From a bacterium (GTDB taxonomy: Bacteria; Pseudomonadota; Gammaproteobacteria; GCA-002705445; GCA-002716945), in NCBI GenBank assembly GCA_029979505.1, contig JAPOHH010000001.1, positions 55,034-119,033 of the forward strand: 64,000 bases of DNA, in the 5' to 3' direction. This document shows positions 1-64,000 of the stretch, piece by piece. The position numbers were made by a program, and so were the translations under genes. Every line of letters begins with the position of its first letter. Position 1 is the first letter of the stretch. Under the pieces are notes generated by a model. It did not search any database, was not told where the DNA came from, and was given only the letters and a program-made list of their open reading frames with translations.

Positions 1-1
1 T

Positions 2-340
2 AATACATATGTAGGTCAAAACGGCATTCTTTTATCTGGTGGTCAAAAACAGAGAATCGCACTAGCCAGAGCTATATTAAAAGATTCACCAATTTTATTA
101 CTCGATGAGGCTACCAGTGCACTGGATTCCGAATCTGAATCAATTATCCAAGAATCTATAAATACACTTTCTACAAATAAAACTACCTTAGTTATTGCTC
201 ATAGACTATCTACTGTAATTAGTGCAGATAAAATTATAGTTATTGATAATGGTGAGATTATAGAAACAGGTACTCATGAAGATTTATTAAATAGTAATGG
301 CGTGTATTCCTCTTTGTTTAACTCACAATTTAAAAAATAA
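2..340 (+). CDS. msbA: Lipid A export ABC transporter MsbA, C-terminal fragment (5' end outside window)
   Basis: Frame-2 translation contains the ABC signature ...[16 protein letters not shown]... and Walker [13 protein letters not shown]. Stop at 338-340 abuts the lpxK start, matching msbA-lpxK-kdsB synteny. Confidence 0.8.
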
Positions 341-1291
341 ATGTATAGACTTATATTCTATATTTGGCATAAGTTACCCAAGATATTTCTTATTCCGTTT
401 CTTCCATTGTCATTAGTATTTTTTGTAATTATAACTATAAGAAAATTTTTATTTACAAAAATACTCTCTAGATATACAGCCTCAAGCAAAATAATCATAA
501 TTGGTAATATAGTTGTTGGTGGTTCAGGTAAAACACCATTTACTATTTGGTTATCTAATTATTTGTCTAGTAGAAAAAAGAATATTGCAATTGTATCATC
601 CGGATATGGTTCAGCTTCTAAAGAAGCAACAATAATTACACCTCAATCTAAAGCTAATAGAGTTGGTGATGAAGCTATAGTTTTACAACAGAACACGTCC
701 GCTAATATAGTTACTAGTAATAATCGAATCAAATCAACTATGCACATAGATAATAAAGATTTTGATTATATTATACATGATGATGGGTTACAGCATTATA
801 AAATGAACAGGAACTATGAATTCATAATATCAAAAATTAATAAATATCATAATAATTTCTTATTACCTTGTGGACCTTTCAGAGAGCCAAAATTCTTTCA
901 TTCTGACAAAAAGTACATCTATAGTAATTGTTATGATAATGAATTACCTGGATTTTATGTAAAAATTTCAAGGATAAGAAATGGTCAAAATCAGGACACC
1001 TTTTTTCTAGATGATAAAAGATTTACTAATTGTTATTTATTGACTGCAATTGCAGACAGCAGAGATTTGATAAATGATTTGAAAAAGAACAATATTAAAA
1101 TTGAATCATTGATATATCCTGATCATTATCAATTCTCTATAGATGATATTCCATTGACCAATAAACCCATACTTGTTACAGAAAAAGACTTCGCTAAGTT
1201 AAAAGAATATAAATTTGAAAATATTTATATTATTGAACAATCTGTTCTTCCGAATGATAAACTAATTAAAATGGTTGAGGAATTGATATGA
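341..1291 (+). CDS. lpxK: Tetraacyldisaccharide 4'-kinase
   Basis: P-loop IIIGNIVVGGSGKTP is typical of LpxK; sits between msbA and kdsB. Confidence 0.85.
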   Translation: MYRLIFYIWHKLPKIFLIPFLPLSLVFFVIITIRKFLFTKILSRYTASSKIIIIGNIVVGGSGKTPFTIWLSNYLSSRKKNIAIVSSGYGSASKEATIITPQSKANRVGDEAIVLQQNTSANIVTSNNRIKSTMHIDNKDFDYIIHDDGLQHYKMNRNYEFIISKINKYHNNFLLPCGPFREPKFFHSDKKYIYSNCYDNELPGFYVKISRIRNGQNQDTFFLDDKRFTNCYLLTAIADSRDLINDLKKNNIKIESLIYPDHYQFSIDDIPLTNKPILVTEKDFAKLKEYKFENIYIIEQSVLPNDKLIKMVEELI

Positions 1292-2007
1292 CAACGTTCA
1301 TAATAATACCAGCAAGGCTGGAATCATCTAGATTATCAAAAAAACTTATTCAAAACATCGGCGATAAAGCACTAATAGAGCACATGATTGTTTGTGCAAA
1401 AAAAATAACTGATGCAACCATTATTGTATCTACTGATTCTAAAATAATTCAAAAGTATGCACTTAAACATAATGTTCATGTAATCTTGTCAACCAAAAAA
1501 TTTAAAAATGGAACTGAACGCTGCTTTTATACTGCAAAAAAATTACAAGCTTCTAAGAGAGATATCATAGTTAATCTTCAAGCAGATGAGTTCAATATTA
1601 ATCCAAATGATATCAAAAAGCTTATCAGAGTTCTTAAGCTTTCAAGTAATATTAATGTAGCAACTTTGATATATGAAACAAATGATAAGAGAGAGTATAC
1701 AGATAACAATTTTGTAAAAGTTGTGGTTGATAAGGAGCTAAGAGCAATCACTTTCACCAGGAGGCCTATTACTTCAATTGGAGATAAATATCTAATTCAT
1801 CTAGGAGTATATGGTTTTACATATGAATTTCTGGAGATGTACTCTAAGCTAAAAGAATGTCATTATGAAAAAGAAGAGAGCCTTGAACAATTAAGAATGA
1901 TTTGGAATAATATACCGATACATTGTGTTCAAATTAAAGATAATAAATCTATTGGAATTAATTCTGCTAAAGACTTAAAAAGGGCCAGAGAAATATATGA
2001 ATATTAA
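1288..2007 (+). CDS. kdsB: 3-deoxy-manno-octulosonate cytidylyltransferase (CMP-Kdo synthetase)
   Basis: N-terminus IIIPARLESSRLSKK is the cytidylyltransferase fold; 4-nt overlap with lpxK. Confidence 0.85.
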   Translation: MTTFIIIPARLESSRLSKKLIQNIGDKALIEHMIVCAKKITDATIIVSTDSKIIQKYALKHNVHVILSTKKFKNGTERCFYTAKKLQASKRDIIVNLQADEFNINPNDIKKLIRVLKLSSNINVATLIYETNDKREYTDNNFVKVVVDKELRAITFTRRPITSIGDKYLIHLGVYGFTYEFLEMYSKLKECHYEKEESLEQLRMIWNNIPIHCVQIKDNKSIGINSAKDLKRAREIYEY

Positions 2008-2962
2008 AAATATATGCATAACTGGAGCAGCAGGAAATATAGCGTACTCGTTAATTTTTAGAATTTTAGCTAAATTACCTTTCAGTAACACAGATAAAAT
2101 AAATTTAAAATTATTAGATATTACGCAGTCACAAAAATCATTAATAGGTCTTCGTTATGAAATTGAAGACTGTGCGTTCTCAACATTAAATTCTATAGAA
2201 GTAACGGATAATGTCGAAAATGCATTTCAAGAGTCAGATTATATTATTATGGTTGGAGCTAAGCCCAGATCTAAAGGCATGGAAAGATCTGATTTAATTC
2301 TTGATAACGCGAATATTTTCAAATCTCAGGCATCAATAATAGATGACGTATGTTCATCATCTACAAAAGTAATTGTTGTGGGTAATCCAGCAAATACAAA
2401 TGCATTGATACTTAATTATAATACCCCTTCTATACCAAATGAAAATATAACATCTTTAATGAAACTCGATCAAAATAGAGCAAAAAGCATTTTAGCTTCT
2501 AAAATCGGTAAACAAGTAGAAGATATAGAACAAATGATAATATGGGGTAATCACTCTACTACACAAGTTCCAGATTTATCAAACTGTAAAATAAATTCTG
2601 TACAAATAAATGTTGATGAATCATGGATACAAAATACATTTATACCAAAAGTACAAAAAAGAGGTGGTGAAATTATTGAGTACAGAGGTTTATCAAGTGC
2701 AGCTTCAGCTGCATCTGCGATTTATGATCACATTCATGTCCTTGATTATGGTTCTGGCTCATGGGAATCTCTCGGAGTAATGACTGGTGGTGAATATGAA
2801 ATTTCATCCGGACTAATGTTTTCACTTCCATTGAATGTAACAAATAAAGGTTATAATGTTATTAAAGACTTAAATATCAATCCAGATATAGATTCGTTAA
2901 TTAAACTTTCTGAGCAAGAACTTCTCAAAGAGAGGGATATTGTTAAGTCTTTCCTTCCATAG
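1997..2962 (+). CDS. mdh: Malate dehydrogenase (LDH-like family)
   Basis: NAD-binding motif ITGAAGNIAYSLIFRI and an MDH-like catalytic region. Confidence 0.85.
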   Translation: MNIKNICITGAAGNIAYSLIFRILAKLPFSNTDKINLKLLDITQSQKSLIGLRYEIEDCAFSTLNSIEVTDNVENAFQESDYIIMVGAKPRSKGMERSDLILDNANIFKSQASIIDDVCSSSTKVIVVGNPANTNALILNYNTPSIPNENITSLMKLDQNRAKSILASKIGKQVEDIEQMIIWGNHSTTQVPDLSNCKINSVQINVDESWIQNTFIPKVQKRGGEIIEYRGLSSAASAASAIYDHIHVLDYGSGSWESLGVMTGGEYEISSGLMFSLPLNVTNKGYNVIKDLNINPDIDSLIKLSEQELLKERDIVKSFLP

Positions 2963-3845
2963 TAACAACCTCAATTTTATCTGATCCTAGATATAATTCA
3001 TTAAAATCACAACTATCTCTTAATATACAATGTGTTAATGTCTTATTATTATACTTATAAGTTTTACCAATTAATTCACCAACACTTTCACCATCATTGT
3101 TGATAATATTTTTTTCTATAATTTCTGAGCTATAAATGTTTACTAAATACATATGCTTTTTTACATTACCAAGATAATGCGTTCGAGCAATGACCTCTTG
3201 CCCTGTATAGCATCCTTTCTTATAGTTAATTGTTTCCAGCTTGTCAGCATTTAAAACTTGAGGGATATATTTCTCTGTATCTTCAGAATTTAATCTTGCA
3301 ATATTACCTAAAAGATCTATTAAAGATGTTTCAGTACTAATAACATTCAAAGGTAAGTCATTAGAATCTAAATATATACATCTACACATAGATATCTCTG
3401 GAAGTGACATATTTATATATATTTTACCACCTTCTACTTGTTTATAATTTTGTTTATTTTCTATACCTTGTTCATTTATTACTTCTTCTGCATCATTACC
3501 AACCATAGATAAAATAGCTATATTTTGATTAACTTCAAAGTTTACTTGAGACATTAAAATATATTTTGATATTTTTTCTATAAATATATCTACTAAATCT
3601 GTTTGTAATAGTATAAATATATCCGAGTTATATTGTATTAATTGAAGATTAGTAATTACTTTTCCTTGGTGAGTACAATAAGATGCTAATAAATATTTTT
3701 CATTTCCTAAACTTTCTATATCATTTGTTAATTGACCTTGGAGAAATTTATTTTTATCTTTACCACTCACTCTTATTGCAGAAAGACCTGTATCATGAAA
3801 TAAAATTTTTTCGTTTTCTAGTATTTCTGATATTAATTTATTCAT
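2943..3845 (-). CDS. ygfZ: Folate-binding Fe-S cluster repair/tRNA-modifying protein YgfZ (GcvT-like)
   Basis: Conserved C-terminal motif KKGCYTGQEVIARTHYLG. In E. coli ygfZ lies next to ygfY(sdhE), which fits the SDH context here. Confidence 0.7.
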   Translation of the reverse strand: MNKLISEILENEKILFHDTGLSAIRVSGKDKNKFLQGQLTNDIESLGNEKYLLASYCTHQGKVITNLQLIQYNSDIFILLQTDLVDIFIEKISKYILMSQVNFEVNQNIAILSMVGNDAEEVINEQGIENKQNYKQVEGGKIYINMSLPEISMCRCIYLDSNDLPLNVISTETSLIDLLGNIARLNSEDTEKYIPQVLNADKLETINYKKGCYTGQEVIARTHYLGNVKKHMYLVNIYSSEIIEKNIINNDGESVGELIGKTYKYNNKTLTHCILRDSCDFNELYLGSDKIEVVTMEGKT

Positions 3846-3979
3846 ATATCTAATTGATAATTATGATTATATGCAACTTATATTGACATAAAGACTCTAA
3901 CATAAGTATATCCTAATAAATAACTATTTATTTTAAAAATATTTTCATATAATAGGCATCAAAGTGAATAGGGATAATC

Positions 3980-4120
3980 ATGAATAATAAGACTAAAAAA
4001 AGTAAGTTAATAATCCCAGTTGATAAAAATAAAAAACCTAAAGAAATAGGTGGAAGAAAAGGCCCTGAACCTACCCGTTATGGCGATTGGGAAAAAAATG
4101 GACGTTGTATAGATTTTTAA
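3980..4120 (+). CDS. DUF1674 / SDHAF4-like small protein (46 aa), not in supplied ORF track
   Basis: Translation [46 protein letters not shown]. Its C-terminus matches the DUF1674/SDHAF4 signature [11 protein letters not shown](R/K)xGRxxDF. An AGGGA-type SD lies upstream, and the ORF sits immediately 5' of sdhC. Confidence 0.55.
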
Positions 4121-4122
4121 TT

Positions 4123-4506
4123 ATGAACACATCTAATAGGCCATTATCACCACACCTGCAAATATATAAGCCGCAGCTAACATCCGTCTTATCCATCTCA
4201 CATCGTATGACCGGTTTTGGTCTTAGTATTATTGTTCTATTTTCACCTGTAATAATCTACTTTTTAACAAAATCAGCTGAAACTCATCAAGTTGTTATAT
4301 CCTTTCTACAAAATACACTAATAAAGTTTATTTTTTCTTTAGCATTATTTGGGCTTTTATATCATTTATGTAACGGCATAAGACATCTCGCTTGGGATGC
4401 AGGATATGGGCTTGATTTAGATACGAGCTATAAATCTGGATATATTGTGCTGGCATCATCATTCTCTCTTACATTGCTTATTCTCTTCATCGCGGGGGCA
4501 TTCTAA
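4123..4506 (+). CDS. sdhC: Succinate dehydrogenase cytochrome b556 subunit
   Basis: MNTSNRPLSPHLQIYKPQ is the SdhC N-terminal motif. The track ORF starts at 4087 in the same frame, but that start would overlap the upstream micro-ORF, so the ATG at 4123 is preferred. Confidence 0.8.
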   Translation: MNTSNRPLSPHLQIYKPQLTSVLSISHRMTGFGLSIIVLFSPVIIYFLTKSAETHQVVISFLQNTLIKFIFSLALFGLLYHLCNGIRHLAWDAGYGLDLDTSYKSGYIVLASSFSLTLLILFIAGAF

Positions 4507-4817
4507 TGGAACACTGGAAACTTCAGCGCATCAGTGCAATTATAATGATTCCTATAGTTGTGCTCTCACTGATATATATAATCAATATTACATCTATTTC
4601 TTATCTTCAGCTTATTGAAGACTTAGGGTCTATATCTGGATTTCTTATAGCTGTATTGTTTGTAGGTTTTATACTGTTTCATAGCTCAATGGGTCTTGAA
4701 GTAATAATAGAGGATTATATTCATTCTGATAATCTTCAAAAAAATGTAATTTCATTGACTAAACTATTGCATATTACCTCATTCTTCTTAACAATATTAA
4801 CTTTAGCGAGTATATAA
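4506..4817 (+). CDS. sdhD: Succinate dehydrogenase hydrophobic membrane anchor subunit
   Basis: Small 3-TM protein sitting between sdhC and sdhA. Confidence 0.75.
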
Positions 4818-4821
4818 AAAA

Positions 4822-6588
4822 ATGGATTTAGTAAAACATGAACATGACGTTCTAGTAGTCGGCGCAGGAGGATCTGGATTAAGAGCTTCTATGGGATTAT
4901 CACAATCTGATTTATCAGTCGCATGTATTTCAAAAGTATTTCCTACAAGAAGCCATACGGTGGCTGCACAAGGTGGCATTAGTGGAGCATTAGGTAATAT
5001 GGGTGAAGATGATTGGAGATGGCATATGTATGACACTGTTAAAGGCTCTGATTGGTTAGGAGATCAAGATTCTATCGAATATATGTGTAAAAATGCTGTT
5101 GAATCAATAATTGAACTAGAGCACTATGGGGTTCCATTTTCACGTACAGAAGAAGGCAAAATATATCAAAGACCTTTTGGAGGTATGACAACCGAATATG
5201 GTAAAGGAATAGCTCAAAGAACTTGTGCTGCTGCAGATAGAACAGGTCATGCGATACTTCATACGTTGTACACACAGTCGCTTAAAAATGATGTAGATTT
5301 TTATATTGAATATTTTGTCATCGATCTTCTTTTTGAAGACGGTAAATGCGTTGGTGTACTAGCTTGGTGTCTAGAAGACGGAAAAATACACTTATTTCAA
5401 TCTCACATGGTCATATTAGCCACTGGTGGTTATGGAAGAGCATATTTATCATCTACCTCAGCACACACATGTACAGGTGATGGAAATGCAATGGTATTAA
5501 GAGCAAATTTACCTCTTCAAGATATGGAGTTTATACAATTTCATCCAACAGGAATATATGGTGCAGGCTGCCTAATAACCGAGGGTGCTAGAGGAGAGGG
5601 AGGATATCTTACAAACTCTGAGGGTGAGCGCTTTATGCCGAAATATGCACCTAATGCTAAAGATTTGGCATCAAGAGACGTCGTAAGTAGAGCAATACAA
5701 ATGGAAGTAAATGCTGGTAGAGGAGTAGGTTTAGAGAAAGACCATGCTCACCTTCATTTGGAACACCTTGGGCCTGAGACAATTAATGAAAGATTACCGG
5801 GTATTGCTGAAACCGCACAAATATTTGCTGGAGTAGATGTAAATAAAGAACCAATTCCTATTATACCAACTGTTCACTATAATATGGGAGGCACCCCAAC
5901 TAATTATAATACTGAAGTATTATCATCAGACAATACTGTGATACCAGGGTTAATGGCGGTTGGTGAGGGAGCATGTGTCTCTGTCCATGGCGCAAACAGA
6001 CTAGGCTCTAACTCTTTATTAGATCTGATTGTTTTTGGAAGATCTGCAGCAGATAGGGCTATTGAGGTTTTAAAAGATAAACCTGAATCTCATCCTAATA
6101 TTTCAAGATCATCAATAGATAAAATCCTCTCAAGATTTGATGCTATCAAAAATGCAAACGGAGACATAAATCCATATGAAATTAGAGACAAAATGCAAAG
6201 GGCTATGCAAAAATATGCACCTGTATACAGAGATCAACAAACAATGGATAAAGGCATTGAAATCATGAAAGGATTATTTGATGATTTTTCTAACATTAAA
6301 CTTACTGATTCATCGATGATTTGGAATACAGATCTCGCAGAAACATTAGAATTAAACAATCTATTATATCAATCACTAGCAACTCTATATTCTGCTTCTG
6401 CGAGAACTGAAAGTAGAGGAAGCCATGCTAGAGATGATTATCCTGAAAGAGACGATGATAATTGGCTAAAACATTCACTTGTGTCTGTAAATGACAAAGG
6501 GGAAGCTAGTTATGATTATAAAGATGTCGAACTAAAAACGCTCACAGATGAAATGGAAACCGTCGAACTTAAAGCGAGGACATACTAA
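4822..6588 (+). CDS. sdhA: Succinate dehydrogenase flavoprotein subunit
   Basis: FAD motifs [14 protein letters not shown] and [10 protein letters not shown] plus the flavoprotein active-site region. Confidence 0.95.
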
Positions 6589-7355
6589 TGGCTAAATTTA
6601 CTCTACCGATAAACTCTATTGTAAAAAAAGGTAAAACATTTTCAGACATTAATAAGTCAGAAAACATGCTAACTGTAGAAATATATAGATATAATCCAGA
6701 TAATAAAAGTAACCCTTACACAGATACATATCTATTAAATAAAGATAATTTTGGTCCTATGGCACTTGATGTTTTAATTTATATTAAAAGTAAAATTGAT
6801 TCTTCATTGACATTTAGAAGATCGTGCAGAGAAGGTATTTGTGGTTCTTGTTCAATGAATATAAATGGAACCAATAACCTTGCATGTATCACTGATATTT
6901 CCAATGAAAAAAAACTGAAGTTTTACCCTTTACCACATATGCCTGTGATAAAAGACTTAGTTCCAGATTTAAATAATTTCTATGCTCAGTATAAATCTAT
7001 CAAACCATGGCTAATTACTGATAAAAAACCTGAGCGTGAACATATTCAATCTCAAGAAGATCGAAGCAAACTTGACGGTCTATTTGAGTGCGTACTTTGC
7101 GCATGTTGTTCTACAAGCTGTCCAAGTTATTGGTGGAACTCTGATAAATATCTCGGTCCAGCTACACTCATGCACGCTTATAAATGGATTATAGATAGTA
7201 GAGATACTGCAAAAGAAGAGAGATTATCTAATTTAGCAGATAAATTTAAACTTTATAGATGTCACACAATTATGAATTGTACTAAGACGTGTCCTAAAAA
7301 TCTTAACCCAGCAAGAGCTATATCAGAAATAAAAAAAATGCTTGTAAAAGCCTAG
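6588..7355 (+). CDS. sdhB: Succinate dehydrogenase iron-sulfur subunit
   Basis: Three Fe-S cysteine clusters: [23 protein letters not shown] and [12 protein letters not shown]. Confidence 0.95.
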
Positions 7356-7356
7356 T

Positions 7357-7608
7357 ATGACTCTAAAAAAACTTCGTTGGAAATCAAGAAAAGGTATTAG
7401 AGAACTTGATATTCTCTTACAGAAATTCTTGCAATCAGAGTATGAAAACCTTGACCCTAATCAAAGAGATATATTTGAAGAAGTTCTTGATTTAGAAACT
7501 TACGATCTGCTAAATGCTATTACAGGAAAATCAAGTTACAATATAAAATATGAGACAATCATTAAAAAGTTATCCCAATTATCAGTGCTAACTAATGATA
7601 AAGCATAA
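7357..7608 (+). CDS. sdhE: FAD assembly factor SdhE (YgfY/SDHAF2 family)
   Basis: 83 aa with RWKSRKGIRELDILL...EEVLDLETYDLL, matching the SdhE RGxxE motif region; directly downstream of sdhB. Confidence 0.75.
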   Translation: MTLKKLRWKSRKGIRELDILLQKFLQSEYENLDPNQRDIFEEVLDLETYDLLNAITGKSSYNIKYETIIKKLSQLSVLTNDKA

Positions 7609-8335
7609 TAAAAGATTAGGAGTTAATATTGATCATATAGCAACTCTGAGAACTAATAGAAAAACAGATTATCCTTCACTTGTTCAGGCTGTCCATATAG
7701 CAGAAGAAAACGGTGCTGACTTAATAACAATTCATTTAAGAGAGGATAGAAGACATATTCAAGATCAGGATGTTATAGATATACGTGCACATGCTAGTGT
7801 TTTAAATCTTGAAATGGCATTAACTGATGAAATGATTAATATTTGCAATAATATTAAACCAGATTACTGTTGTATTGTTCCTGAAAAAAGAAAGGAGTTA
7901 ACCACTGAAGGAGGACTTGATTTATTAAATATGTCCAATAACCAATTTAATTTTTTAGTAGATTCCATCGACCGAATACATCAAAACGGTATTATAGTTT
8001 CTTTATTCATTGACCCCGAAATTAATCAAATAAAAAAATGTATTGAATCAGGAGCTAAATGTATTGAATTACATACAGGTTCTTATGCTAATGCTAAGAA
8101 TAGCATTGAGAAGAATGTTGAATTGCAGAGAATTAAAGATGCTGCTAATTTTGCAGCTAGTTGTAATCTGCAAGTACATGCTGGCCATGGTTTAAACCTA
8201 TCTAATTTGGCAGATATATGTAAAATATCTCCAATAGAAGAGCTTAATATTGGGCATGCTATAATTGCCGATTCAATTTTTAAGGGTTTTGAAAAAACTA
8301 TCAAAGATTACAGGAGTGCTATAAACAATGATTAA
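7595..8335 (+). CDS. pdxJ: Pyridoxine 5'-phosphate synthase
   Basis: LGVNIDHIATLRTNRK and TIHLREDRRHIQD motifs. Confidence 0.9.
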   Translation: MIKHNKRLGVNIDHIATLRTNRKTDYPSLVQAVHIAEENGADLITIHLREDRRHIQDQDVIDIRAHASVLNLEMALTDEMINICNNIKPDYCCIVPEKRKELTTEGGLDLLNMSNNQFNFLVDSIDRIHQNGIIVSLFIDPEINQIKKCIESGAKCIELHTGSYANAKNSIEKNVELQRIKDAANFAASCNLQVHAGHGLNLSNLADICKISPIEELNIGHAIIADSIFKGFEKTIKDYRSAINND

Positions 8336-8705
8336 GGGTATTGGTATAGATCTTATTGATAATCTAAGATTTAAAAATCTTATAAAAAAGTATGGAGACA
8401 AAATTGCATTAAAAATATTGTCATCTAATGAGTTTTATGAATATAAAGAATGTAAATATAAAAGCTCCTATTTATCAAAAAAATTTGCAGCAAAAGAAGC
8501 ACTGTCAAAAGCGTTAGGTTATGGTCTGTATAGAAATGGAGTTTTTCCAAAATCTATTAGTATTAAGCACACAAAATACGGTAAACCGTTTTTTGAATTT
8601 TCAGATTCGTTATTAGTTTTAGTAAAGAAAAATTGTAAAAACATTGAGCTATCAATTAGTGATACAGGTTCACAGTCAATTGCATTTGTTGTAATAGAGT
8701 CATGA
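8328..8705 (+). CDS. acpS: Holo-[acyl-carrier-protein] synthase
   Basis: MIKGIGIDLIDNLRF start; pdxJ-acpS synteny. Confidence 0.85.
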   Translation: MIKGIGIDLIDNLRFKNLIKKYGDKIALKILSSNEFYEYKECKYKSSYLSKKFAAKEALSKALGYGLYRNGVFPKSISIKHTKYGKPFFEFSDSLLVLVKKNCKNIELSISDTGSQSIAFVVIES

Positions 8706-9565
8706 GTGATATTGAAAACTATATAGGTAATACACCGTTAATTCTTATTGACGAGATTGGATCTAATAAGATTTATGGAAAGCTAGAGGGTAATAATCCT
8801 GCAGGTTCTATCAAAGATCGACCAGCTATTCGGATGATAAAAGATGCTGAACAAGCAGGTTATATAAAAAAAGGAGATACGCTTATTGAGGCTACAAGTG
8901 GGAATACGGGTATTGCTCTAGCAATGGCAGCATCTATACGTGGTTTTAAAATAAAACTTATTATGCCCGAAACTGCATCAGTCGAAAGAGTTAAAACGAT
9001 GAGAGCATATGGTGCTGAAGTTATACTTGTCTCTAAAGAGGAGGATATGGAAGGTGCGAGAGATCTTGCTAAAACTATGTCACAAGATAAAAAAGGTTAT
9101 GTGCTAGATCAATTTTCTAATAAATCAAATTATCTTGCTCATTTTGATACTACAGGTCCTGAGATTTGGGATCAAACACAGAATACTGTAACACATTTCA
9201 TTTCCGCTATGGGAACCACTGGTACTATAACTGGGGTATCTAGGTTTCTGAAAAAACAAAACCCAAATATTCAAATAATTGGTGTACAACCAAAAGAAGG
9301 GTCAAAAATACCAGGCATAAGAAGATGGAAGCCTGAATATACACCAACGATTTTTGAAAATGCAATTGTTGATAAAATAATCGATATTGACCAAGATGAT
9401 GCTGAAAAATCGATGATGTCACTATCTTCAAAAGAGGGTATATTTGTAGGTATGTCATCAGGGGCAAATGTATTTATTGCCAGAAAAATTGCTAAAGAGC
9501 TTAAAGAATCTACAATTGTTACAATACTTTGCGATAGAGGAGATAGATATCTATCAAAGATTTAA
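8702..9565 (+). CDS. Cysteine synthase (O-acetylserine sulfhydrylase, CysM/CysK family)
   Basis: PLP lysine motif NPAGSIKDRPA and Gly-rich loop SGNTGIALA. Confidence 0.85.
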   Translation: MSDIENYIGNTPLILIDEIGSNKIYGKLEGNNPAGSIKDRPAIRMIKDAEQAGYIKKGDTLIEATSGNTGIALAMAASIRGFKIKLIMPETASVERVKTMRAYGAEVILVSKEEDMEGARDLAKTMSQDKKGYVLDQFSNKSNYLAHFDTTGPEIWDQTQNTVTHFISAMGTTGTITGVSRFLKKQNPNIQIIGVQPKEGSKIPGIRRWKPEYTPTIFENAIVDKIIDIDQDDAEKSMMSLSSKEGIFVGMSSGANVFIARKIAKELKESTIVTILCDRGDRYLSKI

Positions 9566-11082
9566 TTCGAGTTAATAATTAAATTATCTCCTGCCGTCAG
9601 ATATTTCTTATTTTTAAGTTTATTGTCAGTAACAAGTTTGTCTTTACTTACTCCAAACCCCCTAACAATCTGATCATATCTCTCTCCAGAGTTAACTACA
9701 TATCTTAGTGACTGTACTTTTTTACTTTTACTTAAGATTGGTCCTTTAAGTTTTATTTTAACCAATGAATTAATTCTTAACTTAGTTTTCTTATTTGCAT
9801 CATTCCACAATAGTAACGTTTTCAAGGAAACATCATATTTTTTCGCAATTTTGTACCAATTATCATATCTTTTGACAATATGATTGTATGTAATTTCTTT
9901 TTTATTAATATAATATTTCTGATTATTAATAGTTATAAATTCTTTATTACTTACATTTAATTCAGATGGTATTTTTATATTTTGATTAATGTATATCGTA
10001 TTACCTGATATAGAATTAACTTTTTTTATTGAATCAATTTTTACATTATATATTCTTGATATTTTATAAAGACTATCACCTTTTTTAACTTTGTAGACTT
10101 TGTTTTCGTATATGATACTTGAGAGTTTTTTATATCTACTTTTAAATAGTTTTGATTCTTTATTGGGTAATAGTAATGTATTTTGTTGTGCTGGATCAAT
10201 AATCCACGTACTGTATCCAGGGTTTAGATTCATTAATTTCTCTTGAGGGAGCCCTGTAATTATGGCGAGAGTTTGGAAATCTATAGGATCATAAAATTTT
10301 ACCCTACTAGTTTGTTTCTTATTATTTAATTTAGGTAAATTGAAACCATATTTACTTGGATTTTTAATTATTTTTGCTAAAGCTAATAGTCTAGGAACAT
10401 ATAATTCTGTTTCTCTTGGTAAATCTAAATCCCAATATGATGGTTTAGTAAATATATTATTCGCTCTGTCAATTGCTTTACCAACATTTCCAGCTCCAGT
10501 ATTGTATGATGCAATAGCTAATAACCAGTTACCTCTAAAATGCCGATGCATATCTCCTAAAAAATAAGTAGCGGCTTTTGTTGATTCTAATACATCTCTT
10601 CTGCCGTCATATAGCCAATTCATCTTTAACCCATATTCTCTTGCAGTAGGTGGAATGAATTGCCATATACCTGCTGCTCGAGATGCTGAGTAAGCAAACG
10701 GTTGAAAACCACTTTCTACCATTGGCAGTAAAGATAGCTCATATGGGAGATTCCTCCTTTCAAGATGTCCAAGTATGTGAAATAGATATGGCCTTGCTCT
10801 TTCAATTGATCGATATACAAACTCTTTATTTCTTTTCATCCAATTAAGTTCTTTGTTAATCCTGCTTGAGTTTATATGATTAAAACATAGGCCAGATCTT
10901 ATTCGATGCCATATATCCTTAAAATCTTTATTAATTAATGTCTTAGTTTCGCAGGTACTTTTATTACTAAAGCTTGTAGTGTCAAGAGGAAATTGAGAAA
11001 GATTAGATATTGTAGATTGCTGACAGCCAGAAATGACGAAAACTGCTATTATAAAAATATATTTTTTATACACCACTAACAA
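9562..11082 (-). CDS. mltD: Membrane-bound lytic murein transglycosylase D (SLT domain plus LysM repeats), lipoprotein
   Basis: Lipobox ...ISGC; SLT catalytic region ESGFQPFAYSASRAAGIWQFIPPTA; C-terminal LysM-like repeats. Confidence 0.85.
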   Translation of the reverse strand: MLVVYKKYIFIIAVFVISGCQQSTISNLSQFPLDTTSFSNKSTCETKTLINKDFKDIWHRIRSGLCFNHINSSRINKELNWMKRNKEFVYRSIERARPYLFHILGHLERRNLPYELSLLPMVESGFQPFAYSASRAAGIWQFIPPTAREYGLKMNWLYDGRRDVLESTKAATYFLGDMHRHFRGNWLLAIASYNTGAGNVGKAIDRANNIFTKPSYWDLDLPRETELYVPRLLALAKIIKNPSKYGFNLPKLNNKKQTSRVKFYDPIDFQTLAIITGLPQEKLMNLNPGYSTWIIDPAQQNTLLLPNKESKLFKSRYKKLSSIIYENKVYKVKKGDSLYKISRIYNVKIDSIKKVNSISGNTIYINQNIKIPSELNVSNKEFITINNQKYYINKKEITYNHIVKRYDNWYKIAKKYDVSLKTLLLWNDANKKTKLRINSLVKIKLKGPILSKSKKVQSLRYVVNSGERYDQIVRGFGVSKDKLVTDNKLKNKKYLTAGDNLIINSN

Positions 11083-11090
11083 TTTATCAT

Positions 11091-11825
11091 ATGGTATTAT
11101 TTATTTCTATAGAGATGATTCTACAAGAGAATAACAATACTAAGATACAGCTAAAGCAATGGTATAAAAATCCTGCTGGTCAATACTTTAAAAAAATCAT
11201 AATTCATGAATTGGAGTCAACCAGAGATCTTTATCAGGGTAGACATACCTTGTTTTGTGGGTCTTCAGAATATAAAAAGCTTTTTCAAAAAACGAAAACA
11301 GGCACGTTTTTTAGTATTGATGAGGATGTTCTTATTTCAAGCGCAAATTTAGCAAAAAAATTGCCCTTTGAAGATAATTCTCACGATGTAATAATTTTAT
11401 CTCATGGTCTAGAGTATACACATAACCCTTATCTCTTAATGAGAGAAATAGACAGAATTGCCACTGATGATGCGACAATTGTTGTAATAGGTTTTAATAA
11501 GTATAGTTTATGGTCACTTGTAAAAATATTTTCTTCTAAACCACCATGGAATATTAACTTTCTTTCACCATATATAATTAAGGAGTGGTTCAAGCTATTA
11601 GAATATAAAACTAATTATCAAAAAACATTTGGCTTGTTACCATATCTCGGTAAAAGTATTGCATCATTTCTATCTAATATTTCCTTTCTTCATAAAATTA
11701 TTAGAAATAAATTTGGAGGTATCACTATTTTTACATATAGAAAGAGAGTAATACCTCTTACTCCTCAAAAAGTAGTATTTAATAAAACTTATAAAGTCTC
11801 AAACTTAGCGAAAAACAATATATGA
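11091..11825 (+). CDS. Class I SAM-dependent methyltransferase (YafS-like)
   Basis: Position matches E. coli mltD / yafS-rnhA-dnaQ synteny. Methyltransferase-type core around DVIILSHGLEY. Start is uncertain; an internal Met is possible. Confidence 0.5.
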   Translation: MVLFISIEMILQENNNTKIQLKQWYKNPAGQYFKKIIIHELESTRDLYQGRHTLFCGSSEYKKLFQKTKTGTFFSIDEDVLISSANLAKKLPFEDNSHDVIILSHGLEYTHNPYLLMREIDRIATDDATIVVIGFNKYSLWSLVKIFSSKPPWNINFLSPYIIKEWFKLLEYKTNYQKTFGLLPYLGKSIASFLSNISFLHKIIRNKFGGITIFTYRKRVIPLTPQKVVFNKTYKVSNLAKNNI

Positions 11826-12259
11826 TTAAGATATATACAGATGGAGCATGCAGCGGGAACCCAGGCCCTGGAGGCTGGGGTTTTGTAATTATAGACGGAA
11901 CAAACACGAAATCATTATCTGGAAGCGAATCATCGACAACAAATAATAGAATGGAACTGACTGCAGCAATTAAAGCAATAGAAACATTAGATGCTGCATC
12001 GACAGTTACACTGCATACAGATTCTACTTACTTACAAAAAGGAATTACTGAATGGATAATGAATTGGAAAAAAAATAACTGGGTTACTAGTAATAAGAAA
12101 CCAGTATCAAATAAAGATCTTTGGTTACAGCTTGATGAATATACACAATCACTCAATATCACTTGGGTCTGGGTAAAGGCGCATCAAACTAATGATGATG
12201 AAGATTCAATTTATAACAATATGGCTGACGAACTTGCAACAAAAGCAATCATTAAATGA
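11822..12259 (+). CDS. rnhA: Ribonuclease HI
   Basis: IYTDGACSGNPGPGGWG motif. Confidence 0.9.
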   Translation: MIKIYTDGACSGNPGPGGWGFVIIDGTNTKSLSGSESSTTNNRMELTAAIKAIETLDAASTVTLHTDSTYLQKGITEWIMNWKKNNWVTSNKKPVSNKDLWLQLDEYTQSLNITWVWVKAHQTNDDEDSIYNNMADELATKAIIK

Positions 12260-12906
12260 GATATATAGTTTTAGATACTGAGACTACTGGTCTTGACCCT
12301 GACGATGGTCATAAGATTATAGAGATTGGATGTATTGAAATTATTGATAGAAAAGTTACAGATAATACTTTTCATAAATACCTTAACCCAAAAAGAGAAA
12401 TAGATGTTGAAGCCTCTAAAGTACATGGTTTAACTGCAAGTAATTTAAGCGATAAGCCTGTATTCGAAGACATTTATTCAGAATTTCTTACTTACATATC
12501 TGATTCTCCATTAATCATACATAATGCACCATTCGATATTGGTTTTTTAAAAAAAGAATTTTCTTACATAAAATCTGCCAATAGTTTTTTTACCAACGAG
12601 ATAATCGATAGCCTAAAACTAGCAAGAAAGATAAGTCCGGGTAAAAAAAATACATTGGATGCACTTTGTGAAAGATACTCTGTAGATAATTCTGACAGAA
12701 ACCTTCATGGCGCTCTATTAGATGCAAGATTACTAGCTTTTGTATATTTAAAATTAACTATTGGTCAAAATGACTTTGCTGAATTAACATCTGAAAATAA
12801 TATTAATATCAGAAATGAGGTTAACTCTAGTGAAGAATTCAAGGTGATATATGCAAGCCCAGAAGATGTTGATTTACATGATAATTATTTTAAAAAATCA
12901 AACTAA
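12256..12906 (+). CDS. dnaQ: DNA polymerase III epsilon subunit (3'-5' exonuclease)
   Basis: Exo I motif VLDTETTGL. Confidence 0.9.
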   Translation: MRYIVLDTETTGLDPDDGHKIIEIGCIEIIDRKVTDNTFHKYLNPKREIDVEASKVHGLTASNLSDKPVFEDIYSEFLTYISDSPLIIHNAPFDIGFLKKEFSYIKSANSFFTNEIIDSLKLARKISPGKKNTLDALCERYSVDNSDRNLHGALLDARLLAFVYLKLTIGQNDFAELTSENNINIRNEVNSSEEFKVIYASPEDVDLHDNYFKKSN

Positions 12907-13344
12907 TTTTTTTAACCTATCTTTTTGTCGTTGCCAATCCTTATTTTTTTGATCTTCTCTTTTATCGTGTAGTTTTTTTCCTTTTGAGAGGGCAATTTCG
13001 ATTTTAATTAATCCATTTTTTGAGTAAATTTTCAAAGGTACTAATGTTAGTCCTTTTTGACTTATTTGCCCATCTAACATATTTATTTCTTTTCTATTCA
13101 AGAGTAGTTTCCTATTAGCTGTCGGATTCTGTAAATCCGAATAATTTTTAGCACTTAGTGGTTTTATATGTGCATTATTTAAATATACTTCACTTTTTTT
13201 GATGGAAATATAGCTCTCTGACAGTTGGCCGTTACCGGATTTGAGGCTTTTAACTTCCCATCCAGCAAGCATCATACCAGCTTCAATTTTCTTAATAAAA
13301 GCATATTTAAATGCTGCTTTCTTGTTGTTGCATAAGACATTCAT
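12898..13344 (-). CDS. smpB: SsrA-binding protein
   Basis: Conserved SmpB core GWEVKSLKSG...; 148 aa. Confidence 0.9.
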   Translation of the reverse strand: MNVLCNNKKAAFKYAFIKKIEAGMMLAGWEVKSLKSGNGQLSESYISIKKSEVYLNNAHIKPLSAKNYSDLQNPTANRKLLLNRKEINMLDGQISQKGLTLVPLKIYSKNGLIKIEIALSKGKKLHDKREDQKNKDWQRQKDRLKKLV

Positions 13345-13395
13345 AAAACTTTCTTCTTCAGGTATAATCTGATTATAGCATAAAGGAGTTGTGTC

Positions 13396-14826
13396 ATTTC
13401 TAATAAGAGACTTTCAATTCATGGCCAATGGTCATCAAAAATACTATTTATATTTGCTGCAACAGGCTCTGCTGTTGGTTTAGGTAATATTTGGAAATTC
13501 CCATGGATGACGGCTGAAAGTGGGGGAGGTGCATTTGTTCTTATCTATGTCTTGAGCGTTATTTTTCTTGCTTTGCCTATTATGGCAGCAGAAATCCTTA
13601 TTGGTAAAAGGGGTAAACAAAACCCAATTAATAGCATGAGAACATTATCATATGAATCTAGTTATTTTTATAAAAATCAAACTGATAAAAATCTCAAACG
13701 AACAATTAAAGTGAAAGAAAGCTTTAAAGATAAAGAAATATTTTCAAACTGGGAATTAGTTGGCTGGATGGGGATTTTAGCAGGCATATTTATCTTATCC
13801 TTTTATAGTGTAATTGCAGGCTGGACAATCTCTTATATCCTTAAATCGATAACTGGATCATTTACATTGATTACTGCAGCTGGATCAAGTTCAAAGTTCC
13901 AGGCATTTATTTCTGATCCTGAAAAGCTAATCTTGTGGCATACAATCTTTATGATTTTAACATGTTATATAGTATCAAAAGGTGTGAAAAGCGGCATAGA
14001 GAAAGCAATTAAATTCTTAATTCCGGGATTATTTTTAATATTAATAGGTTTGGCGATTTATGCATCTTCACTGTCTGGCTTTTCTGAGGCTATGACATAT
14101 TTTTTCATTGCAGATTTTGAAAAAATTAACAGCTCAGTTGTATTATCAGCCATGAGCATGGCTTTTTTTTCTTTAAGTATAGGAATGGGCTCCTTGATGG
14201 TTTACGGGTCATATCTCCCTGATGATACTTCCATATTTCAAGTTAGTTCCGCTGTAGCATTCTCTGACACGCTTGTAGCTATTTTGGCAGGTATAATAAT
14301 ATTTCCTATTGTTTTCACATATAATTTAGATCCTAATACTGCTGGTCCAGGACTGATATTTGAGACACTGCCTATTGCCTTTGGAGCTATGCACTACGGT
14401 TCAATTATATCAGCAGCTTTTTTCATATTATTGTTTTTTGCGGCTATAACATCATCTATTTCTCTAATTGAACCAGCAATTACTTTTGTTGTAGAAAAAT
14501 ATTATGTATCAAGATTATATGCAACGAATGTACTAGGTGTCGTCACATGGGTTCTAGGGATATTTACAGTACTTTCATTTAATAGCCTTTCAGATTTTAC
14601 ATTTTTTGGTATGACTATTTTTGATAACTTAGACTATTTAACTTCTAAAATTATGTTACCTCTTGGCGGGTTGCTAATGGCGTTATTTGTTGGCTATGTA
14701 GTAAAAAAATCATTTGTACTACAAGAATTAAATTCAAATACAATGCTCATTCAATTTTGGTTTATAATACTCAAAATATTATCACCTTTATTATTAGTCT
14801 TGATATTTATCCAAGGGATTTTATAA
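13396..14826 (+). CDS. Sodium-dependent transporter, SNF (neurotransmitter:sodium symporter) family; probable non-ATG (ATT) start
   Basis: TM1 motif QWSSKILFIFAATGSAVGLGNIWKFP lies upstream of the first in-frame ATG (13507). The frame is open back to TAA at 13381 with no ATG, GTG or TTG. AAGGAG (13383-13388) sits 7 nt before ATT at 13396. Confidence 0.75.
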   Translation: MSNKRLSIHGQWSSKILFIFAATGSAVGLGNIWKFPWMTAESGGGAFVLIYVLSVIFLALPIMAAEILIGKRGKQNPINSMRTLSYESSYFYKNQTDKNLKRTIKVKESFKDKEIFSNWELVGWMGILAGIFILSFYSVIAGWTISYILKSITGSFTLITAAGSSSKFQAFISDPEKLILWHTIFMILTCYIVSKGVKSGIEKAIKFLIPGLFLILIGLAIYASSLSGFSEAMTYFFIADFEKINSSVVLSAMSMAFFSLSIGMGSLMVYGSYLPDDTSIFQVSSAVAFSDTLVAILAGIIIFPIVFTYNLDPNTAGPGLIFETLPIAFGAMHYGSIISAAFFILLFFAAITSSISLIEPAITFVVEKYYVSRLYATNVLGVVTWVLGIFTVLSFNSLSDFTFFGMTIFDNLDYLTSKIMLPLGGLLMALFVGYVVKKSFVLQELNSNTMLIQFWFIILKILSPLLLVLIFIQGIL

Positions 14827-14828
14827 GT

Positions 14829-15266
14829 ATGAAAAAAATTTATAAAGAAGAAGAAATTAATGTCAGCGTCCCAATAATTTTTAATCTTATAAATAATATC
14901 GAGCAATACCCAAACTTCCTACCTTGGTGTACTAAAACTGAAGTTACTAATGAATTTGAGAATATTAATATTGGAAAAATCTTTATTTCAAAAAGTTTTA
15001 TTAATTGGAGCTTCTCTACAAAGAATACTGTGGAACAAAATAAATCTATTTCTTTGTCATTAATCGATGGACCTTTTGATGAGCTTGATGGACGATGGTT
15101 ATTCAAAAAGATAGATGATAACAATACACATGTCTCTCTTGAGATTAATTATAAATTTAAAAATTCCTTAATTGAATTATCAATTGAACCTATATTCACC
15201 ACTATTATGAATTCAATACTTGAATCTTTCATCGACCAAGCTTTTAAGATTAAATATAATGATTGA
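14829..15266 (+). CDS. ratA: RatA/YfjG-like SRPBCC (polyketide cyclase/COQ10-like) protein
   Basis: Conserved LPWC motif region (NIEQYPNFLPWCTKTEV). smpB / ratA-ratB synteny as in E. coli. Start placed at 14829, just after the transporter stop, rather than the track's 14757. Confidence 0.65.
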   Translation: MKKIYKEEEINVSVPIIFNLINNIEQYPNFLPWCTKTEVTNEFENINIGKIFISKSFINWSFSTKNTVEQNKSISLSLIDGPFDELDGRWLFKKIDDNNTHVSLEINYKFKNSLIELSIEPIFTTIMNSILESFIDQAFKIKYND

Positions 15267-15504
15267 AGTCATAGTTTGTAAAGCTACTAATGATTACCAT
15301 GCAGAGCACCTTATATTAAACGAAGGAACAACGCTTCATGAATTAATTACCAAGGTATTTAAAATGAATGCTGAGACCGTTAAAGTAGGTGTTTATGGAA
15401 AACTCAAAGAACTTAGTTATACACTTAAGGATAAAGATAGGGTAGAATTTTATGAGGACATAGTTACAAGTCCTAAAATTGCACGTAAAAAGAGAAAATT
15501 GTAA
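15259..15504 (+). CDS. ratB: RnfH/YfjF (RatB) family ubiquitin-like small protein
   Basis: MIEVIVCKA... N-terminus typical of the UPF0125/RnfH family. 8-nt overlap with ratA; same frame as the longer track ORF. Confidence 0.6.
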   Translation: MIEVIVCKATNDYHAEHLILNEGTTLHELITKVFKMNAETVKVGVYGKLKELSYTLKDKDRVEFYEDIVTSPKIARKKRKL

Positions 15505-15957
15505 ATGGCTGCTCAAAACACTAAAGATGATAATATTAACAAGCTCAAAGAGGCTGGGTTAAAAGTAACTCATTCTCGTTGTAAAATATTAGAACTCTTT
15601 CAATCCTCACCTGACGAGCATTATACGGCAGATAAACTCAAAGATATGTTATCAGATAGCGGGGAGACAATTGGTTTAGCAACCATATATAGAGTTCTTA
15701 CTCAGCTTGAAATGGCAGATTTAATTCAAAAAAATAATTTCGATGATAATCAGTCAGCATATGAAATAAAAAAATCACATCATGACCATTTGATATGCAC
15801 TAAATGTGGAAATATAATTGAATTTGTGAATTCTGATTTAGAAAAACTTCAGGAACGTATCTCAAAAGAATATAATTTTACATTAGAATCCCACGTGATG
15901 ACGCTTTTTGGCAATTGTAATAGTCAAAACTGCAAAAATCAAAATAAAACTAAATGA
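15505..15957 (+). CDS. fur: Ferric uptake regulator family transcriptional repressor
   Basis: Matches the Fur N-terminal DNA-binding region. Metal-site motif HHDHLICTKCGNIIEF. Confidence 0.8.
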   Translation: MAAQNTKDDNINKLKEAGLKVTHSRCKILELFQSSPDEHYTADKLKDMLSDSGETIGLATIYRVLTQLEMADLIQKNNFDDNQSAYEIKKSHHDHLICTKCGNIIEFVNSDLEKLQERISKEYNFTLESHVMTLFGNCNSQNCKNQNKTK

Positions 15958-15959
15958 AG

Positions 15960-16799
15960 CTAAGACTTGTTATCGTATCTTAGTTTTTTAGACAACATCT
16001 TAAAATAATCATAGTCATATGGATGTATAATTTGAAGTTGTCTTGAAGCTTTCTTTATCGAAATCGTATCTGGATTTTTTATCGTTAAATTATTGGCGCC
16101 ATCAAATGTCACTTGAGAATCTAAAATAGATTTTTTATTTAATTTAATTGTAATTTTGTCAGTATTATTAATTATAACAGATCTCTGTCCATATGAATGA
16201 GGAGCTATTGGTACTATACAGATAACATTTGATTGCGGACTGACGATAGGACAACCATTTGACATAGCATACGCTGTGGAACCAGTTGGTGTCGAAATAA
16301 TAATTCCATCGGATCTTTGTTTATTTATAAGATTCTGATTAACATAGATATCCATTTCTATCATTTTAAGTTTACCAAAATTATTTATAACAATATCATT
16401 CAATGAAATAGATTTATAACTAGAATTATTAGATATTACAGAACCAGATAACATTGTCCTTTTGTCTACAATATAATTACCATCAAGTATTTCAAGTATT
16501 TTTGACTGAAAATGTTTTTTATCTAGATCAGCTAAGAATCCGATTCTTCCAAAATTAAGGCCTAGTACAGGAAGAGCTTTTTTATAAGCGTATTTTGAAG
16601 CAGAGATAAAAACACCATCACCACCTATTGATAACACAAGATCGTATTTTTTTTTATTTGTGCTGTTACTTTTGAATTCAATAGCATGTATATCAACGCA
16701 AGAGCATTTCTTTGATAAATATTTTACAATATCTTTTGTCTCCTTTTTTTTAAGAAACGTAGATGATGTGTAGATTAAAATCTTTTTAAATTTTTTCAA
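15960..16799 (-). CDS. nadK: NAD kinase
   Basis: GGDG motif (LSIGGDGV) and conserved NAD-kinase motif DGIIISTPTGSTAYAMS. Confidence 0.9.
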   Translation of the reverse strand: MKKFKKILIYTSSTFLKKKETKDIVKYLSKKCSCVDIHAIEFKSNSTNKKKYDLVLSIGGDGVFISASKYAYKKALPVLGLNFGRIGFLADLDKKHFQSKILEILDGNYIVDKRTMLSGSVISNNSSYKSISLNDIVINNFGKLKMIEMDIYVNQNLINKQRSDGIIISTPTGSTAYAMSNGCPIVSPQSNVICIVPIAPHSYGQRSVIINNTDKITIKLNKKSILDSQVTFDGANNLTIKNPDTISIKKASRQLQIIHPYDYDYFKMLSKKLRYDNKS

Positions 16800-16842
16800 T
16801 ACTATCTCCCATGCGCATAATAGTAATGTATTATAAATACAT

Positions 16843-17337
16843 ATGTCTAACTTTACAGAAGAATTAAAAAAAATGCATGTTTTCTTTACAAAACATAAGC
16901 TCTCTCTTACTACAGCAGAGTCGTGTACAGGAGGTTTTATCTCTAAGTCAATAACTGATTTTTCAGGCTCATCAAAATACTATAAAGGCTCCATAATAGC
17001 TTACTCAAATGAGGTAAAAATAAATCTTTTGGGTATATCTGAAGATTTACTCCAGACCCATGGAGCTGTCTCTGAGAGAGTTTCAATTGAGATGGCATCT
17101 GGATTATTAAGAGTTTTGAAATCCGATGTTGCTTTATCAGTCACTGGTATAATGGAAAAAAACGATGACTATTCTCGCAAAGAACCTCAGGTATTCATCA
17201 CAGTAAAATCAGCACATAATCAAACGACTTCTTTTTATGAACTTAATGGAAATAGAGAAGATAATCGTGAAAAAACAGTATATTTTGCTTTTAATTGTTT
17301 AACCGATTTCATTAACAAAAATTACTTGCTATCATAG
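16843..17337 (+). CDS. pncC: NMN amidohydrolase PncC (CinA C-terminal domain)
   Basis: [10 protein letters not shown] motif; located upstream of recA as in E. coli ygaD-recA. Confidence 0.75.
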
Positions 17338-17366
17338 ATTATTCAAAAGTTCACCTGAGGAGAAAT

Positions 17367-18404
17367 ATGGAAGAGAATACACAAAAAGCATTAGATTCAG
17401 CTATAAGCCAAATCGAAAAAGAACACGGAAAAGGCGCATTAATGAAATTAGGTGCGGGATCTGCTTATCCTGACATCGAATCCATATCAACAGGTTCACT
17501 AACTTTGGATACAGCATTAGGAATAGGTGGATTACCTAAAGGAAGAGTTGTTGAAATATATGGTCCTGAATCATCTGGGAAAACAACTATGGCCTTACAA
17601 GTTATTGCTCAAGCACAAAAACAAGGTGGAACTGCTGCATTTATAGATGCTGAGCATGCATTAGACCCAAAGTATGCGGAAAATTTAGGCGTGAACATTG
17701 ATGAACTGTTATTATCTCAACCTGATTCTGGTGAGCAAGCTTTAGAAATTGCAGATACACTTGTTCGTTCAGGTGCTATATCTACGCTCGTGATAGATTC
17801 TGTTGCTGCACTTACACCTAAAGCAGAAATAGACGGAGATATGGGAGATTCTCATATGGGTTTGCAAGCTCGTTTAATGTCTCAAGCTCTAAGAAAATTG
17901 ACTGCTAATATTAAAAAATCAAACACATTATTAATATTTATTAATCAAATTAGAATGAAAATAGGTGTGATGTTTGGAAGTCCAGAGACCACAACAGGTG
18001 GAAATGCATTAAAATTCTATTCATCTGTAAGAATGGATATAAGAAGGGTAGGTGCAATTAAGCAAGGTGATGAAATAATTGGCAACGAAACAAGAGTCAA
18101 AGTTGTTAAGAATAAAGTTGCCCCACCATTTAAGATTGCAGAATTTGATATTTATTACGGACAAGGTGTTTCCAAAGAATCTGAATTAATTGATTTAGGC
18201 GTAAAGCATAACATCGTTGATAAGGCAGGCGCATGGTACAGCTACGGTAGCGAGAGAATTGGTCAAGGAAAAGAAAATTCTCGTATTTTCTTAAAAGATA
18301 ACCCAGAAATTGCTAAAGAAATTGAAGATAAAATTATTGCATCAACAACAGGCAAAGAGGTTATGAAAGAAGATAATAACGAAGATGCCAAAGAATCTGA
18401 ATAG
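17367..18404 (+). CDS. recA: Recombinase A
   Basis: Walker [10 protein letters not shown] and overall RecA sequence. Confidence 0.97.
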
Positions 18405-18846
18405 CGACATTACAAAACTTATTACAAAATATTTAAGCATCAGGGAACATTCAAAGTTAGAGCTTAAAACAAAACTCTCGTCTAAGGGTTTTGAAGATAG
18501 TGAAATAGTAGAATGTTTACATGAATTTTCCCTTAAAAATATTCAATCAGATGATAGATTTACAGAAGAGTTTATTAGATCACGATTAAAAAAGAATAAA
18601 GGTCCTAGATTGATTTCATCTGAATTATCAGCAAGAGGAATATCAGATACATTGATTAATGAAAAACTTTTTGAAATATCAGACGATATTTGGCTTAGTG
18701 GCGCCTTAAGCGCTCTAGAAAAAAAAATAAATAACGCACCACTTTTAGATATGAATGATAAAAAAATATATTCTTTTTTAATTGGTCGAGGCTTTGATCA
18801 TAAAATGATAAAATATGCCTTAAATGAATACAAAAATGAACGTTAA
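18385..18846 (+). CDS. recX: RecA regulator RecX
   Basis: Position after recA; helical-repeat protein of matching length. Confidence 0.7.
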
Positions 18847-21397
18847 AAAACTCTTTATAGATTATTTTAAAAATAAAGGACATATAGAGTATCCGTCTAG
18901 TCCTCTAATTCCAAATAATGATAAATCTTTATTATTTGTTAATTCAGGTATGGTTCAGTTTAAAGATATTTTTTTAGGCAACGTAAAACCAAAAGACAAA
19001 GCAATTGTATCTTGTCAGAAATGTATGAGAGCAGGTGGTAAACATAATGATTTAGATAATATTGGATTTACTACCAGACATCATTCTTTTTTTGAAATGC
19101 TAGGAAATTTTAGTTTTGGTGATTACTTTAAAGAGACTGCTATTGAGTATGCATGGGATTTCCTTACAAACCATCTTAATCTTGATAAAGAAAAACTCTA
19201 TGTGTCTGTTCACGAATCTGATGAAGAATCAAGGAAGATATGGATAGAAAAAATTAATATTCATCCTGAAAAAGTTCTTGTCTTAGGTGATGAAGACAAT
19301 TTTTGGCAAATGGGTGATACAGGACCTTGTGGACCCTGTTCTGAAATATACTATGATCTTGGTGACAAATACGATGGAGTACTTCCAACACATGGAGACC
19401 CTAAAGATCGATACATAGAAATATGGAATCTTGTATTTACACAATATAATAAAACCTCAGATGGTGAGCTTGAGGAGCTTCCTCAAAAGTGTGTTGACAC
19501 AGGAATGGGCTTAGAGAGAATACAAGCCATTGTAGAGGGTCTATCAGATAATTATGACTCCTCATTATTTTATGAATTAAATAAGTTTATTGATTCTAAA
19601 ATTAAACTTAATGGTAAATTAAAATATGTTAATAAAATATTATTGGATCACATACGCGCTTGCTGTCATCTTATAAATGATAACGTAATACCAGATAGGG
19701 AGGGTAGAGGTTATGTATTAAGAAGAATACTGAGAAGATCTTCTCGTTTCTTATATAAACATAATATTAAAGAGCCATTTTTATATGAATGTTCGGAAGT
19801 CGTCTGTAATATAAGTAATGATTTTCCTGATCTTAAAAAAAATATAAATAAGATTTCCGAAACTATCAAAACAGAAGAAATAAAATATCTCAAAACTCTA
19901 GGCAAAGGCATAGATATGATTGATGAACATTTAAAAAATAATAATAAACTTGATGCTGATATGATATTCACACTATATGATACCTATGGTTTTCCTTATG
20001 AAATTACAGAGGAGATAGCTTTAGAAAAGAAAATAACTCTCGATAAAGATGGTTATGAAAAATTAATGTTAGCTCAGAAAGAAAGAGCCAGAGGAAGTAA
20101 ATCATTTAAAGATAAGGTGGTTTTTAAATTAGATACTGATTATCAAACTAACTTCATTGGATATGATAAAAACAATGAAAAAGGGAAAGTTGTAGCAATT
20201 TATAATCATGATAATGAAGTTAAAATTGCTTCATCTATTGATGAAAAATACTCTATAATTTTGTCTGATACATGCCTTTACCCTGAAGGTGGTGGTCAAG
20301 TATCTGATATAGGATTTATATCATCAGCTAAATCTGTATTAAAGGTGTTAGACGTACAAAAAATTAATAATATTATTATTCATGAATGTCTTTTGATATC
20401 AGGTGAATTTCAATTAAATGATGATGTAATAACAAGTTATGATGAAGTTTATAGAAAGAAAGTTACATGTAATCATTCGTCGACACACCTTTTACATTAT
20501 TATCTTAGAAAATTTTTAGGATCCCATGTTCAACAAAGAGGATCATCAGTTTCAGAAACTGGATTCAGATTTGATTTTACTCACAACAACCCATTGACCC
20601 ACAATGAAATAAATAATATAGAACTATCAATTAATAATGAAATTAATCAATCATTTTCTACTAAATCTAGGATGCTAACTTACGATAAAGCTATTGAATC
20701 TGGAGCTCTCGCTTTTTTTGAAGAAAAATATGAGGATAATGTTAGAGTAATTAGTATTGGAAAAGATTCAGTTGAATTATGCGGTGGTACACATGTTAAA
20801 ACCACTTCTGAGATTGGTGCTTTTAAAATAGTGAATCAATCTAGTGTTGCAAATGGAATAAGACGAATTGAATGTGTAACTGGTCCATATGTAGTCAATT
20901 ATCTAAACCAAAATATTTCTATTCTAGATAAGGTATGCGAGGAGTTTCAAGCATCTCCTGATAATATTATTAATAAAATAAGTTCGTTTAAAAAAATTAA
21001 TAAAGAACTTAAGAAAAAAAATGCACTTTATTCAAAAGACTATTTAACTAATTTATTTTCAACATATAAAACTATACAAATAAAAGATAATCTCTCATTG
21101 TATATCGAAGAGCTTAATGATGTTGATGCTGATGAAGTAAAGCTGTTGTCAGATATAATCAAATCAAAAAATAATAAATGCATTTCTTTTTTGATTACCT
21201 CTTTAGAGAATGTCATTTATTGTTATATTTCTGTTTCTAAAAATATTCTTTCTAGATATAATGCGAAACGATTATCAAAAGATATCAATGATAAATTTTC
21301 AGGTAAAGGTGGAGGAAGTGAAACTTTTTCTACATGTATTCTCAATGATGTAAATATTGATAATCTTAAAGATTATTTAAAAAAAATAACACAATGA
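18824..21397 (+). CDS. alaS: Alanine--tRNA ligase
   Basis: Class II aaRS motifs (FTNSGM-like VNSGMVQF) and the editing-domain HxxxH motif (NHSSTHLLH), Cys at ELCGGTH. 857 aa. Confidence 0.95.
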   Translation: MNTKMNVKKLFIDYFKNKGHIEYPSSPLIPNNDKSLLFVNSGMVQFKDIFLGNVKPKDKAIVSCQKCMRAGGKHNDLDNIGFTTRHHSFFEMLGNFSFGDYFKETAIEYAWDFLTNHLNLDKEKLYVSVHESDEESRKIWIEKINIHPEKVLVLGDEDNFWQMGDTGPCGPCSEIYYDLGDKYDGVLPTHGDPKDRYIEIWNLVFTQYNKTSDGELEELPQKCVDTGMGLERIQAIVEGLSDNYDSSLFYELNKFIDSKIKLNGKLKYVNKILLDHIRACCHLINDNVIPDREGRGYVLRRILRRSSRFLYKHNIKEPFLYECSEVVCNISNDFPDLKKNINKISETIKTEEIKYLKTLGKGIDMIDEHLKNNNKLDADMIFTLYDTYGFPYEITEEIALEKKITLDKDGYEKLMLAQKERARGSKSFKDKVVFKLDTDYQTNFIGYDKNNEKGKVVAIYNHDNEVKIASSIDEKYSIILSDTCLYPEGGGQVSDIGFISSAKSVLKVLDVQKINNIIIHECLLISGEFQLNDDVITSYDEVYRKKVTCNHSSTHLLHYYLRKFLGSHVQQRGSSVSETGFRFDFTHNNPLTHNEINNIELSINNEINQSFSTKSRMLTYDKAIESGALAFFEEKYEDNVRVISIGKDSVELCGGTHVKTTSEIGAFKIVNQSSVANGIRRIECVTGPYVVNYLNQNISILDKVCEEFQASPDNIINKISSFKKINKELKKKNALYSKDYLTNLFSTYKTIQIKDNLSLYIEELNDVDADEVKLLSDIIKSKNNKCISFLITSLENVIYCYISVSKNILSRYNAKRLSKDINDKFSGKGGGSETFSTCILNDVNIDNLKDYLKKITQ

Positions 21398-22605
21398 AAC
21401 TAATTGTAAAAAAATTTGGAGGCACATCGGTTGCAACTCCTGCAAAAATAAAAAGAATTGCAAAAAAAATAGCATCAGAATCCGCAACACAAAAAATTAT
21501 TGTTGTTTTATCTGCAATGGGAAAAACAACTGATCATTTAGTTTCTCTTGCTAAAAAATGTTCAAGAAGTCCTGATTCAAGGGATTATGATTTATTAGTT
21601 TCGTCTGGTGAGCAAGTAAGTATATCTTTATTATCTATGGCCTTGAAGGATTTAGGTGTTGATTCAGTTGCATATACAGGATGGCAGGCTGGAATTAAAA
21701 CAGATAATTCACATACCTCAGCTAGAATAATGAGTATAAATGCAAATAAAATAAAAAAAGATTTAAGGAAAAAAAAGGTTGTTATTGTTGCAGGCTTTCA
21801 AGGTATCAATAATGGAGCAATTACCACACTAGGTAGAGGAGGTTCCGATACCTCTGCTGTTGCAATTGCTGCAGCTCTAAAAGCTGCTGAATGCCAAATA
21901 TTTACTGATGTAGATGGTGTATACACAACTGATCCAAGAGTGTGTGATACAGCAAGGAAAATTGATGTTGTTACCTATGAGGAAATGCTTGAAATGTCAG
22001 GTCTAGGATCAAAAGTGTTACAATTAAGATCAGTAGAGTTTGCAAGTAAATATAATGTCCCTGTTAGAGTTATGCATGCGCATAAAGAAGGAATAGGTAC
22101 TTTGATTAAAAAGGAGGATAAAAACGTGGAAGACGCATTAATATCGGGTCTAGCATTCACTAAAGATGAGTCAGAAATCATGATTAGAGGAGTTAAAGAT
22201 TCTCCTGGTATAGCTGCTTCTATACTTGGTCCAATTGGTGAAGCTGATATAGAAGTTGATATGATAGTTCAAAACGTTGGCTCAAATGGTCTAGCAGATT
22301 TTACATTTACAGTCAGTAGAAAAGACTTCAATAAAGCTATACAAGTTATTGAAAAAAATAAGAAAAAAATGAATTATGAAGAAGTATCTGCTACTAAAAA
22401 TATAGTTAAAGTTTCTTTAGTTGGCGTGGGCATGAGATCGCATGCAGGTATTGCAGGACAAATGTTTACATGTTTGGCCAAGAAAAAAATTAATATTAGG
22501 ATGATTTCAACATCTGAAATTAAAATTTCTGTTGTTATTGACCAAAAAAACCTAGAAAACGCTGTAAAGGCGTTACATAATGAATTTAAGCTAGAAAGGA
22601 AATAA
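21394..22605 (+). CDS. lysC: Aspartate kinase
   Basis: KFGGTSV start motif; ACT domains at the C-terminus. Confidence 0.9.
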   Translation: MKLIVKKFGGTSVATPAKIKRIAKKIASESATQKIIVVLSAMGKTTDHLVSLAKKCSRSPDSRDYDLLVSSGEQVSISLLSMALKDLGVDSVAYTGWQAGIKTDNSHTSARIMSINANKIKKDLRKKKVVIVAGFQGINNGAITTLGRGGSDTSAVAIAAALKAAECQIFTDVDGVYTTDPRVCDTARKIDVVTYEEMLEMSGLGSKVLQLRSVEFASKYNVPVRVMHAHKEGIGTLIKKEDKNVEDALISGLAFTKDESEIMIRGVKDSPGIAASILGPIGEADIEVDMIVQNVGSNGLADFTFTVSRKDFNKAIQVIEKNKKKMNYEEVSATKNIVKVSLVGVGMRSHAGIAGQMFTCLAKKKINIRMISTSEIKISVVIDQKNLENAVKALHNEFKLERK

Positions 22606-22630
22606 TCTGGCTACATAAGGAGGGGGTACC

Positions 22631-22816
22631 ATGCTTATCTTAACTAGGCGTGTAGGAGAGGCTTTAATGGTCGGAGATGATACTAAGATTGTTGTTTTAG
22701 GGGTAAAAGGCAGTCAAATTAGATTAGGTATCAATGCTCCAAAAGATGTTAAAGTTCATAGAGAAGAAATTTACGAAAAAATTAACGAAGATTCTTCTGA
22801 AACTGCTACAAAGTAA
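22631..22816 (+). CDS. csrA: Carbon storage regulator CsrA
   Basis: [12 protein letters not shown]...[13 protein letters not shown]; strong SD AAGGAGGGGG. Confidence 0.92.
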
Positions 22817-22831
22817 TCAAGGAAAATACAT

Positions 22832-22919
22832 GGAGAAGTGGCTGAGTGGCTGAAAGCGGCACCCTGCTAAGGTGTTATAGGGTTTTTCCCTATCGAGGGT
22901 TCGAATCCCTCCTTCTCCA
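22832..22919 (+). tRNA. tRNA-Ser (anticodon GCT), long variable arm
   Basis: Acceptor stem GGAGAAG/CTTCTCC, anticodon loop CTGCTAA, T-loop GGTTCGAATCC, long variable arm. CCA is not encoded. Confidence 0.85.
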
Positions 22920-22932
22920 TGTAGTTCATGAT

Positions 22933-22978
22933 ATAGTAGATTTTAAAAGGGAGATATAGTAGATTTTAAAAGGGAGAT
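22933..22978 (+). repeat. Perfect tandem duplication of a 23-bp unit (ATAGTAGATTTTAAAAGGGAGAT x2); second copy supplies the SD of the downstream gene
   Basis: Read directly: 22933-22955 is identical to 22956-22978. Confidence 0.9.
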
Positions 22979-22984
22979 AAGATT

Positions 22985-23884
22985 ATGAAGCAAATATTGA
23001 TAAAATATCTTAGTTTATTGTTTTTTATAGGATTTATTGTAAATACATCATACGCTGGAGGCAAAGAGAGCAAATCATCTAACTTAATGATGGCTTCAGA
23101 TTATTATGGATCATATTCAATATCATTGGGCCAGCTTGATTGGAACAAGAATAGTAATACAGCAGACACTGAACCTATGCTCTACCAACCTATTTCGGTA
23201 GACGGCTGGTTGGGGAAAAAACTTAGTCAATATACAGAAGGGGTATTAAGCTTTAAATATACTTATTATGGACGCTCTGGCAACACAGAGCAGGCAGAAG
23301 ACGATGCTCTAAGACAGGCTTTAAATGCCAATCTTTTACATCTTAGACATTACAATAGCTCTACAAGTTTTATTAACCTTGGGTATGTTTTTTCCGAAGA
23401 GAATGAAAACAACAGCTCTAATGGTAATATGAATAGTTATATAGCAAGTGGGGGTCTAGCAACTGAATCTATGATTTTTGAATTAGGCATTGCTTCTACA
23501 GCTACAGAAACTCTTAGCTTGTATGCTGATGAGATAGTTTATTACAATTTTAGTTTTAAATTACCAATAACAAACAGAATCAATTTAGTAGCTTCAAAGC
23601 ATTATTCAGAATATGAAAGAAAACTTCAAAACCTAACTTACGACGGTGAGGAAATGGATATATCAGGTCTAAAAGTTACTTATGACTTGAATAACTCATT
23701 TATTACTCTAGGTGGTGACAGATATACTGTTAAAAATGACTCAAGCCCTGAGAACACCGGCGGCAGCGTCTATTTTTCATGGACAGTACCTTTTGGTAAA
23801 TTGCCAAATAGTAGAACAAGCTTCATATTAGATAACCGACCAGCGGTAGACAGGGTAATAGGATTTGGTTCAGCGCTTAATTAA
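22985..23884 (+). CDS. Hypothetical exported protein (signal peptide, Ser/Asn/Tyr-rich, possible outer-membrane protein)
   Basis: N-terminal signal peptide MKQILIKYLSLLFFIGFIVNTSYA. No recognisable family motifs. Confidence 0.5.
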   Translation: MKQILIKYLSLLFFIGFIVNTSYAGGKESKSSNLMMASDYYGSYSISLGQLDWNKNSNTADTEPMLYQPISVDGWLGKKLSQYTEGVLSFKYTYYGRSGNTEQAEDDALRQALNANLLHLRHYNSSTSFINLGYVFSEENENNSSNGNMNSYIASGGLATESMIFELGIASTATETLSLYADEIVYYNFSFKLPITNRINLVASKHYSEYERKLQNLTYDGEEMDISGLKVTYDLNNSFITLGGDRYTVKNDSSPENTGGSVYFSWTVPFGKLPNSRTSFILDNRPAVDRVIGFGSALN

Positions 23885-25287
23885 GAAGTAGATTTTGAAA
23901 GTTTCTTAAAAGCGCTTAATGCTCTTTCTCTAGTAATAGATAAATCTACAATTGGATACGGATAATCACTACCAAGCTTAACTCCATATTCTATTAAACT
24001 TTTATCATCAAGTTCACTAGGTAAATGTATGTATTTATTAGGTATATTTTTTAATTCTGGAACATATTTTCTAATATAATCTCCATCTGGATCAAATTTT
24101 TTACTTTGTGTTACAGGATTAAATATCCTGAAGTAGGGGGCAGCATCTGCTCCAGTACCTGCCACCCATTGCCAACTTGCAGAATTACTTGCGATATCTG
24201 CATCAACAAGCGTGTCCCAGAACCATTCCTGACCATATTTCCAATGTATCAATAGGTTTTTTACAAGAAAAGACCCAACTATCATCCTTACTCTATTATG
24301 CATATAACCTGTTTCATATAGCTGCCTCATGCCTGCATCAATTATTGGGTATCCAGTCATACCTTTTTGCCAGCTTTTTAGATGATCCTGATTATCTAAC
24401 CATTTAAAATTATCAAATTTTTTTTGAAGGTTTGTATCCACCAAATGAGGGAAGTGGTAGAGTAAATGGTAAGAGAATTCTCTCCAAACAAGTTCTTTAT
24501 AAAAAACTTCCGCATCTTCTGTTTTTATTTTTTCAACAGATTTAGCAATTTCTCTAATTGATATTTCACCAAATCGTATATGTGCGGATAACATTGATGT
24601 ATGCTGCTTATCAGGCCTGTTTCTTCCTTCTGAGTATCCATTCAGCCCATCTGACAGAAAAACTTTTAATTTTTTCTGAGCGCCAGCTTCCCCTGGAGTC
24701 CATTCACTAAGCAGTTTTTGATGCCATTTTTCTGTCTTTATAGTTGAATCCAAAATTTTTGAGATTTGTTCGTTATACTTACAATCAATAAAATCAATTT
24801 CTTCAGTATTATAGTTAAATAATTCATACGTCATGTCCTGATATTGTTGTTTATAAAATGGGGTATAAACTTTAAATGGAGTAGCATCTTTTTTAAGTGT
24901 ATTCTGTGGATTTTTTAGTAAGCATGAATGAAATGTTATGCAATTAACATCATGATTTTTAACAATATTTTTAATATCATTATCTTGATTTATATCATCT
25001 TTTAAATAACGTGCATTCCAAAGAATTTCTTTGATTCCATGATTGTTCACTAAATCTAACAATACCTTGTTAGGTTCGCCCTCAAATAATGCCAGGCTAC
25101 CTTTTAACGATTTATCCAATGATATTAAGCTTTGTTTAAGCCACCATTTGCTTGCAGAGCCTAATGAAGTAAAGGGGTCATAGATATAAATAGGAAGGAC
25201 TTTGCGTTTATTTTCTATACAGTAATTTATGACTGCATTATCAGATACCCTAAGATCATTTCTAAACCAAATGATACTCTTTACCAT
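23881..25287 (-). CDS. phrB: Deoxyribodipyrimidine photolyase (class I CPD photolyase)
   Basis: FAD-binding region WQWVAGTGADAAPYFRIFNP and the N-terminal photolyase domain. Confidence 0.9.
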   Translation of the reverse strand: MVKSIIWFRNDLRVSDNAVINYCIENKRKVLPIYIYDPFTSLGSASKWWLKQSLISLDKSLKGSLALFEGEPNKVLLDLVNNHGIKEILWNARYLKDDINQDNDIKNIVKNHDVNCITFHSCLLKNPQNTLKKDATPFKVYTPFYKQQYQDMTYELFNYNTEEIDFIDCKYNEQISKILDSTIKTEKWHQKLLSEWTPGEAGAQKKLKVFLSDGLNGYSEGRNRPDKQHTSMLSAHIRFGEISIREIAKSVEKIKTEDAEVFYKELVWREFSYHLLYHFPHLVDTNLQKKFDNFKWLDNQDHLKSWQKGMTGYPIIDAGMRQLYETGYMHNRVRMIVGSFLVKNLLIHWKYGQEWFWDTLVDADIASNSASWQWVAGTGADAAPYFRIFNPVTQSKKFDPDGDYIRKYVPELKNIPNKYIHLPSELDDKSLIEYGVKLGSDYPYPIVDLSITRERALSAFKKLSKSTS

Positions 25288-25391
25288 ACATATTCTCCTT
25301 AATTAAAGACTCGTAAATCATTTACTAAAATAAAGATTATCAAAGCTATTAAGGATTATCATCTATTTTATTGTTAGGTGTATAATAAGGC

Positions 25392-26324
25392 ATGACTATA
25401 AATCTAGAATATTTAGCGCTAATTGTCCTCATATCTATAAACCTTTATTTATTGTTTAAACTTACTAAAAACACAAAAGAAAACAATAATTTAAATAATA
25501 ATTATGATAAATCACTTGAGAATTTAAAAGACTCTATTTTACAACTTGAGCAGACAACATGTAAAAGCTCAGACAACATGAATGAGATGTATACTTTGCT
25601 CACAAAAGGAGGCTCGGTAGCTGGTAAATTTGGTGAAATTAATTTAAAAGTTATCCTTGAAAGCGCTGGATTTAAAAAGGGTGTGAACTATGATGAGCAG
25701 AAAGGTATAGGCGGATCTATACCTGATGTAATTGTGAAATTGCCTGATGGCAAGAAAGTAGTAATTGATTCTAAAGTATCCTTATCTGATTATAGCGAGT
25801 ATTTGAAGGCAAATGATCAATTAAACAAAGATAACTTCTTCAAAAAGCATCAAAACTCTGTTAAAAATCATTTAAAGTCATTAAGTTCGTCTAATTATAG
25901 GACTTTATTTAATGATGAATCTCTTGACCTCATTGTAATGTTCATGCCAATTGAAGGTGCATATATTCTTGCATGTGACGAAGATATGATTAAAAAAGCA
26001 GCTAATGAAAAAATTGCTATTGTTGGACCCACAACTTTAATTGCTATTTTGCAGATAATTTCAAGAGTATGGAGCAGTAAAAAACAATCTGAAGCAACTA
26101 ATCTCATCATTTCAGCTGCCACCGAAATCTACGATAAAACAAGATTAGTTGGAGATGCATTTGAAGATCTTGAGAAGTCATTGGAGTTAGCAAATAAGTC
26201 GATTGATTCAGGCAAAAAGAGAACGCAAAATCTTGTTAACAAAGTTGAGAAAATGCGTACAATAGGTGGCTTAGAACCAACTAAGAATATTTCTGATAAA
26301 CTCAGAGTTATTGATAAGGATTAA
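25392..26324 (+). CDS. rmuC: DNA recombination protein RmuC family
   Basis: RmuC-like region PDVIVKLPDGKKVVIDSKVSL...EGAY; short N-terminal coiled-coil region compared with E. coli RmuC. Confidence 0.7.
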   Translation: MTINLEYLALIVLISINLYLLFKLTKNTKENNNLNNNYDKSLENLKDSILQLEQTTCKSSDNMNEMYTLLTKGGSVAGKFGEINLKVILESAGFKKGVNYDEQKGIGGSIPDVIVKLPDGKKVVIDSKVSLSDYSEYLKANDQLNKDNFFKKHQNSVKNHLKSLSSSNYRTLFNDESLDLIVMFMPIEGAYILACDEDMIKKAANEKIAIVGPTTLIAILQIISRVWSSKKQSEATNLIISAATEIYDKTRLVGDAFEDLEKSLELANKSIDSGKKRTQNLVNKVEKMRTIGGLEPTKNISDKLRVIDKD

Positions 26325-26325
26325 T

Positions 26326-26399
26326 GCGCTGATAGCTCAGTTGGATAGAGCACGAGCCTTCTAAGCTTGGGGTCGGGGGTTCGAATCCTCCTCAGCGCG
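26326..26399 (+). tRNA. tRNA-Arg (anticodon TCT)
   Basis: Acceptor GCGCTGA/TCAGCGC, D-arm GCTCAGTTGGATAGAGC, anticodon loop CTTCTAA, T-loop GGTTCGAATCC. Confidence 0.85.
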
Positions 26400-26459
26400 A
26401 TAGTTTTACAAAATAAAATATGACATCGTTACAGTATATTAAGACATTGGAGGTCTAAA

Positions 26460-26858
26460 ATGAGTATAAGTCCAATTCTAGTTATTATTTCCGTATGGAG
26501 TGGAATAATAATTTTTTTCTCAGCAGTTGTTGCTCCTACAGTTTTTAAATCTTTGGGTGAGAGAGAAGCAGGAGTTTTTCTAAGAGCATTCTTTCCCAAA
26601 TATTATAACTTCGGTATTTTCCTTGGAATAATAGGCTTAATTTATATATATTTCATGAGTGAAAAAGATTCATTGCTATTAATTATGATAGCGATTATGA
26701 CAATACTCACAATCTCAGGAAAACTGATGATTCCCATAATCAATAATGCGAGAGATTCATCAAATGAAAAGTCGTTTAAAACATATCATTTAATCAGTGT
26801 ATTAATGAATGTTGTAACACTTATCATTGGAGTAATCCTCATAGGAATATATATATAA
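26460..26858 (+). CDS. Small integral membrane protein (DUF4149-like, 4 TM)
   Basis: Hydrophobic 132-aa ORF; family assignment is from memory only. Confidence 0.45.
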   Translation: MSISPILVIISVWSGIIIFFSAVVAPTVFKSLGEREAGVFLRAFFPKYYNFGIFLGIIGLIYIYFMSEKDSLLLIMIAIMTILTISGKLMIPIINNARDSSNEKSFKTYHLISVLMNVVTLIIGVILIGIYI

Positions 26859-27712
26859 TGTCATATAAAACAATTATTTCAGAGAAAGACCTAAAAAATA
26901 ATATTACTAACAAAGATTTTATTATTTTTGATACTCGTTGTGACATCAAAGATAGAGGCTACGGCATTGACTCATATACTGAGGGACATATAGAGAACTC
27001 GATCTTTGTGGATGTAGATACTGATTTGGCAAGTGAAAAGCAACAAGGTACCGGTCGTCATCCTTTGCCTGATGTAGAAACATTCTGTGAAAAGCTATCA
27101 CATTGGGGAATGGATAATAACAAGCAAGTTGTTGTTTATGACGATGCAGGTGGTGCGTTTGCTGGAAGATTATGGTGGATGATGAAATGGTTAGGCCACG
27201 ATAATGTTGCTGTCTTAGATGGAGGACTAAACTCATGGGTTAAAAATGGCAATAAATTGATTACTTCACCAACAATCTTTGAAAAATCATATTTTGAACC
27301 CAAGGTGAATAATCAGTTAATTGCATCTTTAAAAGATGTAGAGGAAGCTCAATATGCAATGAATACCATCCTTATAGATGCTCGCTCAAAAGAGCGATAT
27401 GAGGGAATAAGCGATCCTGTTGATCCAATTGCTGGTCATGTTCCTGGTGCAATATCGCATCCATTAGGCACTAACTTGGATAGAAAAGGAAACTTCAAAA
27501 CAAAACAGGAGTTGAAGCATAATTTTGACAAGATTTCTAATGAGTTAAAACAAAAACATATTATATCAATGTGCGGATCAGGTATAACTGCATGCCATAA
27601 CATTCTAGCTCTTGAGTTGATAGGTGTAAAAAACGTTAAATTATATGTCGGTTCTTGGAGTGAATGGATTACTGATCCCGAAAGAAGCGTTGTAACAATT
27701 AAACCTAGCTAA
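26858..27712 (+). CDS. sseA: 3-mercaptopyruvate/thiosulfate sulfurtransferase (tandem rhodanese domains)
   Basis: Two rhodanese domains; catalytic Cys in ISMCGSGITAC. Confidence 0.8.
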   Translation: MSYKTIISEKDLKNNITNKDFIIFDTRCDIKDRGYGIDSYTEGHIENSIFVDVDTDLASEKQQGTGRHPLPDVETFCEKLSHWGMDNNKQVVVYDDAGGAFAGRLWWMMKWLGHDNVAVLDGGLNSWVKNGNKLITSPTIFEKSYFEPKVNNQLIASLKDVEEAQYAMNTILIDARSKERYEGISDPVDPIAGHVPGAISHPLGTNLDRKGNFKTKQELKHNFDKISNELKQKHIISMCGSGITACHNILALELIGVKNVKLYVGSWSEWITDPERSVVTIKPS

Positions 27713-28931
27713 CCTTTTTGTATTTTTTTGAAATATATTCCTCTATTAACCTTATAAAGTCATCTCTAATTCGATCACCTTTTAATGTAGTTACCTTCTT
27801 CCCGTCTATGAAAACAGGTGCGCTTGGCGATTCATTCGTTCCAGGTAAACTTATGCCTATATTTGCATGTCTTGATTCTCCGGGTCCATTTACTATACAG
27901 CCCATGACAGCAATGTTAATATTTTCCACACCAATATATTTAGTTTTCCACTCTATCATATTGTTATCTATATGATTATTTATGTCTTTTGTAAGTTCAA
28001 TAAAGTAGTTACTTGAAGTCCTACCGCATCCTGGGCATGAAATGACTTTAGGCTTGAATTGTTTTAAATTTAAGCTAGATAGAATATCTTTACAAACTTC
28101 TACTTCTTTTGTTCGAACACCCATTTTATCCGGTGTTAAAGATACCCTGATCGTATCGCCTATACCCTTATTTAGCAATATAGATAATGCAGCTACGGAA
28201 GAAACTACAGCGTTATCTCCCATTCCCGCTTCAGTTAGTCCTAAGTGAAGAGGGTATTTACATTTTGTGGCTATATCGCTGTATACATCAACTAACTGAG
28301 ATACAGATGAAACCTTGCAAGATAATATAATTTTATCGGAACGCAATCCTAACTTTTCAGCATACTTTGCAGATTTTAGGACAGATTGTATTAAGCCTTC
28401 TTTAATTAAACTCTCATAATTATCACTTTTTTTACCATTGATAATGGTATCCTCAAGATACTGTTTACTCAAACTACCCCAGTTACCACCTATACGAATT
28501 GGTTTGTCGTTCTTTATTGCAATTTCTATAATCTCTGCAAAGTTATCATTAAATTTATTTGAACTACCAACATTACCAGGGTTTAGACGATACTTGTCTA
28601 GTATTGCAGCAGTCTCAGGATAAGACGACAATAACGTGTGAGCGTTATAATGAAAGTCTCCAATAATAGGTAAAATATAATTAGATTTATATAATATATC
28701 TTTGATTTTTATGATATTTTCAGCACTTTTTTCGTTATTTACTGTTACACGAACCAATTCTGAGCCAGAATCATACAATGCCTTTATCTGATTAGCCGTA
28801 GCTGTAATATCCTCAGTCGGCGTATTAGTCATGGATTGGATTCTTATTGGTTCTGTTGAACCTATAATTACACCTCCCACGTTAACGTTATATGTATCTC
28901 GTCTTTGTTTCATTGATGTTATTATAGTCAA
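27705..28931 (-). CDS. ispG: 4-hydroxy-3-methylbut-2-enyl diphosphate synthase
   Basis: Conserved IspG core and Fe-S cysteine motif ISCPGCGRT. Confidence 0.95.
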   Translation of the reverse strand: MTIITSMKQRRDTYNVNVGGVIIGSTEPIRIQSMTNTPTEDITATANQIKALYDSGSELVRVTVNNEKSAENIIKIKDILYKSNYILPIIGDFHYNAHTLLSSYPETAAILDKYRLNPGNVGSSNKFNDNFAEIIEIAIKNDKPIRIGGNWGSLSKQYLEDTIINGKKSDNYESLIKEGLIQSVLKSAKYAEKLGLRSDKIILSCKVSSVSQLVDVYSDIATKCKYPLHLGLTEAGMGDNAVVSSVAALSILLNKGIGDTIRVSLTPDKMGVRTKEVEVCKDILSSLNLKQFKPKVISCPGCGRTSSNYFIELTKDINNHIDNNMIEWKTKYIGVENINIAVMGCIVNGPGESRHANIGISLPGTNESPSAPVFIDGKKVTTLKGDRIRDDFIRLIEEYISKKYKKVS

Positions 28932-28940
28932 TAGTAGTTC

Positions 28941-29933
28941 ATGTTTACAGATAGAGAAAAAATAATAATTAATAGCCTTGTGGAAGAGTATATATCCACA
29001 GGTGAGCCTGTTAGCTCAGAAAAATTACTGTCAAAATCAAAATTGAACTGCAGCACTGCTACTATTAGAAAAGATCTTAATAACCTCGAATCAGTTGGAT
29101 TTTTAGAAGCAACGCATACTTCATCTGGACGGATACCAACTGTTAGAGGATATAGATACTATATTGATCATAGTCTTATTAGAAAACCTTTATCTATTGA
29201 AGAGCAAACTGCTATCAAAAATTTAATAAATTCCGATATAGATAAAAACAATATATTATCTTCCACCACTGAACTAATATCAGAAATTTCTGATTTTGCC
29301 GCTGTTATTGGGTCGTTAGATATCGATAAAAAAATATTTCTAAAATTAGAAGTACATAAACTCTCATCCACAAAGGCATTAGCAGTTGTTATCATGGATA
29401 ATAATCACATCGATAATAAAATTATTGATATAAGTAATTTTAAACTTAGTAAACTTCATACTTGCGTTAACTACCTTAATGAAAACTTTTCAGGTATTGA
29501 GCTTAAAAGTATCCCTAAAATGCTTACAAATAGCTTGGAACGTATACGAGGCGAGATAGATACTGCACTAAAAGTGCTCAACAACTTCATGTATCCAGAT
29601 GTAGATGATTTTCTTATTAGGGGGCAGAGAAAATTAGTTGACTCAAAAGAGTTTTATGACATCGATAAAGTAAAAAATTTAGTTGAATTATTTGAGAAAA
29701 AACAAACTCTTAGAGAAATATTAACAAATTGTTTATCTAATGAAAGTATCCAGATATATATCGGGAACGAGTCAGGTAGTGAGTTATTAGCGGATTGCAG
29801 TGTGATATCTGCCCCATACAAAAAAAATAATGAAACAGTCGGAGTTCTTGGGGTAATAGGACCAAAGAGAATGAATTATCAAAGAATTGTGGAGATTGTG
29901 GATTTTACTGCTAAAATATTCTCGAAAATCTAA
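28941..29933 (+). CDS. hrcA: Heat-inducible transcription repressor HrcA
   Basis: N-terminal wHTH IINSLVEEYISTGEPVSS; sits at the head of the grpE-dnaK-dnaJ cluster. Confidence 0.85.
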   Translation: MFTDREKIIINSLVEEYISTGEPVSSEKLLSKSKLNCSTATIRKDLNNLESVGFLEATHTSSGRIPTVRGYRYYIDHSLIRKPLSIEEQTAIKNLINSDIDKNNILSSTTELISEISDFAAVIGSLDIDKKIFLKLEVHKLSSTKALAVVIMDNNHIDNKIIDISNFKLSKLHTCVNYLNENFSGIELKSIPKMLTNSLERIRGEIDTALKVLNNFMYPDVDDFLIRGQRKLVDSKEFYDIDKVKNLVELFEKKQTLREILTNCLSNESIQIYIGNESGSELLADCSVISAPYKKNNETVGVLGVIGPKRMNYQRIVEIVDFTAKIFSKI

Positions 29934-29942
29934 GAGGGTGAT

Positions 29943-30482
29943 ATGTCAGATAAAAACAAGATGAAAAATGAAGATAATTCAGAAGAGAAGGTTTCTAAAG
30001 TTAATGATGAGGATGATTCATTAAAAGATGAGCCAATCGAGAAATCATTCGAAGAAAAATATGCTGAAACTTACGATGCTCTTTTAAGAGCAAAGGCAGA
30101 AGTAGAAAATATAAAAAAAAGATCAGAAAAAGAAATAAGCAATGCATACAAATTTAGTACTGAAGGAATTTTTCTTGACCTAATACCTATTTTTGAATCT
30201 CTTGATATTGCTGTTATGCAAGATAGCAAAAATAGTAGTCTTGAGAGTCTTCAAGAAGGCAATAAGCTTCTTAAAAATATGTTTGACACATTTCTAGAAA
30301 AAAACTCACTCGAAGTAATAGATCCTATAAATCAAAAATTTGATCCAAACCTCCATCAAGCTATCAAAACTGTTACAAATGAAAAGAAAGATAACAATAC
30401 AATTGATGAAGTGCTTCAAAAAGGATACAAGCTTCTAGATAGAGTTATCAAACCTGCTCTTGTCGTAGTGATTAAAAATTAA
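29943..30482 (+). CDS. grpE: Nucleotide exchange factor GrpE
   Basis: Acidic N-terminus, coiled coil, and C-terminal region of GrpE type. Confidence 0.85.
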   Translation: MSDKNKMKNEDNSEEKVSKVNDEDDSLKDEPIEKSFEEKYAETYDALLRAKAEVENIKKRSEKEISNAYKFSTEGIFLDLIPIFESLDIAVMQDSKNSSLESLQEGNKLLKNMFDTFLEKNSLEVIDPINQKFDPNLHQAIKTVTNEKKDNNTIDEVLQKGYKLLDRVIKPALVVVIKN

Positions 30483-30545
30483 TTACTTGAAAAAATACAT
30501 TTAGTACATATATTACGGGTGTATTAATATCACGGGAGACAAAAA

Positions 30546-32492
30546 GTGGCAATTATAGGTATAGATTTAGGAACAACTAACTCATGTGTTTCCATCATGG
30601 ATGGAGATAAAACAAAAGTAATCGAAAACAGTGAAGGGGATAGAACCACTCCATCATATGTTGCTTTTACTGATGATAATGAGACTCTTGTAGGTCAATC
30701 TGCAAAGAGACAAGCTGTAACTAACCCATCGAATACACTTTACGCCATCAAAAGATTAATTGGTAGAAAATTTGACGAGGATGCTGTTCAGAAAGATATT
30801 AATCTAGTCCCTTATTCGATTGTTAAGAACACAAATGGAGATGCATGGGTAGAGGCTAATGGTAAAAAAATAGCTCCGCCTGAGGTGTCTGCTAAGATAC
30901 TTATGAAAATGAAACAAACAGCTGAAGATTATCTCGGTACAGATGTAAAAGAAGCTGTAATTACAGTACCCGCATACTTCAATGACTCTCAAAGACAAGC
31001 AACAAAAGATGCCGGAAAAATTGCTGGCTTAGACGTCAAAAGGATTATTAACGAACCAACCGCAGCAGCTTTAGCATATGGACTAGATAAAAACACAAAT
31101 GAAAAAAAGGTTGTCGTTTATGACCTTGGTGGAGGAACATTTGATGTTTCAATCATTGAAATGACAAAAATAGATGACGAGCAGCAATTTGAAGTTTTAT
31201 CAACAAGCGGAGATACTTTTTTAGGTGGTGAGGATTTTGATCTCAGACTTATTGATTACCTTGTAGATGAATTCAAAAAAGACCAAGGCATCGATCTTAA
31301 ACAAGATCCTTTAGCAATACAAAGACTTAAAGAAGCAGCTGAGAAAGCAAAGATTGAATTGTCATCAAGCTCACAAACAGATATTAATCTTCCATATGTT
31401 ACAGCAGATGCATCTGGACCTAAGCATATGAATCTTAAATTAAGTAGAGCTAAATTAGAGTCTTTAGTGGATGACCTCGTTCAAAAAACTTTAGAACCTT
31501 GCAAAACAGCTTTGAAAGACGCGGGAATTTCTGTCAGTGATATTGGAGAAGTTATTCTTGTTGGTGGGCAAACTCGTATGCCTAAAGTCCAAGAGACTGT
31601 CAAAGACTTTTTTAATAGAGAGCCTAAAAAAGATGTTAACCCTGATGAGGCAGTTGCAATGGGAGCTGCTATACAGGCAGGTGTTTTAGGTGGAGATGTT
31701 AAGGATGTGTTGTTACTGGATGTAACCCCACTTACACTTGGTATTGAGACAATGGGCGGAGTTAGAACTCCACTAATTGACAAAAATACCACCATACCAA
31801 CTAAAAAATCTCAGGTATTTTCTACAGCAGAAGATAATCAGCCTGCTGTTACCGTACATGTTCTTCAAGGCGAGAGAGAAGTTGCTTCCGGAAATAAATC
31901 ATTAGGCAAATTTGATTTATCAGACATACCTCCCGCTCCAAGAGGCACACCTCAGATTGAGGTTACTTTTGATATTGATGCAAACGGTATATTGAATGTC
32001 TCTGCAAAAGATAAAGCAACAGGTAAAGAACAGTCCATCATTATCAAAGCTTCTAGCGGTCTCAGTGAAGAAGAAATAAATAATATGGTTAAGGATGCTG
32101 AAAAACATGCAGAAGAAGATAAGAAAGTTAAAGAGCTTGTTGAAACAAAAAATCAAGCAGAAGCGATGATAAATGGTTCTGAAAAAGCTATTAAAGATCT
32201 CGGTGACAAAGCAGATAAGGGTGATGTAGAAGCTACAAATAAAGCTATTGAAGATTTAAAAGAAGCGATTAAATCTGATGATGTAGAAAAAATCAAAGAA
32301 CTAACCATGAAGTTGACTGAAGTTGCAGGTAAGATTGCTCAACAAGCATATCAAGAGCAAGCTCAAGCAGATGGTAGTACGTCTCAAGCTGACACTGGGG
32401 ATAACTCATCCAACACATCTAAAGATGCTGTAGATGCTGAATTTGAAGAGGTTGATGATAATAAAGATGAACCTAAAGAAAATTCTAAATAA
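30546..32492 (+). CDS. dnaK: Chaperone DnaK (Hsp70), GTG start
   Basis: [11 protein letters not shown] and DLGGGTFD motifs. GGGAG SD lies 7 nt upstream of the GTG. Confidence 0.97.
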
Positions 32493-33610
32493 TGGCAAAA
32501 GCTGATTATTATACGCTTCTAGGCGTTTCTCGAGATGCATCAGATCAAGAGTTAAAAAAAGCTTACAAAAAGTTAGCTATGAAATATCACCCGGATCGAA
32601 ATCAGGGTGATAAAGAAGCTGAAGCCAAATTTAAGGAAGTTTCAGAAGCATATGAAGTCTTAACTGACCAAAGTAAGAGACAAGCGTATGATCAATTTGG
32701 CCATGAAGGACTTGATCAGAGATTTGGTCAAAATGGAGGTTTTCAAGGAGGATCATTTAATGATATTTTCGGTGACGTATTCGGGGATATTTTTGGTGGC
32801 GGTTCAAGATCTCAAAGCCAACCAAGAAGAGGTTCAGATTTAGAGTATAGAATTGAAATTGCATTAGAAGAAGCCATCAAAGGTAAAGAGGTAAAAATGA
32901 GTGTACCTCGAAAAATTAATTGTAAGTCATGCAAAGGTACCGGAGCAAAGGACGGCACCTCAATGAAATCATGCAGCCATTGTAATGGTCAAGGGCAGGT
33001 TCGGGTTAGTCAAGGTTTTTTCTCGGTGCAACAAACATGTCCAGTTTGCAAGGGAAGAGGTTCTGTGATTGAGGAGCGCTGTACTGATTGTGGCGGTTCC
33101 GGATTTAAACAAGAAACAAAAAAACTTGCAGTAAAAATACCAGCTGGCGTTGATACCGGTGATCAAATCAGGCTTTCAGGTGAAGGTGAGGCTGGACCCA
33201 ATAACGGTGTATCAGGAGATCTCTATGTAACTGTTAAAGTAAAGCCACATAAAATCTTTCAAAGAGATGGAGATGATATCTTGTGTGAAGCTCCAGTAAG
33301 TTTCACTAAAGCAACGCTTGGAGGGAAAATTATTTTACCTACATTGGATGGTAAAGTGGAGTTGACAGTTCCAGCTGGCACACAAAGTGGCAGAGCATTT
33401 AGAATTAAAAATAAAGGAGTTAAGTCGGTAAGATCATCGTATAAAGGAGATTTATACTGTAAAGTAAATATTGAAACACCTGTCAACCTAACTAAGGAAC
33501 AGAAGGAATTATTGAATAAACTTGATGAATCTTTTTCTAAAAGCAAATCTAAACATAGGCCAAATGAAAAATCATGGTTAGATAGCATTAAGGAATTTTT
33601 TGACAAATGA
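32492..33610 (+). CDS. dnaJ: Chaperone DnaJ
   Basis: J-domain HPD motif (YHPDRN), Gly/Phe-rich linker, four CxxCxGxG zinc-finger repeats. Confidence 0.95.
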
Positions 33611-34326
33611 ACAGTAAGATTGCTATAAACGGATTCTTTGGAAGAATGGGGCAGTCTATTTATAATCTTTCAAAGAAAAATAAATTTAATGTCACAGTAG
33701 GTTGTGATAAGAAAGAGAAAATATCTCAAGAATCTGAAATACTATTACTGAGCGATCTATCTAGTAATCCAGAATCTTTTGATGTAGTAATAGATTTTAC
33801 TCTACCTGAACCTAGCATAGATGCCGTTAAGATTTGCGAATCATTATCCAAACCAATCACTATTGGAACTACAGGATTTAATAAAAATCAGAAAGAGTAT
33901 TTATTATCTGCAAGTAAAAATATTCCTCTGTTACTAGCTCCTAATATGAGCCTTGGAGTAAATGCAACTTTGAAATCAATATCTGAACTATCAAAATTAT
34001 TGCCAAACTATGAGATATCTATAGAAGAAACACATCATAAAAATAAAATTGATTCCCCATCAGGTACAGCACTTAAAATAGCAGAAGTAGTTGCTGAATC
34101 ACGCGATATCAAGCCAGCAGATATTAATATTAAATCATATAGAGAAGATGGTGAAATTGGCGTTCACAAAACTATATTTAAATCAGATGATGATGAAATA
34201 ATAATTTATCACAATGCATATAATAGAGAAATATTTGCTCTAGGTGCTTTGGAGACCTCACAGTGGATTGCTAAACAAAAGCCAGGTTTTTATACATATC
34301 AAAATTATATGGAAGATGGCTCATGA
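33607..34326 (+). CDS. dapB: 4-hydroxy-tetrahydrodipicolinate reductase
   Basis: N-terminal Rossmann motif INGFFGRMG. Downstream of dnaJ, as in Pseudomonas-type synteny. Confidence 0.85.
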
Positions 34327-35246
34327 ATATAGGTGTAGTATTTCCTGGTCAAGGCTCTCAAAATAAATCCATGTTAGATACATTTGAAGACTCTGTAATA
34401 TTCAATGACACTATCGATGAAGGCTCTAATATATTAGGATATGAGATTCGAAGTGTCATAACTGAAGATGATAAAATAAACAATACTATATACACACAAC
34501 CTCTGATGTTGGCAGTTTCATATGCAATGTGGAAGACTTTGATAAATGAAGTAAATTTAAAAATTTCATTAGGAGCAGGACATAGTCTTGGGGAGTACAC
34601 AGCACTCGTAGCTAATGGAACACTAGGGTTTAAAGAAGGCCTTTTATTAGTCAAGAAACGTGCAGAACTTATGTCAAAGGCTATGGAGAATGTAAATGGA
34701 GCAATGGCTGCAGTAATTGGACTAGACGGTTCAGAAGTTGAGCAATTATGTAAAGAAATATCAACAGATGATGCAGTTGTAGAAGCAGTAAATTATAATT
34801 GTCCAGGTCAAACTGTTATAGCTGGGCATGCATCTGCGATTGATAATATTACAACTGTATTAAAAAATGCTGGTGCAAAAATTGTTAAGAAATTACCAGT
34901 GTCACTAGCTGCCCATACAAGTTTATTACAAGATGTTTCTGGACAATTAGAAGATGAATTAAAAAATATAAAACTTTCACAAAGCTCTTTTGACATAGTA
35001 CATAATTTTGATTTATCTCGAGGAGGTACACATGACGATCTTCACAAAGTTTTATCTCAGCAAGTTTGTTCACCTGTTAGATGGATAGAAACTATGGAAA
35101 TATTCAAATCAAATAATATAACTCATATTATTGAAATTGGACCTGGGAACGTTCTGTCAGGTCTGATTAAACGATTTGACAAATCTGTAAATACGTACTC
35201 AACAAAAACAATTGAAGATATCAAATTAACTGCACAAGCATTATAA
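34323..35246 (+). CDS. fabD: Malonyl CoA-ACP transacylase
   Basis: VFPGQGSQ and GHSLGEY active-site motifs. Confidence 0.92.
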   Translation: MNIGVVFPGQGSQNKSMLDTFEDSVIFNDTIDEGSNILGYEIRSVITEDDKINNTIYTQPLMLAVSYAMWKTLINEVNLKISLGAGHSLGEYTALVANGTLGFKEGLLLVKKRAELMSKAMENVNGAMAAVIGLDGSEVEQLCKEISTDDAVVEAVNYNCPGQTVIAGHASAIDNITTVLKNAGAKIVKKLPVSLAAHTSLLQDVSGQLEDELKNIKLSQSSFDIVHNFDLSRGGTHDDLHKVLSQQVCSPVRWIETMEIFKSNNITHIIEIGPGNVLSGLIKRFDKSVNTYSTKTIEDIKLTAQAL

Positions 35247-35255
35247 TAATTTTAT

Positions 35256-35984
35256 ATGAAAGATAAAATAATATTAATAACAGGTGCTAATCGAGGTATA
35301 GGTCTTAACATACTTGATAAAATCTCAAAATGTGGTTATACAGTCATTGGTACTTCGCGTTCTGAGTCAGGCTTAGATGTAATATCCAATACTCTAGAAA
35401 ATTCAAATGGTGAAGGTATCATTATGGATGTCACTAATCAAGATTCTATAGATAAAGCAGTAAGTATCATTAGAGATAAGTATGGTGCAGTTTATGGGCT
35501 AGTTAATAACGCAGGTATTACTCAAGATAATCTTTTAATGCGCATGTCAGAAGAAGAATGGTCTTCAGTAATTGAGACCAACTTAACGTCTTTATACAGA
35601 GTTACAAAGTCTGTTGTTAAAGACATGATGAAAGCTAGAGTTGGAAGAATAGTTAATATTGGTTCAATTGTAGGTTTAATGGGTAATGCTGGGCAATCAA
35701 ATTATTCTGCAACCAAAGCAGGACTTCTAGGTTTTACTAAATCACTAGCTCGAGAACTCTCATCAAGAAATATTAATGTAAATTCTGTTTCACCAGGATT
35801 TATTGAAACAGATATGACTAAAGCGTTATCTCCAGAACAGATTGAAGCGCTAACTAAAAACATCCCTCTAGGAAGAATTGCATCGCCAGAAGAAGTATCT
35901 AATGTAATTACTTTTTTACTATCTGACGAATCATCTTACATCACAGGTGAAAATATTAATGTAAATGGCGGCTTATATATGTAA
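35256..35984 (+). CDS. fabG: 3-oxoacyl-[ACP] reductase
   Basis: SDR motifs TGANRGIG and YSATKAG. Confidence 0.9.
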   Translation: MKDKIILITGANRGIGLNILDKISKCGYTVIGTSRSESGLDVISNTLENSNGEGIIMDVTNQDSIDKAVSIIRDKYGAVYGLVNNAGITQDNLLMRMSEEEWSSVIETNLTSLYRVTKSVVKDMMKARVGRIVNIGSIVGLMGNAGQSNYSATKAGLLGFTKSLARELSSRNINVNSVSPGFIETDMTKALSPEQIEALTKNIPLGRIASPEEVSNVITFLLSDESSYITGENINVNGGLYM

Positions 35985-36041
35985 AAATACATATTATTTT
36001 AACTTAATCTAATTTAATTTTTCGGTAAGGAGAAAACAATA

Positions 36042-36275
36042 ATGAGCAGTATAGAAGAAAGAGTAAAAGGTATCATTGTTACTCAGTTGGGGGTAAAAGC
36101 GGAAGAGGTGAAAAATGAGTCAAAATTTATAGATGATTTAGGCGCAGATTCGCTTGATACTGTTGAATTAGTGATGGCATTAGAAGAAGAATTTGAGACT
36201 GAAATTCCTGATGAAGATGCTGAAAAAATAACCTCTGTTCAAGAAGCCATAGATTACGTAAACTCAAATCAATAA
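36042..36275 (+). CDS. acpP: Acyl carrier protein
   Basis: Phosphopantetheine attachment motif [19 protein letters not shown]. Confidence 0.95.
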
Positions 36276-37519
36276 TGACTAAAAGACGCGTTGTAGTCAC
36301 AGGTATAGGGTGCTTAACTTCTATCGGCTGCTCAAAAGATAGTTTTTGGGATTCTCTTATGAAAGGTAAGTCTGGTGCCCAAACTATTGATTTTTTAGAC
36401 ACAGAAAAACTTCCCGTAAAGTTTTCAGCATCAGTAAAAGATTTTGACTCTGATAAATATTTTGATAGAAAAGAACTAAAAAAAATGGATCTTTTCATGC
36501 AGTATGGTATGGCGGCTGGTATAGACGCAGTACAAGATTCAAAGATTTTAGAGTCTAATGTTGATCATAACCGCATAGGTGTTTCTATAGGTTCTGGGAT
36601 AGGTGGATTACCAAATATAGAAACAACCAGGGACACCTTCCAAAAAAGCGGATCTAGAAGAATATCTCCATTTTTTGTTCCAGCAACAATTATCAATATG
36701 ATATCAGGTAATCTCTCTATCAAATATGGCTTTAAAGGCCCTAATCTATCCATAGTTACTGCATGCACCACTGGAACACACAATATAGGGGAGGGTTTTC
36801 GACAAATTCAATATTCTCATGCTGACGTAATGATTTGTGGTGGTGCTGAGATGGCAACATCAGACCTAGGAATAGGAGGCTTTGCTGCAGCTAGAGCATT
36901 ATCTACAAGAAATGATTCCCCAGAGACTGCAAGTAGACCTTGGGACACAGATCGAGATGGTTTCGTTCTTGGTGATGGGGCAGGTGTATTAGTATTAGAA
37001 GAACTTGAACACGCAAAAAGCAGAGGCGCAACTATTTATGCTGAATTAAATGGCTATGGAATGAGTGCTGATGCATTTCATATGACTCTACCATCAGAGA
37101 CAGGTGAAGGGGCTTCTAGATGCATGACTTTAGCTTTGAGTGATGCAGAACTAAATCCTAGCGAAATTAATTACATCAATGCACATGGAACATCTACTCC
37201 TGCGGGAGATATACTAGAACTCAAAGCAGTAAAGAAAACATTTGGTGATCATTCTAAAAATATAGTAATTAATTCATCAAAATCAATGATAGGACACCTT
37301 TTGGGTGCAGCTGGCGGTGTTGAAGCGATTGTTTGTATATTATCTATAATGAACAAATCTATTCACCAAACAATTAATGTATCAAACCTTGATAATGAAT
37401 GTGATCTTAATGTTAATCACAAGTCAGCTGTTGATTGTGATATCAACTATGCGTTATCAAATTCATTTGGATTTGGTGGTACAAATGGATCTTTGATTTT
37501 CTCAAAATTTAAAGATTAA
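36275..37519 (+). CDS. fabF: 3-oxoacyl-[ACP] synthase II
   Basis: KAS II core with active-site Cys in VTACTTG and His residues in NAHGTSTPAGD and GHLLGAAG. Confidence 0.95.
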   Translation: MTKRRVVVTGIGCLTSIGCSKDSFWDSLMKGKSGAQTIDFLDTEKLPVKFSASVKDFDSDKYFDRKELKKMDLFMQYGMAAGIDAVQDSKILESNVDHNRIGVSIGSGIGGLPNIETTRDTFQKSGSRRISPFFVPATIINMISGNLSIKYGFKGPNLSIVTACTTGTHNIGEGFRQIQYSHADVMICGGAEMATSDLGIGGFAAARALSTRNDSPETASRPWDTDRDGFVLGDGAGVLVLEELEHAKSRGATIYAELNGYGMSADAFHMTLPSETGEGASRCMTLALSDAELNPSEINYINAHGTSTPAGDILELKAVKKTFGDHSKNIVINSSKSMIGHLLGAAGGVEAIVCILSIMNKSIHQTINVSNLDNECDLNVNHKSAVDCDINYALSNSFGFGGTNGSLIFSKFKD

Positions 37520-37527
37520 TTTCTAGC

Positions 37528-38334
37528 TTGAAAATTCAAGTACACATAAATAAAAAAACTGTTTCTATAAATGATAGAGCATTTAATTACGGTGATGGAA
37601 TATTTGAAACTATTCTAGTAAAAAACAATAAACCTGAGTTAATTAATCAACATATTAATAGACTTGCGATAGGATGTGAAAGATTAAATATTAGATTTCC
37701 AGGTATAAAAATTTTAAAAGACTCTATTAAAAAATCAATAGGATTAACTAATGAGTGTATTATAAAAATTATTTATACTAGAGGGATAAGTGAGCATGGA
37801 TACGGATATGATTTGTCAATTATTCCTCAACTTTACATAATTAAGAAAAAGAGAAATCTTAACATCATTAAAAAATTTATTACCCTTGGGTACTCTAAAT
37901 ACAATCTCTCAGATAATAGTCGTCTATCTAAAATTAAACATAATAATCGTTTAGAACAAGTATTGGGATATGCTCACAAAGAAAAAGGTGTTTATGATAA
38001 CTACATCATGATGACTAAAAATCAGGAAATCATAGAATGTATAAATTCAAATATCTTCTTTTATACATATAATGGTAACTTTATTGTATACACACCTTTA
38101 TTGAATTCATCAGGTGTGGACGGCATAGTCAAACAAGAAATTATACATATGTTAAAAAAGAAAAAAATTATTGTTAAAAATATAAAAATAAAAAAATCTG
38201 AAATTAACTTATTTGACGGATGCTTTATTTGTAACTCTGTAAACGGTGTTCAATTTGTTAATAAAATAAATAATCAGAGTATGAATCATGTTGAACATTT
38301 GGAAGAATTGGTAGATAAATATATATATGAATAA
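37528..38334 (+). CDS. pabC: Aminodeoxychorismate lyase (class IV aminotransferase fold)
   Basis: Position after fabF; N-terminus NYGDGIFETILV is typical of PabC/IlvE-fold enzymes. Confidence 0.7.
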   Translation: MKIQVHINKKTVSINDRAFNYGDGIFETILVKNNKPELINQHINRLAIGCERLNIRFPGIKILKDSIKKSIGLTNECIIKIIYTRGISEHGYGYDLSIIPQLYIIKKKRNLNIIKKFITLGYSKYNLSDNSRLSKIKHNNRLEQVLGYAHKEKGVYDNYIMMTKNQEIIECINSNIFFYTYNGNFIVYTPLLNSSGVDGIVKQEIIHMLKKKKIIVKNIKIKKSEINLFDGCFICNSVNGVQFVNKINNQSMNHVEHLEELVDKYIYE

Positions 38335-38950
38335 TAAATTTATTATAGTTGAAGGAAGTGAAGGTGTTGGCAAATCATCACAAATAAAAACTATCGAAAA
38401 TTATCTAATCAGTAATAAAATTGATTATATTCTTACTCGAGAACCTGGCGGAACTCAAACAGGTGAGCAAATTAGAAAAATCATATTAGATAAAAATAAT
38501 GATACAAATGAGTTGTCAGACGCTTTACTTTTTTACGCTTCCAGATATGAAAATTATACTAAAAATATTTTACCTGCTCTTGATTCTGGAAAAACAGTTG
38601 TATGTGATAGATTCCACTATTCAACTTTAGTTTATCAAGGGATAGTTGGGGATAATTCTACCGTAAGAGACCTACATCATATATTCAATGAGATTTATAA
38701 AAAGACTATAGATCATGTAATATATTTTTATACAGACCCAGATGAAAGTTTGAAAAGAATTTCAAGACGATCAGTTACAGATAAATTTGAAAGTAAAGGT
38801 TTAAGCTTTCTAGAAAATATATCTAATGCATACGAAGTAGTATTCAGAAATATGAAAAATATTACAAAGATTGAAACAACCGGAAATAAAAGTGCTACAG
38901 AAAAGATTCTAGTAAAATCATTAGATGAAATATTTTTTACAAATGATTAA
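38327..38950 (+). CDS. tmk: Thymidylate kinase
   Basis: P-loop FIIVEGSEGVGKSS; DRF motif. Confidence 0.85.
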   Translation: MNNKFIIVEGSEGVGKSSQIKTIENYLISNKIDYILTREPGGTQTGEQIRKIILDKNNDTNELSDALLFYASRYENYTKNILPALDSGKTVVCDRFHYSTLVYQGIVGDNSTVRDLHHIFNEIYKKTIDHVIYFYTDPDESLKRISRRSVTDKFESKGLSFLENISNAYEVVFRNMKNITKIETTGNKSATEKILVKSLDEIFFTND

Positions 38951-39842
38951 CCAGCTTATAATTGATAATGTATCCAGAAACTATTTGATAATATCTATGA
39001 ATAAAAATGATAGATATTTATCTGTGATTAATAAAATTTGTAGTGATTTAGATATAACTGTTGATTCAATAATTAATAATCCAGATATTAAATACGTTGC
39101 ATTGCCCATAGTTGATAAAATCGGAAAAATTATTGATTCAGTATCTAACGAAAATATTTTACTCAATTCATATGGATTAATTGATAAAATTGATTCTAAT
39201 AAAATTGGAACTGAAATTACTATCAGCCAAATACGAGAATTAATTTCTTTTACTCAGATATCAGCACACAAAAATAAAAAAATTGTAATTATTAATGATG
39301 CATCTAAAATGAACAAAGAAGCATCTTCTGCCTTGTTAAAAACTCTTGAGGAGGTCTCTTCTAATTGTACTTTTATTTTAATTTCTGATTCCTGCAACGG
39401 GATAGATGCGACAATACAAAGCAGATGCCAAAAAATCTTTATAGAAGAAAATACTAATCAAGATTATAATAATTTTAAAGATTTCTTCTACTTGAATCAT
39501 TCTTTTTTGAAAAGTATTGAGTCTGAATATAATATAAGCAATCTTATAGATGATACAGTAAAACAAATTGAAGGATTACTGGGTAATACAATTGATCCCG
39601 TTGACACCTCAATCTCGTGGAGCAAGTTGTCACCAAAACTGATATTAGAGATAGTTTCACTATACGTAGTTTATGTAGTTAAAAATATATTATCATCCAG
39701 TAAAAAGATTAAAATATCTGAAAAGAATCTTAAAAAACTTAATCATATATATGAATTAATTCCTGATATTAAACAAAATATCAATATGAATATTAATTCA
39801 AAATACATCCTCAATAACTTAGCAATTGAATTAGCAAGTTAA
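38925..39842 (+). CDS. holB: DNA polymerase III delta' subunit (divergent)
   Basis: Position after tmk; motif KIVIINDASKMNKEASSALLKTLEE resembles the delta' sensor region. Confidence 0.6.
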   Translation: MKYFLQMINQLIIDNVSRNYLIISMNKNDRYLSVINKICSDLDITVDSIINNPDIKYVALPIVDKIGKIIDSVSNENILLNSYGLIDKIDSNKIGTEITISQIRELISFTQISAHKNKKIVIINDASKMNKEASSALLKTLEEVSSNCTFILISDSCNGIDATIQSRCQKIFIEENTNQDYNNFKDFFYLNHSFLKSIESEYNISNLIDDTVKQIEGLLGNTIDPVDTSISWSKLSPKLILEIVSLYVVYVVKNILSSSKKIKISEKNLKKLNHIYELIPDIKQNINMNINSKYILNNLAIELAS

Positions 39843-39860
39843 TCATAATACTATCCACAT

Positions 39861-41015
39861 ATGCAGAAAACTGATAACAATATTGTCAATTTATTTGAAA
39901 AATCAAATCCAGGATTTCATAAATTTAAGATTGCAGAATCTATGAATTTGAAAAGGGGAGGAAGTCTTTCGAATGTTGTTTTAGCATACGAGACATGGGG
40001 TAGACTGTCTAAAACTAAAGATAATGTTATAGTTATCGTTACATGCCTTAGTGCAAGTTCACATGTAGCATCAAGCTCCTCTAATCCTGCTCCGGGATGG
40101 TGGGAAGGTATGGTCGGCAATAATAAAGCCTTTGATACAGAGAAATACTATATTATCTGTATAAATTCACTAGGAAGTTGCTTTGGCTCAACGGGACCTG
40201 CATCTGTAAATGAACTTACTGGTGAACCGTACAGGCTAACTTTTCCTGAATTAACAATTGATGACATGGCGCAAGCAACAAAATTGTTACTCGATAAATT
40301 GCAGATTGATAAAGTTCATACCCTTGTAGGACCTTCTATGGGTGGCATGCATGCATTAGCACTTCTTGTGCAGAGTAGTAACTTAGTTACAAACTTAATC
40401 GCAATATCGACAGCAAGACAATCTTTGCCATATTCGATAGCAATTAGATCTCTTCAAAGAGAGGTTATAAGAAAGGATCCACTATGGAAAAATGGATATT
40501 ATTCACATGAAAATCCTCCACTAAATGGTGTAAGAATAGCTAGAAAACTAGGCATGTTATCATATAGATCTGCAGATGAGTGGGCTCAACGATTTGGAAG
40601 AAAGAAATCTTCTAAAACAGAGATTACTCAAAATACATTTGGTATAGAAAATACTGGCTTTGAATTTGAAATTGAATCTTACTTGGAACATCTAGCTATA
40701 AAGTTTCAAGATGTATTTGATGCTAATTCATACTTGTATTTATCTAGAGCGATAGACTGGTTTGACTTAATTGAATATGGCTCTTCGCCTGATAAAGTTT
40801 TAGGAAATACAAGTCTTAATAACGCATTAGTATTAGGCGTAAAAACTGATACATTATTTCCCATTAATCAACAAAAAGAACTTGCAGAATGTTTGTCAAA
40901 TGGGCCTACCAAAGTAATTTATAAAAGTTTAGATTGTATTCAAGGTCATGATTCTTTCCTTGTTGATATTGAAACATTTACAAAAGAAATAAAATGTTTT
41001 CTAGAAAATATTTAA
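39861..41015 (+). CDS. metX: Homoserine O-acyltransferase (MetX family alpha/beta hydrolase)
   Basis: Nucleophile elbow GPSMGGMHA within an alpha/beta-hydrolase MetX-like sequence. Confidence 0.85.
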   Translation: MQKTDNNIVNLFEKSNPGFHKFKIAESMNLKRGGSLSNVVLAYETWGRLSKTKDNVIVIVTCLSASSHVASSSSNPAPGWWEGMVGNNKAFDTEKYYIICINSLGSCFGSTGPASVNELTGEPYRLTFPELTIDDMAQATKLLLDKLQIDKVHTLVGPSMGGMHALALLVQSSNLVTNLIAISTARQSLPYSIAIRSLQREVIRKDPLWKNGYYSHENPPLNGVRIARKLGMLSYRSADEWAQRFGRKKSSKTEITQNTFGIENTGFEFEIESYLEHLAIKFQDVFDANSYLYLSRAIDWFDLIEYGSSPDKVLGNTSLNNALVLGVKTDTLFPINQQKELAECLSNGPTKVIYKSLDCIQGHDSFLVDIETFTKEIKCFLENI

Positions 41016-41470
41016 TTTTCTTACTTTTCATAATTGTAAATCCTGTATTTGCTGAACAATATACTGCTAATGTAATAAAAGTAATCGATGGCGACACAAT
41101 TTGGGTTAAAAAAGATAACAAACATATCAAAATAAGATTAAGCTATATAGATGCACCTGAACTAAAACAAAATTTTGGCATACGAAGTAGAGATTTTTTA
41201 TCTACTCTTATTCTTAATAAAAATGTCGAAGTAAATACAAATAAAAAAGATCGATACAATAGACATCTTGGTGAAATTTATATTCATAGTGCTAAGGAAT
41301 CAATATTTGTAAATGCAAAAATGATAAAAAGTGGTAACGCATGGATATATAAAACATATAAAAAAAATCCTTATCTGAATAATCTTGAGAACTATGCTAG
41401 AGTAAACAAAAAAGGCTTATGGAATGAAGAAAAAATTATAGAGCCTTGGAAATTTCGGAGAAAACAGTGA
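40994..41470 (+). CDS. Secreted thermonuclease (SNase/micrococcal nuclease family)
   Basis: Signal peptide followed by the SNase core VIDGDTIWV...IRLSYIDAPE. Confidence 0.8.
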   Translation: MFSRKYLIFLLFIIVNPVFAEQYTANVIKVIDGDTIWVKKDNKHIKIRLSYIDAPELKQNFGIRSRDFLSTLILNKNVEVNTNKKDRYNRHLGEIYIHSAKESIFVNAKMIKSGNAWIYKTYKKNPYLNNLENYARVNKKGLWNEEKIIEPWKFRRKQ

Positions 41471-42042
41471 TTAATATAAAAAATTTATTAACTATATTTA
41501 TTTTATCAATTTCATCAATTGCTCTAGCCGGCGAACCTCAAGTAAATCATAAAGAATCAAAATATTTTATTGGAATTGGGACAGGAGATGGAGGTGGTGC
41601 TCATGGCGGTAGTTTTAATGCATATAGAATTTCATATCAAAGTTTTCTTTCAAAGAATCATAAATATGGTTTTGATTACTTATCGGATGTAGGTTTAAAT
41701 TTTTGGAAGGATGATTCTAGGCTTAGTGCTTCAGATAAATCTACTGCTACTTCAAGCTTAGATTCTTCCAATTTCTCAATATCATATTCAAGAATCATCA
41801 GGAAATATTTAAATCAAAATACTTTCTTTGATATAGGAGTAGGGCTATCCATTCATAATAATGACTCAATGGGTGGTTCTGACCTAGGATCATATTATCA
41901 ATTTGAAAATAGGTTAGGTGTTGGGTATGAGCGAGGCACTTATCGTTCTGTCTTCAACTTATTCCATTATTCAAATGGCGGTTTAGAAGGTAAAAATGAT
42001 GGAGTGGATATCCTGATGTTATCTATTTCTAAGTATTTTTAA
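41467..42042 (+). CDS. PagL-like lipid A deacylase / acyloxyacyl-hydrolase family outer-membrane protein (putative)
   Basis: Signal peptide from the GTG at 41467 (in frame with the longer track ORF). About 190 aa with a C-terminal aromatic residue (KYF). Motif FHYSNGG resembles the PagL His-x-Ser-Asn active-site motif as I recall it. Confidence 0.45.
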
Positions 42043-42169
42043 TCTTATTTTTTTTACATTTTTTAGAACAATATAGAACATTGTCCCAATCTTTTTGCCA
42101 TTTTTTTCTCCAGCTAAATGGCAATTTACATACGGGACATATTTTTTCTGGAAGATTATTCTTTTTCAT
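42029..42169 (-). CDS. DUF2256 zinc-ribbon micro-protein (46 aa), not in supplied ORF track
   Basis: Minus-strand translation [46 protein letters not shown] matches the DUF2256 pattern C-x2-C...F-W-R-K-K-W...W-D...Y-C-S. The ATG overlaps the stop region of the upstream DUF393 gene, consistent with translational coupling. Confidence 0.6.
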
Positions 42170-42509
42170 CTAGTTGATGTTTATTTTTATAGAATAAAAA
42201 AAGTGCTATCACTTCATAAAAGATAACACTTACTTGATATATTATTGGAGTAGAGATTATATGGGCAATCCATCTATATTTTGGAATGTTTTCCCACATT
42301 ATAATGAATGCACTTACTCCAGAATAAACTTTTTCATCTTTTATCACGTGTAATCGTCTAAGCAGCTCTCTATGACTTCTACCTGATAATTTAGTAGATA
42401 TTTCTAAGTCATTGATATCTAACCAATTAATATTATTTTCTAAAGATTTATAATGATTTATTTCCTTTGAGCATATTGGGCAACTATCATTAAATAATAC
42501 TTTAATCAT
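42156..42509 (-). CDS. Thiol-disulfide oxidoreductase DCC family (DUF393)
   Basis: N-terminal FNDSCPICS (CxxC) and size of about 117 aa; overlaps the upstream cryptochrome-like gene by 8 nt. Confidence 0.55.
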
Positions 42510-43980
42510 AAGTATTCTCTGCTAAAAATTCATTTGCTTTAGATAGAATAGTATCTTTTCTATCTTTTCTCATTTTATCAAATAAGTTAACCATCATATT
42601 TAATCGTGGATTTTTCTTAAAAAAAAGTCGGTTTTTGTCAATAAATCTCCAATATAATCCATCAAATGTATCGCACCAAGTACCTTTTTTAAAATCCATC
42701 ATTTTTAATATATAGTTAGATCCACAAATATAAGGCTTAGTAGCCATAATTCCACCATCAGCAAAAAGGCCCATACTGTAGACATTTGGAGTCATTACCC
42801 AGTCTGATGAATCTATATACAACTCCATAAACCATTTATAAGCATTTTTTGGCTCTATTTCACATAAATTCATTAGGTTGACTTGAATCATGAGTCTTTC
42901 AATATGGTGAGAATATGCATGTCTAATCGTACTTTTTATGCTTATATCTAATGGATCCAGACCTGTATCACCTGTGTACCAGGACTCCTTTAATGTCCTT
43001 TTGTGGTTAAAGAAATTTCTTTTCTCTATCTCATCACCTTCATGGTGATATATGCATCTCATAAATTCACGCCAACCAATAATTTGTCTTACAAATCCTT
43101 CATATGAATTAATAGGAATATTTTTTATACTTTTGATATTCTTGAGTATTTCATATGGAGTAATCAAGCCAATATTGAGAGATGAACTTAAGTTGGAGTG
43201 GAACCAAAGATGTGATCTTTGGTCAACAGAATCCTCGAAATCACCAAAGTTTTTGAATTTACTCTTTATAAAGTAGTCTAAGTTTTGTAATGCTTGTTTA
43301 CGTGTAGTGGGATAATTAAAGTCTTTTTCATTACCATAGTGATCTTTAAACTCATCAGAGACCAACTTTAAAATATCTTTAGTATTTTGTGTGTGTTTAA
43401 AGATAGGCGAAGAGGGTGGTTCTAAATTTTTTGGTATTTTTTTTCTATTTTCACTATCATATGTCCATTTTCCACCAATCGGCTTACCATCTTTTAATAA
43501 TATATTTAACTTTTTTCTCTGATTTATATAAAAATCGGTCATCTTATACTTTGGTGCTTTTCTGGATGGACACATATCGAAAAACTCCTCTTTTTTTGTA
43601 AGAAACATAGGAGACTGATACTCTTTTAACTCTTCGATATATTTTTTGACTTTTCTAATATTGCTGTAAAACCATTTATCCTCTATTTCCCAAATACTTA
43701 TCTTTCTTATGTCATTTTCCTTAATATATTTAATCAAGGAATCTTCGTAAGTGTATGAATCATATCCTAATTCTTGATATTCTATATCTATTTTATTTTT
43801 TTTAAGTTCATCCCTATAAGATCTCATTGCAGATAAAAATAAAATTATTTTATGTTTATGGTGTCTCTCATAAGTGCATAGACCCATATCTTCCCGCATA
43901 AAAACTTTTGTAGGTTGTATCTTCTTGATTTGATCTATAGGAAATAGTTGATTCCCAAGCACTATATGTAAATCTGTCAT
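42502..43980 (-). CDS. Photolyase-related protein of the FeS-BCP/CryPro family (PhrB/CryB-like (6-4) photolyase lineage), apparently lacking the Fe-S cysteine ligands
   Basis: Motifs HHKHKIILFLSAMR, GGKWTYDSENR, EGFVRQIIGWREFMRCIY, SHHIERLMI and ADGGIMATKPY parallel Agrobacterium PhrB as I recall it. The C-terminal region has only one Cys where the C-x2-C-x12-C cluster is expected. Confidence 0.8.
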   Translation of the reverse strand: MTDLHIVLGNQLFPIDQIKKIQPTKVFMREDMGLCTYERHHKHKIILFLSAMRSYRDELKKNKIDIEYQELGYDSYTYEDSLIKYIKENDIRKISIWEIEDKWFYSNIRKVKKYIEELKEYQSPMFLTKKEEFFDMCPSRKAPKYKMTDFYINQRKKLNILLKDGKPIGGKWTYDSENRKKIPKNLEPPSSPIFKHTQNTKDILKLVSDEFKDHYGNEKDFNYPTTRKQALQNLDYFIKSKFKNFGDFEDSVDQRSHLWFHSNLSSSLNIGLITPYEILKNIKSIKNIPINSYEGFVRQIIGWREFMRCIYHHEGDEIEKRNFFNHKRTLKESWYTGDTGLDPLDISIKSTIRHAYSHHIERLMIQVNLMNLCEIEPKNAYKWFMELYIDSSDWVMTPNVYSMGLFADGGIMATKPYICGSNYILKMMDFKKGTWCDTFDGLYWRFIDKNRLFFKKNPRLNMMVNLFDKMRKDRKDTILSKANEFLAENTYD

Positions 43981-44071
43981 ATCACGGATATCCTTATCAA
44001 TAATAGAAGGATAGGTTATATATTATAATATTTCTAGATATATATATGTTCGTATAATATATATTATGTAA

Positions 44072-44866
44072 TTAATCTATATAAAAAACATTAGAATTCA
44101 TTATTTTATAAGATTTAATCAATGAGGCTGCATTGTCTGATGAAAGCCAATTAAAGAGTTTCTCTGCAGGAGCAAATTCTAAATTATTACATCTGTTATG
44201 ATTGACAAGAATCATTCCATAACTATTTTTAAGTTCAGTTGGATTTTCATACAAAATGGTATGATTAGATTTATTATTAAAACGCAACCAAGAAGATCTA
44301 TCAGTGAAAATATACCCGTCTAGTGATATAGCTATATTAAGGGACTGTCCCATACCTTGACCAGTCTCAAGGTACCAATCTCCGCTATGTATACCAGGTT
44401 TCAGCGATACATTCTTCCAAATGTCCATTTCAGCTGAATGAGTACCACTAGAATCGGATCGTGATATGAATTTATGCTGGTATTTGTAGATTTTTGAAAA
44501 AGCTTCGTGTATTGATTCAGAAGTTGATACTTCCGCCTTATCCATTTTAGGCCCAACTAGTATAAAATCATTATACATTAATTCGTGCCTTTTAAGTCCA
44601 AAACCATTATCCATAAACATTTTTTCACGTTTTTGATCATGTACAATTAGTATATTTCCATCACAATTTCTTGCATTCATAATTGCTTGACCAGTTCCTA
44701 CAGCAATAACTTTAATTTTAACGGTATTAAAGTCTGGATAAAATGGTAATAAGTATTTATATAAACCAGAGTCTCTTGTTGAGGTAGTTGATTGAATGAT
44801 TAACGTATCGCTAAAAACAATTTGGTAAGAAAATAAAAGTATGAAGGTAAATAATTTTTTAAACAT
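44072..44866 (-). CDS. tupA: Tungstate ABC transporter substrate-binding protein (TupA type)
   Basis: Signal peptide; anion-binding motif STTSTRDSGL and VIAVGTGQA...ILIVHD...MYNDFILVGP, matching TupA-type binding proteins as I recall them. Confidence 0.65.
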   Translation of the reverse strand: MFKKLFTFILLFSYQIVFSDTLIIQSTTSTRDSGLYKYLLPFYPDFNTVKIKVIAVGTGQAIMNARNCDGNILIVHDQKREKMFMDNGFGLKRHELMYNDFILVGPKMDKAEVSTSESIHEAFSKIYKYQHKFISRSDSSGTHSAEMDIWKNVSLKPGIHSGDWYLETGQGMGQSLNIAISLDGYIFTDRSSWLRFNNKSNHTILYENPTELKNSYGMILVNHNRCNNLEFAPAEKLFNWLSSDNAASLIKSYKIMNSNVFYID

Positions 44867-45485
44867 TTAAAATTCTTCCTTTTTCCATTATCAACTCTTG
44901 ATGGTTTAAATTCTTAAGGAGTAACTCATCGTGACTTACCATAATTATGGTACTACCCTCTTTTAAATATTTATTAAGTATATTTGATATTAGTTTTACA
45001 TTTTTAGTGTCAAGATTATTTGTTGGCTCATCATAAAATAAAATATTAGGCGTTACCAAAGAGCTTCTTAATAAAGATACTAATTGTAATTCCCCACCAG
45101 ATAATAATCTAATATCAATATCTAAAAAATCGTTCAATATAAATTCATTTACTTTTTTTTCTATAATTGAGTTCCACTTAGATTTGCATATATCTTTACA
45201 GTATAGAGCGTGGCGAAGGTTTTCTCTAACGGTTCTATTTAGAAAGATTGGATTTTGAAAAATATAGGCTATTTCTATATTATTTTGATCAAAATTACGA
45301 ATGATTTTTCCTGATGATGGTTGTATTAAACCAAAAACTAATTTTAATAAAGTTGTTTTCCCAGCTCCATTAGGTCCTTTTATTACAGAGATACAGCCAC
45401 GTTTAATATCACAAGAAATATTCGTAATTATTTCATTGCTATCAAGTCTATATGATAAATTATTTATACTATATATATTCTTCAT
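44859..45485 (-). CDS. ABC transporter ATP-binding protein (tungstate transporter ATPase component)
   Basis: Walker A GPNGAGKTT, ABC signature LSGGELQ, Walker B LFYDEPT. Confidence 0.8.
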   Translation of the reverse strand: MKNIYSINNLSYRLDSNEIITNISCDIKRGCISVIKGPNGAGKTTLLKLVFGLIQPSSGKIIRNFDQNNIEIAYIFQNPIFLNRTVRENLRHALYCKDICKSKWNSIIEKKVNEFILNDFLDIDIRLLSGGELQLVSLLRSSLVTPNILFYDEPTNNLDTKNVKLISNILNKYLKEGSTIIMVSHDELLLKNLNHQELIMEKGRILNV

Positions 45486-46162
45486 AAGAATTTTTTTTTC
45501 AAAATTAAAATTAAAACATTCATAACTAATGCAATTAATATTAATGATATTCCTAAGCTTAGTGCTAAGGATAATTCACCCCTAGATGTTTCCAATACAA
45601 TACTTGTAGTCATAACTCTAGTAAGGTTATCAATATTTCCTCCTACAATAATTACTGCACCAACCTCAGATAATGCCCTACTTAGACCTGTAATAAATGC
45701 AATAACTACATCATATCTTGTCTCATATATAATTGTATTTCTCGTTTTATATTTAGTGGTATTTAATGATGATAATAACTCACTTAAATACATATACTTA
45801 TCTGTAAAACATTTAAGCAACAAAGACATAATAATTGGAGTGACAATGATAAATTGAGCTAATATCATAATCGCTGGAGAGTATAAAATATCCATAAATC
45901 CAAGAATTCCCGATGCAGAAAAAATAATATATAAAACTAGACCTACGACAACGGGAGGAAGGCTCATAAGTGAATTGATAATAATAGTTATCATTTCTTT
46001 ACCAATAAAGTTAGTCGTAGAAATATAACTAGCAATAATTATCGATAGTATTCCAGACAATAATGTCGCAAATATAGATACATATAGAGACAAAACAACT
46101 ATTTCAAGATAGCTTTGATTAAGCTCAAAAATATTTTTAAATGATTCGAGTAAAAGTTCCAC
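45482..46162 (-). CDS. ABC transporter permease (TupB-like, BPD_transp_1)
   Basis: Six-TM protein with EAA-like loop LSRALSEVGAVIIVGGN. Confidence 0.75.
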   Translation of the reverse strand: MELLLESFKNIFELNQSYLEIVVLSLYVSIFATLLSGILSIIIASYISTTNFIGKEMITIIINSLMSLPPVVVGLVLYIIFSASGILGFMDILYSPAIMILAQFIIVTPIIMSLLLKCFTDKYMYLSELLSSLNTTKYKTRNTIIYETRYDVVIAFITGLSRALSEVGAVIIVGGNIDNLTRVMTTSIVLETSRGELSLALSLGISLILIALVMNVLILILKKKFL

Positions 46163-46227
46163 AGAGAACTATATTACTACATTTATTTGACAGCTTATAG
46201 ATTGATAAAATAATATCAATTTGATTA

Positions 46228-47901
46228 TTAGAATAACCCTATAATATTACCATCTTCATCAATATCTATTCTTTCCGCTGCAGGTACTTTTGGCAAGCCT
46301 GGCATCGTCATAATATCTCCACAGACCATTACAATGAATTCTGCGCCTGCTGATAGTCTGACTTCTCTAATTGGAATTTCATGATTAGATGGAGCACCGC
46401 GTAGTGATGGATCTGTTGAAAATGAGTATTGAGTCTTAGCTACACATACTGGAAAACTTCCATAACCATTTACTTGCAACTCATCAATTTGTTTTTTCAC
46501 ATTGGCAGGAGCAGATATTGATGATGCCCCGTATATTTTTTTGGCTATTGTCTCCATTTTATCCCATAGACTCATTTCGTCTGGGTACAAATAGTTAAAG
46601 TTATTTTCAGAATTATCAATTGTATTTACAACTGTCTCTGCAAGCTCTTTTGCGCCTGCACCACCATCTGCCCAATGTGTTGATGATACTATTGGAACAT
46701 TTAATTCATCTGATTTTGCTTTCAATAAATCTTTTTCTTTTTCAGTATCAAAACTAAATCCGTTTATACCTACTACCACCGGCAAGCCATAATGATTCTT
46801 TAGATTATTGACATGCCTTTCTAAATTAGTTAAACCTTTTGATAAATAGTCTGTACTCTCTTTATTTAAATCTTCTAAAGAACAACCACCATGATATTTA
46901 AGAGCTCGAATCGTAGCTACTAGGACAACAACAGAAGGTTTTAAATTCGCTTTCCTACATTTGATATCTAAAAATTTTTCAGCACCTAAATCTGCACCAA
47001 AACCAGCTTCAGTAACTACATAATCTGCAAGTTTAAGAGATGCCTTTGTAGCTATTACAGAATTACAACCATGTGCAATATTTGCAAATGGCCCACCATG
47101 AATCATAGCTGGATTATTTTCTAAAGTCTGAACGAGATTTGGCTTCATAGCATCCTTTAAAAGTACCGTCATTGCGCCGTGAGCATTAATATCTTTGGCA
47201 AGAATTGGTTTACGATCTCGAGTATAAGCTACAACTATTTTTCCAAGTCTTTCTTTAAGGTCCGTAATTGATGTAGCCAAGCAAAATATAGCCATAATTT
47301 CTGAAGCTACCACAATATCAAATCCGTCTTGTCGTGGGAAACCATTACCAACAGAACCCAAAGAACAAACTGTACTCCTTAAAGCTCTATCATTCATGTC
47401 TAGAACTCTTTTCCAAGCAACTCTTCTTACGTCAATTTCTAATTTATTACCATGATGTATGTGATTATCCAGCATCGCTGCTAATAGATTATTAGCTAAT
47501 TGTATAGCGTTAAAATCACCTGTGAAATGAAGATTTATATCTTCCATTGGGATTACTTGCGCCATACCTCCTCCTGCTGCACCACCTTTCATACCAAAAA
47601 CTGGGCCTAATGATGGTTCTCTAATTGTTACCAATGCTTTTTTACCGATTTTATTAAGAGCATCTCCTAATCCAACTGATGTTGTAGTTTTGCCCTCACC
47701 TGCTGGTGTTGGACTAATCGCAGTAACAAGTATCAGTTTACCATCCGGCTTTGATTCTAAAGAGTTAAGATAATCCAGTGAAATTTTTGCCTTATAATGG
47801 CCAAATGGCTCTAGTGAATCTTCGGGTATGTCGAGTTTACCTGCAATTTTTGATATTTTTTCTAGCTTTGCGGCTTGTGCGATTTCTATATCCGACTTCA
47901 T
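46228..47901 (-). CDS. fhs: Formate--tetrahydrofolate ligase
   Basis: P-loop [15 protein letters not shown]; overall conserved FTHFS sequence. Confidence 0.95.
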
Positions 47902-47951
47902 TTTATACCCCTTAAATCAATTTATTACAAAGATTATGGTAATATAAATTA

Positions 47952-49133
47952 CTATATTTTTCTATCATTTAATTGAGACATAAATATATATGTCATGAAA
48001 ACTAAAAATATAATCGCCTGGTGATGAGCAAATAGAGATTGAGTCATCATATAGCCAAAGCCTGAAATAACTGTTATCACTCCTAAATGTGCAAACACAG
48101 TTTTATTTCTAAGAAAAATTACAAGAATATATATAAATACTAACAAGAAAGAGGAAAATACAAACACTCCATATTTAACAAAAATATCCAGATATTCATT
48201 ATGTGCATGATCATGATTGGTAATGTTAATTTTATCTCTCGCAATTTTATTAGTAATTTCTTTTTTAAAATTTTGTGCTCCAATACCTAGATACATATAT
48301 TTTTCAATTTGATTAAGTGAGAATTTAAAATAATATAATCTTTCATTTTCTGATACATTATCATCCGTAGAATTTTCAATATTATTAAAATCAATAGTTC
48401 TTACAGATTCAAACAAAAGGTAAATACGGTCCGATATTGGTGTGGTAGTAATAAGAGCTGAGCTAATAATTAATATAGAAAATATAAATATCTTACTTTT
48501 TTTATTAAAAAGTATTATGAAAGGTAAGCAGAAAAATAAACCTACTAACGCCCCTCTTGTTCCAGTATAAAATACTAAGTACAAAGAAAGTAAAACAAAA
48601 AAAGTTAAAAGTATCTTATGTAAATATCTTTTTTGATAATTATAAATCACCAAAAGGTATAGAGCCAATGTCATCAACATATTCCCATATGTTAAGACTA
48701 CACTTGAGGATCCGGCAAACCGTAAATCTAAGTTACCTGTAAAGACATGCGCTATAAACAACGCAGAACCAAGTAGAACAGATAAATAGATTGCATATTT
48801 TAAGTCATCAAGAGTTATCTTAAATTGTTTCATTAAGAGGTATATTGGAAACAATAAGAGAGGACGAGTATAATTATCAATTTCATGGAGAGGTGTACTA
48901 TGAATTATCGAGCTAATAATGATAAATGATGTAAATAGAAGTAAGAATGATAGTAAGTATTTATCACTATCATATAAGGTATACTTACCTCTTAGTAAAT
49001 AAAATATACTAATCAGTAGAAGTAATATAAGCAAGAAATTAGCTATTTCTCTTACAAAAAATGTAGCCGGAATAAATGATAAGATTAATAATTTTAAGAC
49101 ATTCGAATAAGTTAATGATGGAATTTTATTCAT
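47952..49133 (-). CDS. O-antigen ligase/polymerase family membrane protein (Wzy_C-like)
   Basis: Polytopic membrane protein with FYTGTRGALVG in a periplasmic loop, typical of the O-antigen ligase family. Confidence 0.5.
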   Translation of the reverse strand: MNKIPSLTYSNVLKLLILSFIPATFFVREIANFLLILLLLISIFYLLRGKYTLYDSDKYLLSFLLLFTSFIIISSIIHSTPLHEIDNYTRPLLLFPIYLLMKQFKITLDDLKYAIYLSVLLGSALFIAHVFTGNLDLRFAGSSSVVLTYGNMLMTLALYLLVIYNYQKRYLHKILLTFFVLLSLYLVFYTGTRGALVGLFFCLPFIILFNKKSKIFIFSILIISSALITTTPISDRIYLLFESVRTIDFNNIENSTDDNVSENERLYYFKFSLNQIEKYMYLGIGAQNFKKEITNKIARDKINITNHDHAHNEYLDIFVKYGVFVFSSFLLVFIYILVIFLRNKTVFAHLGVITVISGFGYMMTQSLFAHHQAIIFLVFMTYIFMSQLNDRKI

Positions 49134-49168
49134 TTTCTAATTATATACTATAATATTAAATTGATTTT

Positions 49169-50311
49169 ATGAAAAAGATCTTGCACTTGTCGAAATTCAA
49201 TGCTCCTCATTATGGCGGTATTGAGCGTGTAGTTGAGACTATAACTAATGGGTTATCCTGTAGATATAAGCATATAATTATCTCTTTTAAAAAATCATTA
49301 CAAGAAGACTCAATAAAAATAAAGAATGTAGAAAATATAAGTGAAAGAAGTTTAATAACAATTTTATCTCAACCAATAAATATTAATTATTTTCTTCACG
49401 TAAAGCAATATATCAATAATGTTGATTTAGTACATATTCATGCTCCAAATCTGGTTGCTTTCTTAGCTATGATAATGTTCAGGAAGAATACAAAATTTAT
49501 TGTACATTGGCATAGTGATATTATTAAGAATTCAACTATAACTTTTTTTACTAAATTTTTAGAAAAATATATACTTAATAAGTCTTATAAAATAATTGCA
49601 ACTTCAGAAAACTATGCTAAACATTCAGCATCACTCAGCAAGTACCAAGATAAAATAAAAATAATTCCAATAGGTGTGGCAAAAGATAAATTTAACTCTG
49701 AAGTTGATATAGAAAATCTATCTAATAAATCTATCTATAAAAAGAATAAAAATAAAAAAATAGCGTTATATGTAGGGAGATTTGTAAAATATAAATCATT
49801 AATCAATTTTATTAAATCTGCGGTTAATCTAACTGATGAAGCTGTAATATATTTAGTTGGAAATGGCCCTGAAAAGAAAAAAATGGTTGAAACAATTAAA
49901 AATTGCAAGCTGAGCAATAAGGTATATATTCTTGATGGAGTTGATGACCAAGAACTAAATTATCTATATAAAAAAGCAAGAGTGTTTTGCTTACCATCAA
50001 CTACAAAAGCTGAAGCCTTTGGTGTAGTCTTAGCAGAAGCATTGATGAATAAAATACCATTAGTTGTTTATAACATCCCAGGCTCAGGTGTTAACTGGGT
50101 AAATGAAAATAATATTACTGGCTATAATATTGAAAATTATCAAAAAGATATTTTTATAAAAAAAGTAAATGAAATAATATTATCTGATGAACTTCATAGA
50201 AAACTTTCATCTGGTGCGGAAAAAAGATACGAAAGATATTTTACAGCGGATTCTTTTATTGATTCTATAGAAAAAATCTACGAAGAAATAATTAATTCAA
50301 ATAATTTATAA
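49169..50311 (+). CDS. Glycosyltransferase family 4
   Basis: GT-B C-terminal motif EAFGVVLAEALMNKIPLV. Confidence 0.75.
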   Translation: MKKILHLSKFNAPHYGGIERVVETITNGLSCRYKHIIISFKKSLQEDSIKIKNVENISERSLITILSQPININYFLHVKQYINNVDLVHIHAPNLVAFLAMIMFRKNTKFIVHWHSDIIKNSTITFFTKFLEKYILNKSYKIIATSENYAKHSASLSKYQDKIKIIPIGVAKDKFNSEVDIENLSNKSIYKKNKNKKIALYVGRFVKYKSLINFIKSAVNLTDEAVIYLVGNGPEKKKMVETIKNCKLSNKVYILDGVDDQELNYLYKKARVFCLPSTTKAEAFGVVLAEALMNKIPLVVYNIPGSGVNWVNENNITGYNIENYQKDIFIKKVNEIILSDELHRKLSSGAEKRYERYFTADSFIDSIEKIYEEIINSNNL

Positions 50312-51362
50312 ATTCATAAATAAAATTATCTTCACTAAATTTTTTTGAATTCTCTTTACAATCATAAAACATATTTTTAGCTTTTTGAGAATCAAGATTT
50401 TCGACGGCAATTTTAATATCTTTAATTGTTGGTTCCTCATCTAGAATTATACCAGTTACTTCATGCTTTATAATCTCAACAATACCTCCGCTTTTAGAAA
50501 TTATTACTGGTTTTCCATGAGCATTAGCTTCTGCTGCTGACATACCAAAATCTTCATTTTTTGGTATATAAACGCAAGCAATTGATTGATTAATCAGTTC
50601 TTGTAATTCGTTATCTACAAGCCATCCAGTAAATTTAATATTTTCTTTTGCAATTCTCTTAAGAGTTGAAAGTTCTGATCCACCAGATGCAACAATAAGT
50701 TGTTTATCTGGCATTTCATTAAATGCTTTAATAATTAGATCTACTCTCTTATACTTTTCAAGTCTTCCAATGGATAAATAATATCCTTTATTATCATTTT
50801 TTAAATTATTAGACTGTTTGATAGGTGGATATAAAACATGAGCATCAAGGTTAGTATGTTCTTTTATAGTTCTTTTAGAATGCATGGAATTTGTAAGTAT
50901 ACAGTCCATCTTATGTAGATTTAGTAAATATAATCTTTTATATATAGAAAAGGCTAATTTAACAAAAGGTCTTAGTAAATAATTGAATCTATTGAGATAG
51001 TTTTCATTCATTTTATATATAAATCTTGGGAGTGTATGGCAATAATAAATCTTTTTACCTTTTTTTTGATATACAGAATTTAAGATTGAGAAAACGCCAC
51101 TATAGATGACTACATCATAATTATTTATATTTTTTATTTTAAATAAAAATCTTAAAAATACTTGTATAACCCTAGGTATTAACGGCAGGTTACATAATAC
51201 ATCTACTTTATCGAGACCATCTGAGTATATATAGTTTTTATTTATCCATCCAACAATTATTTTTGCTTGAATTTTATTTTTCAAGATTGTAACAAGTTTT
51301 TCTGCTCCTCCATTAACGTGAAAGTAATCATGAAGAATAAGAACATTTTTAATTTTATTCAT
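50292..51362 (-). CDS. Glycosyltransferase family 4
   Basis: EDFGMSAAEANAHGKPVI motif. Confidence 0.75.
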   Translation of the reverse strand: MNKIKNVLILHDYFHVNGGAEKLVTILKNKIQAKIIVGWINKNYIYSDGLDKVDVLCNLPLIPRVIQVFLRFLFKIKNINNYDVVIYSGVFSILNSVYQKKGKKIYYCHTLPRFIYKMNENYLNRFNYLLRPFVKLAFSIYKRLYLLNLHKMDCILTNSMHSKRTIKEHTNLDAHVLYPPIKQSNNLKNDNKGYYLSIGRLEKYKRVDLIIKAFNEMPDKQLIVASGGSELSTLKRIAKENIKFTGWLVDNELQELINQSIACVYIPKNEDFGMSAAEANAHGKPVIISKSGGIVEIIKHEVTGIILDEEPTIKDIKIAVENLDSQKAKNMFYDCKENSKKFSEDNFIYEFINYLN

Positions 51363-52944
51363 TTTCTTGAATAAACTCTTTTTTATTTATTATGCCCTCG
51401 CATATTAAATCTAATCCATTATCATTTCCGGGTAATAATTCGCTAGTTTTAGTGACATTTAGACCAAACGGAGAAAAGTATTTCGAGTACTTAATTGATT
51501 TAAGTTTTATCATTCTTTGAAAGAAAATATAGTATGCAAATTTTTTTGCTTTAATAATTAAATCGTCACTCAATATTTTACTATATGGTAGCATATCTAG
51601 CTGTTTTTTATATTCATTAACCGAATCCACATCTATTGTAAATCCTTTATTACGCGCCCAAGATTCTCCTGCTACAATAACTGGTTTACCTGTACAGGAA
51701 ATTTCTATTGCCATTTTTGTACCATAAACAATACAACTATCACTTATTTCAACAAGATTATATGTTGAAATATTACTTGATGCTTGAACTATAAATATAT
51801 TCTTTGGAATCGTTTTATATTTTTTTATGATTTCTTCATATACACTTTGATTCGATGGGACGGTACCTAAAATCTCTCCGGGGTGTATCCTTATAACTAG
51901 TTGAGTCTTCTCATTTTTTTTAAAATAATCAATAGTATAAAAAAGCCAATCAAGCATCGATTTAAATATATGTCCTTTGAAATGCAGTTGAGCATCCCAC
52001 AAAACATTCGTAAGAAGTGTTACGATTGGTTTTTTTTGATCAATACCAAGAGAACTATACATATCTTTATTTAGGGATTTATTTTGAAAGGAAATCCAAT
52101 CATTTGTTCCTGTTTTTCTGCTATTTAGATAATTCATAAGCTTTATGTTCTTTTCTAAGCACCATTTCATTCGAGTCCAATTATTATCATCAGTAAGAAT
52201 TGTTCTGTGATATGTATCATTATGACTAAATAAAACAGTTCCTTTTCTATAAGATGGTCCCCAATTAATCACATGAATATTTTTCTTTCTACATACGTCT
52301 CCAATTATTCCTTGAGGAACATAAATTCCATGATGAAATACTACGCTTGTGAAATTGTATGTATTGGTTATATTATCAATAACTCTTTTTGTTAGTTCAG
52401 ATGCTTTCTTATATTTTTTTAATATTTGATTATGTATAGGGCCATTAAGTGTACCTCTTCCGAGATATCTCAGTGCACCAGCTCGTGCATGTTCATCAAT
52501 ACTGATATTTATTTCATGATTACTGTGATAATTATAATCACTATATTTTAAAACTTCTATACCAAGAGAATCATACATTTTTTTTGAATGATGGTATGAT
52601 GAACTACATATCGATTTGTTTCCTTCTAAAAGAAATCTTTTTTCATTTAACCAGTAAGATTCACATTCTTGACATGCATCAATAAGACCATCATTTAAAA
52701 GAATTTTTACTGATACACCTCTTAATGTTAATGCAATTGCTAATAAACTTTCAAAAGAGCTACATGGCCATAACCCACCGGTACTTGTTGCTATAAGAAT
52801 TTTTGATTCAGAAGAATTAACTACCCCCGCATCTTTGATAACTTTATCCCAATTAAATCTTGCAGATGTATAAGGCCTTATTTTTCTTAAAACAAATTCA
52901 TATAAAAAACTTTTTCTTATTTTTTTTGTTATTGAATTAGACAT
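51355..52944 (-). CDS. Putative polysaccharide biosynthesis transferase with R-x-HP motif (capsule KpsS/KpsC-like or TagF-like GT-B; family uncertain)
   Basis: VIRIHPGE followed by ...ISDSCIVYGTKMAIEISCTGKPVI, resembling the HP motif and C-terminal region of Capsule_synth/Glyphos_transf families (from memory). Confidence 0.35.
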   Translation of the reverse strand: MSNSITKKIRKSFLYEFVLRKIRPYTSARFNWDKVIKDAGVVNSSESKILIATSTGGLWPCSSFESLLAIALTLRGVSVKILLNDGLIDACQECESYWLNEKRFLLEGNKSICSSSYHHSKKMYDSLGIEVLKYSDYNYHSNHEINISIDEHARAGALRYLGRGTLNGPIHNQILKKYKKASELTKRVIDNITNTYNFTSVVFHHGIYVPQGIIGDVCRKKNIHVINWGPSYRKGTVLFSHNDTYHRTILTDDNNWTRMKWCLEKNIKLMNYLNSRKTGTNDWISFQNKSLNKDMYSSLGIDQKKPIVTLLTNVLWDAQLHFKGHIFKSMLDWLFYTIDYFKKNEKTQLVIRIHPGEILGTVPSNQSVYEEIIKKYKTIPKNIFIVQASSNISTYNLVEISDSCIVYGTKMAIEISCTGKPVIVAGESWARNKGFTIDVDSVNEYKKQLDMLPYSKILSDDLIIKAKKFAYYIFFQRMIKLKSIKYSKYFSPFGLNVTKTSELLPGNDNGLDLICEGIINKKEFIQENE

Positions 52945-52962
52945 TTATGTATAGTCTATTTT

Positions 52963-54030
52963 TTATTTAAAAAGATAAGTATCAATTTGTTTATTACATA
53001 ATTCAGAAATATCAACTTTATCAATATAACCTTTATGCCAATTAACAATATTTTCAATAGTCTTTTTTAATTTCCATTTTGGATGCCACTGCAAATATTT
53101 TTTTGCTTTTTCATTATTTAACATCAACAATGATGCTTCGTGCGGATGCTTACCATCCTGATTACATATTTCAATTTCAGCCCCGTATGATTTAACTATC
53201 AAAGATGCCAACTCATATACAGAACAGTTATTCTCATCATCAGGACCAAAGTTCCACCCGCCTGAAAATTTTTTAGGATCTTTATATAACTTTTCTGCTA
53301 ATTTTAAGTATCCCGATAAAGGTTCTAGTACATGTTGCCAAGGTCTTGTTGAATTAGGATTTCTTATATCCAACGAATTATTTTTTTGACATGATTGTAA
53401 AATATCAGGTACTAGACGGTCATCAGACCAATCACCGCCACCTATTACATTACCTGCTCTAGCAGATGCAAGACCTACTTCATTGATACTATAATAAGAT
53501 TTCCAAAATGAATTTGTTATTAATTCAGAACAAGCTTTGCTGCAGCTATACGGGTCGTGTCCACCCATCCTGTCGTTTTCAGTATATGGAACATTAGTTT
53601 CATGATTTTCATAGCATTTATCAGATGTAATATTTATAAATGCTTTCAGTGATTTACACGACATAGATGTTTCTAGTAGATTAACTGTTCCCATGATATT
53701 AGTTGAATACGTGCTTACAGGATCTTGATATGATTTCCTGACAATTGCTTGTGCTGCCATATGAATAATGATTTCAGGCTTTGTATCGCTAATAAGATTC
53801 TTTACAGATTCATAGTTTGATAAATCACCAATATAGGAATTTATTTTTTTACCAATCAGGGATAGTTCATATAAATTAGGTTTTTTAATTGGATTCAAAG
53901 AAAATCCAGATACATTAGCTTCAAGTTTATTAAGAAGAATTGTTAACCATGAACCTTTAAATCCCGTATGACCAGTTATTAAAACATTTTTATTTTTCCA
54001 AAAGTCTTTATCTACTACCATACTTTCCAT
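52963..54030 (-). CDS. rfbG: CDP-glucose 4,6-dehydratase
   Basis: VLITGHTGFKGSWL Rossmann motif, YxxxK in DPYSCSKAC, and overall RfbG-like sequence. Confidence 0.85.
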   Translation of the reverse strand: MESMVVDKDFWKNKNVLITGHTGFKGSWLTILLNKLEANVSGFSLNPIKKPNLYELSLIGKKINSYIGDLSNYESVKNLISDTKPEIIIHMAAQAIVRKSYQDPVSTYSTNIMGTVNLLETSMSCKSLKAFINITSDKCYENHETNVPYTENDRMGGHDPYSCSKACSELITNSFWKSYYSINEVGLASARAGNVIGGGDWSDDRLVPDILQSCQKNNSLDIRNPNSTRPWQHVLEPLSGYLKLAEKLYKDPKKFSGGWNFGPDDENNCSVYELASLIVKSYGAEIEICNQDGKHPHEASLLMLNNEKAKKYLQWHPKWKLKKTIENIVNWHKGYIDKVDISELCNKQIDTYLFK

Positions 54031-54827
54031 TTAGCTTTTCTATTATCCCACATGTTGTCTAGTAAGTTTTTATCTCTTAGAGTGTCCATTGGCTGCCAAA
54101 AATCTTTATGTATATATGCGGATAATTGTCCTTCACTTGCAATTTTTTCTAATGGCTCCTTTTCCCAGATTATCTGATCACCGTCAATATAGTCTAGCAC
54201 TTTTGGTTTGAGAACAAAGAAACCGCCATTGATGTAACCATTATCAGAAACAGGTTTTTCAATAAACGATTCAACTTTATCGCTATCAATTTTTAAAGAT
54301 CCAAATCGTCCTGGTGGATTTACTGCGGTAACTGTTGCTAACCTATTTGACTTAGTATGAAAATCAATTAATTTTGAAATATCTACATTTGATAAACCGT
54401 CACCATATGTAAAGCAGAAGTCATCATCACCTATAAATTTTTTTACAGCTTTAAGCCGACCGCCAGTTAATGTAGATTCGCCTGTATCTACTAAAGTAAT
54501 TTTCCAAGGTTCACTCTTATGGGCATGTATATTATGACTGTTATTTTCTAAATCAATTGTTAAATCAGAGACATGAAGAAAATAATTAAAAAAATATTCC
54601 TTAATTTGATATCCCTTATATCCACAACAAATAATAAATTCATTGATTCCATAATGGGAATATATTTTCATGATATGCCACAGGATGGGTTTTCCTCCTA
54701 TTTCTATCATAGGTTTAGGCTTGAGATTACTCTCTTCAGAGATTCTAGTCCCTAGACCACCAGCTAAAATAACGCATTTTTTAACGTGATTTGACAAAAG
54801 AGTACCCCTCTTGATGTTGCTCTGCAT
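54015..54827 (-). CDS. rfbF: Glucose-1-phosphate cytidylyltransferase
   Basis: KCVILAGGLGTRISEE matches the RfbF N-terminus. The true start may be the TTG about 14 codons in (AAGAGGGG SD upstream) rather than the first ATG. Confidence 0.85.
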   Translation of the reverse strand: MQSNIKRGTLLSNHVKKCVILAGGLGTRISEESNLKPKPMIEIGGKPILWHIMKIYSHYGINEFIICCGYKGYQIKEYFFNYFLHVSDLTIDLENNSHNIHAHKSEPWKITLVDTGESTLTGGRLKAVKKFIGDDDFCFTYGDGLSNVDISKLIDFHTKSNRLATVTAVNPPGRFGSLKIDSDKVESFIEKPVSDNGYINGGFFVLKPKVLDYIDGDQIIWEKEPLEKIASEGQLSAYIHKDFWQPMDTLRDKNLLDNMWDNRKAKWKVW

Positions 54828-54897
54828 ATGCAGTTCATCACGATTATAGACTAAATTATCAGTAAATAGTACGGAAAATGACTGTGATTAAATATAA

Positions 54898-55905
54898 TTA
54901 GAAAATATAACCATTTTCATTATGAATTTTTTTTAAAAAATTGATTTGTTGATCTTCTATATTTGCATCCCTATGAATATTCTTAACAGTTCTCATATGT
55001 AAGGCAAAAGGCTTCTTATTATATAGAATTTCTTCTGGACGCATGTATTCATACTCTTTTGGATATATTTTTTTTATAAATGAGTATGTATTTTGATAAT
55101 TAATTCTTGGGATAACACCTAATATTTCTGGTAGCCAATTTCTTAATATTCTTGGAAATGTTTTTCTAACCTTACACAAATCATTATAATTAAATATATT
55201 CAATTGATTATTAAATAGAAAGACAGGGATATTATTACTCTTAGTATAATCTCTCAAATAGGATAAAGTATCCTTAGAAATATTTAATTTATAAATTGTA
55301 AACAATGGTACTAATAGAAGACTAGCTGGATATCTAAGAATAGTTTTTTGTAGATTAATAATGAGATATTTTAATTTCATTGCTAATTTACGTTTTTTTT
55401 CACTTACATTTAATTCAGGGGAAAATGATAGAAGGTCACGATTGATATTTGCAAAATTTATTGAAAAGAAATGGGGAGCAACAAAATCCTTCCATTTACT
55501 TGTTGAAGATAAATCCCATCGCATTCCTACTACTGGATAATTATTGTGAAGATTTAAAATAATATTTGAAAAATTCATATCAATAAATAAAAAATCAGGA
55601 TCTATAAATGTAACTACCTTGTTTTTATGATTAATTGAATCTAATCCAAAAAGTAAATTCGCAGAGTGATGATATGATCCCTCATCGTAGGGAGTAAAAA
55701 AAGAAGATATTCCTCTAATGAAAGTTATTTTTATATTATCTTGATTATTTATTAAGACTTTTGCATGTTCATATAATTCAGGATTAATTATTAAATTAAA
55801 TATAAGCTCATTATCAAATTTACAGTTAGCAAGAGAGCTAAGATGGAAATTAACTAAATTCAACTCAGATTTTTTATATATTGAAATAATAAAATTATGC
55901 TTCAT
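54898..55905 (-). CDS. Uncharacterised putative transferase, paralogue A (no recognisable family)
   Basis: Clear paralogue of 57099-58136: shared motifs SFFTPYDxGSYHH, IDPDFxFI, DFVAPHFFSI, FALHMRTVKN. Confidence 0.5.
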   Translation of the reverse strand: MKHNFIISIYKKSELNLVNFHLSSLANCKFDNELIFNLIINPELYEHAKVLINNQDNIKITFIRGISSFFTPYDEGSYHHSANLLFGLDSINHKNKVVTFIDPDFLFIDMNFSNIILNLHNNYPVVGMRWDLSSTSKWKDFVAPHFFSINFANINRDLLSFSPELNVSEKKRKLAMKLKYLIINLQKTILRYPASLLLVPLFTIYKLNISKDTLSYLRDYTKSNNIPVFLFNNQLNIFNYNDLCKVRKTFPRILRNWLPEILGVIPRINYQNTYSFIKKIYPKEYEYMRPEEILYNKKPFALHMRTVKNIHRDANIEDQQINFLKKIHNENGYIF

Positions 55906-57133
55906 TTAATGTCATCAATACTCTATCAGCTTGATCTTTCAATAAATTATTTATATAAGCAGGATCAAACCATATACGATTATTTATTTCATATTCTATT
56001 TGGTAAATATTAATATCTTTCTCACAATATACAATATAAGGATGAAGTGCGAGTGGAACTCTTAATGCAATCTCTGGTCTCATGATAACGTAACAACCTG
56101 CCATGATTGCTTCTAGAATTTTTGTTTTAAAACCCCAACCAGAACTATCTAGTACAAATAATGCTGTATATGAATGAAGTATAGATAATGGAGATTTAAG
56201 ATCACCTACATTCAGCATCCTTTCTTTACTTTTAAGGTGTTTAATATAAGGACCTGTATAAGATATTTTTATATCTTTAGGAAATTTATCAACAAACCCT
56301 GATAGATACATTATTTCTTGGTCAAGTCTTTCATTTTGAATATATGATGATCCATAAATAAGGTATTTTTGATTTGAACCATTATGCTCTCTTGGCTGAA
56401 TTTCTGACAGAAGCTCTTCAGTGATATAATATGGTACGTACTTAATTTTTCTCATTCGTACGTCATGAGAGCTAAAATGTAACTTATTCCAATAATTCAC
56501 AATATCATATTCACTTATTGAATGGATTTCATCAGCATATTTCAGTGCAATACAATCAGAAATATAGCATTTTAGACCAGTATAGTACTGCATCTTCCAT
56601 TCAAATCTATGAAAACCCTCTGCATTATGTGACCTGAAAATAATTTTTACATCCGGATAAGCTTTTTTTAGATACTTTATTGTTAATCCGTATGACCCTG
56701 GAACATCAAGGTATATCGTATGTATAGATAAATTATTCTCTTTTATTAATTTAAGAAATACAACTTTTAAAAGAGCTTTAAGTATTCGATCTCCTCGAAT
56801 TGTTTTAAGAGATATAAAAGATATATTATTTCTCTTAAAATAATCTACTCTAGTTTTTATGTCTTTTGAACTACCAAGATAGTTCAATGATGGTACAGAG
56901 GTATTTTCAGGGACAATATGTAAGATATATTTTTTTGAACTTCCATTGAATTTTTCCCAACACTTCTTTTTCTTATAAAACCACATGGCTTTGATAGAGG
57001 TAGGTAAAAAATATTTTAATCTAAATAGTATTGGATTATGACTTATACTTAAGAATTTATAAATTTCATATAATAGACGTCTAATTTTACCTACAATGCT
57101 AGAAATCATGTAATTCACCCTCAAAAATACCAT
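55895..57133 (-). CDS. GT-B fold glycosyltransferase (GT4-like C-terminal domain)
   Basis: C-terminal GWGFKTKILEAIMAGCYVI resembles the GT-B nucleotide-sugar binding E-x7-E region. Confidence 0.5.
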   Translation of the reverse strand: MVFLRVNYMISSIVGKIRRLLYEIYKFLSISHNPILFRLKYFLPTSIKAMWFYKKKKCWEKFNGSSKKYILHIVPENTSVPSLNYLGSSKDIKTRVDYFKRNNISFISLKTIRGDRILKALLKVVFLKLIKENNLSIHTIYLDVPGSYGLTIKYLKKAYPDVKIIFRSHNAEGFHRFEWKMQYYTGLKCYISDCIALKYADEIHSISEYDIVNYWNKLHFSSHDVRMRKIKYVPYYITEELLSEIQPREHNGSNQKYLIYGSSYIQNERLDQEIMYLSGFVDKFPKDIKISYTGPYIKHLKSKERMLNVGDLKSPLSILHSYTALFVLDSSGWGFKTKILEAIMAGCYVIMRPEIALRVPLALHPYIVYCEKDINIYQIEYEINNRIWFDPAYINNLLKDQADRVLMTLNEA

Positions 57134-58136
57134 TTAAAGAAAAATAGTTTTTTAAAAAATTTAATTGAATTTCTCCAGTACCATCTTTACCTATTATTTT
57201 ATAAAAATTTTTTACAGTTCTCATGTGTAAAGCAAATAGTTTATTATCATAACTGATTTCTTCAGGTCTCATTAGTTTGTATTCACCTGGATTTGTATGT
57301 TTAATAAACGAGTGTTCTCTTGATTTTGTTTCTTTTGGAATATATCCAATTAATTTTGGCAACCAAAATCTAGAATAAATTGGAAATGCCTCTTTCATCT
57401 TGTCTAAAGAATTCAAATCAAATTCATTTATATTATTTTTGAATAGAAATATTGGAATATTATTCTTCTTAATATAATTTCGCAATACTGAAAGTGTATC
57501 ATAAGAAGATTTGATTCTTAGCCATGCATAAATTGGTAGAATGAGTAAATTTGATATTTTTCTCAGTAAATAGTTCTGCTTAAATTGATTAATTATATGT
57601 TCTAGATATTCATATTTAATTCTTTTTTTATTTGTAATTTCTAATTGTGGATTAAATATAACCCCGTCTGGACTAAGTTTTCTAAAATCTATTGAAAAGA
57701 AATGTGGAGCAACGAAATCCTTATGCTTATTATAATTAATATGTCCCCATTCCATACCTACTATATTATATCCACTGTCATGGAGTTTAGAAATTATCTC
57801 AGAGAAGTTTGTGTTTATAAAAAAAAAGTCAGGATCTATATAAGTAACAATCTTATTTTTTACATTTGCCTGCAATGTTCCAATTCTAAGATTTGCTGCA
57901 TGGTGATATGATCCTACATCGTATGGAGTAAAAAATGACGCAACACCTTTAATAGTCTCAATATTATCAATTTGATTAAGTTCATTATAAGCAAAGTCAA
58001 ATATTTCAGGATTAGCAACAATAAAAAACTTTAATTTTTTTTTTGTTTCAATTAAATTTAAATAATTAACATGAAACCTTATCAAAGGTATTTCTGATTT
58101 TTTATAAGTTGAAATTATTATATAATGGTCGCTCAT
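57099..58136 (-). CDS. Uncharacterised putative transferase, paralogue B
   Basis: Same conserved blocks as 54898-55905. Confidence 0.5.
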   Translation of the reverse strand: MSDHYIIISTYKKSEIPLIRFHVNYLNLIETKKKLKFFIVANPEIFDFAYNELNQIDNIETIKGVASFFTPYDVGSYHHAANLRIGTLQANVKNKIVTYIDPDFFFINTNFSEIISKLHDSGYNIVGMEWGHINYNKHKDFVAPHFFSIDFRKLSPDGVIFNPQLEITNKKRIKYEYLEHIINQFKQNYLLRKISNLLILPIYAWLRIKSSYDTLSVLRNYIKKNNIPIFLFKNNINEFDLNSLDKMKEAFPIYSRFWLPKLIGYIPKETKSREHSFIKHTNPGEYKLMRPEEISYDNKLFALHMRTVKNFYKIIGKDGTGEIQLNFLKNYFSLNGIFEGELHDF

Positions 58137-58153
58137 GGTTATTGAAAACCATA

Positions 58154-59413
58154 CTACTGTATAACAATATTTGATTCAATTATTTCTGAAGGACGTCTAT
58201 TTTTTAAAAATATTGATGATCTGTCAACATCCTCCTTATTTGCCATAGAATTTAGCAAATCAATAAGGTTTTCAGGTTTTACAGGAGCTATAATGCTCTC
58301 GTCAATCATTTGCTTAAAATGAGGTGCATTTGATTGTGTTTGATCAATACTATTATCAATAATTGCTATAGATTTTACACCTAAAGCATAACTGTCAATC
58401 ATTGCTGATGTGTTTAGTCCAAAAACTAAGTAAGATTTCAAAATTATCTCTGACAAATAAAGCTCAGATTGCTCGCTATGTGTTAATCCAACATTATCAT
58501 TATCAAATATAATTGACTTTGGTAGTCGTTCTTTAGAAATTAATTTAGCTGGATGAGAACGCACAATTAAACTGTATTCAGATAATTTACTCTTCTTGAT
58601 TGTTTCATATAAAAATAAAATATTTTTATTTTCATTACTTTTAATATTAGCTGAGGAACCAATATAAAGAATTTGTTTATCTTTTTTTATATCAATATTA
58701 TGCGAAATCCATTTTTCAAAAAATAATGATCCAGATATTATAATCTTTTCATTATTAATATGATGAATCTTCTTACAATATTCTTGTTGAAGTTTATTCC
58801 AAACATATACATAGTCAATTTGATTTAAAACCAGAGATTTAGTTGTTAAATTATCCCAAGTGAGTATCGGGTAATGAACTTTTAATCCTAAACATTTTGC
58901 AGCTAAAATATATTCATTCTCATTAGAAAATCTAAGATTAGCAGCTGTTGATATCATACAGTCATAGTTCATTGTTTTAATTCTCTCTTTAATAGATTTA
59001 TCGACAGGCAGGAGAAGATATAAATTATAAAATAAGCTGAATAGTATTTTTGATTTTAAAATCCTCTCGAATGTCTTATATTTACACAGGTATCTAATTA
59101 TTTTAGGCTGGTACAATATCCATCTCGTAATATAGAATTTCGTCGTTTCCTTTCTTCTTAAATATGACATCAATGTGATAAATTCGAATAAATATTTTTT
59201 CATATTGAAAAACAATCCACTACCAGAAATCATGGAATCATATTTAATTCTAAGCCCTTTTAAAAGTTTATGTTTTTTTAATTCAGTTATGTTTTTGGAT
59301 GACCAGGTTTCATCTAGATAAAGCGTACAGTCATTATTTATCGAAAGTTTACTTATCAGTTTGTATACATATGGTACATGGTCATATGATCTGATTGTAA
59401 TAAGTATTTTCAT
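58154..59413 (-). CDS. Putative TagF/KpsS-like transferase with R-x-HP motif
   Basis: VRSHPAKL followed by ...SYLVFGLNTSAMIDSYALGVKSIAI, resembling the Glyphos_transf/Capsule_synth catalytic region (from memory). Confidence 0.35.
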   Translation of the reverse strand: MKILITIRSYDHVPYVYKLISKLSINNDCTLYLDETWSSKNITELKKHKLLKGLRIKYDSMISGSGLFFNMKKYLFEFITLMSYLRRKETTKFYITRWILYQPKIIRYLCKYKTFERILKSKILFSLFYNLYLLLPVDKSIKERIKTMNYDCMISTAANLRFSNENEYILAAKCLGLKVHYPILTWDNLTTKSLVLNQIDYVYVWNKLQQEYCKKIHHINNEKIIISGSLFFEKWISHNIDIKKDKQILYIGSSANIKSNENKNILFLYETIKKSKLSEYSLIVRSHPAKLISKERLPKSIIFDNDNVGLTHSEQSELYLSEIILKSYLVFGLNTSAMIDSYALGVKSIAIIDNSIDQTQSNAPHFKQMIDESIIAPVKPENLIDLLNSMANKEDVDRSSIFLKNRRPSEIIESNIVIQ

Positions 59414-59419
59414 TTAATA

Positions 59420-60562
59420 TTAAGATTCGGTTACGGTAACAGACGAACCTACAAAACCATCTGGAGGAACGCTACCAATACTTCTTTCATTCATACATGA
59501 TCGATCATTAGTCATTATCATAGGTACGGGTACCTTCCATACTTTTATATCATCAACAAATAATGTCAGAAACAAATAATAATTAATTTTTCTAAATTTT
59601 ATGTCATCAACATTGAATGAAAATGTTGTTGGTTTTGATAGTAAAAATTCATGATTATAAGAAAATAATCTAAAGTGACCAAGATTTTTTCGATCATGCG
59701 CTAGAGACCACCCAAGAGAACATTTTGTGTTTTTAAGTCCGTTGTTATCAATTAATATTGATAGGGATAAATTTGCATGTTCAATGTCAATGTCAGTAAA
59801 CGAATAAGAGATATCACTAATAGTAGGTGTAGCATTATTATCTCTAGCTGAATCATTATAAATAGGTGCATTAACTCTCTTTAAAAAAGGAATTATCGGC
59901 AGTGAGACCTCTTCATTATCTGGGTTAATGATAGATATAGTCTGAAAACCATATAGTTCATTGTTATGAACATTTTGATCAAGGTTTGATAATAATATAT
60001 ATTTATTATCCTTATTAAGCTTATCTAAATGTCTAGAATCAAAACCTGTTAGTATTATTGTTTTATTAGGTATACTTAAAGATAATATAAAAAATAATAA
60101 ATCACGATACAATTTCTTCTGATCAACATCTGCAGCTTTAGTACTGTAATCAAATTCTTTTTTTAATTTTTGTATATATTGTTCAACTTCATCAGGAATT
60201 TCATCAAAAATATCTTTCACTATGTAATCAAGCATGACATGTTCCCTATAAAGGGGTCTGAAAAATTTTGGCGCTTTAGCATGTATTGATATATATTCAA
60301 AATTTATATTTTTTTTATAATGCCCTGCTCTATCATGAATAGCATTGACAACTAAATCATAATATGACTTGTTTTTCATAACATATATTTTATTACTATC
60401 ACTTGGTAGGTTAATTTTGTAAGTTAAAAAGTCTTTATGGTAAATGTCTTTTGTAAATAAAGAATTAAAAAGTATATTTCTTCTTCTTTTGTGGATTTTG
60501 AGTTTTTTTGTTTCAAATAACTCTACTGACAATGTATCAGACGATTGAATCTTTATAGGCAT
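59420..60562 (-). CDS. Hypothetical protein (380 aa), no recognisable motifs
   Basis: Long ORF embedded in the polysaccharide operon with 26-nt overlap onto the upstream gene. No Walker motifs seen. Confidence 0.5.
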   Translation of the reverse strand: MPIKIQSSDTLSVELFETKKLKIHKRRRNILFNSLFTKDIYHKDFLTYKINLPSDSNKIYVMKNKSYYDLVVNAIHDRAGHYKKNINFEYISIHAKAPKFFRPLYREHVMLDYIVKDIFDEIPDEVEQYIQKLKKEFDYSTKAADVDQKKLYRDLLFFILSLSIPNKTIILTGFDSRHLDKLNKDNKYILLSNLDQNVHNNELYGFQTISIINPDNEEVSLPIIPFLKRVNAPIYNDSARDNNATPTISDISYSFTDIDIEHANLSLSILIDNNGLKNTKCSLGWSLAHDRKNLGHFRLFSYNHEFLLSKPTTFSFNVDDIKFRKINYYLFLTLFVDDIKVWKVPVPMIMTNDRSCMNERSIGSVPPDGFVGSSVTVTES

Positions 60563-61268
60563 ATTTAATTTCCTTATCTACTGATTTATAAAAGTATAAC
60601 GATAGAGCTATTAATATAATAGTGTGAATTTTAAGAATCATCAGCTTCTCAAGAAAAGCTATGTCATAAAAGAATATAATCTCTATAAAATTAAAGATAG
60701 AAAAAAAGGCAAAACTATCAGATATTAAAATATTTATTTTCAAGAAAAGCAAAAGTATTATTGGAACAAACTGAGGTGCATTTACAAAATCTATAGCATT
60801 TATAGACAATGTCCCTATCTTTACGAAAATTGGCATGGTAATTACATACAATAAAAGTGGATAAAATAAATGGTCTGTGTATGAAACATCTACAAATATA
60901 GAAAGAAGTACATATAGGATATTCAAAAAGAACAAACTTAGAATAAAATCACATAAATTATAAATTAGTGCGTCATTAATTGAAAATGATGTTAGTTTAA
61001 TATACCTTCGCATTCTACGAGCATTAGTTACAATATTAATTGTACAGTACCAATAAATAGTCCATCCAAATGTCATAGTTAGCAAAGTATTAATGTTCTC
61101 AATATCAGGAAATACACCTTGTATCATAAGAAAATATGACCCAAACATAAGGAGTGGCTTGAAAATATACCAAAACCATCCAGAAATTGTTAGGTCATTC
61201 CAATAAAATGTTTCAAGTTTATAAGCTATAAATCCTTTATTTGTCATTTTCGTGTAAATATTTTTCAA
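60537..61268 (-). CDS. Putative ABC-2 type (Wzm/KpsM-like) polysaccharide-export permease
   Basis: 243 aa, about 6 TM. N-terminal block LTISGWFWYIFKPLLMFGSYFLMIQGVF resembles the KpsM/TagG signature region. Confidence 0.4.
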   Translation of the reverse strand: MKNIYTKMTNKGFIAYKLETFYWNDLTISGWFWYIFKPLLMFGSYFLMIQGVFPDIENINTLLTMTFGWTIYWYCTINIVTNARRMRRYIKLTSFSINDALIYNLCDFILSLFFLNILYVLLSIFVDVSYTDHLFYPLLLYVITMPIFVKIGTLSINAIDFVNAPQFVPIILLLFLKINILISDSFAFFSIFNFIEIIFFYDIAFLEKLMILKIHTIILIALSLYFYKSVDKEIKYAYKDSIV

Positions 61269-63183
61269 TACAAAAAGTTAAATTAAAGCTGTCTAGATTT
61301 GCATGTTTTAAGACTAGTTCATTTTCTCCACATTTAGGGAAATCATCTAATCCAATAGCTTCAATTCTTGGGGCATTTGCTCCCCAATCAATAGATGTTA
61401 TCCGATCTCTTAATCCACCAATTAGATAATGATTTTCAAGGACAATAATAAATTTTATATTTTCAGTATAATTTTTTAACCATGGTCGTTTTACTTCATT
61501 TAACCATGGGAAATTTATAACTTTAATATTAATATGTCTTTCAGTTTTATACTTGATTGCTACAGAATGCGCAAGATTACATGCTATTGGGCCATATGCA
61601 ATTATTGCGATTTCTTCACCATCATCTATAACTAATCCTTTACCTGCATTCAGTCTAATATCTTTTGGATAGTCAAAGTTAATTTCTATTGGCAGAGAAC
61701 AAAGTCTAATATAAGTACTATATTCTGTTTCTGGACTGATTGCCCAATTTAAAACATTATTTAATTCTTCTTCACAACATGGTTCAACTATTCTGAGACC
61801 TGGGATTGCTGCAAGCGATGATATGTCTCGAACCGCTTGATGAGAGTGTCCTGGCCCTCCTGGTAAAACTCCAGCTAGAGAACCTACATAGATAATTTTT
61901 TTTCTTTCAGTTGCATTGTTATAAATTTGTTCGTTAGGTCTTGTAGATAAAAAGCAAGAAAAAGAATGTACAATAGGCAAATAACCACTTAAGGATAGTC
62001 CACCAGCTGTTGAGACCATATCTTGCTCTGCAATACCACACTCAATAAATCTTTCTGGAAATTTATTTTTAAATGGGATGAGACCCGTATCAAGAATTAA
62101 ATCTGCATCTAAAGCTACAATCTTATTATTTTTTTTTGCATGCTCAACTAATTGTTCACTGTATGCTGCAATTAAATTATCCGGTTTTTTTTGCGTAACA
62201 GTGTTCTTTTTTTTCTTTTCTGTTGAACTAATAGAGATTTTATCTAGATTGAATTGATCTTGATAGTGTTCTACTGTTTCTATAAGTTCATTAGCAGCAT
62301 TTAAATATTCTTCAGGTGTTGGTGCTCCGCTGTGATATTGATAATATTTATCATTAGGTTTTGCAGTGTGCTCCATGAATGAAACACCCTTGCCTTTAAT
62401 TGTATTCGCGAGTAAAAATTTTGGTCCTGACTTTTCTTTTAATCTATCTATAGCATTTTCTAGTGATTCTAAGTCATTCCCATCACATTGATCTACATTC
62501 CAACCAAAAGATTTTACTTTTGATAAAATATCACCAAGATCAGAAACTTCGCTAAGTAAAGTGTCAGATTGCAGTTTATTATGATCAACAATTACAAATA
62601 GTTCATCCATATTATAATTCACAGCTGAAACTAAGGATTCCCAAAATTGACCCTCTTGAAGCTCGCCATCGCCTGTAAGTACAAATACTCTGCCAGAGAT
62701 TTTAGATAGCCTTCTTGCAAAAATCATACCCTTAGCTTTAGATATACCCATTCCCAACGATCCAGTATTTGTTGCTATACAGGGTGTGTTGATGTCTGGA
62801 TGTCCAGGCAGACCATTAATTTTACGGAGTTTATCAATTAGATGGAAATCAAGATAACCATGAGCAATTAGCATTGAATAGAATCCAGGTGCATCATGTC
62901 CCTTAGAACTAAAGAATATATCTCCGTCGACTGTCGGGTTATTGTTATGGAAATTAAGCTCTTTTAGAAACAACCAAGAAAATATATCTAAACTACTAAA
63001 GCTACTACCTATATGGCCTGAGCCAGAATTTGAAATCATATACAATGTGTTGAGTCTACAAAGGTCAGCTATAATTTTTGCTTTTAATCTTAGGTCAATC
63101 TTTTGTGAGAGAATGTATTGAAATATATTTTCTCCAATAAAATATAATGTTCCGTCAATTGCTTTTCCTATTTTATCTCCCAT
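61237..63183 (-). CDS. Transketolase, fused N-terminal (ThDP-binding) and C-terminal (Pyr/TKC) halves
   Basis: N-terminal half has SKGHDAPGFY, GLPGHPD and GDGELQEGQFWE; C-terminal half has FIECGIAEQDMVSTAGGLS. Both halves lie in a single 648-aa ORF. Confidence 0.85.
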   Translation of the reverse strand: MGDKIGKAIDGTLYFIGENIFQYILSQKIDLRLKAKIIADLCRLNTLYMISNSGSGHIGSSFSSLDIFSWLFLKELNFHNNNPTVDGDIFFSSKGHDAPGFYSMLIAHGYLDFHLIDKLRKINGLPGHPDINTPCIATNTGSLGMGISKAKGMIFARRLSKISGRVFVLTGDGELQEGQFWESLVSAVNYNMDELFVIVDHNKLQSDTLLSEVSDLGDILSKVKSFGWNVDQCDGNDLESLENAIDRLKEKSGPKFLLANTIKGKGVSFMEHTAKPNDKYYQYHSGAPTPEEYLNAANELIETVEHYQDQFNLDKISISSTEKKKKNTVTQKKPDNLIAAYSEQLVEHAKKNNKIVALDADLILDTGLIPFKNKFPERFIECGIAEQDMVSTAGGLSLSGYLPIVHSFSCFLSTRPNEQIYNNATERKKIIYVGSLAGVLPGGPGHSHQAVRDISSLAAIPGLRIVEPCCEEELNNVLNWAISPETEYSTYIRLCSLPIEINFDYPKDIRLNAGKGLVIDDGEEIAIIAYGPIACNLAHSVAIKYKTERHINIKVINFPWLNEVKRPWLKNYTENIKFIIVLENHYLIGGLRDRITSIDWGANAPRIEAIGLDDFPKCGENELVLKHANLDSFNLTFCIEKYLHENDK

Positions 63184-63931
63184 TACAACTCCTATGTTTT
63201 TTAAATTTAGGCAAAATTACATGTTTTGTGCGAATATAATGTTCAGCTAATAACCAGTCTTCGTGAGTATTTATATCAAAACCTTCAAGAGCTTTTGTAA
63301 TAAATGGCAAAATTAATGATCCAGAAATACTTTTTTTAACAACAAGAGTTTTAAGCCATGCAATCTCAAGACTAGCATTTTGAACATAGATTTTTGGAAG
63401 TAGTGCATATTGATTGCTATGCCATGGTGTCCCATTAATAGTTTTATTTAAAATTGGAGTCATATACTTCTTACCAAGTGACCACATTTTTCCTGGATGT
63501 TGTCCACATAGTTCAACAGCCCTAAGAGAATCAAATTTTAAACTTTTATTAAATAATTTAAATGCTCTTTTAATAGTTTTTTCTGTTCTAAATGGACTGG
63601 TAGGTCTTAATATACTATACACATTAAAGTCATATCCTTCGTTTTGTAAAACATCTGTAGTAAATTTTACCCATTCATAATCAGGTGAAGTTGATGATGC
63701 TATTTTTTTTGGTCTAAAAATAACTTCAGCACCATATTGGCTGGCGATATCAGCATAATATTCGGAGTCAGTTGAACAGATAACACGATTAAAACATTTA
63801 CATTCTAATGCAGAGTAAATGGTATAGGCGAGCAATGGACGGTTCTTTAGTAATTTTATATTTTTATCAATAATTCTTTTTGATCCTGATCTTGCAGGAA
63901 TAAGTGCTATCGCTTTTATGTTTTTACTCAT
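63173..63931 (-). CDS. CMP-sugar (acylneuraminate/nonulosonate/Kdo-type) cytidylyltransferase, NeuA/KdsB superfamily
   Basis: AIALIPARSGSKRIIDKNIKLL...ILRPTSPFR is typical of NeuA/PseF-type cytidylyltransferases. Confidence 0.8.
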   Translation of the reverse strand: MSKNIKAIALIPARSGSKRIIDKNIKLLKNRPLLAYTIYSALECKCFNRVICSTDSEYYADIASQYGAEVIFRPKKIASSTSPDYEWVKFTTDVLQNEGYDFNVYSILRPTSPFRTEKTIKRAFKLFNKSLKFDSLRAVELCGQHPGKMWSLGKKYMTPILNKTINGTPWHSNQYALLPKIYVQNASLEIAWLKTLVVKKSISGSLILPFITKALEGFDINTHEDWLLAEHYIRTKHVILPKFKKHRSCNGR

Positions 63932-64000
63932 GTCTAATTGTTTTCATAAAAAAATGAAATATTTTTTATTTCTGTATATACATCTAGTGCTTCCAATCCA

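What the first reader, a model, noticed from the sequence alone, without database searches (positions are those of the whole stretch)
52963..63931. rfbF/rfbG without 3,6-dideoxy tailoring genes, combined with a fused transketolase and a CMP-sugar synthetase: candidate pathway to an unusual chain-extended or branched sugar
RfbF plus RfbG make CDP-4-keto-6-deoxy-D-glucose. The usual downstream genes (ddhC/ddhD/abe/prt/tyv-type 3-dehydrase, reductase, epimerase) are not in the window. Instead the locus encodes a single-polypeptide N+C-fused transketolase and a NeuA/KdsB-superfamily cytidylyltransferase. ThDP enzymes of the transketolase/E1 type are known to install two-carbon branches on nucleotide-4-keto-6-deoxyhexoses (yersiniose/aldgarose-type chemistry), or to build ketoses. 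The NeuA-like enzyme activates 2-ulosonic acids. Either enzyme acting within this glycan pathway would yield a non-standard sugar. This is a hypothesis from gene content, not from sequence-specific evidence.
Basis: inference. Interest (0 to 1): 0.55.

Follow-up and report, generated by a model that had tools for sequence, protein, structure and literature searches.

The report
Transketolase-containing CMP-ulosonic acid sugar cassette
The odd transketolase and the CMP-sugar synthetase do not work with rfbF/rfbG: they are the last two genes of a widespread six-gene cassette, apparently unstudied, that probably makes a new CMP-activated sialic-acid-like sugar, while rfbF/rfbG have their own dideoxy-sugar partner genes just beyond the window edge.

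Summary
All four named genes are real. RfbG and RfbF score above NCBIfam equivalog cut-offs. There is also a 648-aa transketolase-family protein and a CTP_transf_3 cytidylyltransferase.

1. The "missing" tailoring genes are a window-edge artefact. Contigs 99.9% identical to the window continue the operon. They encode an RfbH/DdhC-like 3-dehydrase (His replaces the PLP lysine), an RmlC-like epimerase and a reductase.

2. The transketolase belongs to another pathway. The next upstream genes are NeuB-like synthase, KdsC-like phosphatase, SDR and aldehyde dehydrogenase. This NeuB-HAD-SDR-ALDH-cytidylyltransferase-Tkt order recurs in genomes from many phyla. In 59 loci with enough flank, SDR occurs in 53, NeuB in 44, ALDH in 42 and RfbF/G in only 3.

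The Tkt keeps its thiamine-diphosphate and catalytic residues. All four sugar-phosphate-binding residues are replaced, invariantly, so it is not the pentose-phosphate enzyme.

A KpsC-like GT-B protein (51355-52944) often follows the cassette and is the likely transferase.

Proposed chemistry (inference, about 0.35): the SDR oxidises the penultimate carbon of the CMP-sugar, the Tkt removes the terminal two-carbon ketol, and the ALDH makes a dicarboxylic "ulosaric" acid.

I found no publication on this cassette.

The parts
63934..64000 (-). 3' end (last ~22 codons) of the aldehyde dehydrogenase gene of the cassette. The rest lies beyond the window (L002 7802-9250).
   Evidence: L002 is 99.9% identical to the window. 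The ALDH gene ends 2 nt before the cytidylyltransferase start. PF00171; best NCBIfam hit is alpha-ketoglutaric semialdehyde dehydrogenase at 423 bits, below its cut-off.
63173..63931 (-). CMP-ulosonic acid synthetase (CTP_transf_3, 252 aa). A second cytidylyltransferase besides the canonical KdsB at 1288-2007.
   Evidence: PF02348 87 bits. PseF 120 bits (cut-off 206) and KdsB models 25-41 bits. PDB hits NeuA 1EYR and 6IFD. Adjacent to the Tkt in 38-65 of the related loci. Overlaps the Tkt start by 11 nt.
61237..63183 (-). Non-canonical transketolase-family ThDP enzyme (648 aa). Proposed to cut (or, less likely, add) a two-carbon ketol on a dephosphorylated or CMP-linked ulosonic acid.
   Evidence: Pfam Tkt N/pyr/C domains. 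Below all tkt and dxs equivalog cut-offs. Best PDB hit is human TKT at 193 bits. Cofactor and catalytic residues are kept. The phosphate binders R318, S345, H416 and R474, and also D424, are replaced; D365, L436, P444 and S496 are invariant in the family. At least 535 related genomes.
60537..61268 (-). Hydrophobic 243-aa protein, no family hit. Possible membrane component of glycan export or assembly.
   Evidence: No Pfam or NCBIfam hit. Not conserved next to the cassette elsewhere.
59420..60562 (-). 380-aa protein of unknown function.
   Evidence: No Pfam or NCBIfam hit.
58154..59413 (-). 419-aa protein with a faint match to 'surface carbohydrate biosynthesis protein' TIGR04396.
   Evidence: 24.8 bits against a cut-off of 125. 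Homologues near the cassette in 8 of 80 loci.
57099..58136 (-). 345-aa protein, paralogue of 54898-55905. Candidate glycosyltransferase (faint GT2 hit).
   Evidence: 48% identity to 54898-55905. Glycos_transf_2 E = 0.05.
55895..57133 (-). 412-aa protein with a faint GT-B (Glyco_trans_1_4) hit.
   Evidence: E = 0.048.
54898..55905 (-). 335-aa protein, paralogue of 57099-58136. Candidate glycosyltransferase.
54015..54827 (-). RfbF, glucose-1-phosphate cytidylyltransferase. First step of a separate CDP-(di)deoxyhexose branch.
   Evidence: TIGR02623 448 bits, cut-off 300.
52963..54030 (-). RfbG, CDP-glucose 4,6-dehydratase. Second step of the CDP-sugar branch.
   Evidence: TIGR02622 479 bits, cut-off 278.
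51355..52944 (-). 529-aa KpsC/KpsS-like GT-B protein. Candidate transferase for the CMP-activated sugar. A 36%-identical paralogue (512 aa) lies beyond the window between manC and the methyltransferase.
   Evidence: Capsule_synth PF05159 at 18 bits, sub-threshold; many homologues carry PF05159. AF2 model pLDDT 89.5. GT-B fold with best target-normalised TM (~0.51) to KpsC beta-Kdo transferases. Invariant H354-P355. Homologue within 10 kb of the Tkt in 21 of 59 loci. Paralogy.
50292..51362 (-). GT4 glycosyltransferase of the same glycan cluster.
   Evidence: Glycos_transf_1 93 bits.
49169..50311 (+). GT4 glycosyltransferase (opposite strand).
   Evidence: Glycos_transf_1 114 bits.
47952..49133 (-). 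Wzy_C-domain O-antigen ligase or polymerase. Marks the downstream end of the glycan cluster, next to fhs at 46228-47901.
   Evidence: PF04932 73 bits.

Best explanation
The finding covers the middle of a surface-glycan (O-antigen or capsule-type) gene cluster of about 30 kb in an uncultured low-GC gammaproteobacterium. The cluster runs on the minus strand from a Bac_transf initiating transferase beyond the window end down to a Wzy_C protein at 47952-49133. It holds separate sugar-nucleotide modules.

(A) RfbF and RfbG make CDP-4-keto-6-deoxy-D-glucose. Three enzymes encoded at the far end of the same cluster most likely finish it into a CDP-3,6-dideoxy- or 6-deoxy-hexose: an RfbH-like PMP-type 3-dehydrase, an RmlC-like epimerase and an SDR reductase.

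(B) The transketolase-like enzyme and the cytidylyltransferase are the last two genes of a conserved cassette: NeuB-like synthase, KdsC-like phosphatase, SDR, aldehyde dehydrogenase, CMP-transferase, Tkt.

Proposed pathway for (B):
1. The NeuB-like enzyme condenses PEP with an aldose phosphate into a 3-deoxy-2-ulosonate phosphate.
2. The phosphatase frees the terminal CH2OH.
3. The cytidylyltransferase makes the CMP-sugar.
4. The ElaC/PtmA-type SDR oxidises the penultimate carbon (C8 of a nonulosonate) to a ketone. This creates a terminal HOCH2-CO-CHOH ketol.
5. The ThDP enzyme cleaves off that two-carbon unit, as transketolase does with its ketose donors.
6. The aldehyde dehydrogenase oxidises the exposed aldehyde to a carboxylate. 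The product would be a CMP-activated dicarboxylic 3-deoxy-ulosaric acid.
7. The KpsC-like GT-B proteins (51355-52944 and its paralogue) transfer it to the glycan.

Shown: gene identities, the cassette and its conservation, loss of the sugar-phosphate site in the Tkt, and the independence of the cassette from RfbF/G.
Inferred: the order of steps, the substrate and the product. I put module assignment at about 0.85 and the specific tail-trimming chemistry at about 0.35.
For: Locus extension:
- L001, L002 and L090 are 99.9% identical to the window.
- They show, in order: RfbH-like, RmlC-like, reductase, ManC/PMI, 512-aa GT, methyltransferase, NeuB, HAD, SDR, ALDH, CMPT, Tkt.

Conservation:
- The Tkt family is 47-57% identical across Proteobacteria, Chlorobi, Cyanobacteria, Chloroflexi, Myxococcota, Acidobacteria and CPR.
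- The same cassette occurs in Methylobacter and in another metagenomic contig.
- In 59 loci with at least 7 kb upstream: SDR 53, NeuB 44, ALDH 42, CMPT 38, HAD 25, KpsC-like GT 21, RfbF/G 3. No other gene family is comparably enriched.

Tkt active site, from the alignment to human TKT:
- H37, H77, H110, D155, N185, K244 and E366 are conserved, and Q428 becomes His.
- R318, S345, H416, R474 and D424 become gap, D, L, S and P. The four alignable replacements (D365, L436, S496, P444) are invariant in 27 family members.
- PMC8016368 lists these residues as lining the X5P-ThDP adduct.

SDR:
- Its only strong PDB match is 6UH2, at 143 bits against 84 for the next hit. Both share an unusually long Ser-to-Tyr loop.
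- 6UH2 was the molecular-replacement model for ElaC, the SDR that acts at C8 of CMP-8-keto-legionaminic acid. That paper proposes the long loop as the CMP site (PMC13656337).

Other cassette parts:
- HAD: just below the KdsC (YrbI) family cut-off (104.8 vs 106.95 bits), which implies a terminally phosphorylated ulosonate intermediate. One genome has a HAD-SDR fusion.
- ALDH: closest to alpha-ketoglutaric semialdehyde dehydrogenase, whose substrate is a 2-keto acid with a distal aldehyde.
- GT: Capsule_synth and KpsC-like fold.

CDP branch:
- RfbH-like, with His at the PLP-lysine position.
- RfbF/G co-occur with RmlC-like and reductase genes in L012, L015, L036 and L037.
Against: - No enzyme here has been assayed, so the substrate, step order and product are inferred from family resemblance.
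- SDR and ALDH similarities to KduD, gluconate-5-dehydrogenase and KGSADH are generic and below cut-offs.
- The link from the SDR to ElaC is indirect. It runs through 6UH2; ElaC itself was not compared.
- The acceptor of the C2 unit is unknown.
- About 30% of loci lack ALDH within 10 kb.
- Moorena and Geminicoccus show only CMPT plus Tkt nearby.
- A Streptomyces megaplasmid has only NeuB-SDR-Tkt, in what looks like a secondary-metabolite cluster. So the CMP-level order of steps cannot be universal.
- The position aligned with catalytic His258 is Asn. I assume the nearby invariant His284 in 'YxxHSGAP' is the true equivalent, but did not test this.
- The RfbH-like protein lacks the E1 Fe-S cysteines and no E3 gene was seen, so the CDP branch product is also uncertain.
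Confidence: 0.55

Rival explanations
1. Chain extension instead of trimming. The SDR oxidises the terminal CH2OH of the ulosonic acid to an aldehyde. The Tkt-like enzyme adds a two-carbon ketol to it, giving a 10- or 11-carbon ulosonic acid. ALDH serves a side reaction or an alternative product.
For: Transketolases normally transfer ketol units to aldehyde acceptors. The cassette association and the loss of the phosphate site fit a free or CMP-linked sugar acid as acceptor just as well. About 30% of loci lack ALDH.
Against: It leaves the ALDH, present in 42 of 59 loci, without a role. The nearest characterised relative of the SDR type acts on a secondary carbon (C8), not on a primary alcohol (PMC13656337). 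The usual ketol donors are phosphorylated, and the phosphate site is gone.
Confidence: 0.15
2. Tkt, SDR and ALDH act before or beside NeuB. They might build the unusual aldose that NeuB condenses with PEP, supply hydroxypyruvate as an irreversible C2 donor, or make a glycolyl/glyceryl substituent.
For: No dedicated aldose-supply gene (KpsF, ManC or GmhA type) is enriched near the cassette. The NeuB-SDR-Tkt trio can occur without the cytidylyltransferase. D-glyceraldehyde and lactaldehyde dehydrogenases are among the ALDH's better hits.
Against: Transketolase products are ketoses, which are not NeuB substrates, or common aldose phosphates that need no extra enzyme. The lost phosphate site argues against sugar-phosphate chemistry. 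No acyl or ether transferase is conserved in the cassette. The HAD-SDR fusion and the ElaC-type SDR point to action after dephosphorylation of the ulosonate.
Confidence: 0.15
3. The Tkt-like enzyme is a ThDP-dependent decarboxylase of the 2-keto acid made by NeuB. It would give a 2-deoxy-aldehyde that ALDH oxidises (or an aminotransferase aminates). The cytidylyltransferase would then activate something else.
For: Tkt and DXS relatives decarboxylate 2-keto acids such as hydroxypyruvate and pyruvate. In Streptomyces the trio lies next to a class-III aminotransferase and has no cytidylyltransferase.
Against: It destroys the 2-keto acid that CTP_transf_3 enzymes need, yet the cytidylyltransferase is translationally coupled to the Tkt here. 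It also lies within 10 kb of the Tkt in most related loci, typically immediately upstream. A KpsC-like CMP-sugar transferase follows the cassette.
Confidence: 0.08
4. One reading: the transketolase installs a two-carbon branch on, or otherwise extends, CDP-4-keto-6-deoxy-D-glucose made by RfbF/RfbG (yersiniose/aldgarose-like).
For: The genes share one cluster in this window. RfbF/RfbG also flank the Tkt in a few other genomes: L012, L015, L036, L037.
Against: RfbF/G are present in only 3 of 59 well-covered loci, whereas the NeuB cassette is the norm. Where RfbF/G occur they bring their own RmlC-like and reductase genes. Here an RfbH-like 3-dehydrase, an epimerase and a reductase account for the CDP-4-keto sugar. 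From my own knowledge, the known branching ThDP enzymes are of the acetolactate-synthase type (YerE) or the split E1 alpha/beta type, not transketolases.
Confidence: 0.03
5. The gene is simply the organism's housekeeping pentose-phosphate transketolase, and happens to sit in a glycan cluster.
For: It has all three transketolase domains and intact cofactor-binding motifs. No other tkt lies in the 64-kb window, though that is only a small part of the genome.
Against: It scores 147 bits against the TIGR00232 cut-off of 682, and 344 against 488 for the best short-Tkt model. All four sugar-phosphate-binding residues and the substrate-contacting Asp424 are replaced; the four alignable replacements are invariant in the family. 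The start codon overlaps the cytidylyltransferase gene. The cassette context is conserved in many phyla.
Confidence: 0.02

Closest known systems
CMP-Kdn pathway (Kdn-9-phosphate synthase of the NeuB family, KdsC-family Kdn-9-P phosphatase, CMP-Kdn synthetase), as in Bacteroides thetaiotaomicron (from my own knowledge)
   Same: NeuB-family synthase, KdsC-type HAD phosphatase and CTP_transf_3 cytidylyltransferase side by side. No aminotransferase or NDP-sugar hydrolase, which suggests a non-amino ulosonic acid built from an aldose phosphate.
   Different: Three extra conserved enzymes: SDR, ALDH and a transketolase-like ThDP enzyme. The NeuB, HAD and cytidylyltransferase all score below the equivalog cut-offs of the characterised enzymes.
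ElaABC module for CMP-8-epi-legionaminic acid in Acinetobacter baumannii KL49 and Vibrio vulnificus (PMC13656337)
   Same: A cytidylyltransferase plus an SDR with an elongated substrate loop that does redox chemistry at C8 of the CMP-activated nonulosonate. Our SDR's best PDB match (6UH2) and the second-best match of our cytidylyltransferase (6IFD) were the search models used for ElaC and ElaB.
   Different: ElaABC only epimerises C8: a Gfo/Idh/MocA oxidase followed by an SDR reductase. Here there is no ElaA-type oxidase. Instead a ThDP enzyme and an ALDH are present, which suggests C-C cleavage and oxidation rather than re-reduction. Direct similarity to ElaC was not measured.
Housekeeping transketolase (EC 2.2.1.1; human TKT and split-chain bacterial Tkt are the closest solved structures)
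   Same: Three-domain fold, GDG...N ThDP/metal motif, cofactor-activating Glu, and the His residues that hold the donor's C1-OH and C2 carbonyl.
   Different: The phosphate-binding Arg/Ser/His/Arg set and Asp424 are replaced (the Arg318 position falls in an alignment gap; the other four replacements are invariant). Bit scores are far below the equivalog cut-offs. The gene sits in a glycan operon.
CDP-3,6-dideoxyhexose pathways (ddhABCD/asc: RfbF, RfbG, E1/RfbH, E3, then epimerase or reductase)
   Same: RfbF and RfbG are equivalog-level. An RfbH-like protein has His in place of the PLP lysine. RmlC-like and SDR reductase genes are present.
   Different: The RfbH-like protein is shorter (397 aa) and lacks the E1 Fe-S cysteine motif. 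No E3/ddhD gene was seen, so it may work like ColD. The genes are split between the two ends of the cluster.
KpsC/KpsS beta-Kdo transferases (Capsule_synth PF05159; GT107/GT99)
   Same: GT-B fold with the best structural agreement to KpsC. Weak PF05159 signal in this protein and clear hits in homologues. Invariant His-Pro pair. Encoded next to a CMP-ulosonic acid pathway.
   Different: Sub-threshold sequence match and TM only about 0.5. Extra N-terminal Cys-rich region. Donor and acceptor unknown.

Membership tests
Housekeeping transketolase (EC 2.2.1.1) | ThDP/metal-binding GDG...N motif, cofactor-activating Glu and catalytic His residues | tested here: met
   H57, H96, H128, D172, N202, K263, E386 and H448 align with human H37, H77, H110, D155, N185, K244, E366 and Q428.
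Housekeeping transketolase (EC 2.2.1.1) | Sugar-phosphate binding residues (human R318, S345, H416, R474) and D424 | tested here: not met
   Replaced by gap/N, D365, L436, S496 and P444. D365, L436, S496 and P444 are invariant in 27 family members. Residue roles come from PMC8016368 and my own knowledge.
Housekeeping transketolase (EC 2.2.1.1) | Score above the NCBIfam equivalog cut-off | tested here: not met
   Best is NF004559 at 343.5 bits (cut-off 488). TIGR00232 gives 146.6 (cut-off 682). dxs TIGR00204 gives 150.9 (cut-off 466).
NeuB-type CMP-ulosonic acid pathway | NeuB-family PEP-condensing synthase in the same operon | tested here: met
   PF03102 at 217 bits, with a SAF domain, at L002 5458-6480, 2.8 kb beyond the window end. 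Below the NeuB (248 vs 400) and PseI (205 vs 340) equivalog cut-offs.
NeuB-type CMP-ulosonic acid pathway | CTP_transf_3 cytidylyltransferase | tested here: met
   PF02348 at 87 bits. PseF 120 bits (cut-off 206), so not an equivalog of any named synthetase.
NeuB-type CMP-ulosonic acid pathway | Actual formation of a CMP-linked 3-deoxy-2-ulosonic acid | not testable with these tools
   Needs enzymology or glycan analysis.
CDP-3,6-dideoxyhexose (ddh/asc) pathway | Glucose-1-P cytidylyltransferase and CDP-glucose 4,6-dehydratase | tested here: met
   TIGR02623 448 bits and TIGR02622 479 bits, both above cut-off.
CDP-3,6-dideoxyhexose (ddh/asc) pathway | E1-type PMP-dependent 3-dehydrase with His replacing the PLP lysine | tested here: met
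   Outside the window (L090 1-1093). RfbH model 294 bits over 363 aa; best PDB hit 3BCX; 'SFYGSH' aligns with E1 'SFYPAH'.
CDP-3,6-dideoxyhexose (ddh/asc) pathway | E1 [2Fe-2S] cysteine motif and a partner E3 (ddhD) reductase | tested here: not met
   The E1 'DCYCAPGCDNTC' segment aligns with 'SSSIFGEDSESI'. No reductase gene lies in the 3 kb upstream in the related contigs L092 and L093. E3 could be elsewhere in the genome.
Yersiniose/aldgarose-type ThDP branching on NDP-4-keto sugars | ThDP enzyme consistently encoded with the NDP-4-keto-6-deoxyhexose genes it acts on | tested here: not met
   RfbF/G are within 10 kb of the Tkt in 3 of 59 loci.
KpsC/KpsS (Capsule_synth) CMP-Kdo transferases | PF05159 match above the gathering score | tested here: inconclusive
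   18.2 bits against a cut-off of 20 for the window protein. Many 40-45% identical homologues carry PF05159.
KpsC/KpsS (Capsule_synth) CMP-Kdo transferases | GT-B fold resembling KpsC, with a His-Pro motif | tested here: met
   AF2 pLDDT 89.5. Foldseek hits to KpsC 8FUW and 6MGC: E about 1e-7, target-normalised TM 0.51-0.52, against about 0.3 for other GT-B hits. H354-P355 invariant. The significance of the motif is from my own knowledge.

The most novel reading that the evidence does not exclude
The cassette encodes a previously undescribed route in which a transketolase-family enzyme edits the carbon chain of a CMP-activated (or free) sialic-acid-like sugar. It would cut the terminal two-carbon ketol exposed by a C8 oxidoreductase. 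An aldehyde dehydrogenase would then produce a CMP-3-deoxy-ulosaric (dicarboxylic) acid. That would be a new bacterial surface sugar class present in hundreds of species. It would also be the first defined pathway to a Dha-like sugar, whose biosynthesis and activated form are still listed as unknown in plants (PMC3355719, PMC12168206).
Probability: 0.3. Interest if true: 0.8.

Novelty: new variant of a known kind. Interest (0 to 1): 0.6.

Why it matters
Sialic-acid-like sugars shape how bacterial surfaces are recognised by phages, grazers and immune systems. The pathways described so far use synthase, phosphatase or hydrolase, cytidylyltransferase and redox or amino-tailoring enzymes.

A conserved cassette that adds a thiamine-dependent C-C bond enzyme would extend this in three ways:
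- It would add a new kind of tailoring step (carbon-chain editing) to nonulosonic/ulosonic acid biosynthesis.
- It would give transketolase-family enzymes a new role outside central metabolism, with a recognisable sequence signature: loss of the phosphate-binding residues (replacements D365, L436 and S496), plus P444 in place of Asp424.
- It would predict an unknown acidic sugar on the surface of many environmental bacteria, including abundant marine lineages.

It also corrects annotation. These genes are currently labelled simply 'transketolase'.

Tried and rejected
Literature. Seven combined transketolase with NeuB, sialic acid synthase, nonulosonic/ulosonic acid, cytidylyltransferase or aldehyde dehydrogenase, and none found a paper on this cassette. 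This library lacks most subscription journals, so absence is not proof.

Aldose supply. I looked for dedicated supply genes next to the cassette: KpsF-type arabinose-5-P isomerase, ManC/PMI and GmhA-like SIS. They occur in 1, 2 and 0 of 80 loci. The ManC/PMI and SIS genes of this cluster therefore cannot be used to infer the NeuB substrate.

Dha. [quoted passage not shown] A paper exercise on stereochemistry, starting from Man-6-P or Glc-6-P, did not give the D-lyxo configuration. I do not claim Dha, only a Dha-like class.

Gene fusions. I searched for fusions linking Tkt to partners. Only one HAD-SDR fusion was found, and no Tkt fusion.

All-against-all clustering. Clustering the ORFs of 80 loci found no further conserved cassette member.

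Plasmid search. It gave one relevant hit (Streptomyces), unannotated.

Second tkt. I could not test whether the source genome has another tkt.

Full report
**1. What is in the window**

From 63931 down to 50292 every ORF is on the minus strand, with overlaps or gaps of a few bases. HMM searches give these identities:
- 52963-54030 is CDP-glucose 4,6-dehydratase (TIGR02622, 479 bits against a cut-off of 278).
- 54015-54827 is glucose-1-phosphate cytidylyltransferase (TIGR02623, 448 against 300).
- 61237-63183 is a 648-aa protein with the three transketolase domains.
- 63173-63931 is a CTP_transf_3 cytidylyltransferase. It is nearest to PseF and NeuA but below all equivalog cut-offs.
- The six ORFs between 54898 and 61268 have no significant family match. 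Two of them are 48% identical paralogues with a faint GT2 signal.

Downstream lie a 529-aa protein, two GT4 glycosyltransferases and a Wzy_C protein.

**2. The window edge hides half of the story**

The exact transketolase and cytidylyltransferase proteins occur on several metagenomic contigs. L001, L002 and L090 differ from the window at only 10-11 positions over 10.8-12.8 kb, so they are valid extensions. In transcription order they show:
- RfbH-like DegT-family protein (397 aa)
- RmlC-like protein (182 aa)
- SDR epimerase/reductase (277 aa)
- ManC/PMI (468 aa)
- a 512-aa paralogue of the 529-aa protein (36% identity)
- a methyltransferase
- NeuB-family synthase (340 aa)
- KdsC-like HAD phosphatase (162 aa)
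- SDR (270 aa)
- aldehyde dehydrogenase (482 aa)
- then the cytidylyltransferase and the transketolase.

Relatives that are 93% identical (L092, L093) show the cluster starting after pgsA. The first genes there are a Bac_transf initiating transferase, a 256-aa protein and a GmhA-like SIS protein.

The window also carries LpxK and a bona fide KdsB at 341-2007. The organism therefore makes LPS, and the 63173-63931 enzyme is an additional cytidylyltransferase. The homoserine O-acetyltransferase (MetX) encoded in the window has close relatives named only 'Gammaproteobacteria bacterium'. The window comes from a 230.6-kb NCBI contig.

**3. RfbF/RfbG have their own partners**

The DegT-family protein scores 294 bits on the RfbH model over 363 residues. 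Its best solved relative is the E1 3-dehydrase of Yersinia, 3BCX, at 222 bits. Homologues are named CDP-6-deoxy-D-xylo-4-hexulose-3-dehydrase by JGI. It has His where aminotransferases have the PLP lysine: 'SFYGSH' against E1 'SFYPAH'.

It lacks the cysteine-rich E1 segment, and no E3 gene is nearby, so it may work like ColD. In L012, L015, L036 and L037, RfbF/RfbG again travel with RmlC-like and reductase genes.

The CDP-4-keto-6-deoxyglucose made here is thus accounted for by a deoxygenation, epimerisation and reduction branch.

**4. The transketolase belongs to a conserved NeuB cassette**

Its family is large and tightly conserved. Identity is 47-57% across Proteobacteria, Chlorobi, Cyanobacteria, Chloroflexi, Myxococcota, Acidobacteria, Gemmatimonadota and CPR. 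At least 535 species genomes were hit.

I searched 80 genome loci with the proteins of this locus. Restricting to the 59 loci with at least 7 kb upstream gave:

| Partner within 10 kb | Loci (of 59) |
|---|---|
| SDR | 53 |
| NeuB | 44 |
| ALDH | 42 |
| Cytidylyltransferase | 38 |
| HAD phosphatase | 25 |
| 529-aa protein | 21 |
| RfbF/RfbG | 3 |

The usual order is NeuB-HAD-SDR-ALDH-CMPT-Tkt, often followed by the 529-aa protein. The same order was seen independently in a Methylobacter MAG and in another metagenomic contig. All-against-all clustering found no further conserved member.

Variants exist:
- CMPT and Tkt alone in Moorena and Geminicoccus.
- A NeuB-SDR-Tkt trio on a Streptomyces megaplasmid. 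It sits beside HmaS/Hmo-like, AMP-binding, P450 and class-III aminotransferase genes.

**5. It is not a pentose-phosphate transketolase**

All tkt and dxs equivalog models score far below cut-off. The best solved relative is human TKT, at 193 bits.

In the alignment to human TKT the cofactor and catalytic residues are kept: H37, H77, H110, D155, N185, K244 and E366, with Q428 becoming His. By contrast R318, S345, H416, R474 and D424 become gap, D365, L436, S496 and P444. The four alignable replacements are invariant in a 27-member family alignment.

PMC8016368 lists these human residues as lining the xylulose-5-phosphate-ThDP adduct. That four of them bind the phosphate is from my own knowledge of transketolase structures.

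The enzyme therefore most likely still does ketol chemistry, but on a substrate without the usual terminal phosphate.

**6. Clues to the chemistry**

- The HAD falls just below the cut-off of the KdsC (YrbI) family model (104.8 against 106.95 bits). This points to a terminally phosphorylated ulosonate intermediate and hence a free terminal CH2OH after hydrolysis. One genome fuses HAD and SDR.
- The SDR has one outstanding PDB match, 6UH2, at 143 bits against 84 for the next hit. They share a Ser-to-Tyr loop about twice the usual length.
- 6UH2 was the search model used to solve ElaC, the SDR that reduces CMP-8-keto-legionaminic acid at C8. That paper proposes the long loop as the CMP-binding site (PMC13656337).
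- The search model for ElaB, 6IFD, is the second-best PDB hit of our cytidylyltransferase.
- The ALDH is nearest to alpha-ketoglutaric semialdehyde dehydrogenase, which oxidises a distal aldehyde on a 2-keto acid.
- The 529-aa protein gives a confident GT-B model (pLDDT 89.5). Its best agreement is with the KpsC beta-Kdo transferases. It has a sub-threshold Capsule_synth hit that is clear in homologues, and an invariant His-Pro pair.

**7. Proposed mechanism (inference)**

1. The NeuB-like enzyme condenses PEP with an aldose phosphate.
2. The phosphatase frees the terminal hydroxyl.
3. The cytidylyltransferase activates the acid.
4. The SDR oxidises the penultimate carbon, creating a terminal HOCH2-CO-CHOH unit. 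This is formally a transketolase donor.
5. The ThDP enzyme removes the two-carbon unit.
6. The ALDH converts the new aldehyde into a carboxylate, giving a CMP-activated dicarboxylic 3-deoxy-ulosaric acid.
7. The KpsC-like enzymes transfer it.

This is the only scheme I found that uses every conserved enzyme and explains the lost phosphate site. I rate it at about 0.35. The alternatives are chain extension, action before NeuB, and decarboxylation of the 2-keto acid; they are listed with their weaknesses under the rival explanations. The identity of the aldose, the fate of the C2 unit and the order of CMP activation relative to tailoring are all open.

**8. Comparison with known systems and novelty**

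The backbone (NeuB-type synthase, KdsC-type phosphatase, CMP-synthetase) matches the CMP-Kdn logic. The SDR-on-CMP-sugar element matches ElaABC. The conserved addition of a transketolase-family enzyme and an ALDH matches nothing I could find.

Seven of the ten literature searches targeted the cassette and returned nothing on it. The library's coverage is limited, so this is not proof of novelty.

I therefore class it as a new variant of a known kind of pathway. Plant reviews still list the pathway and activated form of the ulosaric acid Dha as unknown. That makes a bacterial ulosaric-acid route, if confirmed, of wider interest. I do not claim the product is Dha.

**9. Verdict**

- What is really there is a widespread, apparently uncharacterised cassette centred on a non-canonical transketolase.

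Noticed in passing
L090 1-1093 (about 8.9-10 kb beyond window position 64000, same strand as the finding): The RfbH/DdhC-like 3-dehydrase has the His-for-Lys signature but lacks the E1 [2Fe-2S] cysteine motif. No ddhD/E3 gene is nearby. It may be a cluster-less, ColD-like CDP-sugar 3-dehydratase.
   Followed up: partly
window 341-2007 (+): LpxK and a canonical KdsB (213 bits, cut-off 193). The organism makes ordinary Kdo-containing LPS, and the cytidylyltransferase at 63173-63931 is an extra one.
   Followed up: yes
window 54898-55905 and 57099-58136 (-): Paralogue pair (48% identity) with no Pfam family, only a faint GT2 hit. A 412-aa ORF with a faint GT-B hit lies between them. Possibly an undescribed glycosyltransferase family.
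   Followed up: partly
L033 6647-8053: A single ORF in a Verrucomicrobiae MAG matches both the KdsC-like HAD (123 bits) and the cassette SDR (290 bits). This apparent gene fusion links dephosphorylation and oxidation.
   Followed up: no
L094 9517-13968 (Streptomyces sp. NBC_01237 megaplasmid NZ_CP108509.1): A NeuB-SDR-Tkt trio (Tkt 45% identical), without cytidylyltransferase or ALDH. It sits among HmaS/Hmo-like, AMP-binding, P450, class-III aminotransferase and SARP/LuxR genes. The core trio may also serve secondary metabolism.
   Followed up: partly
L025 3725-7898 and L028 8742-13102 (Moorena): Only the cytidylyltransferase, the Tkt and a HAD_2-type hydrolase are clustered. No NeuB, SDR or ALDH lies within 10 kb.
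   Followed up: partly
window 42156-43980 (-): A 492-aa protein that reads like a photolyase/cryptochrome-related protein has no NCBIfam hit at E <= 1e-10. A small Cys-containing 117-aa ORF overlaps its start.
   Followed up: no
window 44072-47901 (-): A TupA-like tungstate ABC transporter (binding protein, ATPase, permease) lies directly beside formate-tetrahydrofolate ligase.
   Followed up: no
L092 16306-20329 and L093 5500-8444: In the 93%-identical relatives, NeuB, ALDH, ManC, the cytidylyltransferase and the 512-aa GT are split into fragments. These are most likely long-read assembly frameshifts rather than pseudogenes.
   Followed up: no

What the first reader, a model, noticed from the sequence alone, without database searches (positions are those of the whole stretch)
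54898..58136. Paralogous pair of unclassified putative transferases flanking a GT-B glycosyltransferase
ORFs 54898-55905 and 57099-58136 are clear paralogues. They share long blocks SFFTPYD(E/V)GSYHH(S/A)ANL, (T)(F/Y)IDPDF(L/F)FI, KDFVAPHFFSI(N/D)F, and a C-terminal (K/L)FALHMRTVKN. I cannot place these in any glycosyltransferase, acyltransferase or sulfotransferase family from memory. The D-P-D-F block is DxD-like (GT-A?). The invariant YHH and HFFS blocks suggest a metal or phosphate site. A tandem duplication with a GT-B enzyme sandwiched between implies two related but distinct transfer steps, for example the same chemistry on two different acceptors.
Basis: seen in the sequence. Interest (0 to 1): 0.6.

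Follow-up and report, generated by a model that had tools for sequence, protein, structure and literature searches.

The report
Duplicated divergent GT-A glycosyltransferases in glycan operon
Two neighbouring genes are real 48%-identical paralogues from a rare, unnamed branch of the common GT-A glycosyltransferase fold, sitting in a bacterial surface-sugar gene cluster; this is a useful annotation, not a surprise.

Summary
Minus-strand ORFs 54898-55905 (335 aa) and 57099-58136 (345 aa) are paralogues (48% identity, E 3e-97). They flank a 412-aa ORF and overlap it by 11 and 35 nt.

Neither paralogue passes a curated Pfam or NCBIfam model, and neither matches a PDB sequence. They are still not orphans. 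An exhaustive profile search finds 689 clusters (50% identity level) of full-length relatives, and every named one is "hypothetical protein".

Invariant residues are D101, D103, D213 and H304; H79 and E292 are near-invariant. This fits a metal-dependent NDP-sugar transferase. The C-terminal half is specific to this family.

The middle ORF is probably GT4-like (GT-B), on sub-threshold evidence. Both paralogues are under purifying selection.

Half of the family's loci share a NeuB/transketolase/CMP-sugar module with this window. The reverse test found the family in 0 of 32 module loci, so it is not that module's dedicated transferase.

Verdict: a new, divergent member of a known kind. Donor, acceptor and stereochemistry are unknown.

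The parts
57099..58136 (-). parB: 345-aa divergent GT-A-fold putative glycosyltransferase
   Evidence: ORF. 48% identical to parA. Family HMM 188 bits. AF2 model pLDDT 90.9, GT-A fold. dN/dS 0.12 against L002.
54898..55905 (-). parA: 335-aa paralogue of parB
   Evidence: ORF. Family HMM 184 bits. Keeps all invariant residues. dN/dS 0.25.
55895..57133 (-). Middle 412-aa ORF, probable GT4-like (GT-B) glycosyltransferase; overlaps both paralogues
   Evidence: Glyco_trans_1_4 E 0.048 for this protein. Six of the nine sequences scanned (this ORF and its eight homologues) hit it, best E 2e-5. Conserved GWGFKTKILEA..G block. dN/dS 0.06.
57825..57836 (-). parB DPDF (D101-P-D103-F): DxD motif
   Evidence: Both Asp invariant in 109 relatives. 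Aligns to the GT2 DxD in hhalign. Coordinates checked.
55591..55602 (-). parA DPDF (D102-P-D104-F): DxD motif
57900..57908 (-). parB Y77-H78-H79, at the N-terminus of the predicted alphaC helix
   Evidence: Conservation: H79 96%, H78 83%, Y77 74%. Helix 74-89 in the model. Role of alphaC taken from PMC7185993.
55666..55674 (-). parA Y78-H79-H80
57492..57500 (-). parB D213-T-L: invariant Asp just before predicted helix 216-224; candidate xED-type catalytic base
   Evidence: D213 100%, T214 92%. Secondary structure. The assignment is inferred.
57219..57227 (-). parB H304-M-R306: invariant His in the C-terminal tail; candidate C-His metal ligand
   Evidence: H304 100%, R306 90%. The assignment is inferred from PMC7185993.
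57258..57263 (-). parB E292-E293: conserved acidic pair; alternative candidate base
   Evidence: Position 292 is E in 94% and D in 6%; E293 is 87% conserved.
58154..59413 (-). Context: 419-aa protein, weak match to TIGR04396 'surface carbohydrate biosynthesis protein'
   Evidence: E 1.1e-5, below cut-off. Orthologues at 27-30% next to family members in L012, L016, L019 and L027.
51355..52944 (-). Context: 529-aa Capsule_synth-like (KpsC/KpsS-type) protein
   Evidence: PF05159 E 0.0018, below cut-off. Orthologues at 36-41% in L015, L017, L018 and L027.
52963..54827 (-). Context: glucose-1-phosphate nucleotidylyltransferase-like gene (54015-54827) and NDP-sugar 4,6-dehydratase-like gene (52963-54030), directly downstream of parA
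   Evidence: PF00483 E 2.6e-20 and PF16363 E 9.4e-40. The CDP specificity (RfbF/RfbG) is my reading, not tested.
61237..63931 (-). Context: fused transketolase (61237-63183) and CTP_transf_3 cytidylyltransferase (63173-63931). This is the visible end of a NeuB-HAD-SDR-ALDH-cytidylyltransferase-TK module.
   Evidence: Pfam. The rest of the module is seen on sister contigs L028/L029. The module is conserved in 32 independently fetched loci.

Best explanation
parA and parB are two active paralogues of an unnamed, divergent family of GT-A-fold glycosyltransferases.

**Proposed mechanism.** The N-terminal Rossmann-like half is homologous to GT2 and binds an NDP-sugar. The DxD motif (D101/D103 in parB) and the invariant C-terminal His (H304) hold the divalent cation that bridges the diphosphate. 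The His pair at the start of helix alphaC (H78/H79) lines the donor-sugar and phosphate pocket. An invariant acid is the likely general base: D213, which sits just before a helix, or else E292. The family-specific C-terminal half has a variable, basic insert of 30-77 aa and a long tail. It would recognise the acceptor.

**Proposed role.** With the GT4-like enzyme encoded between them, the two proteins add successive, different sugars to a surface glycan (O-antigen or capsule type). That glycan is built by the surrounding minus-strand cluster of overlapping or closely spaced genes.

**Shown:** paralogy; family membership and size; remote GT2 homology of the N-terminal half; GT-A fold; the conservation pattern; purifying selection; the glycan-cluster context.

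**Inferred:** the roles of individual residues; use of an NDP-sugar donor; distinct steps for the two copies.

**Unknown:** donor, acceptor and stereochemistry.
For: - **Paralogy:** 48% identity, E 3e-97.
- **Family size:** profile search of 1.84 billion representatives gives 689 hits at E<=1e-3 and 121 at E<=1e-30, nearly all full length at 300-360 aa.
- **Link to GT2:** 63 of 109 members hit PF00535 at E<=0.01, best 5.7e-8. hhalign against genuine GT2 proteins gives 92.3% probability, E 5.6e-7, over the N-terminal 125 columns with DxD aligned to DxD.
- **Conserved residues:** invariant D101, D103, D213, H304; H79 96%; an acid at position 292 in 100%. Both paralogues keep all of them.
- **Motif framework:** the published GT-A core motifs are DxD, xED at the start of alphaF, a metal-binding C-His, and alphaC lining the donor pocket (PMC7185993).
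- **Selection:** dN/dS 0.12 and 0.25.
- **Context:** sugar-nucleotide genes, GT4s and an O-antigen ligase in the window. Family members elsewhere sit beside GT2, GT9, Wzx, Wzy_C, Wzm/Wzt, LpxL-like and sulfotransferase genes.
- **Gene order:** the parB, GT-B, parA order recurs in L026, and parB then GT-B recurs in L024/L025.
Against: - Neither window protein reaches any curated threshold (about 14 bits against 23.3 for PF00535).
- The C-terminal half, with D213, E292 and H304, cannot be aligned to GT2 by sequence. Forced alignments have zero confidence beyond about residue 142. The xED and C-His assignments therefore rest on predicted secondary-structure order, not on a superposition. The tools returned no model coordinates.
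- The window pair has replaced many residues that are near-universal in the family, for example P142 to V, R139 to K, W296 to Y and G215 to L. It shares only about 21-22% identity with other members. Its specificity, or even its activity, could differ from the rest of the family.
- No biochemical data exist for any member.
Confidence: 0.7

Rival explanations
1. The paralogues are the dedicated transferases for the CMP-activated ulosonic acid made by the adjacent NeuB-HAD-SDR-ALDH-cytidylyltransferase-transketolase module.
For: 10 of 20 independent loci fetched through the family carry orthologues of module genes or of the window's other unusual transferases. These loci come from Gamma- and Alphaproteobacteria, Desulfosarcina, Anaerolineae, Planctomycetota, Acidobacteriota and Bacillota. 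In L021 a member directly abuts a CTP_transf_3 gene.
Against: Reciprocal test: in 32 loci of at least 8 kb fetched through the module's cytidylyltransferase, the module is conserved (NeuB 27, SDR 24, TK 20) but the family HMM hits 0 of 32. Half of the family's loci lack the module. An invariant DxD with a candidate C-His metal site is typical of NDP-sugar (diphosphate) donors, not CMP-sugars (my own knowledge). The cluster has better candidates for CMP-sugar transfer: the Capsule_synth-like 529-aa protein and the TIGR04396-like 419-aa protein.
Confidence: 0.06
2. They use the GT-A/nucleotide-binding fold for a different chemistry. Options are a nucleotidyltransferase (IspD-like) or a sugar-phosphate or other phospho-group transferase, as the reader's Stealth suggestion implies.
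Confidence: 0.08
3. The two paralogues work as an obligate heterocomplex, or one copy is a non-catalytic partner (as in CHSY/CHPF or EXT1/EXT2), and do not catalyse two independent steps.
For: Conserved co-location and overlapping reading frames that suggest translational coupling. The A and B types persist side by side in related lineages. Doubled members also occur in L012 and L017. parA has Asn where 92% of the family has Asp (parB D150).
Against: Both copies keep every invariant and near-invariant candidate catalytic residue, and both are under purifying selection. Most family loci have a single copy. In L024/L025 the gene after the middle GT-B is an FkbM-type methyltransferase, not a second family member.
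Confidence: 0.12
4. The similarity is an artefact, or the ORFs are not real genes.
For: None found.
Against: E 3e-97. Exact or near-exact copies on many independent contigs. dN/dS well below 1. A confident fold prediction.
Confidence: 0.01

Closest known systems
Glycosyltransferase family 2 (Pfam PF00535 Glycos_transf_2; for example PcManGT 6yv7, AvpGT 9jma, K4CP 2z86)
   Different: The window proteins score about 14 bits against the 23.3 cut-off. GT2's 'GxSxARNxG' is replaced by 'GSYHHAxALN'. The C-terminal half cannot be aligned. It carries its own invariant D213, E292 and H304, a 30-77-aa basic helical insert and a tail of about 110 aa. Only 160-190 of 345 residues superpose.
GT8 / GT24 / GT25-type GT-A enzymes that use DxD plus a C-terminal His or Asp for Mn2+ (LgtC 1g9r, glycogenin, UGGT, ColGalT1)
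B4GALNT1 (GT12), PDB 9h6j
   Different: E 0.078, only 43 residues aligned. It is a eukaryotic ganglioside enzyme, and similarity is absent outside that segment.

Membership tests
GT-A fold glycosyltransferase superfamily (core as defined in PMC7185993) | Rossmann-like GT-A fold | tested here: met
GT-A fold glycosyltransferase superfamily (core as defined in PMC7185993) | DxD motif after beta4 | tested here: met
   D101-P-D103 follows predicted strand 96-100. Both Asp are invariant in 109 sequences. It aligns to the GT2 DxD.
GT-A fold glycosyltransferase superfamily (core as defined in PMC7185993) | xED acid at the start of helix alphaF (catalytic base in inverting enzymes) | tested here: inconclusive
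   Invariant D213 precedes predicted helix 216-224. Sequence alignment to GT2 fails in this region, and no coordinates were available for a superposition. E292 is an alternative.
GT-A fold glycosyltransferase superfamily (core as defined in PMC7185993) | C-His metal ligand in the C-terminal tail | tested here: inconclusive
   H304 is invariant and lies in the tail after the last core strand. Its proximity to the DxD could not be measured.
Pfam PF00535 Glycos_transf_2 / CAZy GT2 | Score at or above the Pfam gathering threshold (23.3 bits) | tested here: not met
   parA 14.1 bits and parB 14.0 bits, E about 0.05. At family level, 63 of 109 members hit at E<=0.01, best 5.7e-8.
Pfam PF00535 Glycos_transf_2 / CAZy GT2 | Homology across the whole catalytic domain, including the acceptor and base region | tested here: not met
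   hhalign is significant only for the N-terminal 125 columns. Forced extension has zero confidence.
Pfam PF00535 Glycos_transf_2 / CAZy GT2 | Assignment by CAZy (dbCAN HMMs or curated list) | not testable with these tools
   No CAZy or dbCAN library is available here.
   No Stealth model among Pfam hits at E<=1 for either protein, nor among 109 relatives at E<=0.01.
GT8 (retaining; DxD plus C-His plus KPW) | Sequence match to GT8 models or the KPW motif after the C-His | tested here: not met
   No Glyco_transf_8 hit. The consensus around H304 is PFGFHxR, with no KPW. The structural Z (12.7) is no better than for other GT-A families.
GT4 / GT-B (for the middle ORF 55895-57133) | Match to the Glycos_transf_1 or Glyco_trans_1_4 C-terminal domain above threshold | tested here: inconclusive
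   14.4 bits against a cut-off of 27 for this protein. Six of the nine sequences scanned hit Glyco_trans_1_4, best E 2e-5. Weak PDB profile hits to group-1 glycosyltransferases 2jjm and 3mbo, E about 0.2. No structure prediction was run for it.

The most novel reading that the evidence does not exclude
The family is a CAZy-level new GT-A family, with a catalytic centre made of the alphaC His pair, the DxD, D213 or E292, and a C-terminal His. In this reading the window's highly diverged pair uses an unusual donor. One candidate is the CDP-6-deoxyhexose that the directly adjacent nucleotidylyltransferase and 4,6-dehydratase genes would make. The pair would help build acidic or sulfated glycans that carry the product of the undescribed transketolase-containing CMP-ulosonic-acid module.
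Probability: 0.15. Interest if true: 0.55.

Novelty: new member of a known kind. Interest (0 to 1): 0.32.

Why it matters
It gives a fold, a probable chemistry and a set of testable catalytic residues to about 690 protein clusters. These are currently labelled "hypothetical" in surface-glycan loci from at least eight bacterial phyla or classes, many of them uncultured marine lineages. It also shows that a curated-HMM miss here reflects divergence, not a new fold. For glycobiology the gain is incremental: a candidate new GT-A subfamily whose acceptor-binding half is unlike characterised ones. The more interesting lead is a side observation. The family often travels with a widespread, conserved gene module containing a transketolase, which appears to make a CMP-activated acidic sugar. 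I could not find this module described in the literature I could search.

Tried and rejected
1. **Word-indexed homology search with parB alone** found only 5 proteins, which made the family look nearly orphan. The exhaustive profile search corrected this to 689 clusters.
2. **First AF2 model from 7 sequences** was mediocre (pLDDT 69.5). It was replaced by the 109-sequence model.
3. **PDB sequence and profile searches** gave nothing significant.
4. **NCBIfam** gave nothing for the window proteins and only scattered weak GT2-type hits for relatives.
5. **The search for related loci with the 109-sequence alignment** failed for lack of a conserved stretch. The 7-sequence alignment worked.
6. **The AFDB Foldseek library** was not available.
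7. **Forced global and low-MAC hhalign** to place D213 on the GT2 xED gave a zero-confidence alignment, so that assignment stays inferred.
8. **The hypothesis that the family is the transferase for the module's CMP-sugar** was rejected by the reciprocal test, 0 of 32 loci.
9. **Literature searches for the transketolase, cytidylyltransferase and NeuB module** found nothing relevant. The Cobetia marina paper mentions transketolase only as central metabolism.
10. **A membrane anchor in the family insert:** no TM-like segment in the insert and only 2 of 109 proteins with a TM-like window anywhere.
11. **The window's own genome** is not among the GTDB species representatives scanned. The organism is only tentatively a low-GC marine gammaproteobacterium, because its DnaK shares a 90% cluster with a protein named 'Gammaproteobacteria bacterium'.
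Full report
**1. The observation**

The window contains a run of minus-strand ORFs from about 50.3 kb to its end. Two of them, 54898-55905 (335 aa, "parA") and 57099-58136 (345 aa, "parB"), lie on either side of a 412-aa ORF at 55895-57133. BLASTP of parA against parB gives 164/339 identities (48%), E 3e-97. The only slip is that the residue before FALHMRTVKN is P or L, not K or L.

The three genes are tightly packed. parB's end overlaps the middle ORF's first ATG by 35 nt, and the middle ORF's end overlaps parA's start by 11 nt (ATGAAGCATAA).

Near-identical copies of the whole arrangement occur on independent metagenome contigs (L002, L028, L029). Comparing the window with L002 gives dN/dS of 0.12 (parB), 0.06 (middle ORF) and 0.25 (parA). 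All three are therefore real genes under purifying selection.

**2. Are they unclassifiable?**

By curated libraries, yes.
- Pfam gives only the same sub-threshold hit for both proteins: PF00535 Glycos_transf_2, about 14 bits against a 23.3 cut-off, residues about 80-150 onto profile positions 65-131.
- NCBIfam gives nothing.
- The PDB sequence search gives nothing.
- No Stealth model appears at E<=1.

A word-indexed search of 5.8 billion proteins with parB found five proteins. Four were near-orthologues of parA or parB. The fifth was one distant NCBI protein (P0005), about 21-26% identical depending on the alignment.

That apparent rarity came from the search method. A profile of those sequences, run exhaustively against 1.84 billion cluster representatives, found 689 proteins at E<=1e-3, 469 at E<=1e-10 and 121 at E<=1e-30. 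Nearly all are 300-360 aa and match end to end. Every member that carries a source name is "hypothetical protein". Named sources include Bacillota, Saprospiraceae, Candidatus Giovannonibacteria, Parcubacteria and Pelagibius. Genome hits are all MAGs: Alphaproteobacteria, Rickettsiales, Thiohalobacter, Thiogranum, Porticoccus, Planctomycetota, Desulfosarcina, Anaerolineae and Acidobacteriota.

**3. What the family is**

Three independent lines place it in the GT-A glycosyltransferase superfamily, nearest to GT2.
- Of 109 aligned members, 63 hit PF00535 at E<=0.01 (best 5.7e-8) and 13 hit Glyco_tranf_2_5. Scattered NCBIfam hits are all GT2-type enzymes.
- hhalign of the family alignment against genuine GT2 proteins taken from the fetched loci gives 92.3% probability, E 5.6e-7. 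The first strand, the "VVDN" strand and the DxD are in register. The match covers only the N-terminal 125 columns.

Forced global or low-stringency hhalign cannot extend the GT2 alignment beyond about residue 142.

**4. Conservation and likely mechanism**

In the 109-sequence alignment, four residues are invariant: D101, D103, D213 and H304 (parB numbering). Near-invariant residues are N42 (99%), G127 (99%), H79 (96%), an acid at position 292 (E 94%, D 6%), P163, P260, P267 and R306 (90%). Both window paralogues keep all of these.

I map them onto the GT-A common core defined by Taujale et al. 2020 (PMC7185993), using the predicted secondary-structure order.
- D101-P-D103 follows strand 96-100 and is the DxD.
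- S76-Y-H-H79 opens helix 74-89, after the beta3 loop. This is helix alphaC, which the paper describes as lying next to the donor-sugar pocket and carrying specificity determinants.
- D213 sits immediately before helix 216-224, the position of the xED base at the start of alphaF.
- H304 is in the C-terminal tail, where the metal-binding C-His of GT27 and GT8 enzymes lies.

This supports a metal-dependent, NDP-sugar-using glycosyltransferase. An invariant acid at the xED-like position slightly favours an inverting mechanism. The same paper notes that some retaining families, such as GT64, also conserve that Asp.

These residue roles are inferences. No model coordinates were available to me, and the region cannot be aligned to GT2 by sequence.

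The family has no transmembrane segment in the insert. Only 2 of 109 proteins have a TM-like window anywhere. The insert between P163 and D213 varies from 30 to 77 aa and is often basic. That would suit a peripheral membrane or acceptor-binding element.

**5. The window pair is a long branch**

parA and parB share about 43% identity over HMM match columns. They share only 21-22% with any other sampled member, whereas other members typically share 35-50% with each other. They have replaced many near-universal residues: N84, R95 to K, W111 to F, P129, H131, P132, R139 to K, Y140 to D, P142 to V, G215 to L, W291 to P and W296 to Y. At one conserved acidic position the two differ from each other: D150 in parB, N in parA.

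The duplication is not recent. A Tara contig (L024/L025) has a member 54.5% identical to parB but only 46-47% identical to parA. It sits upstream of a homologue of the middle ORF that is 48% identical to the window's. P0004 is 59% identical to parA and 44% to parB. In L026 the full order parB-like, middle ORF (88%), parA-like (88%) is kept, although the parB-like gene is split into two ORFs.

Doubled family members also occur in L017 (Anaerolineae), where the two copies are each other's closest relatives at 44%. They occur again in L012 (Rickettsiales MAG), at 41%, where one copy is closer to L016's member at 50%. Doubling has therefore arisen more than once.

**6. The middle ORF**

It has only eight homologues in the word-indexed search. 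For the window protein, Glyco_trans_1_4 is sub-threshold (E 0.048). Six of the nine sequences scanned (the ORF and its eight homologues) hit that model, best E 2e-5. A profile search of the PDB finds group-1 glycosyltransferases weakly (E about 0.2). The invariant G332-x-G-F-K-T-K-I-L-x-A block resembles the GT4 "EGFG...EAMA.G" donor-binding segment; that comparison is from my own knowledge. GT-B is therefore probable but not demonstrated.

Homologues of this ORF lie near family members in L017 and L027 as well.

**7. Context**

Downstream of parA lie:
- a glucose-1-phosphate nucleotidylyltransferase-like gene and an NDP-sugar 4,6-dehydratase-like gene;
- a 529-aa Capsule_synth-like protein;
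- two GT4 genes and an O-antigen-ligase-family protein.

Upstream lie:
- a 419-aa protein with a weak TIGR04396 match;
- a 380-aa protein with no hits;
- a 243-aa hydrophobic protein;
- a fused transketolase and a CTP_transf_3 cytidylyltransferase.

Sister contigs show that just beyond the window edge come ALDH, SDR, a HAD phosphatase and NeuB. Further out are a methyltransferase, a mannose-1-phosphate guanylyltransferase-type gene and deoxysugar genes.

Elsewhere, family members sit in comparable surface-glycan loci. Their neighbours include GT2, GT4, GT9, WavE, Glyphos_transf, Wzx, Wzy_C, Wzm/Wzt, sulfotransferases, APS kinase and LpxL-like acyltransferases.

**8. Is the family tied to the ulosonic-acid module?**

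Of 20 independent loci fetched through the family, 10 contain orthologues of one or both of:
- the module genes: cytidylyltransferase 41-54%, TK 42-44%, plus SDR, ALDH, NeuB and HAD;
- the window's other unusual transferases: the 529-aa, 419-aa and 412-aa proteins.

Because those loci were selected through the family, I ran the reverse test. I fetched 80 metagenome loci through the cytidylyltransferase orthogroup (42-58% identity; at least 480 relatives). In the 32 loci of at least 8 kb, the module is strongly conserved: NeuB 27, SDR 24, TK 20, ALDH 16, HAD 14. The family HMM hits none.

The family is therefore an occasional accessory enzyme of such loci and not the module's dedicated transferase. 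This fits its DxD/metal signature, which points to NDP-sugar donors and not CMP-sugar donors.

**9. Verdict**

The two proteins are paralogous, have no curated family, are GT-A-like with a genuine DxD, and probably carry out two distinct transfers. They are not unplaceable. They are very divergent members of an unnamed family of about 690 clusters, whose donor-binding half is homologous to GT2 and whose acceptor half is specific to the family.

That makes them a new member of a known kind. The result is a useful annotation and gives a set of mutational targets, but a specialist would not find it surprising. Donor, acceptor, stereochemistry and CAZy status remain open.

Noticed in passing
window 61237-63931 (minus strand), continuing beyond the window end; L028/L029 6206-12695: A six-gene module runs NeuB, HAD phosphatase, SDR, aldehyde dehydrogenase, CTP_transf_3 cytidylyltransferase, fused 648-aa transketolase. 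It is conserved across many lineages. In 32 loci of at least 8 kb fetched through the cytidylyltransferase: NeuB 27, SDR 24, TK 20, ALDH 16, HAD 14. It often sits with sulfotransferases and Wzm/Wzt exporters. It looks like a pathway to a CMP-activated acidic (ulosonic or ulosaric) sugar that uses a transketolase. Five literature searches found no description of it.
   Followed up: partly
window 51355-52944 (minus strand): A 529-aa protein has only a sub-threshold Capsule_synth (KpsC/KpsS-type) match, E 0.0018. It has orthologues at 30-44% identity in Desulfosarcina, Anaerolineae and Planctomycetota MAGs and in several module-containing metagenome loci. It is a candidate transferase for the CMP-sugar.
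   Followed up: partly
window 58154-59413 and 59420-60562 (minus strand): The 419-aa protein has a weak TIGR04396 'surface carbohydrate biosynthesis protein' match and orthologues at 27-30% in Rickettsiales and Acidobacteriota MAGs and in L027. The adjacent 380-aa protein has no family hit and no homologue outside near-identical contigs.
   Followed up: partly
L026 1-881: In this Tara contig the parB-like gene (91-95% identical to parB) is split into two overlapping ORFs, while the middle ORF and the parA-like gene are intact. This could be a frameshift pseudogene or an assembly error.
   Followed up: no
L001/L006 1102-4070 (Thiohalobacter MAG): The distant family member P0005 sits next to two LpxL-type lipid A acyltransferase genes, and beyond them dapB, dnaJ, dnaK, grpE and hrcA. 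This suggests an LPS core or lipid A-proximal role for some members.
   Followed up: no
L024 1902-2741: In the related Tara lineage, the gene after the middle GT-B is an FkbM-type methyltransferase (PF05050, E 2.2e-7) and not a second family member. The parA position is therefore not fixed.
   Followed up: no
window 49169-50311 (plus strand): A single GT4 gene is oriented against the otherwise minus-strand cluster and converges on the neighbouring GT4, with their 3' ends overlapping by 20 nt. The cluster (48-62 kb) has slightly lower G+C (0.26-0.30) than the 22-38 kb housekeeping region (0.31-0.36).
   Followed up: no

What the first reader, a model, noticed from the sequence alone, without database searches (positions are those of the whole stretch)
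59420..61268. ABC-2-like export permease with no ATPase partner, followed by a 380-aa motif-less orphan
The 243-aa polytopic protein resembles Wzm/KpsM/TagG permeases. In such systems the Walker-motif ATPase (Wzt/KpsT/TagH) is normally the next gene. Here the overlapping downstream ORF (59420-60562) has no P-loop, ABC signature or any motif I can recognise. Either the ATPase is encoded elsewhere, the permease assignment is wrong, or the orphan is a novel partner, for example a substrate-recognition or terminal-modification module akin to the Wzt C-terminal domain that has become a separate protein.
Basis: partly seen in the sequence, partly recalled or inferred. Interest (0 to 1): 0.5.

Follow-up and report, generated by a model that had tools for sequence, protein, structure and literature searches.

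The report
Diverged Wzm permease with motif-less partner
In a surface-sugar gene cluster of a marine bacterium, a very diverged polysaccharide-export channel gene is followed, where its ATP-burning motor gene should be, by a conserved protein with no ATPase features and no relatives, so either the motor is encoded elsewhere or this exporter works in an unusual way.

Summary
Both ORFs are real and under purifying selection (dN/dS 0.07 and 0.13 against a Tara Oceans relative). The membrane protein is most likely 236 aa, starting at the ATG at 61247. No Pfam or NCBIfam model hits it. A profile of 22 canonical Wzm permeases built here does match it specifically: hhalign probability 82%, E 1e-5 over TM1-TM5. 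Reversed, shuffled and unrelated membrane-protein controls fail, and it keeps the G-x2-W-x4-P motif of TM1. I rate it a highly diverged Wzm/KpsM-type ABC-2 permease (about 0.8).

The cluster has no Wzx flippase. Related clusters share eight genes with it and carry canonical Wzm plus Wzt(+Wzt_C). No Wzt-type ATPase lies in 84 kb surveyed; the three ABC ATPases found are TupC, MsbA and a LolD-like gene.

The 380-aa ORF overlaps the permease by 26 nt and has the position and size of Wzt, and possibly its two-domain layout. It has no Walker or signature motifs and no detectable similarity to Wzt. An exhaustive search of 1.84 billion proteins found only fragments of its own marine family. AlphaFold models were unusable.

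The best reading (0.4) is a non-ATPase cytoplasmic partner of the permease. The main rival (0.3) is an ATPase encoded elsewhere, with the orphan an unrelated enzyme.

The parts
60537..61247 (-). Highly diverged Wzm/KpsM-type ABC-2 permease.
   Evidence: ORF list. The 236-aa form appears in all relatives and gene calls. Wzm HMM 10.4 bits, reached by 0 of 2,500 shuffles; hhalign 81.9%, E 1.1e-5, residues 20-169 aligned to Wzm 49-203. dN/dS 0.072.
61155..61181 (-). Codons 23-31, GWFWYIFKP: start of TM1, carrying the G-x2-W-x4-P motif (the 'LG-loop'/TM1 motif of Wzm and KpsM).
   Evidence: Same spacing as the invariant L-G-x2-W-x2-L-x-P columns of the KpsM/Wzm alignment A4. Aligned to that motif independently by hhalign and by BLASTP against the L011 Wzm (E 0.007). 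The LG-loop is described in PMC9445017.
60996..61025 (-). Codons 75-84, NARRMRRYIK: basic cytoplasmic TM2-TM3 loop, the position of the coupling helix in ABC-2 permeases. Invariant between the two lineages.
   Evidence: Invariant columns in alignment A2. Aligned to the post-TM2 region of the Wzm profile. The docking role is inferred, not tested.
59420..60562 (-). Orphan CDS, 380 aa, soluble, in the Wzt slot. No ATPase motifs and no relatives outside its own marine family.
   Evidence: dN/dS 0.132. No signal against Wzt profiles.
59918..60562 (-). Orphan N-terminal half (aa 1-215). About 92% identical between lineages, with mixed strand/helix content in the low-confidence model and only 3 Gly.
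   Evidence: Alignment A1. dN/dS 0.098. Secondary structure of the pLDDT-33 model (low confidence).
59420..59917 (-). Orphan C-terminal half (aa 216-380). It has a more variable segment (216-310) and a strongly conserved beta-rich tail (311-380), which is also conserved in the TARA fragment P0008.
   Evidence: dN/dS 0.279 (216-310) and 0.05 (311-380). P0008 is 32% identical over aa 319-377. Only generic beta-sandwich matches from the poor model.
60537..60575 (-). Permease/orphan junction: 26-nt coding overlap (60537-60562), with an AAGGA Shine-Dalgarno sequence at 60571-60575, 8 nt upstream of the orphan's ATG. Consistent with translational coupling.
   Evidence: Sequence read directly.
61237..63931 (-). 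Upstream operon genes within the window: CTP_transf_3 cytidylyltransferase (63173-63931) and a fused transketolase-like gene (61237-63183). These are the last two genes of a conserved NeuB/HAD/SDR/ALDH/cytidylyltransferase/transketolase sugar-acid cassette.
   Evidence: Pfam. The cassette recurs in L009, L010 and L011, and without the HAD gene in L092 and L093; its upstream part for this population is on L094-L096.
51355..52944 (-). p529, a Capsule_synth-like (KpsS/KpsC-like) transferase. It links this cluster to clusters that carry canonical Wzm/Wzt.
   Evidence: 42%, 37% and 37% identical (E 1e-142 to 1e-121) to the 567-574-aa proteins of L010, L011 and L092. Weak PF05159 hits.
47952..49133 (-). 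Wzy_C (O-antigen ligase-type) polytopic protein at the far end of the cluster. Apart from the permease it is the only polytopic protein in the cluster.
   Evidence: Pfam PF04932, E 2.4e-20. Hydropathy survey.

Best explanation
The 236-aa protein is a highly diverged Wzm/KpsM-type ABC-2 permease. It would form the inner-membrane channel of an ABC-transporter-type (Wzx-independent) surface-glycan cluster in a low-GC marine gammaproteobacterium. The 380-aa ORF that overlaps its 3' end is most likely co-translated with it and acts as its cytoplasmic partner, in the place normally taken by Wzt.

Inferred model, none of it shown: the conserved N-terminal half docks on the permease's invariant basic TM2-TM3 loop, and the beta-rich C-terminal half, with its more variable segment, recognises the finished, probably ulosonic-acid-bearing, glycan, as Wzt_C does. 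The orphan cannot be a P-loop ATPase. Energy would then come from an ABC ATPase encoded elsewhere, or export is not directly ATP-driven. Whether the orphan descends from Wzt or displaced it is unresolved.

Shown: both genes are real and constrained, the permease is Wzm-like, there is no local ATPase, and the orphan lacks motifs and relatives. Inferred: physical partnership, glycan recognition and the energy source.
For: Permease is Wzm-like.
- Custom Wzm HMM: 10.4 bits over residues 20-168, reached by 0 of 1,000 global and 0 of 1,500 local shuffles. The reversed sequence, TupB and Wzy_C all score negative.
- hhalign: 81.9%, E 1.1e-5 over 146 columns. Reversed or unrelated TM controls give 0.3% or less, and the best of 40 local shuffles gives 20%.
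- Reverse search: the four best of 1,491 locus ORFs are all the gene directly upstream of a Wzt.
- The permease is the top hit of 862 six-frame fragments for the Wzm HMM.
- The G-x2-W-x4-P motif of TM1 is present.

Context.
- The only polytopic proteins in the cluster are the permease and a Wzy_C protein, so there is no Wzx.
- Related clusters share the sugar-acid cassette, and three of the five examined (L010, L011, L092) also carry a close homolog of p529.
- L010 and L011 carry ABC2_membrane plus ABC_tran/Wzt_C.

Partnership.
- 26-nt overlap with a Shine-Dalgarno sequence.
- The pair is conserved together in two lineages and on six independent contigs with gene calls.
- Both genes are under purifying selection.
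- The orphan's 380 aa falls within the 358-491 aa range of 55 of 62 sampled Wzt proteins that have C-terminal domains.
- The N-terminal half is conserved and a segment of the C-terminal half is more variable.

No ATPase.
- Six-frame HMM search and Pfam annotation over 84 kb find none of the Wzt type.
Against: There is no direct evidence that the two proteins interact.

The orphan shows no similarity to Wzt NBD or Wzt_C: HMM -1.6 bits, reached by 244 of 1,000 shuffles, and hhalign P = 0.13, 0.16 and 0.55.

Its fold is unknown (AlphaFold pLDDT 33).

Other genes in this cluster (p419, p345, p412, p335) are also nearly unrecognisable, so 'unrecognisable' alone does not single out the orphan.

Only 84 kb of the genome could be searched for an ATPase.

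An ABC-2 exporter without its own ATPase has, to my knowledge, no precedent.

The permease match covers TM1-TM5 only, and no curated HMM detects it.
Confidence: 0.4

Rival explanations
1. The permease works with a canonical Wzt/KpsT ATPase encoded elsewhere in the genome. The orphan is a cluster-specific cytoplasmic enzyme, for example a glycosyltransferase or a chain-terminating or modifying enzyme, and only happens to sit next to wzm.
For: The orphan has no similarity to Wzt. Four neighbouring genes are comparably diverged, with only faint GT-like hits. ABC NBDs are normally too conserved to become unrecognisable: the window's own TupC scores 65-68 bits on a Wzt-derived HMM. Only 84 kb of the genome was searchable.
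Against: wzm and wzt are adjacent in canonical systems (established knowledge; also L011 and the loci). No such gene lies in 84 kb. The orphan overlaps the permease by 26 nt. The permease itself is far more diverged than the neighbouring enzymes (profile-level only, against 37-55% identity for them), which would be unexpected if it still docked a canonical Wzt. The orphan has no GT, methyltransferase or kinase HMM hit and no paralog in the cluster.
Confidence: 0.3
2. The orphan is a true descendant of Wzt: a pseudo-NBD plus cap-binding domain that has lost Walker A/B, the signature motif and the H-loop. This is a claim about origin and is a sub-case of the best explanation.
For: It has the same slot and size as Wzt and a possibly similar two-domain layout. 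The secondary-structure order in the model (strand 59-62, helix 65-78... helix 144-161, strand 169-172, helix 176-184, strand 189-192, then beta-rich from about 280) resembles that of an NBD followed by a beta-sandwich (low confidence). With permissive settings, hhalign produces one co-linear end-to-end alignment (8-338 against 4-370).
Confidence: 0.2
3. The Wzm resemblance is spurious or irrelevant. The pair is some other membrane-protein plus soluble-protein module, for example a glycan-modifying system.
For: No Pfam or NCBIfam hit. The AlphaFold model is unusable. The protein is shorter (236 aa) than the sampled Wzm proteins (251-321 aa), and its C-terminal third is not confidently aligned.
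Against: The profile match is specific, co-linear and survives every control. The TM1 motif is conserved. Topology and cluster context fit Wzm.
Confidence: 0.1

Closest known systems
WzmWzt O-antigen ABC transporter (Aquifex aeolicus, PDB 6OIH/6M96/7K2T; E. coli O9a; Klebsiella O12/Raoultella with a Kdo-cap-binding Wzt domain, PDB 5HNO)
   Same: The permease has about six TM segments, a short N-terminal amphipathic segment and the G-x2-W-x4-P start of TM1, and it matches a Wzm profile. The gene sits in a Wzx-less glycan cluster with an O-antigen-ligase-type gene. The next gene overlaps it and is Wzt-sized. Sister clusters with the same sugar-acid cassette and p529 homolog use Wzm plus Wzt with Wzt_C.
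   Different: The downstream protein has no Walker A/B, signature motif or H-loop, and no ABC_tran or Wzt_C similarity. The permease is shorter (236 aa against 251-321) and is invisible to curated HMMs. No ATPase was found in 84 kb.
KpsMT group 2 capsule exporter (PDB 8TSH and related entries), with the KpsS/KpsC beta-Kdo transferases
   Same: KpsM is an ABC-2 permease with the same TM1 motif. The cluster encodes two Capsule_synth-like (KpsS/KpsC family) proteins, p529 and p512, and a CMP-ulosonic-acid pathway.
   Different: No KpsT, and no KpsE or KpsD was recognised. KpsT has no C-terminal domain, whereas the orphan is 380 aa. A Wzy_C ligase-type gene points to a lipid A-core-linked glycan rather than a capsule.
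TarGH/TagGH teichoic-acid exporter (PDB 6JBH, 9CFL)
   Same: The same ABC-2 (type V) exporter class, with an NBD that carries a C-terminal extension in TagH.
   Different: It is a Gram-positive system. Here LpxK, KdsB and MsbA-type genes show an LPS-producing Gram-negative organism. TarH/TagH are canonical ATPases.

Membership tests
ABC-2 permease, Wzm/KpsM/TagG type | Match to curated family HMMs (Pfam ABC2_membrane and relatives; NCBIfam) | tested here: not met
   No hit at E<=0.1, or at E<=10.
ABC-2 permease, Wzm/KpsM/TagG type | Significant, co-linear profile similarity to bona fide Wzm proteins | tested here: met
   22-sequence Wzm profile: HMM 10.4 bits, reached by 0 of 2,500 shuffles; hhalign 81.9%, E 1.1e-5, residues 20-169 against 49-203; all controls negative. 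Reverse searches pick out Wzm genes and the permease itself. This is weak in absolute terms.
ABC-2 permease, Wzm/KpsM/TagG type | N-terminal interface helix, LG-loop and TM1 motif (L-G-x2-W-x2-L-x-P) | tested here: met
   S22-G23-W24-F25-W26-Y27-I28-F29-K30-P31 keeps G, W and P at identical spacing. The N-terminal segment is only 19 residues, shorter than usual.
ABC-2 permease, Wzm/KpsM/TagG type | Six TM helices, N-in/C-in, plus re-entrant periplasmic helices between TM5 and TM6 | tested here: inconclusive
   Hydropathy and charge distribution fit six TM segments with a basic TM2-TM3 loop. The AlphaFold model has pLDDT 38.7 and Foldseek on it was meaningless. The TM5-TM6 region is not confidently aligned.
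ABC-2 permease, Wzm/KpsM/TagG type | Cognate ABC ATPase encoded adjacently | tested here: not met
   The next gene lacks all ABC motifs. No Wzt-like NBD in the 74 kb searched in six frames, and no ABC_tran annotation other than MsbA-type and LolD-like genes in a further 10 kb.
Wzt / KpsT / TagH nucleotide-binding subunit (for the orphan) | Walker A, Q-loop, signature (YSSGM), Walker B and H-loop; ABC_tran HMM | tested here: not met
   No motif by regular expression. No ABC_tran hit. Wzt-NBD HMM -1.6 bits, no better than shuffles. hhalign P=0.16.
Wzt / KpsT / TagH nucleotide-binding subunit (for the orphan) | Wzt_C carbohydrate-binding beta-sandwich at the C-terminus | tested here: inconclusive
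Wzt / KpsT / TagH nucleotide-binding subunit (for the orphan) | Gene immediately downstream of wzm, coupled to it; 360-490 aa when a cap-binding domain is present | tested here: met
   26-nt overlap with a Shine-Dalgarno sequence. 380 aa, against 358-491 aa in 55 of 62 sampled Wzt proteins.
Wzt / KpsT / TagH nucleotide-binding subunit (for the orphan) | RecA-like/ABC fold of the N-terminal domain | not testable with these tools
   Only near-identical homologs exist, so AlphaFold failed (pLDDT 33). Both prediction jobs are used.

The most novel reading that the evidence does not exclude
A Wzm-type polysaccharide channel whose nucleotide-binding subunit has been replaced by, or has degenerated into, a conserved protein with no ATPase motifs. 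That would be an ABC-2 exporter that is ATP-independent, or energised in trans, and that keeps a dedicated cytoplasmic glycan-recognition partner.
Probability: 0.25. Interest if true: 0.8.

Novelty: new variant of a known kind. Interest (0 to 1): 0.5.

Why it matters
ABC-2 (type V) exporters for O-antigens, capsules and teichoic acids are understood as obligate permease-ATPase pairs. A conserved, selected Wzm homolog whose Wzt slot holds a non-ATPase protein would either reveal a new way to gate or drive lipid-linked glycan export, or show that a polysaccharide permease can be served by a distant ATPase.

It also defines a new orphan protein family in an abundant group of marine bacteria. In addition, it flags a widespread six-gene sugar-acid cassette for which I found no matching paper in the library. 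If the ATPase is simply elsewhere, the finding reduces to an extremely diverged wzm plus an unknown cluster-specific enzyme, which is of modest interest.

Tried and rejected
1. By-eye alignment of the orphan to KpsT/TagH. I first placed 'VMKNKSYYD' at Walker A, 'LYRDL' at the signature motif and 'IILTGF' at Walker B. hhalign and BLAST proposed other registers ('MPIKIQSSD' or 'DYSTK' at the signature; 'KKLYRD' at Walker B). The registers are mutually inconsistent and all at chance level, so I rejected them as evidence.

3. A first 4-sequence NBD HMM and a 3-sequence KpsM/Wzm profile were too shallow.

4. A motif-masked Wzt HMM, meant to detect a 'motif-less NBD', has no power: the true NBD TupC scores only 0.5 bits.

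5. Scans for relatives of the orphan (genome and metagenome collections) and of the transketolase (genome collection only) found nothing.

6. The exact-sequence look-up of P0008 found no contig.

7. PADLOC and PHROGs gave nothing for either protein, so there is no sign of a defence or phage module.

8. Pseudogene or decay remnant: rejected by dN/dS of 0.07-0.13 at dS of about 0.65.

9. A hidden Wzt in another reading frame of the orphan region: rejected by the six-frame HMM search.

10. Literature searches for a described precedent or for the sugar cassette returned nothing relevant.
Full report
**1. Observation**

The window is about 30% G+C, and the glycan cluster is lower still at 26-30%. 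From 47952 to 63931 all but one of the genes are on the minus strand; the exception is the GT4 gene at 49169-50311.

The membrane protein is better started at the ATG at 61247, giving 236 aa. Every relative and every gene call uses that start, and the ATG overlaps the stop codon of the upstream transketolase-like gene.

The 380-aa ORF begins 26 nt before the permease stop codon. An AAGGA sequence lies 8 nt upstream of its ATG.

The permease has about six hydrophobic segments. It has acidic short loops, a strongly basic TM2-TM3 loop (NARRMRRYIK) and a Lys-rich C-terminus, which fits an N-in/C-in topology (sequence read directly). The orphan has no hydrophobic segment, no Walker A and no LSGG[QE].

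**2. Are the genes real?**

Orthologs occur on marine metagenome contigs from Great Barrier Reef nanopore assemblies, Tara scaffolds, and Logan and ENA Illumina contigs. The nanopore contigs carry frameshifts, which explains the truncated database entries such as P0005.

Against the Tara ortholog L004 (dS 0.63-0.80), dN/dS values are:

| Gene or region | dN/dS |
|---|---|
| Transketolase-like gene | 0.058 |
| Permease | 0.072 |
| Orphan, whole | 0.132 |
| Orphan aa 1-215 | 0.098 |
| Orphan aa 216-310 | 0.279 |
| Orphan aa 311-380 | 0.05 |

Both are therefore functional protein-coding genes in the annotated frames.

**3. The permease**

Curated libraries do not detect it: Pfam, NCBIfam, PDB sequences, PADLOC and PHROGs all give nothing. 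AlphaFold2 with the four available near-identical sequences failed (pLDDT 38.7), and Foldseek on that model was meaningless.

I therefore built my own comparison set. A metagenome scan seeded with a Wzt alignment returned 80 loci. From these I extracted 62 Wzt proteins and 19 adjacent Wzm proteins. I added the L011 Wzm and two PDB sequences recovered.

Against this 22-sequence Wzm profile:
- The permease scores 10.4 bits, one domain covering residues 20-168 against HMM positions 37-191.
- None of 1,000 global shuffles or 1,500 local-window shuffles reaches that score.
- The reversed sequence (-8.2), TupB (-6.6) and the Wzy_C protein (-23.6) all score negative.

hhalign gives probability 81.9%, E 1.1e-5, over 146 columns (residues 20-169 against 49-203). 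Reversed query, reversed template and three unrelated membrane proteins give 0.3% or less. The best of 40 local shuffles gives 20%.

The reverse tests agree. A permease HMM searched against 1,491 ORFs from the loci ranks four Wzm genes first. The Wzm HMM searched against 862 six-frame fragments of the window plus 10 kb ranks the permease first.

The invariant L-G-x2-W-x2-L-x-P of KpsM/Wzm corresponds to the 'LG-loop' and TM1 of the A. aeolicus structure (PMC9445017). In the permease it appears as S-G-W-F-W-Y-I-F-K-P with identical spacing. BLASTP against the L011 Wzm picks out the same stretch (E 0.007).

I conclude, at about 0.8, that this is a highly diverged Wzm/KpsM-type ABC-2 permease. 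It is shorter than usual (236 aa against 251-321 aa), and its last third is not confidently aligned.

**4. Context**

The window's source population is an LPS-producing marine gammaproteobacterium. Clusters at 90% identity carry the name 'MAG: Gammaproteobacteria bacterium', and the source contig is 230,597 bp. MsbA-type, LpxK and KdsB-type genes lie at and just before the window start. An assignment to SAR86 would be my inference only.

The cluster, read from contigs 99.9% identical to the window and from the window itself, contains in order:
- a DegT aminotransferase, an FdtA-like isomerase, an epimerase and ManC;
- p512, a methyltransferase, NeuB, a HAD phosphatase, an SDR and an ALDH;
- a CMP-sugar cytidylyltransferase and the fused transketolase-like gene;
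- the permease and the orphan;
- p419, p345, p412 and p335;
- a glucose-1-phosphate cytidylyltransferase-like gene and a 4,6-dehydratase-like gene;
- p529, two GT4 genes and a Wzy_C (ligase-type) gene.

p512 and p529 are paralogs (36% identical), as are p335 and p345 (48% identical). The orphan has no paralog in the cluster. Only the permease and the Wzy_C protein are polytopic, so there is no Wzx flippase.

The fused transketolase has thousands of homologs at about 55% identity. In all five contexts examined it sits in a NeuB/SDR/ALDH/cytidylyltransferase/transketolase cassette, and three of the five also have the HAD gene. In three of the five contexts (L010, L011, L092) a close homolog of p529 is also present (37-42% identity, E down to 1e-142/1e-145).

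Two of those three clusters, Methylobacter L010 and L011, show a canonical ABC2_membrane gene followed by ABC_tran+Wzt_C. L092 has the same gene order as L011 up to the point where the locus ends.

The window's cluster therefore belongs to a class that normally uses Wzm plus Wzt with a cap-binding domain. Wzt_C domains recognise the modified chain terminus (abstract of PMC9445017). One solved example binds a Kdo cap (5HNO, description).

**5. No ATPase**

A six-frame search with a Wzt-NBD HMM over the window plus 10 kb beyond its end finds only two hits. One is TupC; tupABC was identified. The other is the truncated ABC gene at 2-337, which corresponds to the MsbA-type gene.

The 10 kb beyond the window end has no ABC_tran annotation. 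The 10 kb before the window start has only the MsbA-type gene and a LolD-like ATPase next to a MacB_PCD/FtsX (LolC/E-like) permease.

**6. The orphan**

Word-indexed and exhaustive HMMER searches, the latter against 1.84 billion representative proteins, find only its own family: P0004 is identical, P0005 to P0007 are fragments produced by frameshifts, and P0008 is a TARA fragment 32% identical over the last 60 residues.

Against Wzt profiles there is nothing:
- Wzt-NBD HMM: -1.6 bits, reached by 244 of 1,000 shuffles.
- hhalign: P = 0.13 for the full length, 0.16 for the N-terminal half and 0.55 for the C-terminal half.
- An orphan HMM finds no Wzt among 1,491 ORFs.

A motif-masked HMM has no power even for a true NBD. 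A motif-less descendant of Wzt therefore cannot be recognised or excluded by sequence.

The N-terminal half has only three glycines in 215 residues. The K65-S66 pair that could mimic the 'GKS' of Walker A is Q-L in the sister lineage. A P-loop or Gly-rich nucleotide-binding site is therefore implausible.

**7. Interpretation**

Shown:
- a real, constrained and very diverged wzm-like gene;
- a real, constrained, lineage-restricted soluble protein translationally linked to it, in the position and with the size of Wzt;
- no Wzt-type ATPase in 84 kb.

Inferred: that the two proteins form a complex, that the C-terminal half reads the glycan terminus, and where the energy comes from.

I favour 'non-ATPase partner in the Wzt slot' at 0.4. 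The reasons are the gene overlap, the conservation of the pair, and the extreme divergence of the permease while the neighbouring enzymes stay 37-55% identical to homologs. That pattern suggests the transporter pair left the canonical constraint together.

The main rival (0.3) is an ATPase encoded elsewhere, with the orphan one more unrecognisable cluster-specific enzyme. Descent of the orphan from Wzt (0.2) is a sub-case that cannot be tested here. A spurious permease match (0.1) and pseudogenes (rejected by selection) are unlikely.

**8. Novelty and score**

The permease alone is a new, very divergent member of a known family. The pair is a new variant of a known kind of system if the partnership holds.

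Interest is 0.5. The anomaly is real and reproducible across populations, but a mundane explanation remains open, and the decisive data (the whole genome and a confident structure) were out of reach with these tools.

Noticed in passing
window 61237-63931 (-), continuing on L095:6206-12695; also L009, L010, L011, L092, L093: A conserved cassette, NeuB / HAD phosphatase / SDR / aldehyde dehydrogenase / CTP_transf_3 cytidylyltransferase / fused 640-660-aa transketolase-like protein, recurs in many bacteria. The HAD gene is absent in L092 and L093. The transketolase has thousands of homologs at about 55% identity, including in Methylobacter and Thiobacillus MAGs. It looks like a pathway to a CMP-activated ulosonic acid. 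A literature search of the library found no description.
   Followed up: partly
window 51355-52944 (-) and L095:3907-5445: p529 and its paralog p512 (36% identical) are soluble proteins with only a weak Capsule_synth (KpsS/KpsC-like) signal. p529 is 37-42% identical to 567-574-aa proteins in the Wzm/Wzt-bearing clusters L010, L011 and L092. These are probably the transferases for the cassette's sugar acid.
   Followed up: partly
window 54898-59413 (-): Four further genes are almost unrecognisable. p419 has a weak TIGR04396 'surface carbohydrate biosynthesis' hit. p345 and p335 are paralogs (48% identical) with faint GT2 signals around a DPD motif. p412 has a faint GT1 signal. None has a BLAST-level counterpart in the related clusters.
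   Followed up: partly
window 44072-46162 (-): A tupABC-like tungstate ABC importer (TupA 264 aa, permease 226 aa, ATPase 208 aa). Its ATPase is the only complete ABC ATPase in the window and is unrelated to the glycan cluster.
   Followed up: yes
window 1-2007 (+); L097: The window starts inside an msbA-type gene (its LSGGQ motif is at nt 32), followed by lpxK and a kdsB-like gene. A LolC/E-like gene plus a LolD-like gene lie further upstream. The organism therefore makes LPS.
   Followed up: yes
P0008 (TARA_133_SRF fragment, 66 aa): A partial protein 32% identical to the orphan's last 60 residues (shared motifs VWK-P-P and IG--P--GF) shows that more distant members of the orphan family exist in the ocean. 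Its contig could not be retrieved.
   Followed up: partly
L001-L003 (Great Barrier Reef 'pilon' contigs): These long-read contigs carry many frameshifts that split genes. Examples are the transketolase in L001 and L002 and the orphan in L001 and L003. This produces truncated database proteins (P0002, P0003, P0005-P0007) that could be mistaken for variants.
   Followed up: yes
window 47952-63931 against the rest of the window: The glycan cluster has a lower G+C content (0.26-0.30) than the housekeeping part of the window (0.30-0.36). The two sampled lineages differ at dS of about 0.6-0.8. Both observations are consistent with a hypervariable surface-glycan island.
   Followed up: no
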